DNA of 64,000 nucleotides from Chloroflexota bacterium (GTDB lineage Bacteria; Chloroflexota; Dehalococcoidia; Lucifugimonadales; UBA3495), in NCBI GenBank assembly GCA_022562475.1, contig JADFPD010000001.1, forward strand, positions 15,172-79,171, read 5' to 3'. Below are positions 1 to 64,000 of the stretch, in pieces; positions within the stretch are counted from its first letter, which is position 1, and each line of letters opens with the position of its first letter. The translations under genes were made by a program, and so were the position numbers. Below the pieces are notes generated by a model, which did no database searches, had not been told where the DNA came from, and saw only the letters and a list, made by a program, of their open reading frames with translations.

Positions 1-286
1 AGGTGGCAATGCCGGCCATGATAACTTTGCGCGCGCCGTAGCGGTCGGTGCAATAACCGCTCAGAGGGGCCAGCACGGCCCCGACGATGCTGGCCATGGC
101 GTAGGCCAGGGTGACCGTTGCCGGGCTCCATCCCCTGGTTTCTTCCAGGGGCACGATGAGCACGCCGAATGCCTGCCGGATGGACCCGCCGGCCATGTGC
201 ATGACGGCCGCGATGGCGATGACCACCCAGGCGTAGTGAACGGGGCTCGAAAGGCCAAAGGCGCCTTTATTCTTGGGTCTTATCAT
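1..286 (-). CDS. MFS transporter, N-terminal fragment (gene continues beyond window start)
   Basis: Absent from the ORF track because it runs off the edge. Reverse translation from ATG at 284-286 gives MIRPKNKGAFGLSSPVHYAWVVIAIAAVMHMAGGSIRQAFGVLIVPLEETRGWSPATVTLAYAMASIVGAVLAPLSGYCTDRYGARKV. This parallels the N-terminus of the MFS protein at 29756-31120. Confidence 0.75.
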   Translation of the reverse strand, partial: MIRPKNKGAFGLSSPVHYAWVVIAIAAVMHMAGGSIRQAFGVLIVPLEETRGWSPATVTLAYAMASIVGAVLAPLSGYCTDRYGARKVIMAGIAT

Positions 287-455
287 GGGCAAAACTCATT
301 CTGCGCCTAGGGCGTACCCGTGTCAATTGATAAACCTACTATTTCAATATTCAACTTTCAGATACGAGCTATGCCTATCCGGGGCCGATGCCGCTCCGGG
401 TATAATCTCCTGAAGAAACAGACTCGGCGAACGCCGACGGCCTTGGAGGTTTTTC

Positions 456-920
456 ATGGCAGCGGAACAGAAGCTGAAGGAGATGGGCCTGGAACTGGGG
501 CCGGTGGGCACCCCGGTGGCGAACTACGTCCCGGCGGTGCGCACCGGAAACCTGCTTTACGTAGCCGGACACATCGCCGGCAAGCCTGACGGGTCGGTGC
601 TGAACCCCGGAAAGGTGGGCCGCGACGTGACCGAAGAGCAGGCCTACGAGTCAGCCAAACTGGCCATGCTCAACTGCTTGGCGTCCATCAAAGGAGCGTT
701 GGGGGACCTGGACAAGGTCAAGCGGGTGGTGAAGCTGCTGGTGATGGTCAACGCCGACCCCGAGTTCGACCGCCATTTCGTGGTGGCCAATGGCGCATCC
801 GACCTGCTGGTGGAACTCTACGGAGACCAGGGCCGGCACGCCCGCTCCGCCGTGGGCATGAGCGGCCTCCCCCGCAAGAGCTGCGTCGAGATTGAGATGA
901 TTCTGGAAGTCGAGGAGTAA
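456..920 (+). CDS. RidA/YjgF/endoribonuclease L-PSP family protein
   Basis: 154 aa with the typical RidA-family layout (LLYVAGHIA..., C-terminal SCVEIEMILEV). GGAGG at 445-449 precedes the ATG. Confidence 0.9.
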   Translation: MAAEQKLKEMGLELGPVGTPVANYVPAVRTGNLLYVAGHIAGKPDGSVLNPGKVGRDVTEEQAYESAKLAMLNCLASIKGALGDLDKVKRVVKLLVMVNADPEFDRHFVVANGASDLLVELYGDQGRHARSAVGMSGLPRKSCVEIEMILEVEE

Positions 921-967
921 TGACTCTACAAGTGCTGCGGCGGGTATACACGCCATTCAGGCAAAAG

Positions 968-1006
968 AAAATACCGCTCCAAACGAGAGATAGAGGGCGG
1001 TATTTT
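968..1006. terminator. A-tract/stem/T-tract hairpin, probable bidirectional terminator
   Basis: AAAATACCGC (968-977) pairs perfectly with GCGGTATTTT (997-1006). It lies between the convergent RidA gene (+) and the small ORF at 1089-1355 (-). Confidence 0.5.
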
Positions 1007-1088
1007 CTACGCCAAATGAAGATTTAATTCCCGAGATACCGAGGACGCCGTTCAAATTTTGTCTTAAAGGCCGACCTGCCTATTAGAA

Positions 1089-1355
1089 CTAACCTTGTCG
1101 ATAGATGTTTCCGTCGTCATCAATCAACAGATGGCGCGTTTGCGTACCCGCAGGGGCGGTCGGAAGATCTGAAATCTTCAAACCATCGGACAGTGAAATT
1201 ACTAATAGCCTTCCTCTGCCGTCCGTCCTGCGGCTATCAATGTTATTCACATTATCGTAGGCGCCGACCCTCATATATTCGCCGGAACCGGAATCCTCTA
1301 TGTAATAAATTACCTTGGGTGCGCCATTGTCGTTGTTATGTTCTACTCTAGACAT
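1089..1355 (-). CDS. hypothetical small protein (88 aa) in an AT-rich island
   Basis: The internal ATG (MSRVEHNNDNG...) is preceded by GGAGGAGAAAAAG, a strong RBS. I recognise no family. The local composition is clearly AT-richer than the flanks. Confidence 0.45.
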   Translation of the reverse strand: MSRVEHNNDNGAPKVIYYIEDSGSGEYMRVGAYDNVNNIDSRRTDGRGRLLVISLSDGLKISDLPTAPAGTQTRHLLIDDDGNIYRQG

Positions 1356-1713
1356 CTTTTTCTCCTCCAATCATGGTTTGATTATTGGCTAAATAGAGGA
1401 ATTTCACTCCCTCGGGCAATGGTCCATTTTGACTGTGGTTATCTCCCTCGGCGATTCCCGATAGGCAACGTCGGTGAGGTAGATTACCAGAAACCAGTTT
1501 AAGTGTCCAATTTGTGTAGGATTCAAAACACAAACCTGCACAAACCGTTAAGAGGTAATCGATAGCGGTATCTGTAGACCCAAGAGCCCGATCAGTCCGC
1601 CCGAGACTCGGAGATCGTGATGTCTTGGTAAGCGAAGGCCCAGGTCCAAAATCCAAGCTAGGCCGCTATTTCTTGGACCGAGTAAGCGGACGGGCACTTG
1701 AGTTGGAGCCTCG

Positions 1714-3486
1714 CTATGCCTCATGCTGGCGGTAGCGGTTCACTATCGGCAGGCGGCGGTCTTTGCCGAAGGCGCGGTGGGTGATCTTGACGCCAGGCGG
1801 GGCCTGGCGGCGTTTGTATTCATTCCGGTCCACTGCGGCGATCACTTGCCGGACCACCTGGGGGTCGAAGCCCTGGGCCACCATGTCCTGGTAACTCAGG
1901 TCATCCTCCACGTAGGCCTCCACCACCGGGTCCAACACCTCGTAGGGCGGCAGGCTATCGGCGTCCAGTTGGTCTTCCCGCAGTTCGGCGCTGGGCGGTT
2001 TGTCGAGGATGGCCGCGGGAATCACATCATCCATCGTCCCAAAATCCCCGCCGTGCCGGTTGCGCCACCGGCATAGCTCGTAGACTGTGGTCTTGGGCAC
2101 GTCCTTTAGCACCGCGAAGCCGCCGGCCATGTCTCCGTATAGCGTGGCGTAGCCCATCGCCATCTCTGACTTATTGCCCGTGGTAAGCACGATCCAGCCG
2201 AATTTATTGGACACCGTCATCAGCACATTGCCCCGCACCCGTGCTTGAACGTTCTCCTCGGCTACGTTGGCCTCAGTGCCTTTGAACCGCTCTTCCAGCA
2301 TCTCGGTGAAGGCCCGGTGGGCCGGCTCGATGGGCACCTCCCACAGGTCCAGGCCCAGGTTCTCGGCCAACTTCTTTGAATCGCTGACGCTGCCCTCGGA
2401 CGAATAGCGGGAGGGCATGGTGATACCCACCACGTTCTCCTTGCCCAAGGCGTCCACGGCGACCGTGGCCGTTAGCGCCGAGTCCACTCCGCCCGACAGG
2501 CCGATCAGCGACTTGGTGAACCCCGACTTCCGGAGGTAGTCGCCGGTGCCCATGACCAAGGCCCGGTAGACCTCTTCGGGCCCATTCATGCCGTCTAAGA
2601 TGGGCTGAGCTTTTAGTGGGCTCTTGCTGGCAGCGCTTGCCTCGGAAACGGACATTGTTTTGGGCGCGCCCACAGCCTCGCCGGCGTTCGCCGGGCTTCG
2701 TTTCGGTCTGGCCGCAGTCTCCGGGAAGCTCAAGTCCTTTAGCAAAAGCGATTCTTGGAATGCGGGCCCTCGGGCGATCAGGCTGCCGCTGGCGTCACAG
2801 ACGATGCTGGCGCCGTCAAAGACCAGTTCGTCCTGTCCACCTACCGTGTTCACATAGGCCACGGCAACGGCGTTCTCCGAGGCGCGCTGGGCGATCATGT
2901 CTTCCCGGAAGGCCCGTTTGCCCGCGTGGAAGGGCGATGCGTTTATGTTGACGATCAACTCGGCTCCGGCTTGGCATTGGACCGAGGTTGGCCCCACCGG
3001 GTACCAGATGTCCTCGCAGATATTGACGCCGACGGCCACTCCGCCGATGCGGTAGACCGGGCACTCCGAGCCCTTCTGGAAGTAACGTTGTTCGTCGAAC
3101 ACGCCGTAGTTGGGCAGGAATATCTTGTGGTAGGTGTCAACCAACTTGCCGCCATAGCACAGCGCGGCGGCGTTGGTGACCCGCGGCCCAACCTCTTCCG
3201 ATTGCCGCTCCAATGAAAGTATGTGCACGTAGCCCAAGACAACGGCGATGCCCTTGGACGCCGCGGCCACCTTTTCCATGGCGGCCACGTTATCGGTCAG
3301 GAAGGATTTCTTGAAGAGGAGGTCTTCCGGAGGGTAACCGGTGGTGGCCATCTCGGGGAAGGCAATGAGGTCGGCCTGAGCCTCCCTGGCGCGTTCCAGG
3401 TAGTCCAGAATCTTGGCGGTATTCCCGGTGATGTCCCCTACCGTTGGGTTGATCTGGGCCAAGGCCAGGCGGAAGGTCCGTGCCAT
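1714..3486 (-). CDS. nadE: glutamine-dependent NAD+ synthetase
   Basis: N-terminal CN-hydrolase domain (FRLALAQINPTVGD, NICEDIWYP) plus a C-terminal NAD synthetase domain with the SGGVDSAL PP-loop. The start is set at MARTFRLALAQ rather than the longer track ORF. Confidence 0.93.
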   Translation of the reverse strand: MARTFRLALAQINPTVGDITGNTAKILDYLERAREAQADLIAFPEMATTGYPPEDLLFKKSFLTDNVAAMEKVAAASKGIAVVLGYVHILSLERQSEEVGPRVTNAAALCYGGKLVDTYHKIFLPNYGVFDEQRYFQKGSECPVYRIGGVAVGVNICEDIWYPVGPTSVQCQAGAELIVNINASPFHAGKRAFREDMIAQRASENAVAVAYVNTVGGQDELVFDGASIVCDASGSLIARGPAFQESLLLKDLSFPETAARPKRSPANAGEAVGAPKTMSVSEASAASKSPLKAQPILDGMNGPEEVYRALVMGTGDYLRKSGFTKSLIGLSGGVDSALTATVAVDALGKENVVGITMPSRYSSEGSVSDSKKLAENLGLDLWEVPIEPAHRAFTEMLEERFKGTEANVAEENVQARVRGNVLMTVSNKFGWIVLTTGNKSEMAMGYATLYGDMAGGFAVLKDVPKTTVYELCRWRNRHGGDFGTMDDVIPAAILDKPPSAELREDQLDADSLPPYEVLDPVVEAYVEDDLSYQDMVAQGFDPQVVRQVIAAVDRNEYKRRQAPPGVKITHRAFGKDRRLPIVNRYRQHEA

Positions 3487-3679
3487 GCATTCCCTCGTGT
3501 GTGCTTTCGCCGAGTATACAGACTTCAGAAATGACATGCCAATCTATCATGGCAAGCAACGATGAGCCTGGCTGCGAGGCCGGTGGTGGACAAGGGCTGC
3601 CTGCCGACGCTAACATTCGGACGTGAATCAGCGCGGGCGTGAAGCCCGGCGGCCCCAGACCTTATTAAGGAGAATCCCC

Positions 3680-4075
3680 ATGGAATACGCCATCAACCAC
3701 GTTCACATCAGGGCTGCGGACCCAAGGGCGTCGGCTTCCTGGTATGAGAAGATCTTCAACGCCAAGATAGTTTCGGAGCGCGAGGTCATGCCGGGCACCA
3801 TCACCATTGGCATGCAGGTCGGCGGCCCGACGCGGCTGAACATCTCTTCCCAGCCGGAGGGGTCGTCCCCCAAAAGGGCCTCCGCCGAACTCCACCAACT
3901 GGGACTGGAGCACTTCGGCTTCCACGTGGAAGACCTGGAAGCGGAGATGACCCGCCTGGAAGCCGAGGGCATCCGAGTGGTCCTGCCCCTCACCGTTACT
4001 CCCCAGGGGATCAAACTGGCCTATATCGAGGGCCCGGACGACGTGCTGATCGAGTTGGTGCAGGCCGCCGCCTGA
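3680..4075 (+). CDS. VOC (glyoxalase/bleomycin resistance/dioxygenase) family protein
   Basis: MEYAINHVHIRAADPRASASWYEKIF...LEHFGFHVEDLEAE is a typical VOC fold. AAGGAG lies upstream of the ATG at 3680. Confidence 0.85.
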   Translation: MEYAINHVHIRAADPRASASWYEKIFNAKIVSEREVMPGTITIGMQVGGPTRLNISSQPEGSSPKRASAELHQLGLEHFGFHVEDLEAEMTRLEAEGIRVVLPLTVTPQGIKLAYIEGPDDVLIELVQAAA

Positions 4076-4133
4076 ATCCTAGCGTAGATAGAAATTGTTT
4101 ACTTGGCCTTATTGCTCGGATGGAAGGTTTTAG

Positions 4134-5804
4134 ATGTCTCAAAAGATGACCGGAAAACAGGCGATATTGGAGATGCTGAAGGCTGAGGGCGTGAAGCATA
4201 TCTTCGGCAACCCCGGGACCAGCGAAGCGCCCCTCATCGACATGCTGGGCGACTACCCAGAACTCCAGTATTTCCTGACCTTGCAGGAGAGCGTCGCCAT
4301 GGGCATGGGCGAGTCCTATGCCAGGGCCACGGAGAAACCGTCCTTCGTCAGCCTCCACGTGGACAGCGGGCTGGCCAACGGCATCGCCTTGATGCTGGAC
4401 GCGCTGAATACCGGGACCCCAATGGTCATCACATCGGCCAACTACGACGCCCGCAAGATCAACGAAACCAAGACCGATCTGGCCGAGTTGGTGCGTCCGG
4501 TTACCAAATGGTCGGTGGAGTTGAACCTTCCGGACCAGATACCGTCCGTCATGCGCCGCGCGTTCCACGAGGCCAATAGCCACCCCAAGGGCCCGGTCTA
4601 CGTGGGCTTCACCGCCAATGCCCTTGAGGGCGAAGCGGAGATGAACATCGTGCCCTCCAGCAAGATCCACGACGCCTACCGTCCCGACCCCAAGGGCATC
4701 GAAGAAGCGGTGTCCCTGATCATGGCCGCCAAGCGCCCGATGATGATGGTAGGAGACCGGGTATCCGAGGACCATGCCAACGACGTGGCCGTGGAACTGG
4801 CGGAACTGATGGGATTCCCGGTCCACCAGTCCCGGGGCGCCGAGGTGTCGTTTCCCACGACCCATCCCCAATTCTTCGGCAACCACAGCCTCCGCGTCGC
4901 CAGCAACCGCGAGGCGCTCAAAGAGACCGACCTGGTCTTGGCCATCGGCATGGACGCCATGGACGAGCTGTTCTACTGGGGCGACATCATCTTGGGAGAG
5001 AACACCAAGTTGGTCCACATCGACCCGATACCGGGCCGGGTTGGAAGGTCGGAACCCACGGACGTCGGCATCGTTTCCCACTGCGCGCTGGCCATCGAGG
5101 AACTGATACGCTCGATCAAACCCCTCCTCACGCCTGCTCTAAAGAACGAGATCGATGGACGGAAAATCGAAGTCGTGGCGGCGGCGGCAGAGAAACGGAA
5201 GGCCTTTGACGACTCGGTGGCCGCCAAATGGGACAACAAGCCGATGATTCCGGCGCGGATGATGTCGGAGTTGGCCAAAGCCATCCCAGCCAACGCGATC
5301 GTGGTGGACGACTCCGTCAGCAACCGGGCCACCTTGCGCCATTATTTCCATGCCCAGAAGCGGGGAGACCTCCGGGCGTTCCGAGGCCAGTCCATCGGCG
5401 GTGGCATCGGCGCCACCATGGGCACCCAAGTCGCCAATCCAGACCGGCCGGTGTTCGGGATCATCGGCGACGGCAGCGCCCTGATGACCATCCAGGGCCT
5501 GTGGACGGCGGCCAACGACAACATCCCCTGCATCTTCGTCATCTGCAACAACGGCATGTACCGGGTCTTGAAGGTGAACTTTGACGTTTATCAGCGGGAG
5601 ATACTCCAGCAGAAGGAATCGTCCGGTGAGAACCTCCCCTACTCAGATTTCCCAACGCCCTTCGACGTCGCGGGCATGGCCACGAGCATGGGCGTTCACG
5701 GTGAGCGGATCACCGACCCGGCCGAGATAGCCCCGGCGGTGCAGCGGGCGCTTGCCTCGGGCAAGCCGGCCCTACTGGATATTGTCATCGACGGCTCCCT
5801 CTAG
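4134..5804 (+). CDS. thiamine pyrophosphate-dependent enzyme (acetolactate synthase / benzoylformate decarboxylase-like)
   Basis: 556 aa. The N-terminal TPP-pyrimidine domain reads AILEMLKAEGVKHIFGNPGTSE. The C-terminal TPP-binding motif reads GIIGDGSALMTIQGLWTAANDNIPCIFVICNNG. Confidence 0.9.
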   Translation: MSQKMTGKQAILEMLKAEGVKHIFGNPGTSEAPLIDMLGDYPELQYFLTLQESVAMGMGESYARATEKPSFVSLHVDSGLANGIALMLDALNTGTPMVITSANYDARKINETKTDLAELVRPVTKWSVELNLPDQIPSVMRRAFHEANSHPKGPVYVGFTANALEGEAEMNIVPSSKIHDAYRPDPKGIEEAVSLIMAAKRPMMMVGDRVSEDHANDVAVELAELMGFPVHQSRGAEVSFPTTHPQFFGNHSLRVASNREALKETDLVLAIGMDAMDELFYWGDIILGENTKLVHIDPIPGRVGRSEPTDVGIVSHCALAIEELIRSIKPLLTPALKNEIDGRKIEVVAAAAEKRKAFDDSVAAKWDNKPMIPARMMSELAKAIPANAIVVDDSVSNRATLRHYFHAQKRGDLRAFRGQSIGGGIGATMGTQVANPDRPVFGIIGDGSALMTIQGLWTAANDNIPCIFVICNNGMYRVLKVNFDVYQREILQQKESSGENLPYSDFPTPFDVAGMATSMGVHGERITDPAEIAPAVQRALASGKPALLDIVIDGSL

Positions 5805-5838
5805 AGTCCCTCTTGCGTCACAGAAACATGGAGGCACG

Positions 5839-6324
5839 TTGGATATTTTCGAGACCATAGTCGCCAAGGCGGCCGGGCTCACCGCCGGTAGTCCGCTGAC
5901 CGCTGTCCTAAACCTTCGCAGTGAAATCCTGGAACTGACGGAGAATTCCCATGAGGCGTCTCTTAGGCCCAACCAGCCGGGCGGCCTGAAGCGCTCCGAA
6001 CGGGCCGGCCTGGCCTGCCGGATCGCCAAGCGAAACAACGATCCGGTACTGGCGAAGCATTACGAAAGCATGTTCGGAGTGGGCAGCCAGGCCATCGCCG
6101 ACACCGGGTTTGACGGCGGCGATGACGCCCGGTTGAAGGCCATCATCCGGCACACGGACCTGGTGACACTCAACCCCAAAGAAGCGACGGCAAGCGATAT
6201 CACTGAATTGCTCTCAGCGGGGCTCGACGACGCGGATATCGTCCGGCTCTCGGAGCTCATCGCTTTCATCAGCTACCAAGTCCGGGTGATTGCCGGCCTG
6301 AGGCTGATGGCGGAGGTTGCATGA
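5839..6324 (+). CDS. CMD domain protein, Avi_7170-like (partner of the next gene)
   Basis: Carboxymuconolactone-decarboxylase-like helical protein without a CxxC motif. TTG start at 5839 with GGAGG at 5830-5834. Its stop overlaps the next gene's start (ATGA at 6321-6324). Confidence 0.7.
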   Translation: MDIFETIVAKAAGLTAGSPLTAVLNLRSEILELTENSHEASLRPNQPGGLKRSERAGLACRIAKRNNDPVLAKHYESMFGVGSQAIADTGFDGGDDARLKAIIRHTDLVTLNPKEATASDITELLSAGLDDADIVRLSELIAFISYQVRVIAGLRLMAEVA

Positions 6325-6911
6325 GTGAGCCGATCAAATATTTCACCACAACTGTTCCCTTCTGGCAGCCCCGGGTGACCCCGGTTGAACTGGAAAACGC
6401 CACGGAGGAGCAACTGGAGGCGATGAAAGTAACGGTCTCCAACACCAAGATCGGGGAATATACATTGGTCCTGGCGCTGGACCCGGAGACGCTGAAGCAA
6501 CGCACGCCCCTCTTCAACGGGATCATGTACAGCCGGGGCGGGCTGTCCCGGGCCGAGACCGAGTTGGGCGCGGTGGCGGCTTCGGTGGTCAACAGATGCA
6601 TCTATTGCGCCGCCGTCCATGCCAACCGGTACAACGAGTTGACCAAAGACGAGACCGTCATGGACAGCATCTTCGCGTCGAGTGAAAACACTGGCGAAGA
6701 CTCGGGCATCGATCCCCGCCAAATGGCGCTATTGGATTTTGCCACCAAGTTGTCAAAATGCCCGTCCGAGGCGACCAAAGCGGACGTGGAGCGGCTGATG
6801 GAGAATGGGCTCGGCGTGGGCGAGGTCCTGGACCTGGTGCTGTCGGCGTCGTTATTCGGCTGGGCCAACCGGTTGATGCATGTATTGGGAGACCCCCTGC
6901 CCCAGGACTAG
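6321..6911 (+). CDS. alkylhydroperoxidase (AhpD-like) domain protein, Avi_7169-like
   Basis: 196 aa with the AhpD-type motif NRCIYCAAVH. It is translationally coupled to the upstream CMD-domain gene. Confidence 0.78.
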   Translation: MSEPIKYFTTTVPFWQPRVTPVELENATEEQLEAMKVTVSNTKIGEYTLVLALDPETLKQRTPLFNGIMYSRGGLSRAETELGAVAASVVNRCIYCAAVHANRYNELTKDETVMDSIFASSENTGEDSGIDPRQMALLDFATKLSKCPSEATKADVERLMENGLGVGEVLDLVLSASLFGWANRLMHVLGDPLPQD

Positions 6912-7017
6912 GTCCGCCCGATATGGTTCTTACTCTTATCGCCGCAGGCGGCCCGGCCATTCCACTCTACCCAACCGGCTTGAATCGCCTCGTCCGACGA
7001 AATCGGAGTGAACTCGA

Positions 7018-8358
7018 TTGAACTTCGCGGGGCTGCGCGCCCGGTTGGCTCGGCGTTTGCCGTTCTACTACGGCTGGGTGATATTGGCCGCCGCCTCCGT
7101 GCCCAGTTTTGGGGCGCGGCCGGTGATGGCGGTCGCCACCCTTTCGGTCTTCGTGGTCCCCATGACCGACGAGTTCGGTTGGTCCCGGGGTCAGTTCTCC
7201 GGCGCCGTTAGCTTGGGCGCCCTATTCGGGCTCATCGTCTCACCCTTCGCCGGGAGATTGGTGGATCGGTACGGCTCCGGTGTGCTGCTTTCGGCCTCAT
7301 CGGCCGTGGTGGGGCTGTGCGCCATCGGGCTGGCTCTAACCTCGCCGATCTGGTCTTTCTACGCTCTGTACGTCCCAGGCCGGGCGGTGTTCTCCAGTCC
7401 CCTGGAGTTGGGCACCTCAACCGCGGTCAGCAACTGGTTCATCCGCCGCCGGCCCATGGGACTGGCCTATATGGGAATCATCCAAGGCATCGGACTAACC
7501 ATATTCCCTGTCATCGCCCAGGTGTTGATCGACGGCTGGGGTTGGCGGACGGCGTGGCTGGCCGTAGGAATCTTCACCCTGAGCACCGGCATCATCCCGG
7601 TGCTGCTGCTGATGGCGCGGCGGCCCGAGGATATGGGACTGGAACCCGACCCGGAGAAGGACCGCCGGTCCGGACCTGACAGCGATGCCCCAACAGCCAA
7701 ACGGCCGGCCCCATCTACCTACACCGAATCCAACTACACCGTGCGGCAGGCATTGGCGACCAGGGCCTTCTGGATGCTGGCCCTGTTCTCGGTATTCGGT
7801 TTCGTGGTCCAATCTGGGGTTAGCCTGCACCAAGTGCCCCATTACATCGACCAGGGTGTGCCCACTCACTTGGCGGTATTGACGGCCAGCACCTTCGCCT
7901 TTGGACAGGTGCCCGGCGGGCTGTTCTGGTCGGTCTTGGCCCGGCGTGTCCCGCTTCGAGTCCTATTATCGGCGGCGGCGGTCACCATGTCCGTGGGAGC
8001 CATCGGCACCGGGTTTAGCACTTCACTCTCCCTGGGAATTCCCATGGCTTTCCTGCTTGGGGCTGGCGTTGGCGGGATACATCTGCTGCTGCGGCTAACC
8101 TGGGCCGATTACTACGGCAGGCTGCACCTGGGGACCATCCGGGGACTGACCCTGCCCGCGCAGATCGGCGGACAGGCGCTGGGGCCGATCATCGCGGGGT
8201 TCATGTTCGACTCAACCGGCGGCTACGAGACGCCGTTCACCATCTTCGGGATCCTCGTGGCCTTCGCTGCGGTGATAGTCCTGACCGCCACCCCGCCTGG
8301 TCCTCTGCCGGAGGGCAGCGCCTCGTTGCAGCCTGCGGTTGAGCCGGTCGGGGACTAG
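7018..8358 (+). CDS. MFS transporter
   Basis: 446 aa and multi-TM. It has the MFS signature GRLVDRYGSG after TM2 and a central hydrophilic loop. It uses a TTG start. Confidence 0.85.
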   Translation: MNFAGLRARLARRLPFYYGWVILAAASVPSFGARPVMAVATLSVFVVPMTDEFGWSRGQFSGAVSLGALFGLIVSPFAGRLVDRYGSGVLLSASSAVVGLCAIGLALTSPIWSFYALYVPGRAVFSSPLELGTSTAVSNWFIRRRPMGLAYMGIIQGIGLTIFPVIAQVLIDGWGWRTAWLAVGIFTLSTGIIPVLLLMARRPEDMGLEPDPEKDRRSGPDSDAPTAKRPAPSTYTESNYTVRQALATRAFWMLALFSVFGFVVQSGVSLHQVPHYIDQGVPTHLAVLTASTFAFGQVPGGLFWSVLARRVPLRVLLSAAAVTMSVGAIGTGFSTSLSLGIPMAFLLGAGVGGIHLLLRLTWADYYGRLHLGTIRGLTLPAQIGGQALGPIIAGFMFDSTGGYETPFTIFGILVAFAAVIVLTATPPGPLPEGSASLQPAVEPVGD

Positions 8359-8404
8359 CTTGGAAATGGGACGAAAGTATTAACGGAACCTGGTTACCGA
8401 AAGT

Positions 8405-8497
8405 TTGGGGCGCCGCTCATATTTCACTCTGAGCGTAGCGATGGGTCTGCCAACTTGCTGATCGGAAGATTCTTCGGCTAACGCCTCAGAATGACAG
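8405..8497 (-). repeat. imperfect inverted-repeat intergenic element (REP/MITE-like), copy 1
   Basis: Read on the minus strand: CTGTCATTCTGAGGCGTTAGCCGAAGAATCTTC ... CCCATCGCTACGCTCAGAGTGAAAT. The two arms are mutually complementary and resemble the element at 54958-55055. Confidence 0.5.
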
Positions 8498-8566
8498 CTT
8501 GGAGTCGATGTCGAAGGGTATTTGACCACCTCATAAGGGCATCCCGATCCCATCGGGACCATTCCC

Positions 8567-9247
8567 CTACGCCGTCTTGGATTTGCGGCTGGACACGACA
8601 TACATGGGGTCGTCGGGCGGGCTGGTTTCGGCGTTTATGAAGGTGGCTTGGATGTCCTCGAAGTTCTCCGCGGACTCCATGTAGCTCCCCACCAAGTCGA
8701 TCCGGCCCCGGTCGGTGGAGTTGCGCCAGACCAGCACGGCCTTGGTGGGGAACATCCGGTTGGAGAAACTGACGATGAACACGCCTCCCGGCCTCAATAT
8801 CCGGTTCACGTGGTGGAACGTATCAACGGGCTTGGTCAGATACTGGGCTGAGACAGTGATGACAACAGCATCGAATGTCTCGTTCTCAAAGGGCAGTATG
8901 GGATTGATGTTCACGTTATGAACAACATAACCGTCCAGGTCCGGGTTCTCCCTCATTTCAACATCGTTTAGGCCCAGTCCGACCATCCGTTTCTTGGGGT
9001 GGTCCTGGGGCCAATGGGAGCGCCAACTGCTCATCAAGTCCAAAATTTCGGCGTTCTCGGGTATCTGTTCCTTGAAAAACCGGCCTATGGCGGCGATGGC
9101 CCCATCGTCGATATGCACCACCAGGCGCGGGAACTCATAGAAGACTCCGTCGTCCTCTTCATCCACACGCTGAAAATTCTCGGGCGTGAACCTAGACTCA
9201 GTTATGGGACCTCCCAACGGGCTGATTCGGGCTTGCCCTGGCGGCAT
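8567..9247 (-). CDS. class I SAM-dependent methyltransferase
   Basis: The ILDLMSSW...FDAVVITVSAQYL...RILRPGGVFIVSF motifs fit a type-11 methyltransferase. The start is set at MPPGQARIS (ATG at 9245-9247). Confidence 0.8.
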   Translation of the reverse strand: MPPGQARISPLGGPITESRFTPENFQRVDEEDDGVFYEFPRLVVHIDDGAIAAIGRFFKEQIPENAEILDLMSSWRSHWPQDHPKKRMVGLGLNDVEMRENPDLDGYVVHNVNINPILPFENETFDAVVITVSAQYLTKPVDTFHHVNRILRPGGVFIVSFSNRMFPTKAVLVWRNSTDRGRIDLVGSYMESAENFEDIQATFINAETSPPDDPMYVVSSRKSKTA

Positions 9248-9365
9248 CGGCGAATTGTACCACGGCCAAATTACGCCCAGTGGTGGCGCGGCCTTGCAGG
9301 GATTACAATTCGCCCACCAAACTGGATTTGAAACCACTTATTTATACCAACGAAGGAGCAAAAAC

Positions 9366-9743
9366 ATGGCTTCAGAAAGCAAAGAGGAGATGCTAAAAAG
9401 GGTCTCTGAGAGCCGGGGTTATTCTCTGGAGATGCACCGGATCATGGCGGAGGTGGACATCGATTGGGTGACCAGCTACAACCAGTTCATCGACGCCACC
9501 TACACGGGACAGCGGTTGTTGGACCGGAAGACCAAGGAACTGCTGCAGGTGGCGGTGGAAGCCGCGCTCCGGGCGGACATCGACCAGATCCAAGCCCACA
9601 TCCGCGTGGCGATCAAGGAAGGCGCCACCCCCATGGAGGTGCTGGAGGCCATGCAGTGCGTGATCATGCCCATGGGCGCATTGGCCTTCCGCCGCGGCCT
9701 CCAGGCCTGGTCCGCCGAAACCGGCATCGGGCAAAACGCCTAG
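9366..9743 (+). CDS. carboxymuconolactone decarboxylase (CMD) family protein
   Basis: 125 aa, reading MASESKEEMLKRVSESRGYSLEMHRIMAEVDIDW...KTKELLQVAVEAAL. AAGGAG lies upstream of the ATG at 9366. Confidence 0.85.
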   Translation: MASESKEEMLKRVSESRGYSLEMHRIMAEVDIDWVTSYNQFIDATYTGQRLLDRKTKELLQVAVEAALRADIDQIQAHIRVAIKEGATPMEVLEAMQCVIMPMGALAFRRGLQAWSAETGIGQNA

Positions 9744-9754
9744 GGGCGGCGTGC

Positions 9755-9782
9755 GTAGGGGCACGGCATGCCGTGCTCCTAC
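9755..9782. repeat. palindromic element GTAGGGGCACGGC/GCCGTGCTCCTAC, probable bidirectional terminator (copy 1)
   Basis: A 13-bp-arm hairpin between convergent genes (9743 + end, 9813 - end). It is nearly identical to the hairpin at 39273-39301. Confidence 0.65.
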
Positions 9783-9812
9783 GGATTTGGCGCCCATCGG
9801 CGGATAATCCCT

Positions 9813-10607
9813 TTATTTTTGCCAGTTGACTTTGTTGGTCAGGGTGCCGATATCGTTGATGGATATGGCGCAGACATCGCCGTCCTTCATATTCTCGGTG
9901 GCGCCGTCGGTGCCCATCCACAACACATCCCCGGGCACTAGGGTCAAATACTGACTCATCTTGCTGATGAAGGTGCGCACGCCGAAGATGGCCGTGGCTG
10001 CGTCGTACTCGCCGACGATCTTGTCGTTGACCCTGATGACCACGTGCAGGTCGTCGGGGTTCAGACCGGTCACGATCCACGGGCCCATGGGCTTGAAGGT
10101 GTCGGTGTTCTTGGCCCGCCACATGGTGCGGTCGTTCCGCTGCCAGGTGCGCTCGCTGACATCGTTGCCGATGGTGAACCCAAGCACATAGCCCAGCGCC
10201 TGTTCCTCGGTTACGTTACGGCAGGTCTTGCCGATCACCGCCACCAACTCACCCTCGTATTGAAGCATCTCCGTCGCATCTTTCGGGACGATTATGTCGT
10301 GGCCGTCGGGCACCAAGGCGTTGATGGCCCGGTAGCCGACGTCCGCCTGTTGGGGAAGCACCGGCTCTTCGCCGCGCATCTGGGCGGCCCAGGTCACATG
10401 CTCCGGATAATTGATACCTGCGGCATAGAAGGTCGGCGGTATCACCGGCACCTCCAGCTTCACCGCATCCAGTTTGTAGGTATTGGAGGTCTTCTTGTAG
10501 CTGTCGAAGGGGGTGCCCTCAACCTCGGTAATTGTGTCGCCCCCTGTGGCGCTTTCAATGATGCCGTAGGAGATGGGTCCGCCGGTGGAGAATCTGCACC
10601 ATTTCAT
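9813..10607 (-). CDS. fumarylacetoacetate hydrolase (FAH) family protein
   Basis: 264 aa. The segment YEGELVAVIGK...GFTIGNDVSERTWQ...KNTDTFKPMGPWIV is typical of the FAH fold. A GAGGTGA RBS is present. Confidence 0.9.
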   Translation of the reverse strand: MKWCRFSTGGPISYGIIESATGGDTITEVEGTPFDSYKKTSNTYKLDAVKLEVPVIPPTFYAAGINYPEHVTWAAQMRGEEPVLPQQADVGYRAINALVPDGHDIIVPKDATEMLQYEGELVAVIGKTCRNVTEEQALGYVLGFTIGNDVSERTWQRNDRTMWRAKNTDTFKPMGPWIVTGLNPDDLHVVIRVNDKIVGEYDAATAIFGVRTFISKMSQYLTLVPGDVLWMGTDGATENMKDGDVCAISINDIGTLTNKVNWQK

Positions 10608-10804
10608 GTCTGTTTCACCTCGTATCGGCCACGAACGCTGCGGTGGCCATCGATCGTTCAGGGGAATTCTACACCGCGCCCCGGCCCGGTCAAGCCGGCG
10701 TCCGCCGATGCTTTTGGGGCGAGGTGGTAAAATCTAGCACGCTTGGCAAGCAGAGCTGAGGCGAAACAAAAGACAACGACTAAGAACCATAAGGTGGAAC
10801 AGCC

Positions 10805-11575
10805 ATGCGACTGGTAGGAAAGACGGCCCTCATCACCGGCGCCAGCCGGAACATCGGAAGAGAGGTTGCTTTAACCTTTGCCCGGGAGGGCGCGGACCTT
10901 GTCCTCAACACCCGCACCAGCCAGACCGAGCTGGACGAGGTGGCCGCGAAGTGCCGCGAGTTGGGCGTGAAAACCCACACGGTGATCGCCGACGTCTCCG
11001 ACTCCGCCAGCGTTTCCAAGATGGTGACGGAGGGCATCCAAGCGCTGGGCAAGATCGATATCTTGGTCAACAACGTGGCCATCCGCCCCCACAAACCCAT
11101 CCTGGAGGTGTCCGACGAGGAGTGGCACCACACGCTGGCGGTAAACCTGGACGCGGCCTTCTACCTGTGCAAGGCTGTGTTGCCGGGGATGATGGAGCGC
11201 CGGACCGGCAGCATCATCGCCCTGGGCGGGCAGTCGGCCATCACCGGCCGCCCAGAGACCAGCGTCGTGACCACGGCGAAGACCGGGGTGCTGGGCCTGA
11301 TGCGGGCTATTGCTGCGGAGATGGCGCCCTACAACATCCGCGCCAACATGGTGAACCCCGGCTCCACCGACACCACCCGGGGCAACCCCGTGTGGTACCC
11401 AGAGTTCCAGAGCGGCGTGGACCGAGGCTCAAGCGAACACTTGAGATCCATACCCATGGGCCGCCAAGCCACGGTGCAGGACATCGCCAACGCCTGCCTG
11501 TTCTTCGCCTCCGACGAGTCCGGCTACATCACCGGCGACAGCCTGAACGTCATGGGAGGCCGCTACATCTTCTAA
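10805..11575 (+). CDS. SDR family oxidoreductase (FabG-like)
   Basis: ITGASRNIG Rossmann motif, NNVAI, and a catalytic Y-x3-K region. 256 aa. Confidence 0.9.
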   Translation: MRLVGKTALITGASRNIGREVALTFAREGADLVLNTRTSQTELDEVAAKCRELGVKTHTVIADVSDSASVSKMVTEGIQALGKIDILVNNVAIRPHKPILEVSDEEWHHTLAVNLDAAFYLCKAVLPGMMERRTGSIIALGGQSAITGRPETSVVTTAKTGVLGLMRAIAAEMAPYNIRANMVNPGSTDTTRGNPVWYPEFQSGVDRGSSEHLRSIPMGRQATVQDIANACLFFASDESGYITGDSLNVMGGRYIF

Positions 11576-11616
11576 CCAACGCCTGCTCAGCCGGGTTTTA
11601 TTCGGCCAGCCGCCGA

Positions 11617-12618
11617 TCAATTGCTTACCCCCAACTGCTCCCACACCAGCGCAGCAGCACCCGCCAGGCCCACCGAGTCGCCCAACCGGGCTGTGGTGAG
11701 TTGAAACTCTTTGTGGAGCTCGCTCATGGCGCGGTCCCGGATCCCCTGTTGTATTCGCGGCAGCAGGTCCAGCTTTACCAAGCCATCGGTCACCCCGCCG
11801 CCCATCACGATCATGTCTGGGTTGAACAGGTGGACCACGTTGGTCAGCCCGATAGACAAGGCGGACACGGCGCTGTCCAATATCGACACGGCCAGTGGGT
11901 CCTTCTTCTCCGCGGCGTCGAAGACCGCCGCGGAATCAACCGAGTCTATGTTCAGTGCGGCTAGGGCAGAGTCCGAGAACCCGCCGGAAGCCAACTTCTG
12001 CTTGGCGATACGTTCGATACCGGTGCCGGATGCCATAGCCTCGAGACATCCCCTGGAGCCGCACTGACACGCCAAGGCCGAATCGGACGTGTCCACCAGG
12101 GTATGGCCGATCTCCGCCGTAAGTCCGTTGGCGCCCAGGAACAACGATCCTTTATCCACCAATCCGCCGCCGACGCCGGTGCTGACGGTAACGTAGAACA
12201 GCGTTTTCACGGGGCGGCCGTTGTCCGCGGACTCCTTGCCGGCGCCGAAGTGATGCTCGCCCAAGGCGGCCAGGTTGGCGTCGTTGCCCACCCAGACCGG
12301 CAAGTCGAAAGCCTTTTCCCAGAGGGCCTTGAAAGATACCCCGACAAGTACCATCAGATTAGGCGGCTGATAGAAGGTGCCCGTGGTCGGCTCCACGGGC
12401 CCGGCCACGGCGGCGCCGATTCCCGCCACGGGGCCGCCGGCCTGCTGGATGGCGACCGCCAGCAGCTTCTCAGCATTGGCCAGGTATTCTTCTTTTGAGC
12501 CGTTCTGGGGGTTGGGCTCCCGCGCTTGCCAGAGGATCTCCCCCTGCCTGTTGATGACCGCGGTCCTGGTCCAGGTCCCTCCCCAGTCCATGGCCACCGC
12601 TACTTGTGGTGTACTCAT
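11617..12618 (-). CDS. ROK family sugar kinase (glucokinase-like)
   Basis: DWGGTWTR N-terminal ATP motif and the ROK zinc motif CQCGSRGCLE. There is no N-terminal HTH, so a kinase is more likely than a repressor. Confidence 0.85.
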   Translation of the reverse strand: MSTPQVAVAMDWGGTWTRTAVINRQGEILWQAREPNPQNGSKEEYLANAEKLLAVAIQQAGGPVAGIGAAVAGPVEPTTGTFYQPPNLMVLVGVSFKALWEKAFDLPVWVGNDANLAALGEHHFGAGKESADNGRPVKTLFYVTVSTGVGGGLVDKGSLFLGANGLTAEIGHTLVDTSDSALACQCGSRGCLEAMASGTGIERIAKQKLASGGFSDSALAALNIDSVDSAAVFDAAEKKDPLAVSILDSAVSALSIGLTNVVHLFNPDMIVMGGGVTDGLVKLDLLPRIQQGIRDRAMSELHKEFQLTTARLGDSVGLAGAAALVWEQLGVSN

Positions 12619-12643
12619 CGCCTATTCTTTACCATGTTCGGTA

Positions 12644-13201
12644 TCATCTTCCCAGGAGCTCGTTGATGGTGTCCCGGAGGACCGTTTCGGTCAACGGGCC
12701 CGACAGCTTCTTCAACAATGAACCGTCCGGGCCGATGAAATACTTCTCAGGGATTCCCCGCACCCCGTAATCGATCGCCACAACGCCACTGGCGTCAAAA
12801 CCGTTGGGGTAGCTCTGCCCCTCCTGTAGAAGAAAGATCTCGGCGTCGCCGATGTTGTCCCAAATATCCACCCCTACGAACTCCACCGGTTGCCCTTGGA
12901 ACTCCTCGTAAACCCTGGCCAGAGCCGGAGCTTCCGCTCGGCAGGGCGGGCACCACGCGGCCCAGAAATCGACCATCACGACCTTGCCACGGAGGTCGGA
13001 GAGTTTCAACGTTCCGCCGCCGATCAGATCTAATTCAAAGTCCATCGCCGGACCGGCCTCAAACCGGGATTCGACAAGGTCGGAGTTCACTGCCAGTCCG
13101 CCCGGGTTGCCACCGGTGCTGATGGATGCCCAGGTCAAGAGAGCGATCAACGCCGCTAACGGCACGCCCCCACCCAATACTATCCAACTGCGCTTGGTCA
13201 T
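12644..13201 (-). CDS. TlpA/ResA/CcmG-type membrane-anchored thiol:disulfide oxidoreductase
   Basis: N-terminal TM helix and the thioredoxin motif FWAAWCPPCRAEAP. It is the last gene of the ccm-linked string, and its ATG overlaps the upstream stop (ATGA). Confidence 0.85.
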   Translation of the reverse strand: MTKRSWIVLGGGVPLAALIALLTWASISTGGNPGGLAVNSDLVESRFEAGPAMDFELDLIGGGTLKLSDLRGKVVMVDFWAAWCPPCRAEAPALARVYEEFQGQPVEFVGVDIWDNIGDAEIFLLQEGQSYPNGFDASGVVAIDYGVRGIPEKYFIGPDGSLLKKLSGPLTETVLRDTINELLGR

Positions 13202-14442
13202 TCCGGTTGCTCCCCAGAGGGTTTTTCGTCTTCGCCGGAGTATTGGCTAAAGCCCTGGTCCAGAACCCTGGCCGTAAGCTCCATCCGTTGGGTGCGGTAC
13301 TCTACTTCCGGCAGATCGCCCTCCTGGTATCGCTGGTCCAAGGCTGACACCGCCCGCACAACTGCCGCCCTCTCCGCTGGGTCCACGGTCCGAGCGGCAA
13401 CGTCCGGCTCAACGCCTGCGGGAACCGGGCGGTAGCCCCGTATAATGCCCCACAACAGCATAGCAGCCAAAGTCGCGCCCAGCGCGCTGGGAATGGCGAT
13501 CAGCCAAAAGTCGCCCCCGGTCACCGAGTTGGTGAACCGGACCCAAACTCCTGGCAGCGGCAGGCCTGTGATCTCCAACTGCAATCCCTGGCCCGGAGCA
13601 AAGTCGCGCGCCTCGTAGGCCCGGTAGGCGGTCCCTTGGACATTTATCGGAGCGATGTTGGTCAGGCCAGGCACAGCTAGATCAGGGATGCCCTCCGGCA
13701 CCCACACTTGGAATAGGTCCGCTCCTTGGGGCAGGCTTTGCCGGTAGGCAATGGTTTCATCCTGGTAGCGAAAGCTGTAAGCAAAGTTCAGACTGTGAGC
13801 TCCGGGAACAACGGGCGAGGTGAGAGCGAACCCGGTGCCGATGGACACGATGTCTCCGCCGGGGAGGTCGGATTCCACGGTCAGTTCCGAAGGGTTGGGG
13901 GGTAGGGCGAAGCGGAGGAAGCTGATTGGGTCAACTTTGGTTAGGTCGGGGACCAAGGTCCGGTCTGTGGGATTGTCGAATCTAACAAATTCAAGGACGC
14001 TGACTAGTTGGTCATCTTTGTCCAAGGCGGCAACTACCATCACATGCTGCTCCACATGGATGATAGAGGCATCCTGCGTCGTCTCGAACACGGTCAACAA
14101 TAGATCGTCGGCAAGTCCGCCGCTGTCCAGAGAAATCCCGTAGAAGACGCCCTGGTGGTCCACGCTAACGGTGTAAGAGCCTCCATTTACTATCTGAACG
14201 TCCTCAAACACGAACCTCCCCTGGGCGTCGGGCGCCGCTTGTCCGGTGCCGGCCAGTCTGCCGTCAGCGGCGGTTATCAGCATCAACACGTTAAGGTCGT
14301 CCGGTATTTTCGCGCCTTCCGTGCCGTTCACCACCTGTCCGTGAACTTCGGTGGTTTCCTGGGCCAGGAGCAAGGCCCCTTCAGAGGGGAATAGATATAG
14401 CGCTACGGCCAGAGCCGGCAACAACCACAATTTTCCTTTCAC
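13198..14442 (-). CDS. uncharacterized exported protein with beta-sandwich (carboxypeptidase-regulatory-like) region, C-terminal TM helix and SHOCT-like tail
   Basis: The GTG start at 14442 (VKGKLWLLPALAVALYLF signal-like N-terminus) overlaps the upstream stop (GTGA). HGQVVNGTEG...GRFVFEDV resembles CarboxypepD_reg. The C-terminus is a TM helix followed by LDQRYQEGDLPEVEYRTQ. Confidence 0.6.
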   Translation of the reverse strand: MKGKLWLLPALAVALYLFPSEGALLLAQETTEVHGQVVNGTEGAKIPDDLNVLMLITAADGRLAGTGQAAPDAQGRFVFEDVQIVNGGSYTVSVDHQGVFYGISLDSGGLADDLLLTVFETTQDASIIHVEQHVMVVAALDKDDQLVSVLEFVRFDNPTDRTLVPDLTKVDPISFLRFALPPNPSELTVESDLPGGDIVSIGTGFALTSPVVPGAHSLNFAYSFRYQDETIAYRQSLPQGADLFQVWVPEGIPDLAVPGLTNIAPINVQGTAYRAYEARDFAPGQGLQLEITGLPLPGVWVRFTNSVTGGDFWLIAIPSALGATLAAMLLWGIIRGYRPVPAGVEPDVAARTVDPAERAAVVRAVSALDQRYQEGDLPEVEYRTQRMELTARVLDQGFSQYSGEDEKPSGEQPE

Positions 14443-14888
14443 GGTAGTGGCGCCATCTCCGCGCCGCAGTGGGGGCAGGCGGGTGTGCTTCGCGGGACAG
14501 CGGCGCTGCAGTTGGGGCAGGCGATGACCCTTACCCCGGCGATTCCCTTGGCGTCCCGGGCCAGAAGAATCTCCTGTTCCAAGACCCACGCCGGGTCAGC
14601 GCTGCCGGCCTCGAGTTGGTCTCTAAGCGCGGTGGCGGCCTGCACGCGGTAAGCCTGGAATTGCGCTTGGAAATCTTCTTCAGGCATCCGGCCCAGTTGG
14701 TACTCCAGGTCCAGGGTCGTTATGGCGTCGAATATATCGGCCAGGGCTTGGTCGTCGGTCCCCGGTGGGGCGTCGGCGGCGGTGGGTTGGGGTTGCCGCC
14801 TACGTATGAATGCATAGAACACCACGGCGAAACTGAAGGCTGCCAACAACGCGCCCAAGAAGATGGATATGACGGTTTCCGCGTCCAT
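14439..14888 (-). CDS. uncharacterized membrane protein: N-terminal TM, SHOCT-like helix, C-terminal zinc ribbon
   Basis: VISIFLGALLAAFSFAVVFYAFI is the TM helix. LDLEYQLGRMPEEDFQAQFQ follows it. CPNC-x10-CPHC forms the zinc ribbon. Confidence 0.6.
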   Translation of the reverse strand: MDAETVISIFLGALLAAFSFAVVFYAFIRRRQPQPTAADAPPGTDDQALADIFDAITTLDLEYQLGRMPEEDFQAQFQAYRVQAATALRDQLEAGSADPAWVLEQEILLARDAKGIAGVRVIACPNCSAAVPRSTPACPHCGAEMAPLP

Positions 14889-14918
14889 GGGACTCAGTTT
14901 ACCAGGCCGGCAATCGTC

Positions 14919-16916
14919 CTAGGCAGCCGAAGGCCGGGGTCCGGAAGCGAAACGGCGTGGGCCCGGAACAGGGACCGGGGCGCGGATCTTCTGCGGCCAG
15001 AGGGCTATTACCGTTCCGACCATCATCACCGGGCCGGCCACCCACATCCACCAGATCAGCGGGTTCACCAGGATGCGGAAGCCCACTCTACCGTCAGGCA
15101 GGTTCTCACTGGGGACGATGTACAGGTCCTCAACGGGTGTGGAGCGGATAGCCGCGGTTGTGGCGGCCATGTTAAAGCTGGGGTAGAAATCCCGTTTGGC
15201 GCGGACCGTCTCCAGAAGGTCTCCGTCACGGAACACCTGGACCGTGGATATGAACTCGGTCCGGTTGCCCTTGGGAGTCTCGACGGTGCCCAGAAAGACC
15301 AACTCGTAGTCTCCGACAACGGTGGATTCACCAGGGCTCAGGACCACGTCTCTTTGAGTGCTGAAAAATGACGTGCCGACGATGCCCAGGGTCACCATGA
15401 CTATAGACAGGTGCACGATGTAGCCGCCGTAGCGGGGGCGGTTGGCCATGATGAGGCGCAGGAACGCAGTTGCGTAATTCTCCCCGGAACCGCGGTGACG
15501 CGAGCGTGTCCCCCGGTACCATTCCATCAGGATGCCGCTGGTGACGAAAGCCGCCAGCCCAAACGCCAAGAGGGCGAATTCCTTATGCAGGCCAAGGGAC
15601 GCCAGAATCGCCACCGTAGCCAGTCCGCCGACAGCCGGCGGCAGCAGTGTCTTCCGTAGACTAGCCATGCCGGCTTTGCGCCACGGGATCAACGGCCCAA
15701 CACCCATCAGGAAGATCAAGGCAAGCATCAAGGGCCCGTTCACCTGGTCGTAGAACGGACGGGCCACCGTGATCTCAGTGTCGCTGGTCAAGCGGGAGAC
15801 CAGAGGATAGACGGTGCCCCAAAGGGTCACGAATGCGATAGCCAGCAGCAGCAGGTTGTTAACCAGGAACGCGGCCTCCCGCGAGAGCATCGAGTCCAGA
15901 TTTTGAGCGCTCTTCAGCAGTGGATAACGCCAGATGAAGATGGCGAATGGGACCGCTATTCCGACCGCTAAGAACAAAAGGAAGATCCAACCCAACTGGG
16001 AAGCGCCGAAGGAATGGACCGATGGCACCGAGCCTCCCCGGTTCATGAACATCCCATAGAGCGCCAGCCCAAAGGCCACATTTATCAGAATGATGTTCCA
16101 CATGCGGAACATGCCCCTGCGCTTTTGCACCATGATCGAATGGATAAAGGCTGTGATGCCCAACCAGGGCATGAAGGCCGCGTTTTCCACTGGGTCCCAG
16201 AACCAGAAACCGCCCCAGCCCAGGATGGTGTAGGCCCACCATGACCCAAGGAGCAGCCCCGAAGCCAATAATACCCAAGAGATCATGCCCCAGACCCGCC
16301 CGGCGTCGACCCATTCATCTCCGGTCTTGCCGGCCAGCAAAGATCCCATGGCGAAGGCGAAGGGCACAGTTATGCCGATCAACCCCGCCATCAAGGCTGG
16401 CGGATGAAAGAACATGCCGAAGTGGGTGAGCAGGGGGTTTATTCCGTCGCCGTCCAGGGGCACGAAGGACAGCTTGTCGAAGGGGTTGGCCATGACGGCG
16501 GTTACCGCCAAGAAAAAGGTCAAGGTCAGCATCAGGACGGCGGTGGTGTAGGGTAGGGCGTCCTTGAACTTCTCCGGGGCACGCCAGACGGCGATGGCCG
16601 ACATGATGGACAGGACGGTGGCGATGTACAGCAGCGAGCCCTCGTTTCCGGCGTAGAAGGCCACCCAGGTGAACCGGTAAGGCATGGCAAGGTCGCTGTG
16701 CGCGGCGACGTAGGCAATCTCAAAGTCCCGGCTGATGAAGGCGATGACCAGGCTGAGGGTAGCCACCAAAAGAGCCAGGCCGGCGGCGTACATCGCTGAC
16801 TGGGCACTCTCCACCAACGCCGGCGACAAACGCAACTTGCCGGCCACGGACCCGACCGTGGAATACGCGGCCAGAGCCAGAGCGATCCAAAGGCTTAATG
16901 CGCCAAGCTCAGACAT
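14919..16916 (-). CDS. ccmF: cytochrome c-type biogenesis heme lyase CcmF/NrfE
   Basis: 665 aa and polytopic. It carries the WWD-type motif GWGGFWFWDPVENAAFMPWL. Confidence 0.92.
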   Translation of the reverse strand: MSELGALSLWIALALAAYSTVGSVAGKLRLSPALVESAQSAMYAAGLALLVATLSLVIAFISRDFEIAYVAAHSDLAMPYRFTWVAFYAGNEGSLLYIATVLSIMSAIAVWRAPEKFKDALPYTTAVLMLTLTFFLAVTAVMANPFDKLSFVPLDGDGINPLLTHFGMFFHPPALMAGLIGITVPFAFAMGSLLAGKTGDEWVDAGRVWGMISWVLLASGLLLGSWWAYTILGWGGFWFWDPVENAAFMPWLGITAFIHSIMVQKRRGMFRMWNIILINVAFGLALYGMFMNRGGSVPSVHSFGASQLGWIFLLFLAVGIAVPFAIFIWRYPLLKSAQNLDSMLSREAAFLVNNLLLLAIAFVTLWGTVYPLVSRLTSDTEITVARPFYDQVNGPLMLALIFLMGVGPLIPWRKAGMASLRKTLLPPAVGGLATVAILASLGLHKEFALLAFGLAAFVTSGILMEWYRGTRSRHRGSGENYATAFLRLIMANRPRYGGYIVHLSIVMVTLGIVGTSFFSTQRDVVLSPGESTVVGDYELVFLGTVETPKGNRTEFISTVQVFRDGDLLETVRAKRDFYPSFNMAATTAAIRSTPVEDLYIVPSENLPDGRVGFRILVNPLIWWMWVAGPVMMVGTVIALWPQKIRAPVPVPGPRRFASGPRPSAA

Positions 16917-17573
16917 CTATCTACTCTCTTCCGGACCAGAAGGTTCTGTTTGACCGGATGCTTCCGTTCCCGGTGATTCTACGGCAAGACCGGGTTGATT
17001 GGATGTGCCGCCGGGCCGGGAACCGCCGCGAGTCCTTTCCAGGTGGCGGTCGACCAGTTGCAGGTAGGGAACCAAACTAGCGTCTTGGACCGGCCGCGGC
17101 GTGGCGGGTACGGGTCCCCGGCGGGTCATGGAACGAATGATGAAGAACACGGCCACCAATGCGGCGGCCACGCCACCAGCGGGCAGCAGCCACGCCACCA
17201 GATCAGCCCCGGACTTGGGTGGCGCGCCCAAGATGTCTTGTCCGTAACGGTCGACGAAGAAATCCAGTATCTCTCCCCGGTCTTTGCCCTCAGCCAGCAT
17301 CTCCCGGACCTTCGCCCGCATCTGCAGGGCGATCTGGACCTGGGCCTGGTCAATGGTCTCGGCCGGACAGACGGGACACATGATCATGCGGTCGATTCCC
17401 TGGGCCTCGCTTTCACTGAAGGCGGCTTCCCCCGACACTGGTTCCGGGGTCTGGGCGTGAAGATGACTGGTCTGGCCCACGGCAAATGCCGCGAGGACGA
17501 CCAGAAACAAGAAGGCCCTGGTAGTGGGCTTGGCCGAAAAGGGGAGTTGGGAGGATTGAATCGAAGATCTCAT
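16917..17573 (-). CDS. ccmH: cytochrome c-type biogenesis protein CcmH/NrfF-like
   Basis: Signal peptide, CPVC redox motif (MIMCPVCPAETIDQ), then a TM helix. It abuts ccmF with no gap. Confidence 0.8.
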   Translation of the reverse strand: MRSSIQSSQLPFSAKPTTRAFLFLVVLAAFAVGQTSHLHAQTPEPVSGEAAFSESEAQGIDRMIMCPVCPAETIDQAQVQIALQMRAKVREMLAEGKDRGEILDFFVDRYGQDILGAPPKSGADLVAWLLPAGGVAAALVAVFFIIRSMTRRGPVPATPRPVQDASLVPYLQLVDRHLERTRGGSRPGGTSNQPGLAVESPGTEASGQTEPSGPEESR

Positions 17574-17633
17574 ATGTCAACCGTAGCCGGAAACGCGGCC
17601 CTAACGCGCTCCGGATTTTCTGATGCGGGCCGT

Positions 17634-18173
17634 TTACTTGGGCAGCGAGCTGATGAACCGGGCAATGGCGTTTCGCTCATCCCCGCTCAACAGCTTACCG
17701 AATGGCGGCATGACCGACGTGGGTCCAAGGGGCCTGGTGACAGCTTCCAATCTAGACACGATCAACTCTACCGGCCTATTAGTGATATTAGTGGAAACGA
17801 TGGGATCGTACCCGTATCTCTCGACCATTTTGGCCAAAACCGGGCCGGTCCCCTTGGCGTCGGCGCCGTGGCACATCTGGCAGTTGACCCGGAATAGGTC
17901 TGCGCCGGTGTTGGTCACTATGGATGCGGTGGGCGGGTAGAATGCGACCGCATCGGCCACGCCGGTCAAACGGGGCGGCTCATGGGACCGGTAGGACTGC
18001 TGGTAGTGCTGTTCATAGAAGATGTCCACGGGGTAGGTCCCCTGACTGCAGCCGACCAGCACGATACCCAAAAGCGTGGCAATCCCAAAGAACCAGCGCC
18101 TCAGTCCGCGCTTGCCCTGTTCCGTCCGGGGCCGGCTGGTGACCGGCTGTGATTCAACCCGGTTTAGCATCAA
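17634..18173 (-). CDS. actE: ACIII monoheme cytochrome c subunit (ActE-like), probable lipoprotein
   Basis: Single CQMCH heme motif and a lipobox-like LVGC after the signal region. It overlaps actD by 4 nt. Confidence 0.75.
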   Translation of the reverse strand: MMLNRVESQPVTSRPRTEQGKRGLRRWFFGIATLLGIVLVGCSQGTYPVDIFYEQHYQQSYRSHEPPRLTGVADAVAFYPPTASIVTNTGADLFRVNCQMCHGADAKGTGPVLAKMVERYGYDPIVSTNITNRPVELIVSRLEAVTRPLGPTSVMPPFGKLLSGDERNAIARFISSLPK

Positions 18174-18694
18174 GCGCTTATCTTCTCCGCTTTGCGCACC
18201 ACATCGATCGCTCCAGCCTGGGTGAGCAAGGTCTGCGTCTGGGTCAGGTCTGCGTCGTCAACGTTTACTAGAACGCCGATGTAACCTTCTGTGATCCGGG
18301 TGTCATACAAGCCCTCCTTGAATGCGGGCAGCCGGGACTCGAAGACGATTCCGATGATGGTGAAGATGATGGCGGTGAGCATGGTGCTTTCGTAAGTCAC
18401 CACGGCCATGGGAGGCAGCGATAAGATGGGCTTGCCGCCCTGGACCAAGGGGTAGGCCATCTGGGTCATGGAGGTCAGTAATATACCGACGGTTAATCCG
18501 ATGAGCGCGCCAACGAAGGGGAAGATATAGAGCCGGTGGCTCTCGTATCTCTCCCCGAATGCGCCCTCGGGATAGGGCGTGTCCGTCAGAAAATCGTAAT
18601 CGGCCTGTGGGACGCCGGCTGCCTTTAGAGCGTCGCCTGCATCGGCGGCGTGGTCCGCACTTTCAAACAGCCCTAGTATTGGTGATTTGGCCAT
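18170..18694 (-). CDS. actD: ACIII membrane subunit ActD (DUF3341-like)
   Basis: 174 aa with two central TM helices flanked by soluble domains. Its position is within an ACIII-type cluster. Confidence 0.75.
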   Translation of the reverse strand: MAKSPILGLFESADHAADAGDALKAAGVPQADYDFLTDTPYPEGAFGERYESHRLYIFPFVGALIGLTVGILLTSMTQMAYPLVQGGKPILSLPPMAVVTYESTMLTAIIFTIIGIVFESRLPAFKEGLYDTRITEGYIGVLVNVDDADLTQTQTLLTQAGAIDVVRKAEKISA

Positions 18695-18735
18695 TTCTGT
18701 TCCCTCTAGATGCCTACGCTATATTGGTCTTCCCG

Positions 18736-20127
18736 TTAGTCTTCCCTGAAGACCGCCGGGATTGTCACCCGGCCGATCTTTATCTCTGTTCTTAGGATCT
18801 CGCCCTCTTTGATGTCGTAGAGCGGGATCAGCGGCACCACCCTGGCGATGGTCAGCATCAGCATGGAGACCATGGCGAAGGTGCCTATGATAATGATCCA
18901 TTCCACCGAACTGGGCCGGTAGGTGTACCAGTCAAAGGTCAGCAACTGCTTGCGGGCCAGGCCGGGCACGATGATCAAGAACCGCTCCAGCCACATGCCT
19001 ATGTTCACCGAGACACACGCGAGGGACATGATCCACAGGTTCCTGCGCATGGACCTGCTGAGCCAGATGGAAACCGGCACGAAGTAAGTTAACCCCACGA
19101 ATATCATCATCCAGATGTTCCACGGGCTGACCGTAAACTGGAAGTTTCTGACGGCTATCTCGTCCGCCTCACGGCCGTAGAAGCCAAAGATGACTTCCAT
19201 CACGAAGAAGTAGAACCATCCGGTGGCCACCACGATCAGAAGCCGGGCCAGAGCATCGATATGCTCGTGACGGATATAGTTCTGCCAACTGTAGATGTAG
19301 CGCAGAATGATCAATACCAGGGCAACGGCCGACACCCCTGAGTGGACCGCGCCCACCACGAAGTAAGGGGCAAATATCGTTGAGTGCCAAGACTTGACGG
19401 AGACCGCCATTCCGAAGTCCCAGGACACTATGCTGTGCACCGAGACGAACACCGGAAGGATCAATGCCGATAGCAGGACCCCGGCGATAACCTGCAATTT
19501 CCATTGCCTGGCGTTGCCCTGCCAACCCATGGCCAGCATTCCATAGATGCGATGGCTGATACCGGTAGTACGGTCGCGCAAAACCGCGAAGTCAGGGATC
19601 AACGCCACCATGACGAAAAGGATACTCGACGTCAAATAGGTGTAAACGGCGCTGGGGTCCCAGACCAAAGGCGACCGGATGTTGGGCCAGATGCCACGGG
19701 CGAAGTCGAACGGGATGAACGGCAGCGTGTAGATCCAATAGACCGTGCGCCACGGGCGGCCGGTATGGATCAGCGGCATCATCATGGCTGTCATCAGCGA
19801 GAAGACGGTCAATATCTCGGCTGCCCGGGTGGCGGGACGCCGCCATTCGGCCTTGGACAGGCGTAGGATGGCCGAGAGCATCACACCGGCGTGGCTGATA
19901 CCGATCCAAAAAACGAAGTTGGTGATGAAGAAGCCCCACATCACCGGACGGTTCAGGCCGGTCACGCCGAAGCCTTGGTTGATCATGAAGCCGGCGGCGC
20001 TCATGGCGGCAAGCACGATGAAGCCAAGGATCGCAAGGGCCATGAAAAACCACTTGGGCGAGTTCAGGATACTGACCAGCAGTTCCCTGTTTACCTGTCT
20101 AGAATTTAGCGGTTTGCCTTCCTGCAT
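18736..20127 (-). CDS. actF: ACIII NrfD/PsrC-family integral membrane subunit (ActF-like)
   Basis: 463 aa polytopic NrfD-like protein. It is the second such paralog in the cluster. Confidence 0.8.
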   Translation of the reverse strand: MQEGKPLNSRQVNRELLVSILNSPKWFFMALAILGFIVLAAMSAAGFMINQGFGVTGLNRPVMWGFFITNFVFWIGISHAGVMLSAILRLSKAEWRRPATRAAEILTVFSLMTAMMMPLIHTGRPWRTVYWIYTLPFIPFDFARGIWPNIRSPLVWDPSAVYTYLTSSILFVMVALIPDFAVLRDRTTGISHRIYGMLAMGWQGNARQWKLQVIAGVLLSALILPVFVSVHSIVSWDFGMAVSVKSWHSTIFAPYFVVGAVHSGVSAVALVLIILRYIYSWQNYIRHEHIDALARLLIVVATGWFYFFVMEVIFGFYGREADEIAVRNFQFTVSPWNIWMMIFVGLTYFVPVSIWLSRSMRRNLWIMSLACVSVNIGMWLERFLIIVPGLARKQLLTFDWYTYRPSSVEWIIIIGTFAMVSMLMLTIARVVPLIPLYDIKEGEILRTEIKIGRVTIPAVFRED

Positions 20128-20154
20128 GATGCTCCGCCGGGTTAATACTTCGAA

Positions 20155-21585
20155 TTACTCAGGTTTGCCCAATATTAGATATTCGCCACGCATAAACTTG
20201 CCCCACTTTTGGTACAGCGTGCCTTCCTTGACCTCCCAGAGCGAGATCAAGGGCAGCATCTTGGTGGCTGCCAGGTAGATGAAGATGGCCGCGCCGAGTC
20301 CTCCGACCACCATGAAAACGTCCCAGACGTCCGGATAGACCGGCGCGGGAAGGTGTTCAAATGTCAAATTGTATATATCTGACCCAGGAGCGGCGTTGGC
20401 CGACCCGACAAAGACCCTGATGTTGAACATCAGGCCGCCGAACAGCACCATCAATCCGGCGAGGGCCGGCCCCCAGGCGCTGCGGCGAACGGGGTTCCAG
20501 AGCAGTACCGCAAAGGGCGCGGCAAAACTGAATATCAGGTTCAGAAGGAAGATTATGGCGTAGGTATCAACCACCAAGTATTTGATGATGTTCTGTTCCA
20601 CTTCCAACCGGCCGTACCAGAAGGTGATGAAGAAGGCGAACAGGTGGTAGACCCAAAGCAGGGTTACCCCCAAAAGCACTTTGCTGGCCGACCAGAAAGT
20701 CGACTTGCCGATATAGCCTTCGTAGCCGCCCCATCGCCGCATGATGAACAGGACGACGAGGATCGCGCCGAGGGACATCTGGAGGCTAGATATCGTGTAG
20801 ATAACCGGGAATATCGAGTCTTTCCACCCGGGGATCAAGCTCTGAGCGTAATCGGAGCTGATCACGAAATGTATGAAGACCAGAATCATGAAATAGAATG
20901 CGCCTAGCAGCGCAAGCCCCGCTTTCTGAGCGTTCCATTGACGCTTGGTGCCGTACCAATTACCGGCCAATTTGTTGTATAGCCAGCGTCTGAAACCGGT
21001 GGCGGTGAAGCGGCACTCGGCCATGTCCGGCATCGCGGATAACCAGAGTATCGCCAGGGACGTTATCGTCAGGAACGCAACCCCTACCAGGTCCCAAGCA
21101 TGAGGGGAGCCTATCGGGCCCTCGAACCAGATGGTCCTCCGGACTGCCATCTGGCCTTCCACAACCCCCTCTGGATTGCCTATGGACGGGAGTAAGAACA
21201 TCAGGGGGATGAACATTAGAAGGTTCAAGATTCCAACTATGGCAAACAGTTCCGCAACCCGTGAAAGTGGCCTGCGCCAGTGGCTCTTGGTGAAACGGAA
21301 TGCCACCGCCACCAAGGGCGCTCCGCTGGTAACCATAAAAACCATGGAGAAGATGGCCATGTAATAGCCCCAGGGAGCGATCTCGCCGAACCCGTCATCG
21401 ATGGCGCGGGCTATGAACCCCACGATGCCCAGAAAGAACAAGACACCGGTCACCGCCAAAGCCATGGTGAAAGGCTGAGGCATGGCCTTCGTCTTTTCCC
21501 CCATGTCTTGAGTCATCACCGTGGCATCGGGGAATACCCACATGCCGGCGTGTTGACCGTGACCCTTTGGTTCGATTACCGCCAT
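20155..21585 (-). CDS. actC: ACIII NrfD/PsrC-family integral membrane subunit (ActC-like)
   Basis: 476 aa polytopic NrfD-like protein. It starts 4 nt after the Fe-S subunit gene. Confidence 0.8.
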   Translation of the reverse strand: MAVIEPKGHGQHAGMWVFPDATVMTQDMGEKTKAMPQPFTMALAVTGVLFFLGIVGFIARAIDDGFGEIAPWGYYMAIFSMVFMVTSGAPLVAVAFRFTKSHWRRPLSRVAELFAIVGILNLLMFIPLMFLLPSIGNPEGVVEGQMAVRRTIWFEGPIGSPHAWDLVGVAFLTITSLAILWLSAMPDMAECRFTATGFRRWLYNKLAGNWYGTKRQWNAQKAGLALLGAFYFMILVFIHFVISSDYAQSLIPGWKDSIFPVIYTISSLQMSLGAILVVLFIMRRWGGYEGYIGKSTFWSASKVLLGVTLLWVYHLFAFFITFWYGRLEVEQNIIKYLVVDTYAIIFLLNLIFSFAAPFAVLLWNPVRRSAWGPALAGLMVLFGGLMFNIRVFVGSANAAPGSDIYNLTFEHLPAPVYPDVWDVFMVVGGLGAAIFIYLAATKMLPLISLWEVKEGTLYQKWGKFMRGEYLILGKPE

Positions 21586-21589
21586 CTAA

Positions 21590-22420
21590 CTAGGCCTTAT
21601 CCAACGGGAATGGTTCAACTTTCTTCAGGTAGATCACATTGGGCTTAGTGCCGATCTCTTCAAACAGCCGGTAGACACGGGTGTGGGCTTCATCAACGTG
21701 CCCGCCCTGATGCCGGGTCTCGATCTGTTCATTGGCCTCGTCGAAATACTCCTTCACCGGGCCGGTGTTGTCATTTTGGTCAGCGAATTGCAAAGCGTTG
21801 GTCGGGCAGGCCTGGACGCAGGCAGGCAGATAGTTGCCCTCTTTCATCTGACGGTAATTGAGTTTCCGGTCGGCGGCCGGGATCCTTTCGCCGGTCAAGG
21901 GCTCGATGCCGCGCCGTTCCACGTTCACCTCACCGCGGCGCAGGCGTTGCACGCAGAAAGAGCACTTCTCCATGATGCCCCGGGTCCTGATGGTCACATC
22001 GGGGTTCAACTGGTTCCGTAGGCTCTTCGGCCACTTCGGGTCCCAGAAGTTAAACATCCGGACGGTGTAGGGGCAGTTCACCGAACAATAGCGGGTCCCG
22101 ATACAGCGGTTGTAGACCTGTACATTCATCCCTTCGTCGTTGTGGTAGGTGGCGAACACCGGGCAAACCGGCTCGCAGGGTGCGTTCTCGCAGTGCTGGC
22201 ACATAATGGGGATGAACTTGGCCTTGACGTTGGGGAACTCGCCTTCCCAATACCGCTCGATGCGTATCCAGTGGTAGGCCCGCCGTTGCTGGTAAAAAGA
22301 CTTGGTATTTATCGGAATGTTGTTCTCTGCTTGGCAGGCCACAACACAGGCCTGGCATCCGGTGCACCGGTCCAGGTCCACTACCATTCCCCATTTATGG
22401 TCTATGCGCTGAGTAACCAT
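21590..22420 (-). CDS. actB: ACIII iron-sulfur subunit (ActB2; 4Fe-4S ferredoxin, PsrB/NrfC-like)
   Basis: Multiple Cys clusters: CTGCQACVVAC, CQHCENAPCEPVCP, CIGTRYCSVNCP and CVQACP. Confidence 0.88.
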   Translation of the reverse strand: MVTQRIDHKWGMVVDLDRCTGCQACVVACQAENNIPINTKSFYQQRRAYHWIRIERYWEGEFPNVKAKFIPIMCQHCENAPCEPVCPVFATYHNDEGMNVQVYNRCIGTRYCSVNCPYTVRMFNFWDPKWPKSLRNQLNPDVTIRTRGIMEKCSFCVQRLRRGEVNVERRGIEPLTGERIPAADRKLNYRQMKEGNYLPACVQACPTNALQFADQNDNTGPVKEYFDEANEQIETRHQGGHVDEAHTRVYRLFEEIGTKPNVIYLKKVEPFPLDKA

Positions 22421-22474
22421 TGATCAACCTGTCTCTTTGCGTTTTATCGTCGAATCGTCGCCGGCCAGGCGCCC

Positions 22475-24793
22475 TTAAGCGTTCTCCGGGGCGATGGTCT
22501 TGATGATTTCTTCACCAGGCGTCAGGCCGATCTCCACCGCCCTGACGTCGCCCTCCAACTTGGAGATGCTGATACTCTCCCCGGTCTTGGACACTCGCAC
22601 CCTGGTCCCGGCCCATGCCAAAGAGCCGGTGTCTTTCACCAGGGTCGTCTCCAATATGTCCATGACATTGGAGCTTTCGCTGCCGCTGCGGTCGGTGGCG
22701 TATTCCGACCCGTGCTTGCGCCCTTGGCCGAACGGCACGCTCACGGTATCGGGAGGCACGGCTGGCGTCGGGTAAGCCACGGCCCTGATGGAATCTTTGG
22801 AAGACGTTAGACGGAGGATGTCCCCTTCCTTCACTCCCATGCTTTTAGCCGTGGTGTCGTTCAACTCAACCCACGTCTGCCAAGTAACCGTGGACAATGG
22901 GTCCGGCGCTGCTTGGAGCCACGGGAGATGCCCATTGTAGCCGTCCAGTAGGGTGTTGTGGGCGAAAGGAACCAAGTAGAACGAATCGGCGCCGATGCCG
23001 AATCCATCAAATACAGGGCTCGACGCCTTCTCCGCGATGGTCCGTAAAAGCCCGTCGGCCGGCCGCACGCTGGTGGGGCCGTTACGGAGTTCGTCCCACC
23101 ACCCGCCGCGCCGCAGTAGGTTGTTCCAGAATTCATCGGCGGAAGACGCTTCGATGGAACCCCGGTTCAGATTGAACAAAGCGTCGGAGCCTTCCCGGAG
23201 CATGGCCTTGAAATTGGCCCACGGCAGGTCTGATTCCTTTCCGAGTTCCTGGGCCATGGTCAACAGAACGTCGGGGAAACTCAGGGGGTCAAGGTCGAAC
23301 AGCGGGTTCACCACCGGCTGTTGGAATCCCACGACCTGGTACCCGGGACCTGGTTCGGAGATATCGTCGCCCCAGTCCTCCAGATATACACGGTCGGGGA
23401 GAATGAGGTCGGCCATCACGCTGGTGTCGTCCAAGAAAGGCGAGAAGCTGACCACGAATAGGTCATTGGCCTGGGCGATGGCGTCCCTAAGTTGCAGGGA
23501 GTCGGGCAGGCCGTGCACCGGATCTGCGCCGTGCAGCAGTAACAGTTTCGTCTTTCCGCTGCGGATCTGGTCGGTAACGCGGGCCCAGTCTTCCAGGCTG
23601 CCCGCGGTGCTGGCGTTGGGGACATCGGCCCAAGGACTGGCGGGATTGAATTTGACCCCACCTTTTTTGCCGACGCTTCCCACCAGGAAGTTGAGGGCGT
23701 AGATGGCCTCCAAGTTGAAAAGGCCGTTGCTCTGGGCCCCGGCGGAGCCGCCGCCGATGGCGACGCTGGGCCGGTTGGCGGCGAAACTGCGGGCTAGGCT
23801 CTTCAGGAAATTCACCGGGTCTCCGCCGGTCATTTCCGGGGTTAGCCCGGCCAATGGGACCACGATCTCGGGCCGGAAGTTATTCAGGGTCTGGATGCCG
23901 GGAGCACCGCCGACCAGTGAGTCCACGTCGACGCCTCTGGCTTGGAGGTTCTCCGACACGATCACCTGGGCCAAGCTGAGCGCCAGGTAGCCTTCCCAAC
24001 CGGGCCGCACCGGCAGCCATTTGTCGGCGTTGGCCGCGGTCATGGAGAACCGGGAATCTATCTGATAGAACATGCCCCGGCCGCGCCCTGCGCCCTGGCG
24101 GAACTCGCCAAACCCACGGTTGAACCGGGTCGGAGAGACCCAGGTGGAAAGGAAATCCGCACCGAAGGAGAGGATGAACTTACTGTTCTCCAGATCGAAG
24201 TCGGGCAGAGAGTCCTGTTGGAAGACGTTCTTGACCGCGGTCCGGAAGGTATTGTTGTCGATGGCTTCAAAGCCCAAACGCTCGCCGCCGATGGCAGCTA
24301 CGAAGCGGTCTGCCAGAAGCGCCATGTGCCCTCTGAGGGGCTCGGTGATCATCACCGAAGATGAGCCGTTGGCCTGGAGAGCGCTCCGGAGAGAGTCCAT
24401 GCCGTTGGGCTGCCAATTGATCGGCAGAAACTCCCCTGAACCACGGGGGCCGCTGCGGCGCATGGGCGTCGGTATCCGGTCCGGATGGTAAAGGGCCTGG
24501 AGTCCTGCTTCGCAACGGGCGTGGGTCTTCCCTTGGTTGGTCGGATAGTAGGGGTTTCCCTGTATCTTCTTGGCCCGGCCTTCCATCACCCGTATGACGA
24601 TGCCCTCGCAAGACGGGCAGGTCCGGCACAGGCTGGCATACCAGTTGTCGCTTCCCCGGACCAGGTCTTCCGGCAATCGGACGGAGCTTTGGATATCCAA
24701 TTCTCCGCGACGGATGCCAAAGCCCTCACAAGCAACGGCTCCCACCGCGCCCAGGCCGGCCCAGGCAAGAAAATTTCGCCGGGTTAGTTTCAT
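22475..24793 (-). CDS. actB: ACIII molybdopterin-oxidoreductase-like subunit (ActB1) with Tat signal
   Basis: Twin-arginine signal MKLTRRNFLAWAGLG. The N-terminal Cys cluster is CRTCPSC...C. 772 aa with a molybdopterin-oxidoreductase fold. Confidence 0.85.
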   Translation of the reverse strand: MKLTRRNFLAWAGLGAVGAVACEGFGIRRGELDIQSSVRLPEDLVRGSDNWYASLCRTCPSCEGIVIRVMEGRAKKIQGNPYYPTNQGKTHARCEAGLQALYHPDRIPTPMRRSGPRGSGEFLPINWQPNGMDSLRSALQANGSSSVMITEPLRGHMALLADRFVAAIGGERLGFEAIDNNTFRTAVKNVFQQDSLPDFDLENSKFILSFGADFLSTWVSPTRFNRGFGEFRQGAGRGRGMFYQIDSRFSMTAANADKWLPVRPGWEGYLALSLAQVIVSENLQARGVDVDSLVGGAPGIQTLNNFRPEIVVPLAGLTPEMTGGDPVNFLKSLARSFAANRPSVAIGGGSAGAQSNGLFNLEAIYALNFLVGSVGKKGGVKFNPASPWADVPNASTAGSLEDWARVTDQIRSGKTKLLLLHGADPVHGLPDSLQLRDAIAQANDLFVVSFSPFLDDTSVMADLILPDRVYLEDWGDDISEPGPGYQVVGFQQPVVNPLFDLDPLSFPDVLLTMAQELGKESDLPWANFKAMLREGSDALFNLNRGSIEASSADEFWNNLLRRGGWWDELRNGPTSVRPADGLLRTIAEKASSPVFDGFGIGADSFYLVPFAHNTLLDGYNGHLPWLQAAPDPLSTVTWQTWVELNDTTAKSMGVKEGDILRLTSSKDSIRAVAYPTPAVPPDTVSVPFGQGRKHGSEYATDRSGSESSNVMDILETTLVKDTGSLAWAGTRVRVSKTGESISISKLEGDVRAVEIGLTPGEEIIKTIAPENA

Positions 24794-24825
24794 CTACCTT
24801 TGACCCTGGTTCGCATCAAAATCCA

Positions 24826-25452
24826 TCACTTGTGGCAGACCGTGCAATCAGTGGGTACGCTGTTGTTCCGATGACAATCTACGCAGGTCCCCATCTTCAG
24901 CGACTGGCCCGTCTTGGGTTGCACTACTGTTTTGTTGCCAACGTCTCCATGGCATATGGTGCACGTCTGAGCGACATCGAGTGACTGGATGATCTCTTCT
25001 CCGTTGATGCCGTATTTAACGGGAATCGTCTCATCGGTGAAGTACCTGATGTGGGCTTCATGGATGAAGCGGACGTGGTCGGGGAGACGGTGGACCCGCT
25101 CCCAGTTTATCGGCGTGTCGGTCTCGAAGGCAGTCCTGATCTTCTCGATCTCTGATTGAGCGGTGACAGTCCCGCCGTCGATGTCTTTATGGCAGAAGAG
25201 GCAGGTCTCCACGGCAGGCACGGTAGCTGCCGCGCCCTTGGTCACATTCCGGTGACAGAACTCACACTGGATATTGTTCTCCGCCACATGGACCGTGTGG
25301 GGGAATGCGATCGGTTGCGCCGGAGCGTTGCCGAGGCCGAACGGGGGGTTGGAGAACCAGGATATGAACAGAACGACCACGATGAAGCCCATTATTACGG
25401 TTACGACCCCTCCGGCCACCATGAGGGGCAACATTTTCCGGCTTGGCATCAT
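24826..25452 (-). CDS. actA: ACIII pentaheme cytochrome c subunit (ActA)
   Basis: N-terminal TM anchor and five CxxCH motifs: CEFCH, CLFCH, CTICH, CVDCH and CTVCH. Confidence 0.88.
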   Translation of the reverse strand: MMPSRKMLPLMVAGGVVTVIMGFIVVVLFISWFSNPPFGLGNAPAQPIAFPHTVHVAENNIQCEFCHRNVTKGAAATVPAVETCLFCHKDIDGGTVTAQSEIEKIRTAFETDTPINWERVHRLPDHVRFIHEAHIRYFTDETIPVKYGINGEEIIQSLDVAQTCTICHGDVGNKTVVQPKTGQSLKMGTCVDCHRNNSVPTDCTVCHK

Positions 25453-25516
25453 CTAGTCGGTTGTTCCATTCAATTTCTATTTACCTTTCTACTGGCGCCG
25501 AGGTTCGGGCGCTGGC

Positions 25517-25813
25517 CTAGATCAAGAACCGGTTGTAGATCTCCCGGACATCCAGCGTTGCGTTGATCCCAAGGACCAAGATAACCACGCCGGCGGAGAA
25601 CAGCAGAACCGCGAACACGGTTAAGGGGGGCCTCAGGCGCTGGGCCGATTCAGGGAGTTGGCCTGTGTTCACTAAGGAAGGGATTATCGCGTGAGCCGTC
25701 AATAAGGTAAGCGCAAACGTCACCACGATGGGGAAATAGATCCAGAACCACTGAAGGAACATGTGGATGTTATTCCACTCAACACTCGTTAATGCCTTTG
25801 GATCATCGAACAT
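25517..25813 (-). CDS. small two-TM membrane protein, first gene of the ACIII string
   Basis: 98 aa with two hydrophobic helices (WFWIYFPIVVTFALTLLTAHAII and LTVFAVLLFSAGVVILVLG). I recognise no family. Confidence 0.5.
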   Translation of the reverse strand: MFDDPKALTSVEWNNIHMFLQWFWIYFPIVVTFALTLLTAHAIIPSLVNTGQLPESAQRLRPPLTVFAVLLFSAGVVILVLGINATLDVREIYNRFLI

Positions 25814-25876
25814 CGGTGCACTTTAGCGGTTAAAATCGACGAATCTGCGGGTGTTTTTCCTGCCTAGCCCATGCGC

Positions 25877-25899
25877 AAAAAAGCCTCCGGTCAGAGGCC
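25877..25899 (-). terminator. rho-independent terminator after the deacetylase gene
   Basis: The minus strand reads GGCCTC-TGACCG-GAGGCT followed by TTTTTT. Confidence 0.55.
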
Positions 25900-26048
25900 A
25901 AGTGAAAAATATCACAACTGCCTATGGGTGTCAAGGGATTTCAGCTACGATTACGCTTGGCCGGGGACTCACCGCGGCGGTATGATCCGGCCCCGGTTTT
26001 GGGCGTGTTACATGGCCGGTTTTGCCGGTGGCGCCGTGAGCCCGAATT

Positions 26049-26951
26049 TTACGCTGGCGGGTTGTTATTGAACCAGTCGATGATCTCCGAACCCGATGCG
26101 GACCAGACTCCGTCGTGACCCATTATGTGGGCCAAGGCTTCTTCCAGATAGCCGATGCGGAAGGGCTGGCCCACCAGCCACGGGTGGAGATTGATCGCCA
26201 AGAGCCGTCCGTTGTCCTCGCCGTCCTGGTACATGATATCGAAGCAGTCCTTCAACGATTGGGCGTAGCGCTCGATCTCCACGCGGCGGTTGGACATGGC
26301 GAACACGTCGTCCATCTCCAGCATCGTCGGCAGCGCGACCAGACCGTCCGCCATGGGATAGGGCTGCTCGTCGTTGACCCAATCGCACAGGTAATCGATG
26401 CCGGCTTTACGTAGCAGGTCTGGGGTCCGCTCCGATTCTCCGTAGTCGGTCCCGAACCAGCCCCGGGGCGCCGAGCCGGTGGCCTTCTTCATCGCATCCA
26501 TGGAAGAGCGGATGAAGTCTGCTTCTTCTTCGATGGACATATCCCCTGAGATCATCTGGCTCCCGGAAACGCCGTGGGCAATGATCTCGCACCCCCGGTC
26601 CAGGCAATGCTTCACCAGGTAGGGGTAGCCTTCGGCGGTCTGGGCGTCCATGGCTACGGTTGCTTTTATGCCCAGGCGTTCCAGCGTGTCCAGCACCCTG
26701 AAGATGCCCACCCGGTGGCCGTACTCCCGGTGGGAAAACCGGGGGTAGTCGGGGAAGGGACGCAGGCCCAAGCCGCCGGCTTGGTCGGCGCTGAAGCTGC
26801 CCTCCGGCGGCTCCCATTCGGCGTGCTCCAGGGTAACGATGACGCACAAGGCGACTCTGGCGTTGTTGGGCCAGTTAAGTTTGCCACGAGTGGATATAGG
26901 GGACCACTCGTGGTGCTCGTGGTCCATCCCTTGTCGTCTTTTAGCGGGCAT
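26049..26951 (-). CDS. polysaccharide deacetylase family protein (PuuE/allantoinase-like), paralog 1
   Basis: 300 aa, including WPNNARVALCVIVTLEHAEW...REYGHRVGIFRVLDTLERLGIKATV...INLHPWLVGQPFRIGYLEEAL. Confidence 0.85.
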   Translation of the reverse strand: MPAKRRQGMDHEHHEWSPISTRGKLNWPNNARVALCVIVTLEHAEWEPPEGSFSADQAGGLGLRPFPDYPRFSHREYGHRVGIFRVLDTLERLGIKATVAMDAQTAEGYPYLVKHCLDRGCEIIAHGVSGSQMISGDMSIEEEADFIRSSMDAMKKATGSAPRGWFGTDYGESERTPDLLRKAGIDYLCDWVNDEQPYPMADGLVALPTMLEMDDVFAMSNRRVEIERYAQSLKDCFDIMYQDGEDNGRLLAINLHPWLVGQPFRIGYLEEALAHIMGHDGVWSASGSEIIDWFNNNPPA

Positions 26952-27022
26952 GTGGCAGGTCTCCTAGGGCCTTAGATTTTGAAATGCTAGCACCTATTTT
27001 CGGAAAATCCCTTTACGCTCAT

Positions 27023-27050
27023 CCGTTCACCCTGAACCTGTCGGAGGGCG
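27023..27050. repeat. short intergenic hairpin element (family with 56829-56857)
   Basis: CCGTTCACCCTGAACCTGTCGGAGGGCG compares with CCGTTCGTGGTGAGCCTGTCGAACCACCG. The loop core GA.CCTGTCG is shared, and the stem halves differ in a compensatory way. Confidence 0.4.
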
Positions 27051-27139
27051 CATGGTAAGTGGTCCGGCATCCTCATGCGGAAGGACACCATGAGCGGAAT
27101 CAGCGACAACGGTTTTTTGCGGCCAGGTTTCTAGACCGG

Positions 27140-28048
27140 CTAAGCCTTGAACTGTTGGGCGTGGTCCACCGCTTGGTCGTAGTAGTTCTCGATGTAATAC
27201 TCTGCGATGTCGTCGGCGGTGGTCTGCCAGACGCCGTCGTGAGACATGATGTAGCTGAGAATCTCATCCAGGTATTTGATGCGGTGGGGTTGGCCGATCA
27301 GGAAGGGATGGAGGGCGATGCACATGACCCGTCCGCTCTCTGCCCCCTCCTTATAGAGCTGGTCGAACTGCCTCTTGCAGATCTCGGCGAAATAATCGGC
27401 TTCGTAGTTCACCCGGAACAATGGCGAGTCGTTCAACTCGATGGAATAAGGGACCGAGACCAGCTTGCCCGACTCCACGTTGATCGGCACCGGCTGGTCG
27501 TCATGCATCCAGTCCGTGTGGTAGATCAGCCCGGCCTCGGCCATCAGGTCCGGGGTGCGGACCGTGCCCGAGATGGCCGGACCCAGCATGCCCTTCAACT
27601 GTTTGCCGGTCTCACGTTTCAGGGTATCGATATTGTCCCGGTAGAACTCCCGTTCCTCCTCTTCCGTGTAGGCGTAGAGGTAGCGGGTGTTGTAGATGCC
27701 GTGGCTCATGAAATCCCAGTCCCGTTCCACCATTGCGTCGCGAATCTCCGGGAAGTGTTCCAGTACGGCCAAGTTCAGGGACACGCAGGCACGGATCTTG
27801 TGTTGGTCCAAAACCTCGAGCATGCGCCAGAACCCGACCCGGTTGCCGTAGTCCCGGTAGGAATATTGCTGTACGTCGGGATATGGGGTGCGCGGCCAAG
27901 GGTCGCGGGGCCCGTACTTAACGGGCATGTATTCGTAGTGCTCCACATTGGGAGCGATCCATAACGCCACCCGTTCGCCGTTGGGCCATTTGATGGGCGG
28001 GCGTTCGATGATTGGGCTGTAATCTACGCGATGCGGAGGGAGGGACAT
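27140..28048 (-). CDS. polysaccharide deacetylase family protein (PuuE-like), paralog 2
   Basis: The start is set at MSLPPHRVDYSPIIERPPIKWPNGERVALWIAPNVEHYEY (ATG at 28046-28048, GGAGG upstream). The track ORF carries a spurious 90-aa extension. Confidence 0.85.
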   Translation of the reverse strand: MSLPPHRVDYSPIIERPPIKWPNGERVALWIAPNVEHYEYMPVKYGPRDPWPRTPYPDVQQYSYRDYGNRVGFWRMLEVLDQHKIRACVSLNLAVLEHFPEIRDAMVERDWDFMSHGIYNTRYLYAYTEEEEREFYRDNIDTLKRETGKQLKGMLGPAISGTVRTPDLMAEAGLIYHTDWMHDDQPVPINVESGKLVSVPYSIELNDSPLFRVNYEADYFAEICKRQFDQLYKEGAESGRVMCIALHPFLIGQPHRIKYLDEILSYIMSHDGVWQTTADDIAEYYIENYYDQAVDHAQQFKA

Positions 28049-28262
28049 GGCTTGAGGCCTCCTATCTTGATGCGGCCGGCCGGATTGTGTGCCCAGACTA
28101 GGGTAATCGACTGTGACTGTCAAATGTTTCCGCCCACCGGCGTGTCTGTTGTCCAGCGGGGTGAGCCGATTGGCTCTGGTAAAACCTGGGAAGATAAAGC
28201 AAAATATCGGCGAGCAATTTTCGACAATGAATGCCGGGCGTTGAACGCCAGGAGGGGACCGG

Positions 28263-29714
28263 ATGCCAGCCAGAACCGGCAAGCAGTACATCGATGGCCT
28301 CAGGGAACGGCCGCCCAACCTCTATATGTCTGGCAAAAAAGTAAAAGACGCGACCAAAGAGCCTGGACTGATGGGCGGCATCCGCACCGTGGCCCGGTTG
28401 TACGACCTGCAGCACGACCCAAAGGTCGGCAAGGAGATGACCTACGAGTCGCCGACCACCGGCGACCAGGTGGGCATGTCCTTTTTGACCCCCAAGACCC
28501 ACGAAGACTTGGACCGGCGGCGCGAGATGATGCGGCGCTGGGCCCAGATCACCTGCGGGATGATGGGCCGCACCCCCGATTTCCTCAACGTAAGCCTGAT
28601 GTCCATGGCCGCCGCGGGCAAGTACTTCGGCCAGAACCGCCCTGAGTTTGAGAAAAACATCCAGGATTACTACGAGATGGTCCGGGAGAAAGACCTGGTG
28701 CTGACCCACACCTTGGTCAACATCCAGCGGAACCGCTCCGGAGCCGCCACACCCTTGGACGACTCTGTGGACCTGGCCCTGTCGGTGGTCAAGGAGACCG
28801 ATGCGGGAATCATCGTCCACGGCGCCCGGATCCTGGCGACGCTCCCCATCTCCGACGAGATCGCCGTCTACCCAGCCCGCTCCCACCGGCTGCCCTCCGG
28901 CGCGCCGGGCAAGACCTCATTCGCTTTCGCCGTGCCGTGCGACGCCCCCGGGCTCAAGTTCCAATGCCGGGAGCCATTCGACCTGGAACGCTCCAGCTTC
29001 GATCACCCCCTGGGGTCGCGGTTCGAGGAGATGGACGCCCTAGCCTTCTTCGACAATGTCCTCGTTCCCTGGGAAAGGGTGTTTCTGTATGAAGACGTGG
29101 AGATGTGCAACGAAATGTCTCTGCGGACCCACCAATTCCTCCATTCGGGCCATCAAGTCGTTACCAAAAACGTGGTGAAATGCGAGTTCATCCTGGGGTT
29201 GGCCAACCTGATGGTCAAAACCTTAGGTTCACAGGAGATGCCCCAGGTCCACAACCTGATGGCGGAGATCATTGAGAATCTGGAGATCACCAAAGCCCTG
29301 CTGCGGGCTGCGGAAGTAGACGCCGAATTGGACGAGTGGGGGGTCATGTGCCCGGTTGACATGCCGCTGATGGTGGCCCGTCAGCAGTTCATCATGATGT
29401 ACCCGCGGATGGGCGAGATCCTGCATCTGCTGGGATCCAGCAGCCTGATGGCCCTGCCTACCGAAGAGGACTTTGAAGGCCCCCTCGCCGAACACCTGAA
29501 CAAGTACCTGGAGACCGACTTCTCATCGGCCAAGGACCGGGTGCGGCTCTTCCGGCTGGCGTGGGACACCTGCTGCAGCGCCTTTGGCACACGGCAGATA
29601 CTCTACGAGCGGTTCTTCCAGGGCGACCGGAACCGAAACGTGGTGCTGATGAACAACCGATACGACAAAGAGCCCATGAGCCAATTTGTCTTGGATTTCT
29701 TAAACCAGGAATAA
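28263..29714 (+). CDS. 4-hydroxyphenylacetate 3-hydroxylase (HpaB) family flavin-dependent monooxygenase, oxygenase component
   Basis: 483 aa, reading MPARTGKQYIDGLRERPPNLYMSGKKV...TPDFLNV...HTLVNIQRNRS. A GGAGGGG RBS is present. No reductase partner is adjacent. Confidence 0.88.
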   Translation: MPARTGKQYIDGLRERPPNLYMSGKKVKDATKEPGLMGGIRTVARLYDLQHDPKVGKEMTYESPTTGDQVGMSFLTPKTHEDLDRRREMMRRWAQITCGMMGRTPDFLNVSLMSMAAAGKYFGQNRPEFEKNIQDYYEMVREKDLVLTHTLVNIQRNRSGAATPLDDSVDLALSVVKETDAGIIVHGARILATLPISDEIAVYPARSHRLPSGAPGKTSFAFAVPCDAPGLKFQCREPFDLERSSFDHPLGSRFEEMDALAFFDNVLVPWERVFLYEDVEMCNEMSLRTHQFLHSGHQVVTKNVVKCEFILGLANLMVKTLGSQEMPQVHNLMAEIIENLEITKALLRAAEVDAELDEWGVMCPVDMPLMVARQQFIMMYPRMGEILHLLGSSSLMALPTEEDFEGPLAEHLNKYLETDFSSAKDRVRLFRLAWDTCCSAFGTRQILYERFFQGDRNRNVVLMNNRYDKEPMSQFVLDFLNQE

Positions 29715-29755
29715 AAAGCACGGCCGTAAAAACTAGCAGCCGGAACGCCGGAAGT

Positions 29756-31120
29756 CTAGTCGTCGGCCCCGGCCGTGCCCGGCACGAAATTGCTCCTGGC
29801 TTCAGGCGGCAGCGCGTCCTCCCAATCGGGGATCAGGACGTGAGAGGTGCTCTCCAACGTGGCGATGACCAGCAGTCCGGAGGCGCTAAAGGCCGCGGAC
29901 AGCACAAACACCGGATAGAAGGAGCCGGTTACGTAGATGACCAAGCCTGCTAGGAACGTTGTCACGGCGTGTCCGACGAACGCGCCGGTCATCTGCCATC
30001 CGTACACGCTCCCCATGGGACCGTCGCCAAAGTACCGCCGGTTGATCTCCAGATATCCGGTCCACTCGGCTCCAAACCCCAATCCGAACGTGGCGGCGAA
30101 GATATAAAAGACCCACGGGTCGTGTGCCCAGAGCAAAATAAGCACCGTTAGTGCCTGGATGCTCAAGCTGGCAGCCATAACCTTTCTGGGGCCCCAAAAC
30201 TCGGCCACCACCGGCGCTCCGAGCCTGCTGGCGATACTTACCAATGAGATAATGGTGATGATTAGCGCCGCGGAAGTAATGCTGAGGCCTTGTTCGACCG
30301 CCAAAGGAATCACGTAGATGAGAACGATCCCCATCCCGGCACAACCCAAAGCATGGATGACAGGGAGGTTCCAAAATGCCTTGGTGTGCCGCATCTCTTG
30401 ATTGAACACCTTGAGTCGAAGGGCCACCACGGCCCGGTCCTTGGGCGGAACTTCGGGTTCGTCGCTCGCCATCCCGTAGGGCCGGATTCCGATATCTGCC
30501 GGCTTGCTTCGTATGAATGGGAAGACCAAGAGCATGATTCCGGTACCTGCCAGGCCCACGATCGTGAAGGTCTGCTGCCACCCCATCGTGTCCAGCATGT
30601 AGGCGACCAAGGGCGCCAGGATCGCAGTCCCGATACCACCGGTGGCCCATAAGATGCCAACTCCCCAACCCAGGTGGCGTCGGAACCAGCCGCTGATGGA
30701 CGCCATCATCGGCACCATGGTGATGGAGGCGGCGAACGACATCAGGAAGCTGTAGAAAACGAAGAAATGCCACAGTTCGCTCACGAAACCCATCGCGACC
30801 ATGCCCACGCCGTACATCACAGCTCCCGCAAACATCATGGGCCGGGCGCCAAATCTGTCTCCCAGATATCCCGTTATGGGAGCGAATATGGCGCTGAATA
30901 CGTAATAGAGGCCGATGGCCATGCTAAGCTCACCGATGCCCCAACGGAAGCTGCCTTCGGGGTCGGTCAGGGGCGGCACCATAACACCGGCAATCATGAA
31001 AATGGAACTGCCGAAAACTTGGACGATCGCCAGCACTGCCACGATCACCCAGCTATAGTGGATGCCGAAGGGCAAATTGCTGGCCGAGAATCCCAGCCTT
31101 GGTTTATGTAGAAGGGCCAA
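29756..31120 (-). CDS. MFS transporter (oxalate/formate antiporter-like)
   Basis: 454 aa with 12 TM-like segments and the GYLGDRFGARP motif. It uses a TTG start. Confidence 0.88.
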   Translation of the reverse strand: MALLHKPRLGFSASNLPFGIHYSWVIVAVLAIVQVFGSSIFMIAGVMVPPLTDPEGSFRWGIGELSMAIGLYYVFSAIFAPITGYLGDRFGARPMMFAGAVMYGVGMVAMGFVSELWHFFVFYSFLMSFAASITMVPMMASISGWFRRHLGWGVGILWATGGIGTAILAPLVAYMLDTMGWQQTFTIVGLAGTGIMLLVFPFIRSKPADIGIRPYGMASDEPEVPPKDRAVVALRLKVFNQEMRHTKAFWNLPVIHALGCAGMGIVLIYVIPLAVEQGLSITSAALIITIISLVSIASRLGAPVVAEFWGPRKVMAASLSIQALTVLILLWAHDPWVFYIFAATFGLGFGAEWTGYLEINRRYFGDGPMGSVYGWQMTGAFVGHAVTTFLAGLVIYVTGSFYPVFVLSAAFSASGLLVIATLESTSHVLIPDWEDALPPEARSNFVPGTAGADD

Positions 31121-31228
31121 TTTCCGCGAACCGCCTATTTGGCTTTACTTCCGTATCTACGTAGTCCGTTAACCCGATGATGCGCCTCCCGCATTATACC
31201 GAATCGCTGATACTAAAACAGTCCACGA

Positions 31229-32041
31229 TCAAATCATGATGTTCATCTGATTGACGATTTTCTCGCCCAGCGCAGTGTCGCCGGCGACGGTGATCTTGCC
31301 GGAACCGAGGGCTTCGGCCGGGTTCCAGCGTCCGCAGCCCAGGCAGACGAAGGTCTCTACGTCGGTTGTGATCTTGACCGTCGGCGATGCCGGTTCCGAG
31401 TCCAGTTCGCTTCCCCGGCCCCCTTCGATCCCAACTGGGACCACACAGCCCGCCGGCCCGGTGATGTCGAACACCACGGTGACGCCGTCCGGGGATTGGG
31501 CTTTCCTGGCGGCCACGAAGGGCATCGCCCGGGCGACCCGGCCGACGGAATGGGCTGCGGTAAGTCCTTCCAGTTCGCCTGGAGTATTCAGCGCCCGCCG
31601 CATGTCTTGCTCGTGGACCCAGGCGTCAAAGATGCGGATGCGCACGAATTCAGTGACCGTGCCGGGACCGATGGGCGTCTGGGTCTCGGCGGCGAATCCC
31701 TCGTCGGTCAGGCCCCTCAGGAACGCCAGCCGTTGGCCGGTCAACTCCCGGAACTCATCCAGGACCCTTTGTCCGGGCCAAGAGCGGCGAAAGTCCACGA
31801 CCACCTCGTTCGACTGGCCGACGTCGTTCTTGACATGGGCCGTGTCTTCTGGCGTGTGGTCGGGCCGGGGATTGCCCAATATCCCAGACTCGGCGCCCAC
31901 CAGATGGGATACCTGGTCTTGGACCGACCAGCCGGGGCAGTCGGTAGGTGTCTTCCACTGGGCTTCTGTAAGGGGAGAACACAAAGAGTCGATGGAACTC
32001 CAGACGTGTTCCATCAGATCGACCACTTGCTGGTTACCCAT
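31229..32041 (-). CDS. maleylpyruvate isomerase-family (DinB/MDMPI_N) mycothiol-dependent-type enzyme
   Basis: The N-terminus reads HVWSSIDSLCSPLTEAQWKTPTDCPGWSVQDQVSHLVG, which is DinB-like. The C-terminal domain is SCP2-like. The RBS is AGGGAGAG. Confidence 0.8.
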   Translation of the reverse strand: MGNQQVVDLMEHVWSSIDSLCSPLTEAQWKTPTDCPGWSVQDQVSHLVGAESGILGNPRPDHTPEDTAHVKNDVGQSNEVVVDFRRSWPGQRVLDEFRELTGQRLAFLRGLTDEGFAAETQTPIGPGTVTEFVRIRIFDAWVHEQDMRRALNTPGELEGLTAAHSVGRVARAMPFVAARKAQSPDGVTVVFDITGPAGCVVPVGIEGGRGSELDSEPASPTVKITTDVETFVCLGCGRWNPAEALGSGKITVAGDTALGEKIVNQMNIMI

Positions 32042-32069
32042 GGCTCTCCCTTTAAATTGCTGGTTTGGG

Positions 32070-32573
32070 TTAGTGGGCCGCGCCCTCTTCTTCCTTCCGC
32101 ATGTTCTCCCGGCGGGTGATCAGGCGGATGGCTTCATCGGCGCCCATGCGCCCCACCGGTCCGGATGCGTACATGGCGCCCAGCACCGTGCCACCCCGGC
32201 CCAACAATAGCTCGGTGGGCTGGATGTACCCACCCCGGTCCTCTGACCACCATGACCCTAGTAGGTCGCCGTCGGCTTTGGTTGCGCCGTAGGCCATGGG
32301 GAAGGTCAATTTATTGTTGTCTCTGACCTCTGTGGCCAGTTCCTTGGTATCAACGCTGACAGCGTAGGTGGTGACGTCCAGTTCTTTCAGCGCCGCTTTG
32401 TTCGCTTCCCATTCGGCTAACTGCCGATTGCAGTAGGGTCACCAATGGCCCCTATAAAACAACAACGCCGTGTACCGGGTGGGTGCGTCGTCAGGTAGGG
32501 TTATCGAGCCCCCGTCCAGCATCTGGAGAGTCATCTTGGGGAGACGGTCTCCCTGTTGCAGTTTTTCGCCCAT
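32070..32573 (-). CDS. AhpC/TSA-redoxin (thioredoxin-fold) protein with in-frame TGA at the CxxC position: candidate selenoprotein (U-P-Y-C)
   Basis: The frame is open from ATG 32571-32573 (AAGGAG RBS) to the stop at 32070, with a single TGA at 32439-32441. The context is LLFYRGHW[TGA]PYCNRQL, where homologs carry WCPYC. The track shows only the 79-aa tail. Confidence 0.65.
32417..32436 (-). promoter_or_regulatory. hairpin immediately 3' of the in-frame UGA (possible bacterial SECIS)
   Basis: The RNA CUACUGC-AAUCG-GCAGU(U)AG forms a 7-bp stem with one bulged U, starting 3 nt after the UGA. The loop does not obviously match the classical GGUC-type loop. Confidence 0.3.
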
Positions 32574-32850
32574 TTCCACTCCTTCTTTTGGCCGCCTCGG
32601 GCCTTTGGATGCGCGCCAGATATACGATGCCCCACCACGGAAACGGTTGCGGCGTGATGGGCTAGATGGTGGGCGCCGCCAGAATCGGTGCCAGCATAGC
32701 CTTGGCTGAGCACGCCGTCAACAGAGGGGGATCTCAACGCGACCGTGCCCGTATGCCCGCGATTCAATACGCCGCCTTACTGAATCATGTCATAATACCG
32801 GCAACTCTTTAGGCGGCTCGCCCAAGTGCCCTTACAAACGTGAACTCCGC

Positions 32851-35800
32851 ATGAACGACGAGCGAAAAACCAAGAAACAGCTATTGGAAGACCTGAAGCG
32901 GGAGCGAGAACGCTCGATCGCGCTTCAGGACGTATCCAACCGGCTGGCAGGGGCCCACGACTCTGCTGAGGTCCTGGACCTCATTGTCAACGAGGCCACA
33001 CGGCTCCTAGGCGCGACCGCCGCGTGGATTCGGCTGATGGAGGGAGGCGTGCTGGTGCTTGCGGCAAGCACAACGGCGGCGGCGGGCTACCTTGCCGAGA
33101 TGGCGGAGATCAGTCCGGCCCTTTCAGTCGGGAAGGGCTTGACGATACCGGGCGAAGTGTTGGCCACCAAGAAGCCGTTTGCCGGTGTCGTTGCCGAAGA
33201 AACCAACATAACGCCACAAGCGCGTCAAGCCTTCGATAATTATGGGTTCCAGGGGATAGCCGTGATCCCTATGCTGGCGAATGACCGGCCGATCGGGGTA
33301 TTGATCGTGACGGACAGCCGCGAACGCCGCTTCACCGAGGATGAGGTCTCTCTCCTGATGGCCTTTGCCGACCAGGCGTCGCTGTCCCTGGAGAAGGCGC
33401 GCCTATTGAGTGAGGCAGGGCGTGAGAAAGATCGGTCCGAGGCGCTCGTCCAAGTTTCCAACCAACTGGCCGGCGTCCACGACACGGAAAAAGTGCTGGA
33501 CCTGATCGTGAACGAGGCCGCCCGGCTCGTGGGGGCATCTGCTGCGTATCTGCGGTTGTTGGAAGGAGGCGTTTTGGTTCCCAGCGCCGCCACGGAGTCG
33601 GCGGCAAGTTTTCTCGCCCAGCAAGCTGAGGTCCAGCCGGCCCAACCCGTCGGAGCTGGGGGGAGCATGGTGGGCCGCGTGATGGCCACCAAGAAACCTT
33701 ATCTAACGGAGGACGTACGGGAAAGCGAGATCATCAGTTCCGCCGGGCGTCTCATCTTTCAAACACATGGCTTCCAAGGCGTGGCCATTGTCCCACTGCT
33801 GGCTAATGACCAGTCCATAGGCGTGCTAACGGTGATGGACAAGCGTGTACGCCTATTCACCGATGATGAAGTCTCCCTCTTGGCCGCCTTCGCCGACCAG
33901 GCGTCTCTGGCCCTGGAGAAAGCCCGGCTCTTGAACCAGGCGGAGCGGGAGAAGGAACGCTCGGACACCCTCTACGAGATCTCCAACAAACTGGCCGGCG
34001 TCCACGACACCGACGATGTGTTGGACCTGATCGTCAACGAGGCTGCACGGCTCTTGGGCGCGTCCGGCGCCTGGATTAGGTTGCTGGACGGAAACGTGAT
34101 GGTACCAAGTGCCGCCACAGGGTCCGCCGCCGCCTATATCGCCGAGCAGGCCAAGATTAGGCCTACTCTCGCAGTGGGGGAGGGGGTGAGCATGATCGGT
34201 CACGTGATGGCCACTAGGAAACCCATGGTCGCCGATGATGTCCCAGATATTACGACTCCCGAAGTGCGCGCCATGCTCCACGAACATGGATTTTACGGGT
34301 CCGCCGCGGTTCCTTTGGTCGCCAACGACCGGTCCATCGGTGTGCTCACTGTCACGGACAGCCGCATCCGCCGATTTACTGAAGACGAAGTCTCCCTCCT
34401 GATGGCCTTCGCCGACCAGGCATCTCTGGCCCTGGAGAAAGCCCGGCTCTTGAACGAAGCGGAGCGGGAGAAGGAACGCTCCGAAGCCCTCTACCAAGTC
34501 TCCAACAAGCTGGCCGGTGCCCACGACACGGACGAAGTTCTGGACCTAATCGTGAATGAGGCTGCCCGGCTCGTAGATGCATCCGCCGCATATCTGCGTT
34601 TGTTGGAGGGCGAAGTATTAGTGCCCAGCGCCGCGACAGAGTCCGCTTCCGCTTATCTTGCCGATGCTGCCGAAGAGAGGCCGGCTATCGGAATTGGTAC
34701 AGCCTCGACGGGTCATGTGATGGCAACCAAGAAACCCTTGGTCGGAGATAATGCCCAGCGGCTAAGATCTCCAGAAGCGATTCGGAGTCTCAACGAACAC
34801 GGTTTTCACAGTTCGGCTCTGATTCCATTGCTGGCCAACGACCGGTCCATAGGAGTGCTCATCGTATATGACAAGCGCATTCGCAGCTTCACCGAAGATG
34901 AAGTTTCCCTTTTAACAGCCTTCGCCGACCAAGCGTCGCTGGCCCTGGAGAAAGCCCGGCTTTTGAACAATGCGGAGCGGGAAAAGGAACGCTCGGACAC
35001 CCTCTACGAGATCTCCAACAAGCTGGCCGGCGTCCACGACACCAACGAAGTGCTGGACCTAATCGTGAACGAGGCTGCCCGGCTCATCGGCGTGTCTGCG
35101 GCCTGGATTTTTTTGTTGGACGGAGAAGTGATGGTTGCCGGAGCCGCCACGGAGCCTGAACGAGGAATGCTTGCGGACATCGTCAATTTTAATCCAAACC
35201 TCAAAGCGGAAGAAAAGTCGAACGTGCTTGGCCATGTGATGGCCACCAAAAAACCCTTGTTCGGAGAGGATGCCGAGCAGATGATGTTTCCAGAAACTCG
35301 TCAGATCTTCCTAGAACACGGTTTTCAACCCAGCGCCAGCGCTAGTGTACCTCTGGTGACAAATGACCGGTCCATCGGCGTTCTCGCTGTGATGGACAAG
35401 CGGACCCGCCGTTTCACCGATGATGAAGTCTCCCTCTTGTCCGCCTTCGCCGACCAAGCGTCGCTGGCCTTGGAAAAAGCAAGACTCTTGAACGAAGCGG
35501 AGCGGGAGAAGGAACGCTCGGACGCGCTCTACCGAGTCTCCAACATGCTAGCGGGAGCCCACGACACGGGCGAAGTTTTGGACCTGATCGTGAATGAGGC
35601 TGCCCGGCTCGTCCATACAGACGCCTCTTATTTCCATCTGTTGGATGAAGAAAACTTGGTGATCGGCGCCAATACCGATTCCGTATCCGGGTATCTCGCA
35701 GAGGCACCAGCTCTCCTAGTTGGGGAAGGGACTAGCATTGCGGGTCACGTGATGGCCACCAAAAAACCACTGGTGGTGGAGGATGTGACGGAAAATGAAT

Positions 35801-38346
35801 TGATCTCTCCCGCACGGCGCCTGAAACTTGAAGAACACGGGTTCCATGGTAGGGCTTCAGTTCCTCTGCTGGCCAATGACCGCTCGATAGGCGTGCTAGC
35901 TGTTATGGACAAGCGTATACGCCGCTTCACCGAGGATGAAGTCTCACTTTTGATGGCCTTCGCCGACCAGGCAGCCCTCGCCCTAGAGAAGGCGCGGCTC
36001 TTGAACGAGGCGGAGACGGAGAAGGAACGCTCGGACGCCCTCTACCAAGTCTCCAACCGGCTGGCCAGCGTCCACGACACAGACGAAGTGCTGGACCTGA
36101 TCGTGAACGAGGCCGCCCGGCTCGTGGGGGCGTCCGCAGGGTATATGCGGTTGTTGGAAGGAGACGCATTGGTGATTCGCGCCAGTACGGACTCTGTTGC
36201 CGACTACCTTGAAGCAAGCAACTCGACCGTCCCCGTCGAGGAAAGGACAAGCAATGCGGGACATGTGATGGCTACGAGGAAGCCATTGGTCAGCGATGAC
36301 GCGGCAGAGGATGAATTCATTCACCCCGAACAACGTCTGATACTCAAAGAACACGGGTTCCACGGGAGAGCTTCAGTTCCCCTGGTGGCCAATGACCGGT
36401 CCATCGGCGTGCTCGTAGTCATAGACAAGCGCATCCGCCGATTCACTGACGACGAAGTCTCTCTATTAACAGCCTTCGCGGACCAAGCCGCCCTGGCACT
36501 GGAGAAAGCCCGGCTTTTGAACGAGGCGGAGCGGGAGAAGGAACGCTCGGACGCCCTCTATCAGGTCTCCAACCGGCTGGCCGGCGCCCATGACACGGAC
36601 GAAGTTCTGGACCTGATCGTGAACGAGGCCGCCCGGCTTGTCGGCGCGACAGGAGCCTACATCCGGCTGTTGCAGGGAGATCAGTTGGCATCCAGCGCCA
36701 CCACCGATTCCGTAGCTGATTTTGTTGCCGAGATTATTCCGGCCGTTTATGTGGTTGGACAAGATTGGAACATGATGGGCCATGTGATCGAAACCAAGAA
36801 ACCCTGGGTCACAGAGGACGCCGTGGAGGATGAGCGAAGATCTCCAGAGGGGCGTTCCTTGTGCAAAAAATACGAGATCCACGGAACGGCTGCAATTCCT
36901 CTGATCGCCAACGACCGCTCAATCGGCGTTCTTAATTTAATGGACAACCGCGTCCGCCTCTTCAGCGATGATGAAGTTTCCTTGCTCACTGCCTTCGCCG
37001 ACCAAGCGTCGCTGGCCCTGGAGAAAGCCCGGCTCCTGAACGAAGCGGAGGCCCGGGAGCGGCAGGCCACCCAACTCTATGAGGTAACCTCACAACTGGC
37101 CTCCAACCACAACCTGGATAGCGTGCTGGACTTGATAACCCAACAAGCTGTCGAACTTACCGGCGGAAAACGTGGGGCGATTTTCCGCTACGACGAAGTT
37201 AGGAAAGGCCTTGTCGTTGCCACCATGCACAACCACCTCCCGGAATTCCGGGACATGTTTATTCGGCCCGGCGAAGGGGTTTCCGGGCGCGCCTATGACC
37301 TGCGAAAATCGGTTTGGACAGATGACCTTAATCACGATGTTTCGGTCGTATATTCTGATGATGAATCCGAAAAACTTGCGAGGAGAACGGATTCAGAATT
37401 GGCAATGGGCGTTGTGTCCGCTCCCATCATGATTCAGGACGAGGTATACGGTATCCTCTGTGTGACTTTTCACAGGCGCAAAGAGTTTTCCGACGACGAG
37501 GTTAATCTGGTCCAGAACCTAGCCGACAGCGCCGCAGTGGCCATCAACAACGCCCGGTTCATCGAGGATACCCAGCGGGCCCGGGACGAAGCGGAAGAAG
37601 CCAACCGGACCAAGAGCGAGTTCCTGGCCAATATGAGTCACGAACTGCGCACCCCGCTCAACGCCATCATCGGCTACAGCGAGATGCTGCAAGAAGATGT
37701 CGCAGGTCTTGAGAACGAAGAATTCGAGGAAGACCTCGAGCGGATCAACGGCGCCGGCAAACACCTGTTGGGCCTGATCAACGACGTCCTGGACATCTCC
37801 AAGATCGAGGCCGGCGCCATGGACATCTATCTGGAGACATTCCCCCTTGAGCCCATGATCCAAGACGTGGTGACTACCATGCGGCCCTTGGTGGAAAAGA
37901 ACTCCAACACCCTGGAGGTCGATTGCCCGGGTTCCGTGGGCTCCATCCACGCGGACACGACCAAGGTCAGGCAAGGTCTGTTCAACCTGCTCAGCAACGC
38001 CAGCAAGTTCACCGAACAGGGGACGATCTCCCTTAATATTAGCCGGGAGACCCGCGAAGGCCAAGATTGGATCAACTTCTCCGTAGCTGACACCGGTATC
38101 GGCATGACCGAAGAACAGATGGGAAAGCTATTCGAGGCGTTCACCCAGGCGGAGGCCTCAACCAGCCGACGTTACGGCGGCACGGGGTTGGGCCTGGCTA
38201 TCACCCGCCATTTTTGCGAGATGATGGGGGGCACAGTGTTGGTGGAAAGTGAGCTTGGCAAAGGGTCGACGTTCACCATGAAACTTCCGGCGGTCGTGGA
38301 AGACTCGCTGGGAACACAGGTGGCCGAACACGGAGATTCGCAATGA
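32851..38346 (+). CDS. soluble multi-GAF sensor histidine kinase (9 x GAF + HisKA + HATPase_c)
   Basis: 1831 aa with no TM segment. There are nine GAF modules separated by LEKARLLNEAEREKERS coiled-coil linkers. The H-box is MSHELRTPLNAI and the ATPase boxes are DTGIGM and GGTGLGLAI. Confidence 0.92.
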   Translation: MNDERKTKKQLLEDLKRERERSIALQDVSNRLAGAHDSAEVLDLIVNEATRLLGATAAWIRLMEGGVLVLAASTTAAAGYLAEMAEISPALSVGKGLTIPGEVLATKKPFAGVVAEETNITPQARQAFDNYGFQGIAVIPMLANDRPIGVLIVTDSRERRFTEDEVSLLMAFADQASLSLEKARLLSEAGREKDRSEALVQVSNQLAGVHDTEKVLDLIVNEAARLVGASAAYLRLLEGGVLVPSAATESAASFLAQQAEVQPAQPVGAGGSMVGRVMATKKPYLTEDVRESEIISSAGRLIFQTHGFQGVAIVPLLANDQSIGVLTVMDKRVRLFTDDEVSLLAAFADQASLALEKARLLNQAEREKERSDTLYEISNKLAGVHDTDDVLDLIVNEAARLLGASGAWIRLLDGNVMVPSAATGSAAAYIAEQAKIRPTLAVGEGVSMIGHVMATRKPMVADDVPDITTPEVRAMLHEHGFYGSAAVPLVANDRSIGVLTVTDSRIRRFTEDEVSLLMAFADQASLALEKARLLNEAEREKERSEALYQVSNKLAGAHDTDEVLDLIVNEAARLVDASAAYLRLLEGEVLVPSAATESASAYLADAAEERPAIGIGTASTGHVMATKKPLVGDNAQRLRSPEAIRSLNEHGFHSSALIPLLANDRSIGVLIVYDKRIRSFTEDEVSLLTAFADQASLALEKARLLNNAEREKERSDTLYEISNKLAGVHDTNEVLDLIVNEAARLIGVSAAWIFLLDGEVMVAGAATEPERGMLADIVNFNPNLKAEEKSNVLGHVMATKKPLFGEDAEQMMFPETRQIFLEHGFQPSASASVPLVTNDRSIGVLAVMDKRTRRFTDDEVSLLSAFADQASLALEKARLLNEAEREKERSDALYRVSNMLAGAHDTGEVLDLIVNEAARLVHTDASYFHLLDEENLVIGANTDSVSGYLAEAPALLVGEGTSIAGHVMATKKPLVVEDVTENELISPARRLKLEEHGFHGRASVPLLANDRSIGVLAVMDKRIRRFTEDEVSLLMAFADQAALALEKARLLNEAETEKERSDALYQVSNRLASVHDTDEVLDLIVNEAARLVGASAGYMRLLEGDALVIRASTDSVADYLEASNSTVPVEERTSNAGHVMATRKPLVSDDAAEDEFIHPEQRLILKEHGFHGRASVPLVANDRSIGVLVVIDKRIRRFTDDEVSLLTAFADQAALALEKARLLNEAEREKERSDALYQVSNRLAGAHDTDEVLDLIVNEAARLVGATGAYIRLLQGDQLASSATTDSVADFVAEIIPAVYVVGQDWNMMGHVIETKKPWVTEDAVEDERRSPEGRSLCKKYEIHGTAAIPLIANDRSIGVLNLMDNRVRLFSDDEVSLLTAFADQASLALEKARLLNEAEARERQATQLYEVTSQLASNHNLDSVLDLITQQAVELTGGKRGAIFRYDEVRKGLVVATMHNHLPEFRDMFIRPGEGVSGRAYDLRKSVWTDDLNHDVSVVYSDDESEKLARRTDSELAMGVVSAPIMIQDEVYGILCVTFHRRKEFSDDEVNLVQNLADSAAVAINNARFIEDTQRARDEAEEANRTKSEFLANMSHELRTPLNAIIGYSEMLQEDVAGLENEEFEEDLERINGAGKHLLGLINDVLDISKIEAGAMDIYLETFPLEPMIQDVVTTMRPLVEKNSNTLEVDCPGSVGSIHADTTKVRQGLFNLLSNASKFTEQGTISLNISRETREGQDWINFSVADTGIGMTEEQMGKLFEAFTQAEASTSRRYGGTGLGLAITRHFCEMMGGTVLVESELGKGSTFTMKLPAVVEDSLGTQVAEHGDSQ
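32905..37560 (+). repeat. in-frame tandem repeat array (period about 513-525 bp, 9 GAF units) inside the kinase gene
   Basis: The CTGGAGAA(A/G)GC linker motif recurs at 33388, 33913, 34432, 34945, 35470, 35983, 36499 and 37018. Neighbouring units share long near-identical nucleotide runs. Confidence 0.9.
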
Positions 38347-39224
38347 AACAGATAACCAGCAACGTTTGGGTTGAGACCGAGGTTAGGGGTTGCAACTTTG
38401 GGTTCGTGACCACCACCGACGGCATAGTCATGATCGACAGCCCCCATAAACCCACCACGGCCATGTGGCTGAGATCCGAGATCGAGAAACGGGGCCTGCT
38501 CCGCTACATCATCAATACCGAGCCCCACGGCGACCATTGGACCGGGAACGCCTTCTTCGATGCCCCGGTCATCGCCCACGAAGGGGTCCGCACGCGCATG
38601 CTGAACACCGACATGGCCGAGCATGCCGCCAGGGTCGGGACCTTCGGGCCCGACGAGCCTGCTCTCCTGGAAGGATATACGGCCAACATGCCGGTCATCA
38701 CCTTCCGCGACACTATGACCATGCATGTCGGCGACCACACTTTCGAGATGATTCACATGCCCGGCCACACCCTCTATCAAGCGGCGGTGATCGTTAAAGA
38801 AGAAGGGGTGGTCTTCACCAGCGACAACATCTTCCACGGGGTGCATTCCTGGCTGCACGAAGCCGACCCGGACCTGTGGTTAGTTGCTTTGGAATCGCTA
38901 CGTGGTCTGAACGAAGACATCTTTGTGCCTGGACACGGCGATATGTGCGGCAAGGGCTATCTGGACGAGCAAGGGGCGTTCATATCCGAGTGGAAGGACT
39001 ACGTCCAAGACGCCGTGGACCGGGGCATGACCAGGGAGGAGTCGGTCTCGACACTGACGGCCCTGATCGACCGCTACCCAATGGACGTGGAGCAGGCCGC
39101 CCTGGCGCCGATGGTCATGGGCATCAACGCCGGCAACCTCTACGACTACCTAACCGGCCCCTGGCCCCCCGCGTCCATCACCGGGGGAACAGTCGCCACA
39201 AGACTGCCCAGCGACGATAAGTAA
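38343..39224 (+). CDS. MBL-fold metallo-hydrolase
   Basis: 293 aa. The metal motif region is INTEPHGDHWTGN, followed by later His/Asp ligands (HMPGHT, VPGHGD). Its ATG overlaps the kinase stop (ATGA at 38343-38346). Confidence 0.85.
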   Translation: MKQITSNVWVETEVRGCNFGFVTTTDGIVMIDSPHKPTTAMWLRSEIEKRGLLRYIINTEPHGDHWTGNAFFDAPVIAHEGVRTRMLNTDMAEHAARVGTFGPDEPALLEGYTANMPVITFRDTMTMHVGDHTFEMIHMPGHTLYQAAVIVKEEGVVFTSDNIFHGVHSWLHEADPDLWLVALESLRGLNEDIFVPGHGDMCGKGYLDEQGAFISEWKDYVQDAVDRGMTREESVSTLTALIDRYPMDVEQAALAPMVMGINAGNLYDYLTGPWPPASITGGTVATRLPSDDK

Positions 39225-39272
39225 AACGAAATCCCCAGACCTCCTCTACGAAATGCGGGGCTGAATACACCC

Positions 39273-39301
39273 GTAGGGGCACGGCAATGCCGTGCCCCTA
39301 C
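39273..39301. repeat. palindromic element GTAGGGGCACGGC-AAT-GCCGTGCCCCTAC, probable terminator (copy 2)
   Basis: A perfect 13-bp stem followed by TATTTTG, between convergent genes (39224 + end, 39368 - end). It belongs to the same family as 9755-9782. Confidence 0.7.
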
Positions 39302-39367
39302 TATTTTGCGTGGTCTGGCTTCTTGCATCCGCAGGAATGATAGATGCAATCAAAAACGCCCGGCTAA

Positions 39368-40561
39368 TTACTCGTCGAACGTTGCTATGGTCCGTTGGGC
39401 GGCCGACAGGCTGGCGCCGAAGGCCACTTCGTAGCCTTCTTTGGAGAGGATGGACTCCAGGGCGGAGAGCACCGCGAAGACGTTCTTCTCCCGGCAAGAC
39501 TCGCCCATCAAGCCGATGCGCCAAGCCTTGCCCGCGAACTCCCCCAAGCCGCCGCCAATCTCGATGTCGTAGTCGTTGAGCAAGGACCGCCGCACCCTGG
39601 CATCATCGATGCCCTCTGGGATGGATATCGCCGTCAGGGGGTTCACCCGGTGCCCTTCTTCTGCCAGCAGAGTCATGCCTAAGGCTTCCACTCCGGCGCG
39701 AAGCCCGGCGGCCACCCTGGCATGTCTATGGACCCGGTTGTCCAGACCCTCCTCCATCATCATGCGCAGGGCCTCCCGCAGGGCGTAGGTCATGTTGATG
39801 GGCGAAGTGTGGTGATAGGCCCGGGTCTGGCTCCAGTAGGCCTCCAGGTCCTTGAGATTGAAATAGAAGCTCTGTACCTTGGACGCCCGGTTATTAACCA
39901 CGTCCATGGCCGCTGGGCTCAGACTGATTGGGGCCAGTCCCGGAGGGGCGCCCAAGCACTTCTGGGTCGCGCTGTAACAAATGTCGATGCCCCAATCGTC
40001 CATCCTAACTTCATGGCCGCCCAGAGACGTTACGGCGTCCACGATGGACAGCGCGCCATACTCGTGAATCACGTCCATCAACTCTTCTAGGCTGCTCAGC
40101 ACCCCGGTGGAAGTCTCAGCGTGGACCACGCCCACCACTTTGAGGCCCGGATGCTTCTTGAGCTCGTCCCGCAGCATCTGGGGGTCCACGGCTTTGCCCC
40201 AGGGGGTGTCCATCATGTGCACGGTGGCCCCGCACCGATCCGCGATGTCAGCCAAACGTGCGCCAAAGAAGCCGTTCCGGCAGATGAGCACTTCGTCGCC
40301 CGGCTCGATGATGTTGGCGCAGGCCGTCTCCATGGCGCCCGTGCCGGTGGACGAGATGGGTAGAGTCATGCTGTTCTTGGTGTGAAAGACCTCGCGCAGC
40401 ATCTCGCACACGTCATCCATCACTCGAAAGAACGACGGGTCCAGGTGACCCACCACCGGCATCGTCATCGCCTGCAACACTCTTGGGTGTACGGTACTGG
40501 GTCCGGCCCCAAGCAGGACCCTCTGCGGTAGCTGCGCTTCGTTCATGTATGAGCTAGTCAA
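39368..40561 (-). CDS. class V aminotransferase (alanine-glyoxylate / serine-pyruvate aminotransferase family)
   Basis: 397 aa. The PLP-lysine context is SATQKCLGAPPG. TTG start with GGAGG 9 nt upstream. Confidence 0.9.
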   Translation of the reverse strand: MTSSYMNEAQLPQRVLLGAGPSTVHPRVLQAMTMPVVGHLDPSFFRVMDDVCEMLREVFHTKNSMTLPISSTGTGAMETACANIIEPGDEVLICRNGFFGARLADIADRCGATVHMMDTPWGKAVDPQMLRDELKKHPGLKVVGVVHAETSTGVLSSLEELMDVIHEYGALSIVDAVTSLGGHEVRMDDWGIDICYSATQKCLGAPPGLAPISLSPAAMDVVNNRASKVQSFYFNLKDLEAYWSQTRAYHHTSPINMTYALREALRMMMEEGLDNRVHRHARVAAGLRAGVEALGMTLLAEEGHRVNPLTAISIPEGIDDARVRRSLLNDYDIEIGGGLGEFAGKAWRIGLMGESCREKNVFAVLSALESILSKEGYEVAFGASLSAAQRTIATFDE

Positions 40562-40638
40562 CTTCTATGACCTCCGGCCGCATGGACTGAATCATTGGCT
40601 AAACATTCGGGCCGTCGATGGCCCGGGGCGCACGGAGG

Positions 40639-41436
40639 TTAGAGCACAGCCGATGCGCCGCCGTCGAGGTTCACGGCGATGCCGGTCAGGTAGCTGGCCC
40701 GCTCCGAAGCCAAGAATGCGATGACATCGCCGGCTTCTTCGGGCTCGGCCACCCGGCCGATGGGCACGCTCCTGGCCTGGGCCAGTTCGTCGTAGAAGGT
40801 ATCGAGGGTCAGGTTGGGTTCCTTCTCTAGGCGGGCGTCATACCGGCGCTGGTGCTGGCCGCTCTTGACCAGCCCGATGCAGACGGTGGTGACCAGTATG
40901 TTTTCCTTGGCCAGGTCCTTGGACAGGCCCTTGGTGATGGCGATGCCCGCGGCACGGGAGATAGAGGTGGGCATCGAGGCTGGGCCGGGTGTCCGGCCGC
41001 CCAGGTTGGTCACGTTGATGATCCGGCCGCCGCCGACCTTCCGCATCTCAACGATGGACTCTTGCATCAGCCGGACGGCGGCCCAGACCTTCAGTTCGAA
41101 GTCGGATTGCCAGTCCTCGTGGCTCACACTCTCGAAGGGTTTGGCCATGGACGTCCCGGCATTGTTGACGATGATATCCAAACGCCCAAAGTTATCCAGG
41201 GCCGTCTTGATCATCTTCTTGGCCGCGCCCTCCGTGGTGACGTCCAAGGACAGGGGCACCACGGAGCCCTCTGTGGCCGTTTTGATCTCTTGGACCGCCT
41301 GGTCCAGCACTTCTTGGCGGCGGGCCACGATTACTACGTTGGCCCCCTCTTTGGCCATGCTCAATGCCGCCGCTTTCCCGATCCCGTCACTTCCGCCCGT
41401 GATGATTGCAACCTTGCCTTCGAGGCCCATGTCCAT
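40639..41436 (-). CDS. SDR family oxidoreductase
   Basis: ITGGSDGIGKA and NNAG motifs plus a catalytic S/Y/K region. 265 aa. Confidence 0.9.
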   Translation of the reverse strand: MDMGLEGKVAIITGGSDGIGKAAALSMAKEGANVVIVARRQEVLDQAVQEIKTATEGSVVPLSLDVTTEGAAKKMIKTALDNFGRLDIIVNNAGTSMAKPFESVSHEDWQSDFELKVWAAVRLMQESIVEMRKVGGGRIINVTNLGGRTPGPASMPTSISRAAGIAITKGLSKDLAKENILVTTVCIGLVKSGQHQRRYDARLEKEPNLTLDTFYDELAQARSVPIGRVAEPEEAGDVIAFLASERASYLTGIAVNLDGGASAVL

Positions 41437-41598
41437 AGTGGTTTCTCCTGTTTCTTAGGCGGAATCCGAGTCTAGATCAAGCCGGTGTACGCTCAGAAAA
41501 GGCCCCGGCGAATCGGCAGCCATTATAACACAGGGGTCCCCTCTGGATTACGCCTGGCGCAGCTTCGTGCGGGACCGATGTCCGGTAAGTCGAAATAA

Positions 41599-42813
41599 CT
41601 AGATCTGAATTCCCGACGCCTTCGCAACGATGTCGATATCTTTGTCGCCCCGGCCGCTGAGGCAGACCAGGATTATCTGGTCTTGGGTCAAGGTTTTTGC
41701 CAGCTCGACGGCGGCGGATACCGCGTGGGATGACTCCAGCGCCGGGATGATGCCCTCGGTGCGGCACAGCAGATGGAACGCCTCCAACGCCTGGGAGTCG
41801 TTCACCTCCCGGTATTCAGCCCTTCCGGAGTCTTTCAGGTAGCTGTGCTCCGGGCCCACTCCGGGGTAGTCCAGCCCCGCTGAGATGCTGTGGGTCTCCT
41901 GCACCTGCCCGTGCTCGTCCTGAAGCAGATAGGACATCGCGCCGTGCAGCACGCCCGGACGCCCGGCGCTCAGGGTGGCCGAATGTTTGCCGGTACCCAC
42001 TCCTTCGCCCCCGGCTTCCAAGCCCAGCAGCCGCACGTCTTCGTCGGGCACGAAGGGATGGAAGATGCCGATGGAGTTGCTGCCGCCGCCGACGCAGGCC
42101 AGCACGTAGTCCGGAAGCCGGCCTTCGGCCTCCAACAACTGGGCCTTGGCCTCCCGGCCGATGACCGTCTGGAAGTCTCGCACCATCACCGGGTATGGGT
42201 GCGGCCCCACCACGCTGCCGATCAGATAGTGAGTTGTTTCCACATTGGTCACCCAGTCGCGGATCGCCTCATTGATGGCGTCTTTCAGGGTGCGGGTGCC
42301 CGAGTCGACCGGCACGACTTCAGCCTCCAGCAGCTTCATCCGGAAGACGTTCAGCGACTGCCGTTGAATGTCCTCGCTGCCCATGTAGACGATGCATTCC
42401 AGGCCGAGCATGGCGCAGGCAGTGGCCGCGGCAACGCCGTGCTGCCCGGCCCCGGTCTCGGCGATGATCCGCTTCTTGCCCATGTGCTGGGCCAACAACG
42501 CCTGGCCTAGGGCATTGTTTATCTTGTGGGCCCCGGTATGGGCCAGGTCTTCACGTTTTAGGTAGATCTTGGCGCCGCCGCAGACGCGGGTCAGGTTCTC
42601 GGCGAAGTACAAAGCGGTGGGCCGCCCGGCGTAGGTATGTAGCAGATGACCCAGACGCTCCTGAAATTCAGGGTCCTCCTTGGCCGTACGGTAGGCCTCA
42701 TCCAACTCCGCAACGGCGGCCATCAGCGTCTCGGGAATGAATTTCCCACCGAAATCGCCGAAGCGCCCACGGTCATCAGGAAAGCGGAGGCTGGCCTCGT
42801 TTTTATCCGGCAT
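41599..42813 (-). CDS. trpB: tryptophan synthase beta chain (TrpB1 type)
   Basis: The [19 protein letters not shown] and GGGSNSIG motifs are present. The start is set at [11 protein letters not shown] (ATG 42811-42813, GAAGGA RBS). Confidence 0.95.
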
Positions 42814-42832
42814 AGATGATTCCTTCTTTCCG

Positions 42833-43516
42833 CTACGCCGCCCTGGCGGCGGCTGCCCGGGCGATCTGCATGAAATCACGTATCTTCTGATGGTCTTTGT
42901 TGCCGTCTGTTTCAACGCCGCTGGAAACGTCCACGCCCCAGGGTCTGACGGTCATGATTGCTTCTGAAACATTTTCGGGGGTTAGCCCACCGGCCAGCAA
43001 GAATGGATGGCCCGCCTGGGAGAGGGATGCAGCCACATCCCAGTCAAACCCCTTCCCGGTGCCGCCTTGGATGCCCTCGACATATCTGTCCAGCGTTACT
43101 AGGTGCCCGACCCCGCTGAATTCCTTGACCCGGGCGCCGGTCCCCGCATCGTCGGCCGACGTAGCTGACTCTGCCACGTGCACCACTTTGATCACGTCGC
43201 AGCCGACTTGGCCGGCGTATTCGACCGTTTCCTGGCCGCAGAGCTGGGCCAGGTCCAGTCCGCAAAATTTCACTATTCCGCCAACCTCTTCGATCGGCTG
43301 GTCGGCGAAGAGGCCGACGATCCGGGGAACCGGGCCGCCGGAGTTCCTGACTCCATCGACGATGACTTTGGCCTCTTTAGGCGTGATACGCCGGCGCCGC
43401 TCCGGCACGAACACCAAGCCGATGAGATCGGCCCCCGACTCGGCGGCCACCAGTGCGTCGTCCAAGGCACGGATACCGCAGATCTTTACCCTTATATCTT
43501 GCGGGTCTATGTTCAT
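42833..43516 (-). CDS. trpF: phosphoribosylanthranilate isomerase
   Basis: 227 aa with VKICGI near the N-terminus and a TIM-barrel PRAI pattern. It overlaps trpC by 4 nt. Confidence 0.9.
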
Positions 43517-44313
43517 GCCGCCGGCGTTTTCTGCCCGGTCAGCTCCCGGACCTTTTCTCCGACGTCTGGGGCAGTCACCAGGGCCTCACCGACCAAAACC
43601 GCATTGACCCTGGAGCGTTCCATCCGCCGGAGATGCTCGCGGGTGAAGATGCCGCTTTCGCTGACGATCTGCTTGCCTCTGGGCACCAGCGGCGCCAGGC
43701 GTTCAGTCACAGTTAGATCGGTGGTGAATGTGCGCAGGTCCCGGTTGTTGATGCCGATGATGTCCGCTCCGGCATCCACCGCGGTCTCCAGCTCATTCTC
43801 GTCGTGGACCTCTACCAAACACTGCATCAAGTGTGCCTGGGCGGCAGCCAGCAGCTCCTTTAGTTGGGTCGGCTCCACGATCGCCACGATGAGCAACATT
43901 GCATCGGCCCCAGCCGCCCGAGTCTCGACAACCTGGTAGGGGTCAAAGATGAAATCTTTGCGTATAACCGGCGCGCGCTGGGAGGCCCCGGTCTCCTTGA
44001 TCTGCCGCAGGTGGTCCAGTTCACCCTGGAACCTGGGGTCGGTGAGGCACGAGATGGCCGCCGCCCCGTTGCCGGCGTAGGTCTCAGCCAACTTCAGGTG
44101 GTCGAAGTTGGGCATCAGCAGCCCTCGGGAGGGCGAGGCCTTTTTAACCTCGGCGATGAGCCGCACCCCACCACCCAGCAGCGCCCCAGACAGATTCAGG
44201 GGCCGTGGCTGGCCGGCGGCAGCAGCCTCCAAGTCGGCCAGAGAAACCTGAGTCTTGCTCTCGGCCAGCTCAACTCGCTTGGCGGCAACTATTTCATCGA
44301 GGATGTTTGGCAT
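43513..44313 (-). CDS. trpC: indole-3-glycerol phosphate synthase
   Basis: LIAEVKKASPSRG, IGINNRDL and ESGI motifs. 266 aa. Confidence 0.93.
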   Translation of the reverse strand: MPNILDEIVAAKRVELAESKTQVSLADLEAAAAGQPRPLNLSGALLGGGVRLIAEVKKASPSRGLLMPNFDHLKLAETYAGNGAAAISCLTDPRFQGELDHLRQIKETGASQRAPVIRKDFIFDPYQVVETRAAGADAMLLIVAIVEPTQLKELLAAAQAHLMQCLVEVHDENELETAVDAGADIIGINNRDLRTFTTDLTVTERLAPLVPRGKQIVSESGIFTREHLRRMERSRVNAVLVGEALVTAPDVGEKVRELTGQKTPAA

Positions 44314-44315
44314 GA

Positions 44316-44522
44316 TTAGGGCAGACTTACCTCTTCTTCGTTGACCAGACTGGTGATCGAACTTAGAAGAAATTCCCGGCCGCCCTGTATCTCCAGCATT
44401 ACCGGATTTCCGGCAGCGCTGAAATGGGTAATTACCCCGTCCGATTCTTGGGCATGGTCTGCGGGTGTCTCGGAAACCTGAATGGTCAGAATATCGACTT
44501 CCCGGTTATATTTAATCTTCAT
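44316..44522 (-). CDS. DUF2283-like small protein (putative antitoxin-like partner)
   Basis: 68 aa, MKIKYNREVDILTIQVSE..., a typical DUF2283 beginning. It overlaps the upstream gene by 11 nt and ends 2 nt before trpC. Confidence 0.65.
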   Translation of the reverse strand: MKIKYNREVDILTIQVSETPADHAQESDGVITHFSAAGNPVMLEIQGGREFLLSSITSLVNEEEVSLP

Positions 44523-44766
44523 AACGGTCCTGCCTCGCTGGATAAATGGTGATAATGACCACCTCGCTGTTCTCCTCATATACTACCCGCAAGACGTGGT
44601 CCTCATCTAGTCGGAGCCGTGCAACAAATCGTCCTCCATACCCAGGAGACGACTCATGAGGGTTGGCCATGTCGTTGATCACCCTTTCAGGATCAACCGT
44701 TAATCCCCACTGGCCTAGGAGTTCGAACTTACCTAAGGCGTGCCGCGTTAATCGGATGGGTTTCAT
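44512..44766 (-). CDS. DUF4258-like small protein (putative toxin-like partner)
   Basis: 84 aa, MKPIRLTRHALGKFELLG...VVIITIYPA, matching the DUF4258 pattern. It starts 9 nt after the trpD stop. Confidence 0.65.
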   Translation of the reverse strand: MKPIRLTRHALGKFELLGQWGLTVDPERVINDMANPHESSPGYGGRFVARLRLDEDHVLRVVYEENSEVVIITIYPARQDRYED

Positions 44767-44775
44767 GATTGTTTA

Positions 44776-45792
44776 TCAGCCCCTCGCCTGGCTGACCTCG
44801 ATCATCGACTCCATTCGGTCGTTGGCCGCGCCGCTGTCGATGGCTTTGGCGGCCAGTTGAACGCCGTCCCGGATGTTAGAGACCAGGTCTCCGACCAGCA
44901 GCACCCCGGCGCTGTTCAGCAGCACGTAGTCGCGCACCGGGCCACCGGCGCCGCCCAACAACTCCCGCATGGTCTTGGCGTTGGCCGACTTGTCGCCACC
45001 ACGCACCGCCTCGATGGGCGTGATGGGCAGTCCGGTGTCCGCCACGGATAGCGTCCAATTGCTTACCTTGCCCCCGGCAACCTCCCAGACCGAGGTGTCT
45101 CCCGAAAGGGTCATCTCGTCCAGGCCGCCGTCGCCGTGGACGATGATCGAATGATGCGTGTCCAAGAGATTCAAAACCGCCGCCATCTTTTCGCCCAGTT
45201 CCGGGAAGGCCACGCCCACCAGCATCGATTGCGCCCCCGCCGGGTTGGTCAACGGCCCCAGGATGTTGAAAACGGTGCGGATGCCGATCTCCCGGCGCAC
45301 CGGTCCGGCGTGCCGCATGGAGGGGTGGAACGCCTGGGCGAACATGAACCCGATGCCGCACTCTCTGATGCAACGCTCTACGCTCTCGGGTGTAAGCTCG
45401 ATGCGCACGCCCAGTTCTTCCAACACGTCGGCGCTGCCGCAGTTGCCCGAGGCGGCCCGGTTGCCGTGTTTGGCCACCTTCAGCCCGGCGCCGGCGGCGA
45501 CGAACGCCGCCGCCGTGGAAATGTTGAATGTGTTCAGGCCGTCCCCTCCGGTGCCCACGGAGTCGACCAACATACCGTCCACATTTACCCGCAGAGCGAA
45601 TTCACGCATGACGGTGGCCATGCCGGCGATCTCTTCGGTGCTCTCACCCTTGAGCCGGAGCGCGGTCAAGAACGAGCCCAATTGGGCCTGGGTTGCCTCG
45701 CCGGACATGATCTGCCGCATGACCGACGCAGCGTCGTCCATGGACAGATGATTTCCCGAGACGACTATGTCTATCGCTTCACGGATTTCCAA
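44776..45792 (-). CDS. trpD: anthranilate phosphoribosyltransferase
   Basis: GEATQAQLGSFLTALRLKGES and DSVGTGGDGLNTFNIST motifs. TTG start with GGAG upstream. Confidence 0.93.
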   Translation of the reverse strand: MEIREAIDIVVSGNHLSMDDAASVMRQIMSGEATQAQLGSFLTALRLKGESTEEIAGMATVMREFALRVNVDGMLVDSVGTGGDGLNTFNISTAAAFVAAGAGLKVAKHGNRAASGNCGSADVLEELGVRIELTPESVERCIRECGIGFMFAQAFHPSMRHAGPVRREIGIRTVFNILGPLTNPAGAQSMLVGVAFPELGEKMAAVLNLLDTHHSIIVHGDGGLDEMTLSGDTSVWEVAGGKVSNWTLSVADTGLPITPIEAVRGGDKSANAKTMRELLGGAGGPVRDYVLLNSAGVLLVGDLVSNIRDGVQLAAKAIDSGAANDRMESMIEVSQARG

Positions 45793-45864
45793 CGTTAAAA
45801 GGCTCCAGCGCAGTTGTTTGAGACGGCGGCTACCTCTCCGCTGATAGGCGCCGGCTTAGCTCTA

Positions 45865-46167
45865 TCAGATCGGGTCAAGTCGTTCAAGAGGCATCGCACC
45901 GTGATGAATCAGCAAAACTTCGACCCGGTCTTGTTCTGTCATCACGCGGTAAATGATGCGGTAACTTTGGGCTATTAACTCCCGGACATCATCGCTATCC
46001 CACTCGGAAACTACCCGGCCAGACCTGGGAAAATCCTCCAATCTTGTGGTGGCCTGATACAAGCGGTAATTGACCAAGCGGGCATATTCCGGGGTATCCC
46101 TTGCCATAAACAGATAGATGGCTTGCAGGTCATTCAGCGCACGCTCAGTCCAGACTACTTCAGCCAC
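45865..46167 (-). CDS. type II toxin-antitoxin system RelE/ParE family toxin
   Basis: 100 aa, reading VVWTERALNDLQAIYLFMARDTPEYA...IIYRVMTEQDRVEVLLIHHGA, which is ParE-like. Confidence 0.85.
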   Translation of the reverse strand: MAEVVWTERALNDLQAIYLFMARDTPEYARLVNYRLYQATTRLEDFPRSGRVVSEWDSDDVRELIAQSYRIIYRVMTEQDRVEVLLIHHGAMPLERLDPI

Positions 46168-46346
46168 TTTTCCATTCGGCGCTTCGCTTCTTCTTGGGAA
46201 ACAACCTGTCCACGGTCCGCCTGTTCGATCCCCTGCTCGATTTTGTAGAGGAGGTAAAGCCGTTCCATAGCTGATTCAACGGTGGCGTCGTCGGGCAAAT
46301 CTTGGATCGCCTTAAGAATTTGGTCTTTTACGCTCTGGTTACTCAT
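46155..46346 (-). CDS. antitoxin partner of the ParE-like toxin
   Basis: 63 aa, MSNQSVKDQILKAIQDLPDDATVESAMERLYLLYKIEQG. GGAGG lies 8 nt upstream of the ATG at 46344-46346. It overlaps the toxin gene by 13 nt. Confidence 0.7.
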   Translation of the reverse strand: MSNQSVKDQILKAIQDLPDDATVESAMERLYLLYKIEQGIEQADRGQVVSQEEAKRRMEKWLK

Positions 46347-46405
46347 GCACCGGTCCTCCACTAGCAATTTCCCGCCGTTACCTCAGGACGTTCCTTCTGC
46401 CAATT

Positions 46406-46993
46406 TTAACTCTTTACAGCGCTGTCCCTCACCTGGTCCAGAAAATTCTGCAGCAGGTGTTTTCCGTCGGGGGTCAAGATGGACTCGGGATGGAACTGTA
46501 CGCCCTCCACAGGGTGTTCTTTGTGCCGCAGTCCCATGATCAGGCCGTTGTCGGTCCGGGCGGTGACCTCCAGCGTATCCGGGACGGTCTCCGGGTAGAC
46601 GACCAACGAGTGGTACCGGATGGCTTCGAAGGGGTTGGGCAGTCCGGCCAGCACCCCGGCGCCATTGTGGTTCACCATGGAGGTCTTGCCGTGGCGAATC
46701 TCGCCCGCCCGGTCCACCTTCGCGCCGTAGACGTAGCCGATGCATTGGTGGCCCAGACAGACACCCAAAGTCGGCGTCTTGGGACCGAACCGGCGTATCA
46801 CATCGTTGGAGATCCCCGCCTCCAGGGGCGTGGCCGGCCCCGGAGATATGATTATTCCCTCCGGCGACATATCCTGAATCTCTTCCAGCGAGATCTTGTC
46901 GTTGCGGGCCACCTCAACCTCGGCGCCCAACTCGCACAGGTATTGGTACAGGTTGTAGGTGAAGCTATCGTAGTTGTCGATCATCAATAGCAT
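46406..46993 (-). CDS. trpG: anthranilate synthase component II (glutamine amidotransferase)
   Basis: MLLMIDNYDSFTYNLYQYL, GVCLGHQ and the catalytic H/E at QFHPES. Confidence 0.93.
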   Translation of the reverse strand: MLLMIDNYDSFTYNLYQYLCELGAEVEVARNDKISLEEIQDMSPEGIIISPGPATPLEAGISNDVIRRFGPKTPTLGVCLGHQCIGYVYGAKVDRAGEIRHGKTSMVNHNGAGVLAGLPNPFEAIRYHSLVVYPETVPDTLEVTARTDNGLIMGLRHKEHPVEGVQFHPESILTPDGKHLLQNFLDQVRDSAVKS

Positions 46994-47023
46994 GATATTT
47001 ACCTTAAAACGTTTTGGCTGAAT

Positions 47024-47464
47024 CTAGAGGGTCTCCACGAACTCCAGCCGGTTGCCATCGGGGTCCTGGGCGTAGCAGGCTTTCATCGAAACTTTACCAG
47101 GGTCATCGAGTTGGGAAGCCGGGGGATTGTTGTACTTGAGACCTTTTTTGGAGGTTTCTTCGTAGAACCCGTCCAGGTCGTCCACGAAGAAAGCCAGGTG
47201 GGCAGCGCCCAGGTCATTGCGGTTAACCTTTGGGGTGCCGCTGGACGGGGAGAGGTATTGGATCAGCTCGAGCTTGTGGCCTTCGCCCTTGTCCAACATC
47301 GCCCCGTCTATATGTGCGCCAGGAAAGGCCAAGACTTGCTCGACGAACTCGCCTTGCCGCTCGAACCGTTCGCCTATTCGCATGCCCAGGACTTCGGTAT
47401 AGAACTTCGCCGACTTGCCGATGTCTTTAACCACGAACCCCGTATGAAAGAACGACTTCAACAT
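47024..47464 (-). CDS. VOC/glyoxalase family protein inserted between trpE and trpG
   Basis: 146 aa, reading FHTGFVVKDIGKSAKFYTEVLGM...AHLAFFVDDLDGFYEE. Confidence 0.85.
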   Translation of the reverse strand: MLKSFFHTGFVVKDIGKSAKFYTEVLGMRIGERFERQGEFVEQVLAFPGAHIDGAMLDKGEGHKLELIQYLSPSSGTPKVNRNDLGAAHLAFFVDDLDGFYEETSKKGLKYNNPPASQLDDPGKVSMKACYAQDPDGNRLEFVETL

Positions 47465-47483
47465 TTTTATCTCCTAAGTATGG

Positions 47484-48938
47484 CTATTCTGAGCCTTCAG
47501 CCACATCGATGGCGCGCATCAGAGCGCCGGCCTTGTGGCGGGTCTCTTGGTACTCGTCCTCACCGACGCTGTCGGCCACGATTCCGCCTCCCGCCTGAAC
47601 GTACATCACCCCGTCCTTGTAGACGCCGGTGCGGAGCACCAACGCCGTGTCCATGTCGCCTGAATAGCTGAAGTAGCCCACCGCGCCGCCGTATGGCCCT
47701 CGTTTCTCGCCCTCCACCTCAGCGATTATCTCCATGGCCCGAATCTTCGGCGCGCCGGACACGGTGCCCGCCGGGAAGCAGGACCGCAGGGCGTCGTAGG
47801 AGGTCATTTCAGGCCGGAGGTCTCCTTCCACATGGGAGACCAGGTGCATCACGTGGGAGAATTTCTCCACGTCCATGAGCTGCGTGACCGACACGGTGCC
47901 GGGCCGGCTGACCCGGCCGATGTCATTGCGGCCCAGGTCGACCAACATGATGTGCTCGGCCCGTTGCTTCTCGCTGGACTTCAGTTCAGCCTCGTTGGCA
48001 TCGTCCTCTGCGGGTGTCGCGCCCCTGGGCCGGGTCCCGGCGATGGGATGGGTGGCGGCCCTGCCGTTATGGACCGTGACCACCGTCTCGATGGCCGCGC
48101 CCACGATCTGGAAGCCGTCCAGGTCCAGGTAGTACATATAGGGCGAGGGATTGATGCTGCGTAAAGCCCGGTAGATCTGGAACGGGTGGGCTTCGGTCCG
48201 GCGGGAGAAGCGCTGAGAGTTCACCACCTGAATCACATCGCCCGCGTAGATGTACTCGATGCACCTGTCGATTATCTTGGTGTACTCGTCCGGGGTGAAA
48301 TTGGACTCGGTGCTCGAGGAAACCAACTTCGCGCCCCCGTTGGACTGTAATTCCGGAGGCAGGTCCAGGGGTTGGGACAATCTGCGGACCATCTCGTCAA
48401 TCTTGGCCGTGGCCTCGGCGTAGGATCGTTCGATATCGCCATCCAGATGGACGTGGCTGACCACTTTTATATCGTGGCGTACGTGGTCAAACAGCAACAA
48501 TGTGTCGCAGAACATGAACACCGACTCGGGCACCCCCACCGGGTCTTCGGGCATCTCCGGGACCCTGGGCTCGAAGTAGCGGACCGTGTCGTAAGCCAGG
48601 TAACCCACCGCGCCCCCGTGGAAACCGGGCAGACCTTCAACCTTGACCAAGTGATACTTATCCATTTCTTCTTGGACCGGAATTAGGGGGTCGATCTCGC
48701 CCAATTCTTCTTTGGCGCCCGTCTTGGCCACCTTGTAGGGGTTGGTGCCGATGAAGCTGTAGCGGCCGATGCGTTCCCCTCCTTCCACGCTCTCCAACAG
48801 GAACGAATATGGGCCATGGGCCACCTTCAGATAGGCAGAAACCGGGGTTTCCAGGTCGGCGTTTATGGAACGGAAGACCGGCGCCAAGTTGCCTTGGCCG
48901 GCCATCTCCTTTATTTTTTCCAGTGTCGGTTGGTACAT
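47484..48938 (-). CDS. trpE: anthranilate synthase component I
   Basis: 484 aa with the SFLLESVEGGERIGRYSFIG motif and a C-terminal chorismate-binding domain (GAPKIRAMEII, GGAVGY). Confidence 0.95.
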   Translation of the reverse strand: MYQPTLEKIKEMAGQGNLAPVFRSINADLETPVSAYLKVAHGPYSFLLESVEGGERIGRYSFIGTNPYKVAKTGAKEELGEIDPLIPVQEEMDKYHLVKVEGLPGFHGGAVGYLAYDTVRYFEPRVPEMPEDPVGVPESVFMFCDTLLLFDHVRHDIKVVSHVHLDGDIERSYAEATAKIDEMVRRLSQPLDLPPELQSNGGAKLVSSSTESNFTPDEYTKIIDRCIEYIYAGDVIQVVNSQRFSRRTEAHPFQIYRALRSINPSPYMYYLDLDGFQIVGAAIETVVTVHNGRAATHPIAGTRPRGATPAEDDANEAELKSSEKQRAEHIMLVDLGRNDIGRVSRPGTVSVTQLMDVEKFSHVMHLVSHVEGDLRPEMTSYDALRSCFPAGTVSGAPKIRAMEIIAEVEGEKRGPYGGAVGYFSYSGDMDTALVLRTGVYKDGVMYVQAGGGIVADSVGEDEYQETRHKAGALMRAIDVAEGSE

Positions 48939-48955
48939 GCCGAAGCTCCCTTTGC

Positions 48956-49720
48956 CTAATCGTCCGCGCCGCGCCGGCCGGAAAAGAATATGACTCCCTG
49001 CTGTACTTGGTTGGGGTCGAGACCTTCGTTCTTTATGTCATTGAGGATGCCGGCGAAAAGTTTGAACCGGACATTGCTTTTCGCCGCGTTGGTTGCCGCC
49101 GTGCTGGGGCAGAATTCAGTACATTTCTCAACAAAGCCGGGCACGCCAAGCAGCGATTCTTCAAGTTCATCCGCGTATCGGAAATCCATCTGGCCTCGGA
49201 TTTGCGCCATCCGGCGAAACATCTCGGCGGCCTGGTTCTTTTCGGCCATGCAGGGAACAACGGCCCGGAAGACGCCGCCCGGCCGCAGCAGCCGGTATAC
49301 GGCATCGAAAAGGGACGGCACAGCGTCAGCAGGCAACTCTTGGACCAGGTTGAGGCTGGTGACCACATCGAAACTCTTTTCCTTGAAGGGTAACCCGGTT
49401 GCGGCGTTTCCCTCCAACAGATTCACGCCACAACCCAACTCAGCCCTGGCCAGTCTCAGCATGTGCGGCGTCAGGTCCAGACCGGCCAATAAACCCTTCC
49501 CCTGGGTACGGTCCGCCGCCTGGCGCAACAGTTGCCCGGTGCCACAGCCCAGGTCCAGCAGGCTTCCGCCGGGACGCAGAGTCTCCAACGCCCAATCGAT
49601 ACGCTGCATCAGGGCTGCACCGCTGACGAACTGGCCTCGGTCTTCGTCGTAAGACCGGCTGTACTCGCGGTAAACCGAGCGCTTGAGCGCTGCGTAGCTT
49701 GTCTTCGATTTCTGTGTCAT
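48956..49720 (-). CDS. class I SAM-dependent methyltransferase, first gene behind the T-box leader
   Basis: LLDLGCGTG motif and RLLRPGGVF. 254 aa. It ends 17 nt before trpE. Confidence 0.85.
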   Translation of the reverse strand: MTQKSKTSYAALKRSVYREYSRSYDEDRGQFVSGAALMQRIDWALETLRPGGSLLDLGCGTGQLLRQAADRTQGKGLLAGLDLTPHMLRLARAELGCGVNLLEGNAATGLPFKEKSFDVVTSLNLVQELPADAVPSLFDAVYRLLRPGGVFRAVVPCMAEKNQAAEMFRRMAQIRGQMDFRYADELEESLLGVPGFVEKCTEFCPSTAATNAAKSNVRFKLFAGILNDIKNEGLDPNQVQQGVIFFSGRRGADD

Positions 49721-49741
49721 GAGTCTTGGGCTTTTTCCAGA

Positions 49742-49773
49742 TAAAAAAAGACCCGTCCATCAAGGGACGAGTC
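49742..49773 (-). terminator. intrinsic terminator of the T-box leader
   Basis: GACUCGUCC-CUUGAU-GGACGGGUC forms 9 bp including one G-U pair. It is followed by UUUUUUU, 20 nt upstream of the methyltransferase ATG. Confidence 0.8.
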
Positions 49774-50060
49774 AGATCGTGTTGCCACCCTATTTGCCGG
49801 CGGCTCCCCAATTGTAGACGGGGTTGTTCCGGCTTCTCGATCGGCGGGAGGGGCCCTGGTCTACTGTTGCCCCTGTGCCGTGGACCTTTAACGGCGCCCA
49901 ACCGTCACAGCCTAGTTCCGTCCCGATCACATCGAGGACTTAGATCGGCCTGCGGCTCCGGGGTCCATTCGTTCTTCTGCTCTGAGCGCCGGCTCACACC
50001 AAACCCGGCTCGCTTTGCCCCGCTGGAAGACTACTACTCCCCTTCACAGCCTTTATATAT
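49742..50060 (-). promoter_or_regulatory. T-box riboswitch leader with UGG (Trp) specifier
   Basis: On the minus-strand RNA, AGUA follows GGGG and the specifier context is GAACGAA-UGG-A-CCCC (UGG at 49965-49967). The T-box motif AAAUAGGGUGGCAACACG lies at 49778-49795. A terminator hairpin plus a U7 run follows. Confidence 0.85.
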
Positions 50061-50079
50061 ATTCGTTTGTGTAATCTTG

Positions 50080-50109
50080 AGTATAAGGTTGCCCAAAATT
50101 TAAAGTCAA
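50080..50109 (-). promoter_or_regulatory. candidate sigma-70 promoter of the T-box/trp operon
   Basis: On the minus strand, TTGACT (50104-50109) is separated by an 18-nt spacer from TATACT (50080-50085). Confidence 0.45.
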
Positions 50110-50140
50110 GTTTTCGAGGGTGGGCGGGTGATTTATTTCC

Positions 50141-50581
50141 TTAAACCGTCGGTTCTCCCAGACCGCCATGCTTCACCGGAACCGCCTCGTCTGCGCCCGG
50201 CCACGGCGGAGTGGTATGGCACAGGAACCGCAGCGGCCCATCCGGGCCGGCGCTGAACTGGAAGCTCCAGCCGGTGGGAATTACCAAGGCATCGCCGGGC
50301 ATTACGTCTGCCGGTGGAATGCTCTCCGAGGCGGCATCTGGTGGGCAGCGCCAGACCTTTCCGGCGCCCTCCAATACGTACCAGATTTCTTCCACCGTGC
50401 GGTGAAAGACCGGGCTGGTGACTTCGCCGCGGCCGAGCGTAACCTCAACCAAACTACTTTTCGTTGCGCCTTGGTGGGCGTCCGCCAGCAGTCGTATCTC
50501 CGAGCCGTCGGGGGCTGTTACGTCGGGCTTTGGCTTTCGGTGCCCGTGGGGAGGAACGGGATAGTCGTTAGAAGCGCTCAT
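50141..50581 (-). CDS. cupin domain protein
   Basis: PVFHRTVEEIWYVLEGAGKVW...GDALVIPTGWSFQF is a cupin fold. The start is set at MSASNDY (the RBS-like GAAGGGG), and the upstream TTG is an alternative. Confidence 0.75.
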   Translation of the reverse strand: MSASNDYPVPPHGHRKPKPDVTAPDGSEIRLLADAHQGATKSSLVEVTLGRGEVTSPVFHRTVEEIWYVLEGAGKVWRCPPDAASESIPPADVMPGDALVIPTGWSFQFSAGPDGPLRFLCHTTPPWPGADEAVPVKHGGLGEPTV

Positions 50582-50607
50582 TTTGGCCCCTTCTATAGTA
50601 AATCCGG

Positions 50608-52041
50608 TCAAGGAGTCAGGCTTTCACCCACGAGACTCCAGTAGGGCAGGACGATGGTGAACAGCACTCCGATGGCGATCACGGTCATGATCATGCCCAT
50701 CCGGACCACTTCGGTGGCTTTGATCTCCGCCCGCTGGTAGATGAATACGCTGCCGGTGGCGCTGGCGGGATAGAAGACCACCGAGTCTCCCACCACGACC
50801 ACCGCCAACCCGCAGACCACTGGGTTCAGTCCCAGAGCCGCGCCGGTGGACATTGCCACGGGAATGATGAACGCCAGATAGCCGGAGATATTGGGCATGA
50901 CTACCCGCACGGCCGCGGCCGCGCCCGTCATCGCCAGCAGGATCAGCGCGGGGTGCTCCCGAAGGCCTTCGACGCTTCCCACCAGCGTGTCGGCGAACCA
51001 TGCGGCTGCCCCGCTGATTATCAGCGCGTTGGCCAACGACAAAGACGATGCGATGACAAAAATGTTGGCCCAACCCATGTTGGTCTCCAGCTCGCGCCAC
51101 GTAAGGAGACCCACGCCCGGCAACAGGATCACCGTCATGGCGATGAGCGCCGGCACCACGGGGGGCAGGCCGTGGGCGAAGTCGGTGAACCATAGCAAGG
51201 CCGTGCCCAAAGCGATCAACCCCGCTTTTATCTCCTTGGTCTGGACCGGGCCGGTCTTTAACTCGAACGTGGCAACGCCCTGAGCCAAAGTGAATCCCGA
51301 CCGGTACAAAAGGAATACGGCAAATCCGCCAAATATCAAGATCAGGTAAAAGGGCACGGCCATCAAGATGAACCACCTGGTCCAGGAAAAATCATCGATC
51401 AGCCCGAAATCGGCGATCAACGCCGATGCCACCACCGGGGTTATGCCTCCGGCCAACAGAGCAGTGGAACCCAAGCGGTTAAGTCCGCCCATGGCGATCA
51501 TTACCGCCCTATTTAACGGGTCGCTCTTCTTGACTCCCCAATGCTCCAACACCTGCTCATACACGTGGACCATGATGGCCCCGCGGGTGCTTGCGGAAGG
51601 GAGGGCGAAGGTCAACCCGGCGAAGGCGGCCAGCATCTGGACGTAGAGCATCTTCGGGCTTCCGCCGGCGAACCGGATGATGTAGGCGGCCATCCGCTCG
51701 GCCAGGCCTGACTGGTGCACCGCCAACCCCAGGGTGAGGATGCCCAAAAGAAAATAGGTAACGGGTTGGGAAAACCCGTACAACGCCACGGTGACGTCGT
51801 CCACGGCGTTCACCAGCACCAGTAGGACGATGCTCAACATGCCGGTCACGGCGATATGCAAGGTCTCCGTGGCCCACAGCACGACCGCCATGGCCATCAC
51901 AGCCAATGCCCGCTGTCCCTGGTCGGTGAGGCCTTCGGGGTTGGGCGCTAGGACCACTGCGAGGAATACGGCAGCCGGGAGACCGAAGCGAAAAGCCAGG
52001 GTGCCCAGTCTCATATTTCGAATAGCGGCTAGATCGATCAA
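50608..52041 (-). CDS. SLC13/DASS-family (ArsB/NhaD superfamily) anion transporter
   Basis: 477 aa polytopic permease with the two-repeat architecture typical of divalent anion:Na+ symporters. The start is uncertain (TTG at 52041 or ATG at 52014). Confidence 0.75.
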   Translation of the reverse strand: MIDLAAIRNMRLGTLAFRFGLPAAVFLAVVLAPNPEGLTDQGQRALAVMAMAVVLWATETLHIAVTGMLSIVLLVLVNAVDDVTVALYGFSQPVTYFLLGILTLGLAVHQSGLAERMAAYIIRFAGGSPKMLYVQMLAAFAGLTFALPSASTRGAIMVHVYEQVLEHWGVKKSDPLNRAVMIAMGGLNRLGSTALLAGGITPVVASALIADFGLIDDFSWTRWFILMAVPFYLILIFGGFAVFLLYRSGFTLAQGVATFELKTGPVQTKEIKAGLIALGTALLWFTDFAHGLPPVVPALIAMTVILLPGVGLLTWRELETNMGWANIFVIASSLSLANALIISGAAAWFADTLVGSVEGLREHPALILLAMTGAAAAVRVVMPNISGYLAFIIPVAMSTGAALGLNPVVCGLAVVVVGDSVVFYPASATGSVFIYQRAEIKATEVVRMGMIMTVIAIGVLFTIVLPYWSLVGESLTP

Positions 52042-52141
52042 ATTGGTTATCCGGCAGAACGGCGAAACATCCGCCGTTTATTCAGCGGCACTTACTCTAC
52101 CCCAGCAGGATATGCGGTACAAGACAAATCCCGGGCATAGC

Positions 52142-52169
52142 AAAAGGCCCCCGGGACCAATCAGGGGCC
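52142..52169 (-). terminator. rho-independent terminator after the enoyl-CoA hydratase gene
   Basis: The minus strand reads GGCCCC-TGATTGGTCCCG-GGGGCC followed by TTTT. Confidence 0.5.
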
Positions 52170-52199
52170 TTAACCGCAATCAAGACTCGGCGGTGTCAA

Positions 52200-52979
52200 C
52201 TATCCACTGGAGACCCGGGGCTTGCGGCCCTTCCGCTCCAAGAAGTCCTTGAACCCGTCTTCCACGCTCAAGCCCTTGAAACGTCCCATTCGGCCCTCGA
52301 TCTCCGCCCGGAACTGGGCTTCCAGGGCCTCGCCGGTGTGCTCGATCAGCAGAGACTTTATGTTGGCCACACCCTCGGCCCGGTTCTTGGCGATGCCCGC
52401 CGCAACCTCGACGGTCCGGTCGATCAATTCCCCCGACGGCACCAGGTGGTTGAGCAGCCCGATGTGATAGGCCTCGTCGGCGAAGACCTCGCGTCCGCTA
52501 TAAAGCAGTTCTTTGGCCTTGGGCCAACCCACCATGGTCGGCAGGCTCCAGGTAGCGTTCAGTTGTCCGTAATTCACCGCCAGGAACCGGAAGCTGCTTT
52601 TTTCGCTGCCCATGAGGAAGTCCAGGCTGGTGGCCATGACCGTTCCGCCGCCGTAGCAAAGGCCGTTGATGGCCCCGATGACCGGCTTGGTGGAGGCGGC
52701 CAGGTGCCAGGTGTATTCGGCGCGGGCCGCCGCGCCTGCGGCGCGCTGTTCGTCCGAATTCTCCCGGTTCTCGTGAATGTCGGCGCCCGCCGAGAATGCC
52801 CGGTCGCCGGCTCCGGTGATCACGATGGCGCCGATGCTGTCGTCCTGCTCGGCCTCGGTAACGAACTCATCCAGTTCCCGCACCAGTTGCAGACTCAGGG
52901 CGTTAAGGACCTCGGGCCGGTTCAACGTCACGATGGCCACCCGGTCCATTTGGTCGGTTTTAATCAATTCAAAACTCAT
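52200..52979 (-). CDS. enoyl-CoA hydratase/isomerase (crotonase) family protein
   Basis: 259 aa, including VAIVTLNRPEVLNAL...ITGAGDRAFSAGADI...NGLCYGGG. Confidence 0.9.
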   Translation of the reverse strand: MSFELIKTDQMDRVAIVTLNRPEVLNALSLQLVRELDEFVTEAEQDDSIGAIVITGAGDRAFSAGADIHENRENSDEQRAAGAAARAEYTWHLAASTKPVIGAINGLCYGGGTVMATSLDFLMGSEKSSFRFLAVNYGQLNATWSLPTMVGWPKAKELLYSGREVFADEAYHIGLLNHLVPSGELIDRTVEVAAGIAKNRAEGVANIKSLLIEHTGEALEAQFRAEIEGRMGRFKGLSVEDGFKDFLERKGRKPRVSSG

Positions 52980-53274
52980 AGCTTAAGCTGCTCCCTGTTT
53001 GTCACCAAATAACCGCGCCGGAACGCATCATGCTTACCGGGCCAAACGCACGACAACGCGAGTTCTAATAAATCATACCAGGCCCGCAAAGTAAACTTCC
53101 CAACCGCCCCACCAGAGGCATCAACGCAAAGGCTGGGCCCAACTATGTGACCAGGCTCACATGCCCGGTATGCCACACGTCATGGCTCGCACCGGCGGGT
53201 GAGAGTTTACTGGAGGTAGCAACAACGGAATCTGGGAAACGAAAGCTCCAGGGACCCAAAAAGGTGAGAGCAAG

Positions 53275-53691
53275 ATGTTGTACCTACTCAAGGGATGCGG
53301 AAAATGCGGCGGCGACCTTTCGCAGGATGGCGACGAATGGCGCTGCTTCCAGTGCGGCCGCGTCTACTACCCGGCGCACTCTCCCGAGGAACTGAATTTT
53401 GACCGGATAGACGTCGAGTCTTCAATAGGCAACGGTGAGGCAACCTCAGACCGCGAACGGCCCATCGTCCGCCGGTCGGCCCGCCATCTAAATCCTGTGG
53501 TTGGGGCCACTAGGTATAACGAAGAACTGTGGTGGAACAAGAACCAGCAGGTGATATTCCATCTTGACGAGGGCAAGAAGGTGCGGGAGATCGCCAAGAT
53601 CGTTGGCCAGGGCCCCAGGCAGATCCGCGTGGTCCGTGAGCGGCTCCGCGATCTACGCTCCGCGGAACCGGAGTTGGTGGCCGTCGGCTGA
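53275..53691 (+). CDS. small zinc-ribbon plus HTH protein (putative transcription regulator)
   Basis: 138 aa. The N-terminus carries CGKCGG-x10-CFQCG. The C-terminus carries the HTH-like KKVREIAKIVGQGPRQIRVVRERL. The RBS is GGTGA. Confidence 0.55.
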   Translation: MLYLLKGCGKCGGDLSQDGDEWRCFQCGRVYYPAHSPEELNFDRIDVESSIGNGEATSDRERPIVRRSARHLNPVVGATRYNEELWWNKNQQVIFHLDEGKKVREIAKIVGQGPRQIRVVRERLRDLRSAEPELVAVG

Positions 53692-53848
53692 GCCCGGCAG
53701 GAAACCGTACTACCCACTCCCTTTCTACTTCCGGGCCGTAAGATTGTTGGATCCCCTTCCCGCAATTTTGCGGCCCGTAAATATCTTTCCTTCCCTCCCG
53801 CCCCACGGTGCTGTAACCTAGCCTCCATCCCCCGACAGTGAGGCAAAC

Positions 53849-54820
53849 ATGAAGGCGATACGCGCGTATGAGATCGGCGGACCCGAGGTCCTGAAACTGG
53901 AAGAGGTCCCTGAGCCCACACCTGGGCCCGGCCAAGCCGTGGTCGACCTCAAATCCATCGGCGTCAATTACACCGACGTTTCCAGCCGCAAGGGCACCAA
54001 CCCACCGGCCAGTTTCCCCTGGACTCCGGGACGGGAAGGCTGCGGAGTAGTCACCTCCATCGGCGAAGGCGTGAGCGAAGTGGACGTCGGAGACCGGGTG
54101 GCCTACGCCATGCACACCGGCTCCTACGCCGAGCGCCAGGCCGTGCCGTCGTGGCTGCTGGTCCGTATACCCGACGCCATGGACTTTGCCACCGGCTCGG
54201 CATCGCTCCTCCAGGGGATGACGGCCCATTTCCTGGTATTCGGCATCGCCCGGCTCAATCCCGGCGACCAGGTATTGGTCCACGCCGGGGCCGGCGGGAT
54301 GGGGCTGCTCTTGATCCAGTTGCTGAAGCGGCTGGGCGTCCACGTCTTCACCACGGTCTCCACCGAGGCCAAGGCCGAGATGGCCCAGCAGGCCGGCGCC
54401 GACCAGACGATCCTCTACACCCAACAAGATTTTGAAGAAGAGGTCCGTAAGGCCACCGGCGGCCAGGGCGTGAATATGGTGTTCGACGCCGTGGGTCAGA
54501 CCACCTTTGAGAAGGGTTTCAAGTGCCTGGGACGGAGAGGATACATGGTCCTCTACGGACAGGCCGGAGGACCAGTCACGGACACCAACACCCGAGCGTT
54601 GCAGAACGGTTCGCTATATCTCACCCGGCCCAGTCTCGGGGATTACACCGCCACCCGCGACGAACTGCTCCAGCGGGCCCAGGAGGTCCTGGGGTGGGTG
54701 CAGTCGGGCGAGTTAAAACTGCACATCGGCCTAACGCTGCCCCTATCAGAAGCCGTGGAAGCCCACCGCCAACTGGAAGGCAGAGAAACCGTCGGCAAGA
54801 TTCTCCTGACTCCAGGCTGA
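53849..54820 (+). CDS. NADPH:quinone oxidoreductase (zinc-type ADH superfamily, Qor-like)
   Basis: 323 aa, including MKAIRAYEIGGPEVLKLEEVPEP...VLVHAGAGGMGLLLIQL...HRQLEGRETVGKILL. Confidence 0.9.
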   Translation: MKAIRAYEIGGPEVLKLEEVPEPTPGPGQAVVDLKSIGVNYTDVSSRKGTNPPASFPWTPGREGCGVVTSIGEGVSEVDVGDRVAYAMHTGSYAERQAVPSWLLVRIPDAMDFATGSASLLQGMTAHFLVFGIARLNPGDQVLVHAGAGGMGLLLIQLLKRLGVHVFTTVSTEAKAEMAQQAGADQTILYTQQDFEEEVRKATGGQGVNMVFDAVGQTTFEKGFKCLGRRGYMVLYGQAGGPVTDTNTRALQNGSLYLTRPSLGDYTATRDELLQRAQEVLGWVQSGELKLHIGLTLPLSEAVEAHRQLEGRETVGKILLTPG

Positions 54821-54957
54821 GCCTGGACACAAAGACCCCCGGTGGACGGGATTTTTGCGTTTCTGGGCCTTGCCTGCCGCGCTTCGCTTCGTGGTGTTCT
54901 TCCGCGGGAGGATGTCGAATCCTCGCTGGGGGTAAACCGTATCTCTACCCTGCCCCT

Positions 54958-55055
54958 CTGTGATTCCGAGGGATCAGCCGAAGAATCTCGTTGCTAGAAG
55001 CAAAGTCCGTGATGGCTGGCGACGAGACCCTTCGCTTCACTCAGGGTGACAATCT
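54958..55055 (+). repeat. imperfect inverted-repeat intergenic element (REP/MITE-like), copy 2
   Basis: CTGTGATTCCGAGGGATCAGCCGAAGAATCTCG ... CCCTTCGCTTCACTCAGGGTGACAAT has the same two sub-motifs, in the same order, as the minus-strand copy at 8405-8497. Confidence 0.5.
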
Positions 55056-55149
55056 TCACGGGAGCGCCCAGTCAACGAACACGCCTAGTCAGCCGGACAC
55101 AAAACTGCGTGTAGAATATCTCCGGCTGACACTAGATCGGAGGTGTACC

Positions 55150-56046
55150 GTGGCTGAGAAGTTTTCAGGGGTCCATTGGATGCTGGCTACGCCCTTCCAC
55201 GAAGACGAGGGCATCGACACGGCGTCCTTGGTTAATCTGGTGGACAAAGCCGTCGCATCGGGATGTCAGGGCATGGTGTGCCTGGGCGTAACCGGCGAGG
55301 CTGCGCGTCTGACCGACCGGGAGCGCCATCAGGTGGCGGAGACGGTCATCCAGCACTCGGAGGGCCGACCGGTGACTGTGGGGACCACCGCCGGCAGCAC
55401 CGCCGCAGCGATCGAACGCAGCAGGGAAGCTCAGGAATTGGGCGCGGCGGCGGTCATGGTCTCGCCTCCGCCCATGGGCAAACCCAATCCGGACGCCGTC
55501 CTGGCCCACTACTCCCGGCTGGCCGACGCCATCGACCTGCCCATCGTGGTCCAGGACTACCCCAGCACCTCCGGCGTGCATATGTCCCCCGACTTTATCG
55601 CCAGGCTCTGCAATAGCGTTCCCGCCGCCCGATATCTGAAGCTGGAAGACCCGCCCACGCCGCCCAAGATCTCGGCCATCCGCAAGCTGGTGGGCGACGA
55701 TATGCCCATCTTCGGCGGGCTGGGCGGGGTGTTCTTGCTGGAGGAATTGTCCCGGGGTTCCGCCGGCGCCATGACTGGGTTCGCCTATCCCGAAGTCCTG
55801 GTGGATATCTGCCGTAAGATGGCCGAAGGCGACCGGGACCAGGCCGAAGAGCTCTTCACCCGTTGTCTGCCGTTGATGCTGTTCGAGTTCCAAGAAGGCA
55901 TCGGCGTTGGCATCCGCAAGTACGCCCTGCACAGCCGCGGCCTGATCGAGAATCCCAGGGTCCGCCACCCCGGTCCCAACCCGACCGACGAGACCAAAGC
56001 CGAATTCCACCGCCTGGTGGAAGCCGTGGGGTTGTCGTCGCTCTAA
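55150..56046 (+). CDS. dihydrodipicolinate synthase/N-acetylneuraminate lyase family protein
   Basis: GTG start at 55150 with GGAGG upstream. The protein reads FSGVHWMLATPFHEDEGID...GMVCLGVTGEAARL. The track ORF's 5' extension is a translated repeat element. Confidence 0.85.
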   Translation: MAEKFSGVHWMLATPFHEDEGIDTASLVNLVDKAVASGCQGMVCLGVTGEAARLTDRERHQVAETVIQHSEGRPVTVGTTAGSTAAAIERSREAQELGAAAVMVSPPPMGKPNPDAVLAHYSRLADAIDLPIVVQDYPSTSGVHMSPDFIARLCNSVPAARYLKLEDPPTPPKISAIRKLVGDDMPIFGGLGGVFLLEELSRGSAGAMTGFAYPEVLVDICRKMAEGDRDQAEELFTRCLPLMLFEFQEGIGVGIRKYALHSRGLIENPRVRHPGPNPTDETKAEFHRLVEAVGLSSL

Positions 56047-56168
56047 CACCACTTCGCTGGCATTCACCTACCGATGGGCGGCCTGGTGAATTATTGGAGC
56101 GCCTCCCCGGTGTTGGAAGCGCTGGGAAAATCGGGGTCCACCATGACTCACAGTGAGGAGCATTAATC

Positions 56169-56813
56169 ATGGGTTTCTTTGATGCCATATTAGGGTTTTT
56201 CAAAAGTGGCTCGGGGACGCCTGGCTCTCCAGGCGAAAAGGGAGATAAGGGAGATAAAGGTGATAAGGGTGACCCGGGCGAAGATGCGGTGGGTCCTCAG
56301 CTGATCAAACTGCCGGTCAACTTCGTTTTGGTTACTTCGACGCTCAACATCAACCGGATGCTTCCGGTAAGAACAGCCATGACGGACGTGAAAGCGTTCT
56401 GGGCCCTGCTGGACATTGACATCCAGCCTCGTATCTCCGGGATGGTTGCAGATGAAAACATCCTTACTTTCGATATCGCGAGTCCGGAACTCATAGACCG
56501 TCATTTCTGGGAGGTCCGGGGCAATCCATTGACCTTGTACATCGGATGGGAATCAACGAGGGTCGGCGATGACCTATTGGGGCAAGCTAGAGCTGACGGC
56601 CTCGCCATCGTGGCGGGTGGGAATGCGCTACCTGGAGGCGGCAACCTGATGGCCGATATCATCAACCATGAACTCGGCCACCTTCTGGGCCTGGGCGCCG
56701 GCCACGTAGAAGGCACATTTATGCGGGAGATTGTTGACGTGCCAAACGATACCGTTACCGCTGACCAGCGAGTGATACTCAAGGCCACTGCGTACGAGCT
56801 CGGAGGGTTTTGA
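56169..56813 (+). CDS. collagen-like (GXY)8 repeat protein with C-terminal HExxH zinc-metalloprotease-like motif
   Basis: 214 aa with the RBS GAGGAG. The collagen stretch is GTPGSPGEKGDKGDKGDKGDPGED. The metalloprotease-like motif is IINHELGHLLGLGAGH. It is AT-richer than its neighbours and I see no signal peptide. Confidence 0.65.
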   Translation: MGFFDAILGFFKSGSGTPGSPGEKGDKGDKGDKGDPGEDAVGPQLIKLPVNFVLVTSTLNINRMLPVRTAMTDVKAFWALLDIDIQPRISGMVADENILTFDIASPELIDRHFWEVRGNPLTLYIGWESTRVGDDLLGQARADGLAIVAGGNALPGGGNLMADIINHELGHLLGLGAGHVEGTFMREIVDVPNDTVTADQRVILKATAYELGGF

Positions 56814-56828
56814 CCCGTTACGGGTGTT

Positions 56829-56857
56829 CCGTTCGTGGTGAGCCTGTCGAACCACCG
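56829..56857. repeat. short intergenic hairpin element (family with 27023-27050)
   Basis: In CCGTTCGTGGTGAGCCTGTCGAACCACCG, the stem GTGGT/ACCAC flanks the conserved GAGCCTGTCGA core. Confidence 0.4.
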
Positions 56858-56937
56858 TTGTTAAGCAGTCATTTTCAACAGCAGCACGACTTATGCGGGT
56901 CCTTCGGCGGGCTCAGGAAGAGTGGAGCCGGGGAGGC

Positions 56938-57690
56938 CTACTGCGCCGTCCAGCCGCCGTCTATGACCAACTCGCTGCCGGTGACGAAGGACGACTCGTC
57001 GGAGGCCAGGTACAAGACGCCGTAGGCCACGTCTTCGGACTCGCCGTACCGGCCCAGGGGGATGCGGGAGACCATAACTTCCTGGACCGCTGGGTCGGAC
57101 CGCCGCGCCTCGGTCATGGGAGTGACGATGGGGCCGGGGTGGACAGAATTGACCCGGATCCCCTCGGCCGCATACTGGATGGCCGCCGATTTGGTGAAGA
57201 TCCGGACTGCTCCCTTGGACGCCTGGTACTGAGGGCTACTTTCGCTCATGCCCACCAGCCCCAACTGTGATGAGATGTTGATGATGGAGCCACCGCCGGC
57301 CTTCCGCATCTCGGGGATGGCGGCGCGGGTGCCCAGGAACACACCCTTAGCGTTTATGTTCATCACCCGGTCCCAATCGGCCACGGTGGTCTCTTCGATG
57401 GTGCCTCTGGCGCTGATCCCCGCGTTGTTCACCAACACGTCTAGCTTGCCGTAGCGGTCCACCGCCTCCCTCACCACCCCCTCCCAGTCCGTTTCACTGG
57501 TCACGTCCAGGCGCACGAAGACGGCATCGCCGCCTTCGACGGTAATCTTCTCAACCAGGCTGCGGCCCTCTTCCTCCAGCACGTCTCCCACCACCACCTT
57601 GGCCCCTTCCTTGAGGAACAACTCCGCCTCAACGGCCCCCATGCCCCGGCTGCCGCCGCTGATGATGGCTACTTTTCCTGCTAAGCGCAC
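56938..57690 (-). CDS. SDR family oxidoreductase
   Basis: ISGGSRGMGA, NNAGI and YQASKGAV motifs. 250 aa. Confidence 0.9.
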   Translation of the reverse strand: MRLAGKVAIISGGSRGMGAVEAELFLKEGAKVVVGDVLEEEGRSLVEKITVEGGDAVFVRLDVTSETDWEGVVREAVDRYGKLDVLVNNAGISARGTIEETTVADWDRVMNINAKGVFLGTRAAIPEMRKAGGGSIINISSQLGLVGMSESSPQYQASKGAVRIFTKSAAIQYAAEGIRVNSVHPGPIVTPMTEARRSDPAVQEVMVSRIPLGRYGESEDVAYGVLYLASDESSFVTGSELVIDGGWTAQ

Positions 57691-57772
57691 GGTGAGACTC
57701 CTTATGGGTGAAGTTTGGGTTGCTCAGCAATATTGCTTGAAGGAGAGGGTCGAGGTGAGGGCTCTCCGTCAA

Positions 57773-58591
57773 CTAATACCTGGTCTGCTGGCTCATGGGC
57801 GTGAAGGTGCCGGGGTGAACCGCCGTGAGGCCTGCGTCCACGGGCAGGCAGATGCCGGTGATCCAGCGGGCTTCATCACTGGCCAAGAACAATGCCGCGT
57901 AACCAACGTCCCAGCCGGTGCCTTCGGTCTTCAGCGGTGCGGCCTCGGTGCGGTACTGCCGGAGGTCGTCGTTCATGCGCGGCGCCACCATCGGCGTGTA
58001 GACCAAGCCGGGGGCGATGGCATTCACCCGGATGTTGTCGGCGGCGTGGTCGGCGGCCATGGAAAAAGTCAATCCAATGACACCGGCCTTGGACGTTGTG
58101 TAGGGTGTACTGCTGTGGGCCCTCAGCCCGGCGATTGACGATATGTTGATTATCGCCCCACCGCCCCCGCTGGCAATGATGTGAGGAATGGTAGCCTTGC
58201 TGGCCAGCATGATGGTCTTCAAGTTGACCGTCATCACCCTGTCCCAGTCCTCCTCGCTGACCTCCACCACTGTGCCTCGCTGGGAGATGCCCACGTTGTT
58301 GTCCAGGATATCCACCCGGCCGTAGCGCTCGATCGCCGTTTGAGCCATGCGCTCGCAGTCCTCGATCTTGGTCATGTCGCCCTGAAGGGTTGAGGCGACG
58401 CCGCCCTCTTCCTGGATGATTCGAAGGGTCTCCCGCGCCCGGTCTTCTTGGAAGTCAACCAATAAGACCTTGGCCCCCTCCCTGGCGAACAGGATGGACG
58501 CCGCCTTGCCGTTCCCCACTCCATCGCCGCTGGACCCGGCGCCGGTTACGATCGCTACTTTGCCTTCAAGTCTGGGTGGTCGGTCCGCCAT
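57773..58591 (-). CDS. SDR family oxidoreductase
   Basis: The start is set at MADRPPRLEGKVAIVTGAG (ATG 58589-58591, GAGGTG RBS). The YTTSKAGV catalytic motif is present. Confidence 0.88.
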   Translation of the reverse strand: MADRPPRLEGKVAIVTGAGSSGDGVGNGKAASILFAREGAKVLLVDFQEDRARETLRIIQEEGGVASTLQGDMTKIEDCERMAQTAIERYGRVDILDNNVGISQRGTVVEVSEEDWDRVMTVNLKTIMLASKATIPHIIASGGGGAIINISSIAGLRAHSSTPYTTSKAGVIGLTFSMAADHAADNIRVNAIAPGLVYTPMVAPRMNDDLRQYRTEAAPLKTEGTGWDVGYAALFLASDEARWITGICLPVDAGLTAVHPGTFTPMSQQTRY

Positions 58592-58751
58592 CGGTGGCAC
58601 CTCTCGATATACGCTGCCAATCATCTTTTCGGGCCGTATTACATTGGGGTACAATCAAGGAAAGCCTATCCATTGTCAAGACCGCCGGTGCCGCGATGGC
58701 CGAGCGTTCCAGCGAAATTCGTCGGCCAGCCCGAAATCCGCGCACGGTTTC

Positions 58752-58780
58752 TTGACTCCACCTGGGCAGCACTCTACACT
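58752..58780 (+). promoter_or_regulatory. candidate sigma-70 promoter of the NYN-LOTUS gene
   Basis: TTGACT (58752-58757) is separated by a 17-nt spacer from TACACT (58775-58780). Confidence 0.4.
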
Positions 58781-58833
58781 GGTAGGGACACACATTGGTG
58801 CGCCTGAAATCGGCCACCGGGACGTATTACTGC

Positions 58834-60621
58834 ATGCAGACCAATCTCAACCGCGGGGCGGACGTCGCCCTATTCATTGACTGGGAAAACTTCAAGATCA
58901 GCCTGGCCGTAGGCCACCGCACCCCCAACGTTTCCGCACTAAAGGAAGAAGTCTCCAACCACGGACGCGTGGTGATTGCCAAGGCCTATGCGGACTGGGT
59001 TACCAGGGCCCCCGAACTCAGGGGCGCCAGCCAGTTTCTAAACGACCCTCCCTCCCTCTACGCCGCCGGCATCGAGCCGGTGTTCGTGCCCACCCGGGCC
59101 CCCTCTCCCAACGCCACCAACGCCAACGGAATGCGCACGAGCCGCATCAAGAACAGCGTCGACGTCAAGATGACCGCCGACTGTATCGAGATTGCCCACT
59201 CGTACCCCAACATCGGCACCTTCGTGCTGGTTTCCGGAGATTCCGACTTCATCCACGTCGTCAACGCCCTCCGCACCATGGGCAAGCATGTGATCGTAAT
59301 CGGCATCTCCTGGAGCACTTCACGCCGTCTGGCCGACCAGGTTGACACTCTGATCCTCTACGACGTGGATGTTGACCCCCCGGCACCCTCCGAGCCCGCC
59401 ACCCCCGCCGCCGCCCCCACCGCCGATACCGCTGCCGCCAGCGCCTCGGCCGGGGACCTGAATGACATGATCCAGGCCATCGAAGACATTATCCGGGACG
59501 AGCGTAAGGCCGGCGGCAACCCGCTGTTGACCTCCATCAAGCAGCGTTTGGTGCGCCGATATCCCGAGTTTGACGAGAAGAAACTGGGCTACTCCGGGTT
59601 CAAACGCCTGATGGCCCGCGTGGCGCAGAACGGCAACGTCCGGCTGATCACTGCCGGTTTGGTAGACTGGGCCATCATGTCCGACGAAGAAATCCCCGAG
59701 GGCGCCACCGAAGCCACATTCTCCAGTCCCGGCGCTCGGCTAGGACGGCGTAGGGGCCGCCTTCCCCGTTCCAGACAGCGCGATGAGACCCCGATTCTGG
59801 AACCTGTTAGCTCCGAGTTTGACGATACTTCGGTTGTCGAGGATACCGAAACCGACCACGAACCTACCCCGGCGATCGCAACCAACGGACAGCATGACCA
59901 TGACAACCAGCCGGAGCACTCGTATCAATCGGACGAAGGCGAGCCTGCCGGTTCCGGTTCTCCCTTTGGCAGCAACGAGGAATTAGCCCAGGCCCTGCAG
60001 GATGCAATCAGCGGTTTGGGCATGCCTGCTGAACCGGACGACGGAATGCTGGCCGAACGCGTCTCCGACCTGATCTTCATGGCAAATACCCTGGAACACC
60101 AGGAAGGGGTCAGTCATGTCGCTTTCAACTTCCTGGCCTCCGAGATCTGCGACGCCCTTGGCCAGGGGCTGGACGCGGGGCACCCAGAGATCACCAAACG
60201 ATGGGGCCAGTCCAGTTCCCGTCCTTACGTGAGCAAGATCCTTCGCAGCCTGAGCGACGGGGAGTTCTTCCTGAAGGGCAACCATAGTTGGCGCGATGAG
60301 ACATCCGGCCAGAACCGCCGCCGCCGCACTTTCAACCTGAACCACGAACACCCGTTGGTGCAGCAGGTGATCGCCGCCCGTTCTAGCGCTGTCGCTGAGA
60401 CCGCAGACGAGGAAACTGATCCAGCCGTTGACCAAATTGATTCACCGGAATCCCCAGAATCTGCCGCGATCATGGAGAATGGCGCTTCCGAGGAGGAGAG
60501 CCCGGATGTGCCCGACAGCCCAGACTTCGACGACGAAGACTACGAATCTGGCAAATCGGCGGCCGAGGCCCGCGCCGAGACCGGTTTCATCTCCCGGCTG
60601 TTCCGGCCCCGCCGAAATTAA
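58834..60621 (+). CDS. NYN (LabA/DUF88) nuclease-domain protein with OST-HTH/LOTUS domain and long acidic disordered regions
   Basis: The NYN domain reads VALFIDWENF...KNSVDVKMTADCIE...VLVSGDSDFIHVVNALR. The LOTUS-like domain reads LTSIKQRLVRRYPEFDEKKLGYSGFKRLMARV. The start could instead be the TTG at 58795. Confidence 0.8.
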   Translation: MQTNLNRGADVALFIDWENFKISLAVGHRTPNVSALKEEVSNHGRVVIAKAYADWVTRAPELRGASQFLNDPPSLYAAGIEPVFVPTRAPSPNATNANGMRTSRIKNSVDVKMTADCIEIAHSYPNIGTFVLVSGDSDFIHVVNALRTMGKHVIVIGISWSTSRRLADQVDTLILYDVDVDPPAPSEPATPAAAPTADTAAASASAGDLNDMIQAIEDIIRDERKAGGNPLLTSIKQRLVRRYPEFDEKKLGYSGFKRLMARVAQNGNVRLITAGLVDWAIMSDEEIPEGATEATFSSPGARLGRRRGRLPRSRQRDETPILEPVSSEFDDTSVVEDTETDHEPTPAIATNGQHDHDNQPEHSYQSDEGEPAGSGSPFGSNEELAQALQDAISGLGMPAEPDDGMLAERVSDLIFMANTLEHQEGVSHVAFNFLASEICDALGQGLDAGHPEITKRWGQSSSRPYVSKILRSLSDGEFFLKGNHSWRDETSGQNRRRRTFNLNHEHPLVQQVIAARSSAVAETADEETDPAVDQIDSPESPESAAIMENGASEEESPDVPDSPDFDDEDYESGKSAAEARAETGFISRLFRPRRN

Positions 60622-60656
60622 GCCGAATAAACCCTGGTAATCCCGGCCAACTAAAA

Positions 60657-60680
60657 AGCGCCCCGATAAATCGGGGCGCT
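60657..60680. terminator. bidirectional rho-independent terminator
   Basis: AGCGCCCCGA-TAAA-TCGGGGCGCT is flanked by an A-run upstream and TTAATTTTT downstream. It lies between convergent genes. Confidence 0.7.
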
Positions 60681-60708
60681 TTAATTTTTCACACTCCACG
60701 TCGGACCA

Positions 60709-61950
60709 CTACATATCCAATATCAACGTTGACCAGCCGAAGTCCCTGGCGCCCAAGCCCTCGGCGGTATAAGGATGGTAATACTCTCTGAATCCCGATT
60801 TTTCGATACACTCGTGACTCTTGGCCACGATGGTGTCGGCCAGTTCAGTGTAACCGTGACCGCGAAGGGCGTGGGACAAGAACCAATTGGTGTTGATCCA
60901 TGAGGGACCCCGCCAGATGAATCCCCTGGGATTTCCGGGCATGAACTTGGGGTCCGAGGCCGGAACGGACGGCAGCGGATAAGGGGTCCAAAAATGGTCG
61001 GGCGAAGACACCCAGTCATTCACCAACCGCTCCACGAATGGCCTGGGGAGGTCGTCCAATATCAGCGGCATCAAAGAGCTGATGGTCACAACCCGCACCG
61101 GCTTTTCAGCGACGCCTGAAAGGTCGAAGAAAGCACCTGCATCTTCGTCCCAGCACTTCTCCAGCAGGGCGTCTCGGGTGCGGCCGGCCTCGCGGTTGAA
61201 CTCTTCCGCCTGCGTAGAATCCCCGGAATCTCCCAGCAGGCGGGCCAGGGAGCGCATCCCCAAGGCGTAGATCGAATTCACCAACACGTCCTCGAAGTGG
61301 AAAAGGTCGGCGGCCAGTATCTTTTGGTCGTCGCCCCGCAGCGGCTCGTAGGCCCGGTAGATCTTTTTCAACGCTGCGATGAACCCTTGATTCGAAAGCT
61401 CGGTGAGCCCCAGGGCCTCATCGTACTTGGGAGAGCAGTCGGTCCCCGCTTCCTCAGGCTGAATGACCGCGATCAGACCGTCGTTGTCGGGGTCCCTGGT
61501 ATTCCGGAGCCAACGGTAGAAATCGACCAACACCGGCAGCGCCGCGTCCCGGAATTCCTCATCGCCGGTGGCCCGGTACACCCGTTCCACGGCGTAGGCG
61601 ATGATGGGCGGCTGCATGGTGGAACTGTAGTGGGGGTCGCCGGCCTGGCCGACGATATTCCGGCTCAGGAAATCAGGTTGTTTCTCCATCTCCCAGAAGA
61701 TGATGTGGGGCATGAAGCCGTTGGGCAGGGCGCCGCTCATCAACGTCCGAAGCTCGGCCTTGGCTTGGTCAGGGTCAAGGTGCAGCAGGGCAATGGCGTG
61801 GAAGCACGAGTCCCAGAACCACTGGAAGGGGTAACCGGTGAGGGAGGGGCAGACGAAGCTGTATGCTTTACCGTTCCAATCGGCCACGCCTTGGCGCAGA
61901 TTGGTCAGCAGTATCTTTCGTGCGCCTTCTTCCAGCGCTGCCCGGTCCAA
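60709..61950 (-). CDS. (alpha/alpha)6-barrel glycoside hydrolase, GH63/MGH1-like (glucosyl-/mannosylglycerate hydrolase-like)
   Basis: 413 aa, including YPFQWFWDSCFHAIAL...WRGPSWINTNWF...REYYHPYTAEGLGARDFGWST. Confidence 0.72.
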   Translation of the reverse strand: MDRAALEEGARKILLTNLRQGVADWNGKAYSFVCPSLTGYPFQWFWDSCFHAIALLHLDPDQAKAELRTLMSGALPNGFMPHIIFWEMEKQPDFLSRNIVGQAGDPHYSSTMQPPIIAYAVERVYRATGDEEFRDAALPVLVDFYRWLRNTRDPDNDGLIAVIQPEEAGTDCSPKYDEALGLTELSNQGFIAALKKIYRAYEPLRGDDQKILAADLFHFEDVLVNSIYALGMRSLARLLGDSGDSTQAEEFNREAGRTRDALLEKCWDEDAGAFFDLSGVAEKPVRVVTISSLMPLILDDLPRPFVERLVNDWVSSPDHFWTPYPLPSVPASDPKFMPGNPRGFIWRGPSWINTNWFLSHALRGHGYTELADTIVAKSHECIEKSGFREYYHPYTAEGLGARDFGWSTLILDM

Positions 61951-61966
61951 CGATTATTCCCTGGAA

Positions 61967-63163
61967 TCAGGCCGCGGGCCGGGATTGTTGGTAGACTTCC
62001 AGATACTTTTCGGCCACCACCGGCCAGGTGAACTCGGAAAGGGCGTACCGCTGTGCTTGTTGCCCCAACTCCCGGCGGGCTACGTCGTCGTTCACCAGCC
62101 GGACCAGTTCGTGGGCCGCGGCAGCCCCGTTGAACCTGGGGACCACCACCGCTCCTTGCGACAACACTTCCCGGTTGGCGCCGACGTCGTGGGTCAGCAC
62201 TGGGGCGCCATGGGCCATGGCTTCCAAAAACACCAGGCCAAAGGCCTCGTACCGGGAGAAGAGAGTGAAAAGGTCGGCTTCGGCGTACCATTCGTCCAAC
62301 TCGCTGTCCGAGACTTCACCAGTGACAATCACCTCTCCTTGAAGATTATTTTGGGCGATGAATCTCTCGATTCCGGCGGTGGCGCCCTCGTCCCGGCCTA
62401 CCAACACCAAACGAACCGGACGTTCAAACTCGGCGCGAGCCATCAGGTAAATATCGAGCAGCCAACGTTGGCCTTTATGGCTGCCCAAGCGACCGACGCA
62501 GAGTATGGTCAGGGGTCCGCTTTTCAGGCCGTCATCCGATCGCTGATCGTCATGGACCGTAGCAGGGGTGCATTTTTTGCCGATGGATGCACCCCAGCCG
62601 ATCACGCCCAATTTATCCTTGCCGGTGCGGTAGGCCCTGCGGACACTCTCCGCCTCGAGGCTGGTCAACGCCACCACGCGGTCGGCTTTGTGGCACAGAA
62701 AGGTGTTGATGGGCTTCAGCCACCATCTGGTGATCGGCAGAGTGTGGAAGGAAGGCGTGAACACGAACCGGGCTCGGCCCCGGTACCAGAACCACGCCCA
62801 GAAGTGGCCCCAGAACCAGCCGTCGCCCACGAAATGAATCACGTTGGGCTTGAATTCATCCAGATATCGCTTGATGCGCAGAGGCGAGAACCAGACCAGC
62901 GGGACAGAGTAGATCGGGAGCGACCGGCGGGGGAACCCGGAGAGACGGTAGATGGAGATACCCTCGGGGGTTGTCTCCCGGTCATCCCAGGTAGGTTCAG
63001 GACGCCGGGGGAAGGAGTACTTGGTGGTGAGTACGCCGACAGCTTCGACGGCGGCCGAACGTTGCATCTGGAACGAGAGCTGCTCGATCGCCCTCTCTAT
63101 ACCCCCCAAGTAAGGCCGGAAATATGGGGTCAGAAACAGAACGCGCAGTGGCGTGCTATCCAC
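61967..63163 (-). CDS. glycosyltransferase family 4
   Basis: The GT-B C-terminal motif is EAFGLVFLEAMAHGAPVL. The GTG start at 63163 has GGAGG 6 nt upstream and overlaps the purL stop by 8 nt. Confidence 0.85.
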   Translation of the reverse strand: MDSTPLRVLFLTPYFRPYLGGIERAIEQLSFQMQRSAAVEAVGVLTTKYSFPRRPEPTWDDRETTPEGISIYRLSGFPRRSLPIYSVPLVWFSPLRIKRYLDEFKPNVIHFVGDGWFWGHFWAWFWYRGRARFVFTPSFHTLPITRWWLKPINTFLCHKADRVVALTSLEAESVRRAYRTGKDKLGVIGWGASIGKKCTPATVHDDQRSDDGLKSGPLTILCVGRLGSHKGQRWLLDIYLMARAEFERPVRLVLVGRDEGATAGIERFIAQNNLQGEVIVTGEVSDSELDEWYAEADLFTLFSRYEAFGLVFLEAMAHGAPVLTHDVGANREVLSQGAVVVPRFNGAAAAHELVRLVNDDVARRELGQQAQRYALSEFTWPVVAEKYLEVYQQSRPAA

Positions 63164-64000
63164 TGGCTGCCTCCAGACCGTTGTTCCACGCATCCTTGAT
63201 CTGCGAGATGGGCAAGTCCACCTGCCCATTGAGCCGGAACCGGTCGCCGCTAGTATACCCCAGTTTCACGATAGGCACCCTGGCGCCTGAAGCCAGGCCA
63301 ACCAGGGCAACCCAACCATCCTCCGGCAGGCCGACGACGATGCGCGACTGCCGTTCCCCGAATAGAGTCACGTCCCAACGGCTCGCCACGGAAAACTCGC
63401 CGGTGAAGCCAACGCCGCCTTGGATGGAGCACTCGGCCAGCGTCACCGCCAGACCGCCCTCGGAGCAGTCATGGGCGGATGCGATCATGCCCTTTTCAAT
63501 GGCGCCGCGGCAGACCTGTTGCACCCGTTTCTCGAGGTCGATGTCTATCTTTGGGCTGCCTTCCACCCGCCCGTGGATGTGCTTCAGGTACTCGCTGCCG
63601 GCCAGGTCGTTAACTTCAACCCCATCGGTGTCGGCGCCCAACAAGCCGACCACCAGCCCTTCCCCAGCGAAAGCCGACCTGGTCGCCCAGCTAGCGTCTT
63701 CCAACAGGCCCAAGCCGCCCACCACCGGAGTGGGGAAGATCGCTTTTCCCCTGGACTCGTTATACAGGCTCACATTGCCGCTGACCACCGGCACTTCCAA
63801 GACCCGGCAGGCCTCTGCGATTCCCCGGATGCACTGCTCCAATTGGTGATAAACCTCGGGCCGCTCGGGACTGCCAAAATTCAGGCAGTCGGTCACCGCC
63901 AAAGGCAGCGCCCCGGAACAACTCAGGTTCCGGCAGACCTCGGCGACCACGATCTGGCCTCCCTGATAAGGGTCCAATTGACAGAGACGCCCGTTGCCGT
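63156..64000 (-). CDS. purL: phosphoribosylformylglycinamidine synthase subunit PurL, C-terminal part (gene continues beyond window end)
   Basis: AIR-synthase-related C-terminal domain: LAVTDCLNFGSPERPEV...VSGNVSLYNE...AHDCSEGGLAVTLAE. Confidence 0.92.
   Translation of the reverse strand, partial: GNGRLCQLDPYQGGQIVVAEVCRNLSCSGALPLAVTDCLNFGSPERPEVYHQLEQCIRGIAEACRVLEVPVVSGNVSLYNESRGKAIFPTPVVGGLGLLEDASWATRSAFAGEGLVVGLLGADTDGVEVNDLAGSEYLKHIHGRVEGSPKIDIDLEKRVQQVCRGAIEKGMIASAHDCSEGGLAVTLAECSIQGGVGFTGEFSVASRWDVTLFGERQSRIVVGLPEDGWVALVGLASGARVPIVKLGYTSGDRFRLNGQVDLPISQIKDAWNNGLEAASG

Follow-up and report, generated by a model that had tools for sequence, protein, structure and literature searches.

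What occupies the 420 nt between a cupin gene and the next gene on the minus strand of this genome, and what does it have to do with the tryptophan genes that follow? The window, by which we mean the whole 64-kb stretch of DNA analysed here, contains a cupin gene whose stop lies at 50141, and the next ATG is at 49720, which agrees with the gap length given in a preliminary description of this DNA. In standard pipelines, gaps of this kind stay unannotated or are filled with spurious ORFs. The preliminary description read the gap as a leader of the T-box type, preceded by a promoter. When the sequence of 49600-50300 was read directly on the minus strand, all the leader elements that had been claimed, the promoter included, were found in their places within 49743-50109. 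We propose that this leader is very probably a canonical transcription-attenuating T-box riboswitch specific for tRNA-Trp. The features on which this proposal is built are collected in Table 1.

Table 1. Positions of the leader elements, the downstream genes and the mini-ORF of the relatives (window coordinates, except for the last line, which refers to relative L001)
Feature	Position	Strand	Basis and remarks
Full-length RF00230 T-box match	49760..50056	-	83.8 bits, E 1.1e-18, model positions 1-219 of 219
-35 box TTGACT	50104..50109	-	Consensus scan; TTGACA at the equivalent position in nearly all relatives
-10 box TATACT, 18-nt spacer	50080..50085	-	Consensus scan; positional conservation in relatives
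Stem I	49955..50050	-	RF00230 alignment; GA (K-turn) motif at base, AGUA/GAA specifier loop, AGCGA bulge, UGGUGUGAG distal loop
Specifier codon UGG (Trp)	49965..49967	-	Covariance-model specifier slot; conserved A at 49964
Stem II	49906..49952	-	RF00230 alignment; 21-nt apical insertion relative to the model
Stem IIA/B pseudoknot, including F-box CCGUUA	49882..49904	-	CGG...CCGUUA aligned to the model
Extra hairpin in the linker between IIA/B and Stem III	49842..49880	-	RNAalifold; insertion relative to the Rfam consensus
Extended Stem III	49796..49833	-	Outer helix covaries
T-box sequence and antiterminator, 7-nt bulge UGGCAAC	49763..49795	-	RF00230 alignment, helices 10-11, fold
Intrinsic terminator: 9-bp stem, 6-nt loop, U7	49743..49773	-	Scan, fold, covariation
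Class I SAM-dependent methyltransferase, 254 aa, first gene	48956..49720	-	Pfam Methyltransf_25/11
trpE (anthranilate synthase component I)	47484..48938	-	Profile match
Glyoxalase/VOC-fold gene between trpE and trpG	47024..47464	-	Profile match; same position in most of the 49 relatives
trpG	46406..46993	-	Profile match
Toxin-antitoxin-like pair between trpG and trpD: 70-aa ORF and ParE-family toxin	45865..46367	-	PF05016, E 5.8e-16
trpD	44776..45792	-	Profile match
Two overlapping small ORFs between trpD and trpC: 84 aa (no family match) and DUF2283	44316..44766	-	PF10049, E 4e-9
trpC, trpF, trpB	41599..44313	-	trpB TIGR00263, 646 bits
Mini-ORF of the relatives	L001 3920-3946		Equivalents in L002, L003, L005-L007, L009, L010, L012-L014, L016, L018; variant in L021

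At the Rfam gathering thresholds, the whole 64-kb window gives no match to any family, and the RF00230 match emerges only when the local region is searched with E-value reporting. That match is significant over the full length of the model, with UGG and the conserved A in the specifier slot. The window leader nevertheless misses the curated gathering score of the family (83.8 < 93), which is an operational annotation cut-off and not a structural property. The same was found for seven diverse relatives (L016, L022, L028, L032, L033, L038, and L044), all of which match RF00230 over its full length, with 46.5-86.7 bits, and none of which reaches 93. Compared with the model, Stem II is 21 nt longer at its tip, the linker that follows the F-box has about 45 additional nt, and Stem III holds 28 more; it is these structured insertions that account for the shortfall in score. 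Since all eight clade leaders tested lie below the gathering score, default Rfam annotation misses the clade systematically. Every structural feature of RF00230 that can be tested on sequence is present in the leader; only the operational cut-off is missed. A permissive Rfam scan across the trp operon gave no second T-box, and no internal T-box was found in the 613-nt trpG-trpD gap or in the 462-nt trpD-trpC gap.

The relatives are 49 loci retrieved with TrpE from species-representative genomes, with TrpE identities of 74-92%. All 49 come from MAGs of the Chloroflexota/Dehalococcoidia, and one of these carries the label SAR202 cluster. The suggestion that this lineage uses T-box control for its trp genes is borne out by nhmmer, which finds a leader homologue ahead of trpE in every one of these Dehalococcoidia/SAR202 relatives (49/49). 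When the Rfam consensus structure was projected onto a MAFFT alignment of 50 sequences (window plus 49 relatives), 93.9% of the cells were found in standard pairs, and 17 of 43 pairs had changed on both sides, as against 3-8 in controls in which the partners were slid by 1-3 columns; none of 500 shuffles reached the observed values. Helices 1-5 of Stem I are 90-100% paired, with 10 of their 20 pairs changed on both sides. Stem II (helix 6) is 86.7% paired, IIA 99.3%, and IIB 100%, with compensatory change in two of the four IIB pairs. RNAalifold, run with no Rfam structure as input, recovers Stem I, Stem II, Stem III, and the terminator. Judged from the alignment, then, the leader pattern is far beyond chance, given the RF00230 E-value together with covarying conservation in 49/49 loci. 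The minimum-energy fold of the whole leader as a single sequence was no more stable than those of its shuffles (z = -0.43) and did not reproduce the T-box fold. RNAalifold also offered a long-range pairing between GUGGC in the T-box bulge and GCCGC immediately 3′ of Stem I; we rejected it as unsupported, since none of its five pairs shows a double-sided change and two of them clash with the base of Stem I.

Could the leader be a decayed relic, no longer functional, with the trp genes controlled by other means? The scores below the gathering value, in the window and in the seven relatives, are what such a relic might give, and so are the large insertions relative to the model. However, the functional motifs are invariant or nearly so over 50 sequences in which TrpE identity goes down to 74%, and compensatory changes maintain all the helices, including those of both alternative 3′ conformations. 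Moreover, the score deficit comes from structured, covarying insertions and not from loss of core elements. We regard decay as highly improbable.

The 3′ part of the leader contains the elements of a switch. The T-box sequence AAAUAGGGUGGCAACACG lies at 49795-49778, and the 9-bp terminator hairpin, GACUCGUCC/GGACGGGUC, at 49773-49750 is followed by U7 at 49749-49743, both as had been described; an independent scan returned the same terminator. The distance from the U-run to the first gene had been given as 20 nt and is in fact 22 nt, to the ATG at 49720. The 5′ arm of the terminator overlaps the 3′ arm of the antiterminator, with nucleotides 49773-49763 shared, and when the two alternatives are folded they prove to be mutually exclusive, and both covary. 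The terminator fold has -15.1 kcal/mol (z = -5.0) and the antiterminator fold -5.1 kcal/mol, which, on these computed energies, is an OFF-by-default arrangement. Both values lie within the ranges recorded for transcriptional T-boxes in TBDB. In the alignment, the terminator is 99.3% paired and has two compensatory pairs (GAC...GUC replaced by AGC...GCU in three sequences), and the hairpin with its U-tract is conserved in 50/50 sequences. Alignment column 529 has a partner in both states, column 520 when the antiterminator forms and column 549 when the terminator does; it varies, yet standard pairs are largely kept in both conformations. The antiterminator bulge carries UGGC at 49787-49784. This UGGC is found in 49 of the 50 sequences, with UGGU in the remaining one, and GGGUGG is invariant in all 50.

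An alternative is a translational T-box, as in the actinobacterial ileS leaders, where tRNA frees the ribosome-binding site. Actinobacterial translational T-boxes have a truncated Stem I, whereas the Stem I considered here is full length and has its distal platform. Further, a GC-rich 9-bp hairpin that runs directly into U7 is the signature of an intrinsic terminator, and it is present in 50/50 sequences; the hairpin has no Shine-Dalgarno sequence, and the ATG is well past the U-run. It is true that T-boxes outside the Firmicutes are often translational (TBDB) and that the methyltransferase ATG lacks a visible strong Shine-Dalgarno sequence. Against the terminator signature, we nonetheless judge translational control by this leader to be very unlikely.

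Which tRNA would a transcriptional T-box at this locus sense? Stem I has motifs that align to the model consensus throughout: the UGAA/GGA base, AGUA, GAA-UGG-A, the AGCGA bulge, and the UGGUGUGAG loop. On the 5′ side, GGGG at 50042-50039 is followed by AGUA, and CCCC at 49963-49960 pairs with this GGGG, both as the preliminary description had it. Its choice of a Trp specifier also holds, in that the covariance model slots UGG at 49967-49965, then A, and then the closing CCCC strand, and GAAUGG is invariant in 50/50 aligned sequences. The specifier loop, GAAUGGAC, also holds an overlapping AUG and an overlapping GGA, so that a neighbouring frame would specify Met or Gly and another tRNA would be sensed. 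It is, however, UGG that occupies the codon slot of the covariance model, with a purine immediately 3′ and the closing CCCC helix thereafter; UGG is invariant, and the downstream genes make tryptophan. The discriminator points the same way. Bacterial tRNA-Trp has G73, elongator tRNA-Met A73, and tRNA-Gly U73, and the variable bulge base C suits a G73 discriminator. According to TBDB, the tRNAs cognate to Trp T-boxes carry G at the discriminator, and Trp T-boxes have C or U at the variable bulge base opposite it. Even though the -1 and +1 frames are also considered by TBDB, a shifted specifier is exceedingly unlikely in this leader. No tRNA genes were found within the 64-kb window or the 49 genome loci searched.

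Upstream of the leader, an independent scan gives the same sigma-70-like site, TTGACT-18-TATACT, that had been proposed as its promoter, with 10 of 12 consensus positions matched. The consensus scan returned two promoter-like sites in 1.7 kb, where 0.4 would be expected. Among 47 relatives that could be anchored, nearly all have TTGACA, an 18-nt spacer (17 nt in a few), and TAnnnT; the TAnnnT box is located 24-27 nt upstream of Stem I, and the sequence of the spacer diverges freely. A conserved -35/-10 footprint around a divergent spacer supports a real promoter. The second promoter-like site, with 9/12 matches, lies inside the leader at 49840-49811, and we return to it below.

The leader is elaborated between the IIA/B pseudoknot and the T-box sequence. 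In the extra hairpin of the linker, all six inner pairs have changed on both sides, and its loop carries GUAGAC at 49864-49859. The apical loop of Stem III carries GUCUAC at 49819-49814, which is complementary to GUAGAC and is nearly invariant, even though no position of this loop is conserved in the Rfam model. Pairing between the loops was assessed in a plain MAFFT alignment of the sub-region, fitted to no structure, for 41 sequences. The six loop-loop pairs are 93.9% paired, and two of the six show compensatory change: L032 has GCAAAC with GUUUGC, i.e., two double changes, and L049 has GCAGAC with GUUUGC. Three sequences retain one of the pairs through G·U, and both loops are absent from the short-leader relatives L044 and L045. 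A metagenome scan with the T-box and terminator core pattern, which is a generic one, added about 45 members to the family, nearly all with the GAAUGG specifier and many with a hairpin in the linker; among them, no additional compensatory change of independent origin was seen in the loop-loop pairs. The comparison suggests a kissing contact between the extra-hairpin loop and the Stem III loop, for which the compensatory support comes from one lineage only. If this contact is real, the kissing module could set the orientation of the domain that senses the tRNA 3′ end relative to the decoding domain. Our literature search found no description of a comparable tertiary module for characterised T-boxes, and the extra covarying hairpin, with its apparent contact to Stem III, may be of interest to those who work on T-box structure.

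Two further observations concern this region. The L028 leader (3411-3865), which has UGGU for UGGC and much larger insertions in Stem II and in the linker, also differs in both loop sequences; these, CCGGCC and GGCCGG, might nevertheless be able to pair. As for the internal promoter-like site at 49840-49811, we considered and rejected it as the reason for the conserved Stem III loop: an RNA initiated at this site would be without Stem I, and the changes in L032 and L049 keep the RNA complementarity but not the -10 box.

What, then, would the leader control? The preliminary description placed the leader upstream of the trp operon, but the first gene after it is not a trp gene; it encodes a generic class I SAM methyltransferase with no NCBIfam equivalog match. 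Among the window and the 49 relatives, only the window, L008, and L046 have this gene in intact form. L004 and L011 have shorter remnants, which keep the 5′ and 3′ ends at much closer spacing, apparently as a result of internal deletions. In most relatives, the methyltransferase is absent and the end of the leader lies 10-130 nt from trpE. By this comparison of loci, the methyltransferase is a lineage-specific insertion between the leader and trpE. That the leader controls only this inserted gene, which directly follows the terminator, with the trp genes under a promoter of their own, is scarcely credible, given that the same leader stands directly before trpE, with no methyltransferase, in most relatives, that the trpE ATG follows the methyltransferase stop after only 17 nt, and that no promoter-like or terminator-like site was found in that 17-nt interval.

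The claim that the leader regulates the whole operon stands in part. The genes trpE, G, D, C, F, and B do follow on the same strand, but the claim was overstated, as trpA is missing from the cluster and two small gene pairs are inserted within it. trpA was found neither adjoining trpB nor among 10 further mid-sized ORFs of the window that were tested; after trpB, in its stead, comes a short-chain dehydrogenase (40639-41598, minus strand). The two small gene pairs may bring promoters of their own, and the pair made up of the 84-aa ORF and DUF2283 is possibly a toxin-antitoxin pair. Homologues of the small cassettes, with 27-92% identity, occur at the same two intergenic junctions in many relatives, and their distribution suggests that the trpG-trpD and trpD-trpC junctions have either received toxin-antitoxin-like genes repeatedly or housed them for a long time. 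Downstream of the trp region, between convergent genes, there is a perfect 13-bp GC-rich hairpin at 39273-39301 (GTAGGGGCACGGC AAT GCCGTGCCCCTAC), which is probably a bidirectional terminator.

For a tRNA-Trp-specific, transcription-attenuating T-box, the course of events would be as follows. Transcription would start about 7 nt downstream of TATACT, near 50073, and the nascent leader would fold Stem I, Stem II, the IIA/B pseudoknot, the extra hairpin, and Stem III. UGG at 49967-49965 would pair with the tRNA-Trp anticodon, CCA, and the tRNA elbow would stack on the distal Stem I platform. In an uncharged tRNA, the 3′ end (GCCA) is free; it would pair with UGGC at 49787-49784 and so stabilise the weak antiterminator, and polymerase would go on to transcribe the methyltransferase gene, trpE, the glyoxalase-fold gene, and trpG, and probably also trpD, C, F, and B. 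With a charged tRNA, the antiterminator would be left unstabilised, the stronger terminator would form, and transcription would stop at about 49743-49749. We infer tRNA binding, charge sensing, the start site, and the extent of read-through from established T-box biology.

In 14 relatives that lack the methyltransferase, the interval from the T-box terminator to trpE holds a conserved mini-ORF of 8-9 codons, MG[D/N]WR-x-C-x(-P). This mini-ORF comes with a GGAG-type Shine-Dalgarno sequence of its own, and its UGG-CGA is invariant; in L021, a divergent form that also contains W is present. RNAalifold pairs GCUGC of the mini-ORF with GCAGC, located between the trpE Shine-Dalgarno sequence and ATG, and L021 shows one compensatory change in this pairing (GCGGC with GCCGC). 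The mini-ORF is absent from the window, where the methyltransferase fills its position. A possible role for the mini-ORF would be that of a second, translational Trp sensor, comparable to rtpLP of B. subtilis. It is tempting to propose that the trp T-box of SAR202 combines a clade-specific 6-bp kissing module, formed by the linker hairpin and the Stem III loop, with a second tier in sister genomes, the Trp mini-ORF; we offer this only tentatively, as a possibility that falls short of being probable.

How does this leader compare with known systems? T-boxes upstream of trpE and of a trpB-like gene were reported in Dehalococcoides CBDB1 and 195 by Wels et al. 2008 (PMC2494555), and T-boxes are recognised in the Chloroflexi generally (PMC3766115). 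The Dehalococcoides trpE elements share with the present leader the class Dehalococcoidia, the RNA element family, and the target trpE. By their description, they differ from what we find here, which is a leader in a SAR202-type marine MAG lineage, with a covarying extra hairpin, an extended Stem III, and an Rfam score below the gathering value. Our literature search found no paper linking SAR202 with a T-box. The trp operons of Firmicutes have Trp T-boxes, and in bacilli two or three of them often precede trpE as a tandem array (PMC2494555; for Firmicutes Trp T-boxes before trpE, Gutierrez-Preciado 2005, as cited in PMC2494555). With these, the present leader has in common the UGG specifier, the terminator/antiterminator switch, and the control of a trpE-led biosynthetic operon; in contrast to the tandem T-boxes of bacilli, it is a single T-box.

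The two-tier layout of the relatives also has a counterpart. As Chen & Yanofsky 2003, 2004 are presented in PMC10327191, the rtpA-ycbK (anti-TRAP) operon of B. subtilis has a Trp T-box followed by a leader peptide with Trp codons that controls translation. On that account, the combination of T-box and Trp mini-ORF seen in 14 relatives and, in divergent form, in L021, but not in the window, is alike in layout, whereas the mini-ORF of the relatives has one Trp codon instead of three and precedes trpE instead of a regulator gene. A clade-restricted extra stem on an otherwise canonical T-box is likewise known from the staphylococcal glyS T-boxes, in which stem Sa is in the terminator/antiterminator domain, as outlined in PMC9177973. 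Set beside that outline, the insertion described here is located in the linker before Stem III and apparently contacts the Stem III loop.

Thus, T-box control of trpE is already known in the Dehalococcoidia, and what is possibly new is the structural elaboration of the SAR202-type leader. The understanding of T-box regulation is unchanged, and the biology is ordinary. For the organism, the leader explains how tryptophan synthesis would be coupled to the charging of tRNA-Trp in a SAR202-type Dehalococcoidia genome, and it extends a control reported in Dehalococcoides to an uncultured marine group.

Follow-up and report, generated by a model that had tools for sequence, protein, structure and literature searches.

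We consider it reasonably probable that a gene in the 64,000-nt stretch of Chloroflexota DNA analyzed here (i.e., the window) encodes a small stalked metzincin zinc endopeptidase, probably trimeric, that is linked to phages and has been retained by its host (Table 1). In this explanation, residues 45 to 214 would constitute a minimal metzincin catalytic domain in which H167, H171, and H179 coordinate zinc, E168 serves as the general base, and M185 forms the Met-turn beneath the metal. A homotrimer would carry three such protease heads at the end of a ~7-nm rod (residues 16 to 39), and the 11-residue N-terminal helix would nucleate or bundle the trimer or else attach it to a partner surface (e.g., that of a virion, envelope, or membrane). 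The family to which the protein belongs is mostly phage borne (6 of its 8 non-orthologous contexts are phage or phage-like), and the window copy was probably captured from a phage; we infer this direction of transfer.

Table 1. Features of the gene, its predicted product, and the downstream region (positions in the window)
Feature	Position	Strand	Basis
Predicted collagen-stalked metzincin CDS, 214 aa plus stop	56169..56813	+	ORF list, homologs, dN/dS
GAGGAG Shine-Dalgarno-like site, 8 nt 5' of ATG	56155..56160	+	Read from sequence
N-terminal amphipathic helix GFFDAILGFFK, residues 2-12	56172..56204	+	Family conservation, hydrophobic moment
Collagen-like stalk, 8 uninterrupted G-X-Y triplets, residues 16-39, KGD/KGE-rich	56214..56285	+	Translation, Pfam Collagen
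Imperfect 9-bp tandem repeat encoding GDK GDK GDK	56238..56269	+	TRF
Predicted metzincin-fold catalytic domain, residues 45-214	56301..56810	+	AlphaFold model, Foldseek
Putative zinc-binding motif, HExxH plus third His (H167-E-L-G-H171-L-L-G-L-G-A-G-H179)	56667..56705	+	Conservation in 67 sequences
T183-F184-M185, candidate Met-turn	56715..56723	+	Conservation in 67 sequences
Inserted REP-like element between convergent stop codons	56827..56916	.	Absent from orthologous intergenic regions

The open reading frame (ORF) is a real and conserved gene under purifying selection, because it has 13 close homologs (E, 4.5e-96 to 5e-9) and ~70 cluster representatives at 50% identity and its dN/dS against orthologs is 0.12 to 0.34. 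An initial reading of the letters and their ORFs (here, the sequence-only reading) had described a 214-aa ORF with a GAGGAG ribosome-binding site and a lower G+C content than its neighbors, and it was correct on both counts. The start codon is ATG, and a longer ORF is excluded by an in-frame TGA at 56154 to 56156. The G+C content of the gene is 0.550, versus 0.615 for 15 neighboring genes, and its GC3 (0.609 versus 0.775 ± 0.043 in the same genes; ~3.9 SD low) gives it a foreign-looking composition. Neither an intrinsic terminator nor a sigma-70 promoter was found around the gene.

The AlphaFold model of the protein has a pLDDT of 90.5 overall and of ~97 over the catalytic domain. Its predicted topology is beta-alpha-beta-alpha-beta-beta-beta, followed by an active-site helix and then a C-terminal helix (predicted elements, E46-56, H61-79, E83-93, H107-116, E122-126, E138-141, E145-149, H161-175, and H198-211). 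The metzincin fold consists of a five-stranded sheet with one antiparallel edge strand, a backing helix, an active-site helix, and a C-terminal helix. The predicted fold of residues 45 to 214 is that of a metzincin: the top 50 Foldseek matches in the PDB are all metzincins (E down to 2e-7; TM, 0.55 to 0.65), so that the structure prediction gave the protease fold that the sequence-only reading had anticipated. That reading had likened the zinc site to those of snapalysin or the metzincins; the fold supports the metzincin part, while snapalysin specifically is absent from the top 50 matches. It had also placed the end of the domain at the HExxH motif, which proved wrong, since the domain extends from residue 45 to residue 214 and both GTFM and the C-terminal helix (residues 198 to 211) come after the motif. 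The best viral structure match was a 199-aa "matrixin family metalloprotease" of Maribacter phage Colly_1, and a profile search against PDB sequences returned ADAMTS-5, EcxA, BaP1, adamalysin II, ulilysin, and fragilysin.

Homologs with a conserved HExxH are present: H167, E168, H171, and H179, together with G138, are invariant in 67 aligned family members (down to ~25% identity). Other positions are kept in most members (T183 in 63, F184 in 62, M185 in 59, and Q200 in 66 of the 67). M185, which belongs to GTFM and sits 6 residues after H179, is a candidate Met-turn beneath the zinc site, as suggested by the fold match. We infer catalytic activity of the window protein from these sequence features. 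In metzincins, the position of the third zinc ligand relative to HExxH is generally regarded as constant. The canonical HExxHxxGxxH occurs in 43 of 66 relatives (consensus, HELGHLLGLDH), and HExxH is separated from the third His by a gap of 5 residues in these 43 members and of 6 to 11 residues in 22. The window protein carries HELGHLLGLGAGH, with a gap of 7 residues (residues 165 to 179 are INHELGHLLGLGAGH; H167 is encoded at nt 56667 to 56669 and H179 at nt 56703 to 56705), and H179 still aligns with the invariant His. A third His displaced by two residues had been noticed from the start; the displacement is an exact 2-residue insertion (G176-A177; GLGAGH versus GLDH) that is common to the closest orthologs and specific to their subgroup, most of the family being canonical. 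This zinc spacing, 2 residues off that of canonical metzincins, counts against the stalked-protease reading. Immediately after the third His, the window protein has Val and the other members mostly E, Q, or D (Glu in 35 of 67), and the family consensus after the zinc motif is H-E-E/D-G-T-F-M.

The stalk consists of eight G-X-Y triplets (GTP GSP GEK GDK GDK GDK GDP GED), without interruption and as originally counted. A 9-bp tandem repeat in three copies, also reported at the outset, does exist, but its units at 56241 to 56267 (i.e., GGAGATAAG, GGAGATAAA, and GGTGATAAG) are not exactly identical (TRF, period 9, 3.6 copies, 86% matches, score 50). Because the G-X-Y run is short, the window protein falls below the cut-off of Pfam Collagen (PF01391; 15.8 bits; E, 0.012; gathering threshold, 27.2 bits); the same model matches 26 of the 67 family members (best, 8.3e-11). 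The suspected variation in G-X-Y copy number is real, with 7 to ~24 triplets among orthologs at one and the same chromosomal locus; the L003 protein, a long-stalk ortholog, has 265 aa. Gly periodicity is strict despite a complete turnover of the X and Y residues (GEK/GDK type versus GPA/GPS type). The combinations of stalk and head are mosaic, which hints at recombination. Across the family, stalks range from 0 to 25 collagen triplets and/or HxH-rich spacers, which take the stalk position in other members, and in some members the stalk is absent. HxH motifs bind iron in trimeric phage tail fibers (PMC11705849). A strict periodicity of G-X-Y and repeated HxH motifs characterize trimeric rods rather than flexible linkers. 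Judged by the conserved Gly periodicity, the window protein is most likely a homotrimer, because a collagen-type G-X-Y segment needs three chains. A point against this is that a triple helix of eight triplets is rather short to be stable without help from flanking elements.

Family members are 160 to 290 aa long and share an architecture in which an N-terminal amphipathic helix is followed by a variable stalk and then by the protease head. The helix follows the pattern M-x-Phi-Phi-x-x-Phi-(Phi)-x-Phi-Phi-[RK]-G and is kept even in stalkless members. In the window protein, it has a hydrophobic moment of 0.49 and a mean hydrophobicity of 0.58, its amphipathicity exceeds that of 99% of shuffles, and AlphaFold places a helix at residues 4 to 11 with low confidence. 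The absence of a signal peptide, which the sequence-only reading had noted, held up: on inspection, the window protein showed no signal of the Sec or Tat type, and neither inspection nor Kyte-Doolittle scans of the homologs revealed a 19-residue hydrophobic window. The accompanying description of the protein as "cytoplasmic-looking" was drawn only from this missing signal peptide, and most of the relatives are phage genes; phage proteins reach the cell exterior without a signal peptide. One family member (P0056) has a lipoprotein-like signal (LLLVAC), which puts its head outside the cytoplasm.

In the window, the gene stands alone in the chromosome and outside any prophage, its locus is syntenic in the window group, and it is inherited vertically in an uncultured Dehalococcoidia bacterium. 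No virion or phage genes were found around it within 10 kb or more. Lacking both a signal peptide and phage genes within 10 kb, the host copy is left with no obvious surface route; the two absences count against the stalked-protease reading. Elsewhere, the family gene occurs in a pre-terminase or early region (L009, L107, L092, and L103), with the orders RusA, family gene, TerS, TerL, and portal in L009/L010 and RusA, HNH, family gene, TerL, portal, and capsid in L107. It adjoins tail-fiber-like genes in L091 and L099 to L101, follows tail genes in L091 and L106, and lies amid arrays of small ORFs and HNH genes in L092, L103, and L108. These positions are heterogeneous (structural module versus pre-terminase region), which counts against the stalked-protease reading and makes a virion role no more than possible.

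The window protein scores below threshold with every Pfam, NCBIfam, and PHROG model, and the family is therefore a rare and unannotated metzincin family. Apart from marginal matches to Zincin_1 (2 members) and Peptidase_M48 (1 member), the Pfam matches of the family are of metzincin type or to Collagen; Peptidase_M10 (PF00413) matches 30 of the 67 members (best, 3.9e-7). The PHROG matches are all to the G-X-Y stretch of tail-fiber families, with none to the catalytic domain, and we dismissed the tail-fiber annotation because it comes through the stalk alone. In their source records, the cluster members are all named "hypothetical protein" or are nameless, and no account of collagen-like regions joined to metzincins was found in the literature on bacteria and phages. 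The earlier statement that no characterized bacterial family was known to show this combination is thus borne out by both the curated models and the literature searches. Searches of cultured phage genomes (INPHARED) by tblastn with the window protein and P0042 gave no match, IMG/VR scans gave no match or one partial match, and no relative was present among the 600 pattern matches listed for GTDB species genomes. The lack of matches in cultured phages and their near lack in IMG/VR count against the link to phages. A role in anti-phage defense was rejected, as PADLOC was blank for the window protein and two homologs; for the neighboring 608-aa gene, PADLOC gave a weak NYN match.

A repeat element had been reported just downstream of the gene. 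It occurs only once in the window; what stands is its recurrence in related Dehalococcoidia, where the core GTCCG[CT]TC[AG]TGGTGAGCCTGTCGAACCAC is found in loci L003, L033, and L095 (twice). On this sequence evidence, the REP-like element is a genuine dispersed repeat of the lineage. It comprises a core at 56827 to 56856 and imperfect inverted arms at 56838 to 56855 and 56899 to 56916, and its hairpin is no more stable than those of shuffles (z = -0.6). The orthologous intergenic regions of L003, L005, and L095 lack the element, and their stop codons are ~10 nt apart.

Other explanations of the gene have to be weighed against the stalked protease. The protein could be a membrane-tethered cytoplasmic protease that cleaves membrane-proximal proteins for the host or a phage; its N-terminal helix would lie in the inner leaflet, and its G-X-Y or HxH stalk would be a spacer fixing how far the head stands from the membrane. 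The membrane-targeting helices of SepF, MinD, and FtsA provide a model for such a tether, for which the short, very hydrophobic, and amphipathic helix and its retention in stalkless members would be suited, and the close family is devoid of signal peptides and transmembrane segments. Leaderless cytosolic metzincins are known (e.g., archaemetzincin, a top fold match), and the early or pre-terminase phage copies would fit a role in host takeover. We nevertheless regard this explanation as unlikely, given that known natural bacterial and phage collagen-like segments are extracellular, spore-surface, or virion fiber components, that the periodicity of the stalk and the HxH repeats point to trimeric rods, that the lipoprotein-like signal of P0056 exports its head, and that several copies adjoin tail-fiber-like genes. 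We hold it to be quite unlikely that the family represents phage "protease fibers" that cut S-layer-like envelopes, a copy of which was domesticated by marine Dehalococcoidia for envelope remodeling. The phages concerned would infect Chloroflexota as well as uncultured bacteria from groundwater and marine settings, and their homotrimeric metzincins would be borne on shafts that are either collagen-like or metal-stapled through HxH motifs and that have a minimal anchor helix of 11 residues.

There is little probability, in our estimation, that the family supplies a phage lysis enzyme, i.e., a protease-type "endolysin" that digests an S-layer-like envelope from within when infection ends and of which the host copy is a remnant. 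Lambdoid phages carry their lysis genes just upstream of the terminase, which is the slot occupied in L009 and L107, where the gene lies directly 5' of the terminase; the position after the tail genes in L091 and L106 is another common one for lysis genes, and small transmembrane proteins are scattered near the gene in L103, L106, and L108. Some Dehalococcoidia have S-layers instead of peptidoglycan, which would also favor such an enzyme. However, there is no consistent holin partner, because transmembrane segments are lacking in the ORFs that directly flank the gene in L009, L091, L092, and L107; in addition, known endolysins have neither a trimeric stalk nor an N-terminal anchor helix, and the window copy is without any lysis partners. 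Even more improbable is a catalytically dead, structural fiber protein in which the metzincin-like head acts as a binding or trimerization knob. The 2-residue insertion of the window subgroup breaks the HExxHxxGxxH spacing, and 8 of the 67 members have L, I, or V in place of the GTFM Met, as would suit a dead enzyme, but the invariance of the three His residues and the catalytic Glu in all 67 sequences is hard to explain without catalysis, and the insertion region is modeled at a pLDDT of ~97.

Few proteases have been studied as thoroughly as the metzincins, yet Pfam, NCBIfam, and the PHROGs miss this family of 160- to 290-residue proteins. Its unusual features are the variable distance to the third zinc ligand (5 to 11 residues) and the fusion of a catalytic head to collagen-like or HxH fiber shafts that are preceded by an anchor helix of 11 residues. 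Should the protein indeed be trimeric, it would be a compact natural enzyme on a bacterial collagen rod, relevant to collagen engineering and to the discovery of phage depolymerases, and the family could hint at how phages breach protein-based envelopes in lineages that are hard to culture (e.g., the Dehalococcoidia). A membrane-tethered cytoplasmic protease, if that is what the protein is instead, would represent a rare intracellular use of the collagen motif. In either case, the gene is a defined, small, cysteine-free target for expression and assay.

Among known metzincins, the best fold matches are to the adamalysin/ADAM group (reprolysin, M12B; acutolysin C, 1qua; adamalysin II, 1iag; ADAM8, 4dd8; ADAM33, 1r54), at E values of 2e-7 to 1e-6 and TM scores of 0.54 to 0.65 over ~190 columns, i.e., the whole domain, which the profile-to-sequence matches also span. 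The likeness extends to a zinc site of the HExxHxxGxxH type and to a turn containing Met, after which comes a C-terminal helix. Identity is 11 to 17%, the domain has ~170 aa versus ~200, and, unlike these enzymes, the window protein lacks an Asp after the third His as well as Cys, disulfides, a pro-domain, and a signal peptide. Membership in M12B, which is marked by the motif HExxHxxGxxHD and conserved disulfides, was rejected on account of the Val after H179, the zero Cys content, and the lack of a Reprolysin match at E up to 10; Reprolysin_2 to Reprolysin_5 match 1 to 12 of the 67 relatives, weakly. The archaemetzincin (M54) AmzA of Methanopyrus kandleri (2x7m) was the top Foldseek match with the first model and ranked 16th with the second. 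Like the window protein, it is a small, leaderless, single-domain protein; archaemetzincins likewise have the Met shortly after the third His, and they have a Cys4 second metal site (HExxHxxGxxHCxxxxCxM). However, the window protein contains no Cys, archaemetzincin has neither stalk nor N-terminal helix, and no Peptidase_M54 match appeared in Pfam scans of the window protein or its 67 relatives, so that M54 membership was rejected despite the similar fold.

Matrixins (M10A) provide the best Pfam family for the window protein and its relatives, but PF00413 membership was rejected because the match to the window protein (16.2 bits; E, 0.01; residues 162 to 195, the zinc-site helix) is under the 24-bit gathering threshold. 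Fragilysin (M10C) structures are among the top fold matches. The window protein differs from both groups in having no Ser after the third His, no cysteine-switch pro-peptide, no secretion signal, and no identifiable second structural zinc or calcium site. Astacins have the signature HExxHxxGFxHExxRxDRD and an SxMHY Met-turn; assignment to M12A was rejected in the absence of RxDRD and MHY, with Pfam Astacin matching 1 of the 67 members (0.0059). Snapalysin (M7) is a secreted enzyme of ~130 aa with HExxHxxGxxD, in which Asp is the third ligand. It was likewise rejected, given the invariant His at that position, the missing signal peptide, and the lack of a Peptidase_M7 match to the window protein or the 67 relatives.

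With respect to the stalk, phage and prophage fiber enzymes (e.g., streptococcal HylP and collagen-like minor tail proteins) are also leaderless and combine a short G-X-Y segment in a trimeric shaft with a head; hyaluronoglucosaminidase 6x3m and phage fiber 6v8i were matched through the G-X-Y region of the window protein. Their heads are a beta-helical lyase or a receptor-binding knob, whereas that of the window protein is a predicted metzincin, and they have an attachment domain in place of the ~11-residue N-terminal element of this family, whose members are 160 to 290 aa overall. Scl1 and Scl2 of Streptococcus and BclA of Bacillus resemble the window protein in their hydroxyproline-free, charged G-X-Y runs, strain-variable repeats, and adjoining globular domains, and matches to SclA and BclA were weak (NCBIfam SclA, 14.5 bits versus a cut-off of 400). 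Unlike the window protein, they have export or anchor signals (either a signal peptide together with LPXTG or targeting to the exosporium); their collagen regions are much longer, and their heads are nonenzymatic. Collectins, C1q, and the collagen-tailed acetylcholinesterase are eukaryotic, secreted, and hydroxylated and have no homology to the window protein, but they offer an analogy in design: globular functional heads form a trimer on a rod of collagen, and a short segment at the N terminus bundles or anchors the rods.

The 214-aa open reading frame in which a sequence-only reading had seen a collagen triple-helix repeat joined to an HExxH metalloprotease-like core was recovered exactly as described, with a GAGGAG ribosome-binding site 8 nt 5' of the ATG; an in-frame TGA immediately before GAGGAG excludes a longer frame. 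Its lower G+C content was likewise borne out (0.550 overall and 0.609 at third codon positions [GC3] versus 0.615 and 0.775 ± 0.043 in 15 neighboring genes), and GC3 is still low in the same-locus orthologs (0.64 to 0.68). A search of 5.8 billion proteins yielded 13 true homologs (E values, 4.5e-96 to 5e-9), all unnamed and none with a precomputed Pfam domain, and about 60 more small proteins (160 to 290 aa) sharing its C-terminal domain came from a profile search against 1.84 billion cluster representatives. The closest homologs (P0001 to P0004) lie at the same chromosomal locus, in the shared order zinc-ADH, DHDPS-like gene, window gene, two convergent SDR genes, NYN-domain gene, and GH63-like gene. 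Pairwise dN/dS values for the catalytic domain (same-locus orthologs P0001 to P0004 and P0009) are 0.12 to 0.34; the window gene is real and under purifying selection. The host is an uncultured member of the Dehalococcoidia (Chloroflexota): the window NAD synthetase is 84% identical to a Dehalococcoidia MAG protein, and MAGs of Dehalococcoidia, Chloroflexota, or SAR202 supply all of its best 80 matches (57 to 84% identity).

The C-terminal domain, or head, had been thought to end at the HExxH motif; instead, it is globular and runs to the C terminus (residues 45 to 214). An AlphaFold2 model based on a 67-sequence alignment (mean pLDDT, 90.5; about 97 over the head) orders its elements as beta, helix, beta, helix, three strands, an active-site helix (161 to 175), and a C-terminal helix (198 to 211). 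The top 50 Foldseek matches in the PDB, comprising adamalysins, snake venom metalloproteinases, ADAM8/33/17, fragilysin, and archaemetzincin, are all metzincins (E values down to 2e-7; TM scores, 0.55 to 0.65), so that a protease fold is indeed predicted; a shallower earlier model gave fold matches of the same kind. Among viral proteins, the best match was one of 199 aa from Maribacter phage Colly_1, named "matrixin family metalloprotease." Collagens aside, a PDB-sequence profile search returned only metzincins (ADAMTS-5, EcxA, BaP1, adamalysin II, ulilysin, fragilysin, and an astacin).

Across the 67 aligned family members, G138, H167, E168, H171, and H179 are invariant, and T183, F184, M185, and Q200 are found in 63, 62, 59, and 66 members, respectively. 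The consensus, HELGHLLGLDHEEGTFM, is the canonical metzincin HExxHxxGxxH with a Met close behind. What had been described as a third His displaced by two residues proved to be a subgroup-specific insertion at a site of variable length in the family. HExxH and the third His are 5 residues apart in 43 of the 66 members, 4 in a single member, and 6 to 11 in the remaining 22, with 7 (GLGAGH) in the window protein and the orthologs closest to it.

Pfam scores of the window protein alone were below the cut-offs for Peptidase_M10 (16.2 versus 24 bits) and Collagen (15.8 versus 27.2 bits). Peptidase_M10 was matched by 30 of the 67 members (best, 3.9e-7); further matches across the family were to Collagen, Metallopep, Reprolysin_2 to _5, M66, and Astacin, with marginal ones outside the metzincin type and Collagen to Zincin_1 (two members) and Peptidase_M48 (one member). 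Membership was rejected for the matrixins (Pfam score below threshold), adamalysins (characteristic Asp and disulfides absent), astacins (RxDRD and MHY absent), archaemetzincins (Cys4 site absent), and snapalysins (Asp ligand absent). The zinc site had been likened to those of snapalysin or metzincin type; the fold and the family consensus uphold the second comparison but not the first. We conclude that the head represents an unannotated family inside the metzincin clan. Its identity as a metzincin-clan zinc peptidase is held with high confidence, and we infer that it is very probably an active endopeptidase.

N termini of the family follow the pattern M-x-Phi-Phi-x-x-Phi-(Phi)-x-Phi-Phi-[RK]-G (MGFFDAILGFFK in the window protein; MHLFQTLAQLFRG or MSILETIRELFRG in other members), and AlphaFold places a low-confidence helix at residues 4 to 11. 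The window helix (hydrophobic moment, 0.49; mean hydrophobicity, 0.58) is more amphipathic than 99% of shuffles, and 15 of 32 family N termini exceed 90% of theirs. Between helix and head, the stalk carries the eight triplets of the sequence-only reading without interruption; the 9-bp tandem repeat reported there is present and encodes part of them but is imperfect. At least four triplets occur in 32 of 66 members, with a maximum in P0040 (25 in total; longest run, 19), and there are members without a stalk, in which the helix abuts the first strand of the head. The foreseen variation in triplet number is found among same-locus orthologs (7 in P0003; 8 in the window protein and P0001; 10 to 11 in P0004, P0006, and P0008; about 24 at locus L003). 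N-terminal truncation inside the repeat, as called at L003, may often affect database entries of this family. Turnover at the X and Y positions is complete (GEK/GDK to GPA/GPS type) while Gly is kept at every third position, a pattern that appears to reflect selection favoring a triple helix over a flexible linker. KGD/KGE pairs, which stabilize hydroxyproline-free collagen, are present in the window stalk. Since a triple helix requires three chains, the window protein most likely assembles as a homotrimer, in which a rod about 7 nm long would carry three heads.

Seven members have HxH-rich spacers between helix and head, which replace or accompany the collagen stalk and contain recurring GHxH and DDRY-x-x-x-GHGH units (10 HxH each in P0063 and P0068, 8 in P0075, 7 in P0081, and 3 each, alongside collagen triplets, in P0013, P0053, and the L103 protein). 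In this they are similar to trimeric phage tail fibers such as T4 gp37, where HxH motifs serve as staples that bind iron (PMC11705849). Phage or phage-like surroundings account for six of the eight non-orthologous contexts of the family, and two positions recur, namely, the tail fiber neighborhood and the region just 5' of the packaging genes. The repeat protein at L100/L101 has no informative PHROG or Pfam match and may be a fiber or spike shaft. At three loci, eCIS_core (DUF4157) modules lie near or are apparently fused to the metzincin, and these two zincin-type modules may be functionally linked. The family is rare; tblastn against 50,697 cultured phage genomes gave no match, IMG/VR gave almost none, and no relative was among the pattern matches listed for GTDB species genomes.

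Coordinates of window features and genomic contexts of the metzincin gene family
Feature	Location	Description
Window gene	56169..56813 (+)	214 aa, ATG start
Collagen-like stalk	residues 16-39	GTP GSP GEK GDK GDK GDK GDP GED
Tandem repeat	56238-56269	9 bp, 3.6 copies, 86% matches (TRF)
Zinc-site motif HELGHLLGLGAGH	residues 167-179	
Inserted stretch	56814-56937	core 56827-56856; arms 56838-56855, 56899-56916
CcmF-like gene	14919-16916	cytochrome c maturation; adjoins next cluster
NrfD/molybdopterin cluster	18736-24793 (-)	two NrfD-like membrane subunits, 276-aa ORF, 772-aa molybdopterin oxidoreductase
Histidine kinase	32851-38346 (+)	1831 aa; about nine tandem GAF domains, then HisKA and HATPase_c
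138-aa ORF	53275-53691 (+)	N-terminal CxxC...CxxC zinc-ribbon-like motif; also called in L001
NYN gene	58795-60621 (+)	608 aa; N-terminal NYN/LabA-like nuclease domain, long acidic low-complexity tail
Chromosomal	window group	metabolic neighbors, syntenic
Chromosomal	P0009 (L006-L008, marine)	giant WD40 protein, luciferase-like monooxygenase
Long-stalk ortholog	L003 2754-3551	caller, 185 aa; full ORF, 265 aa with conserved MGLIDAILGLFRG start
Phage	L009/L010	HTH, DnaC-like, RusA, 141 aa, metzincin gene, two small ORFs, TerS, TerL (terminase), portal
Phage	L107	metzincin gene between RusA, HNH, 162 aa on one side and TerL, portal, capsid on the other
Phage-like	L091, L099-L101 (Hainich groundwater, 0.1-um fraction)	metzincin gene 3' of tail-fiber-like proteins
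Phage-like	L100/L101	metzincin gene directly before 462-485-aa repeat protein
Repeat protein	L100 2680-4137, L101 2954-4342	about 25 tandem repeats of about 18 residues (ISTITGTLIKQSRNIYSG)
Phage-like	L092, L103	small co-directional ORF arrays
Phage-like	L108/L109	metzincin gene adjoins eCIS_core protein and HNH gene
Unclassified	L106	long co-directional unannotated block with small membrane proteins and eCIS_core gene
eCIS_core, HExxHVxQ type	L106 13409-13888 (-), L108 3118-3618 (-)	near metzincin gene
P0011	L093 1507-2505	eCIS_core-like N terminus (weak, E 0.0057, below threshold), apparent fusion to metzincin head

The helix and stalk of the window gene (56169-56300) are 78% identical to those of P0003 (L005) and the head (56301-56810) 66%, while the head is 82 to 83% identical to those of P0001 (L095) and P0002 (L003) and the stalk 46 to 52%. 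The gene is a mosaic in that its stalk and head have differing nearest relatives, which suggests recombination, stalk swapping between lineages, or rapid stalk replacement. The repeat element noted just downstream (56829-56857) is single copy within the window, but its 30-nt core, GTCCG[CT]TC[AG]TGGTGAGCCTGTCGAACCAC, does recur in the related Dehalococcoidia loci L003, L033, and (twice) L095. Orthologous loci have about 10 nt between the convergent stops and lack about 115 nt that the window carries there. The inserted stretch, probably a small REP- or MITE-like insertion at the 3' end of the gene, finishes beside a degenerate repeat of that end (CTTCGGCGGGCTCAGG versus TTCGGCGGGTTTTAG in orthologs), which looks like a target-site duplication. 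It folds into an imperfect hairpin whose stability does not exceed that of shuffled sequence, and a scan for intrinsic terminators around the window gene found none.

Elsewhere in the window, the histidine kinase is an unusually long sensor array, and the NrfD/molybdopterin cluster may be a respiratory complex-iron-sulfur-molybdoenzyme module. The NYN gene keeps its syntenic place at every orthologous locus and has a weak PADLOC NYN match (E value, 3.4e-6); the 138-aa ORF has no Pfam or PADLOC match.

With moderate confidence, we favor as a whole a homotrimeric protease with a collagen-like stalk and a minimal N-terminal helix, circulating in phages and kept in one copy by Dehalococcoidia. The helix would act as a minimal anchor or bundling element, the head would bind zinc and catalyze proteolysis, and the module would travel in phages as a fiber-like or accessory protein. 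Transfer from phage to host would have left a marine or subsurface Dehalococcoidia lineage with a single gene under purifying selection. The host protein is leaderless. The absence of a signal peptide, together with an amphipathic helix of such high hydrophobicity, would also suit a cytoplasmic protease tethered to the inner leaflet with the stalk as a spacer, but the rod-type stalk modules, the lipoprotein-like member P0056, and the neighboring tail fiber genes make this unlikely. A protease-type lysis enzyme, although in keeping with the genomic position, is less probable still, as a consistent holin partner was not found, and the invariant catalytic residues leave very little room for a dead structural knob.

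The stalked trimeric protease that we favor has its closest folds, for the head, in adamalysin/ADAM, fragilysin, and archaemetzincin; the head is homologous to metzincins and would work like them, and conventional catalytic chemistry is expected. The closest architectures are found in phage fiber enzymes with short collagen runs, such as the hyaluronidase of prophages, and in the collagen-like surface proteins of bacteria, but neither group combines its collagen with a metzincin head or has an anchor as small as this one. The sequence-only reading knew of no characterized bacterial family with this combination; every named metzincin family that could be tested fails, and we found no description of a metzincin head with a collagen-like stalk in the literature. 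New features are the domain combination, the variable third-ligand spacing, and what appears to be domestication by the host, and the window protein offers a clean, small, testable target of unusual design.
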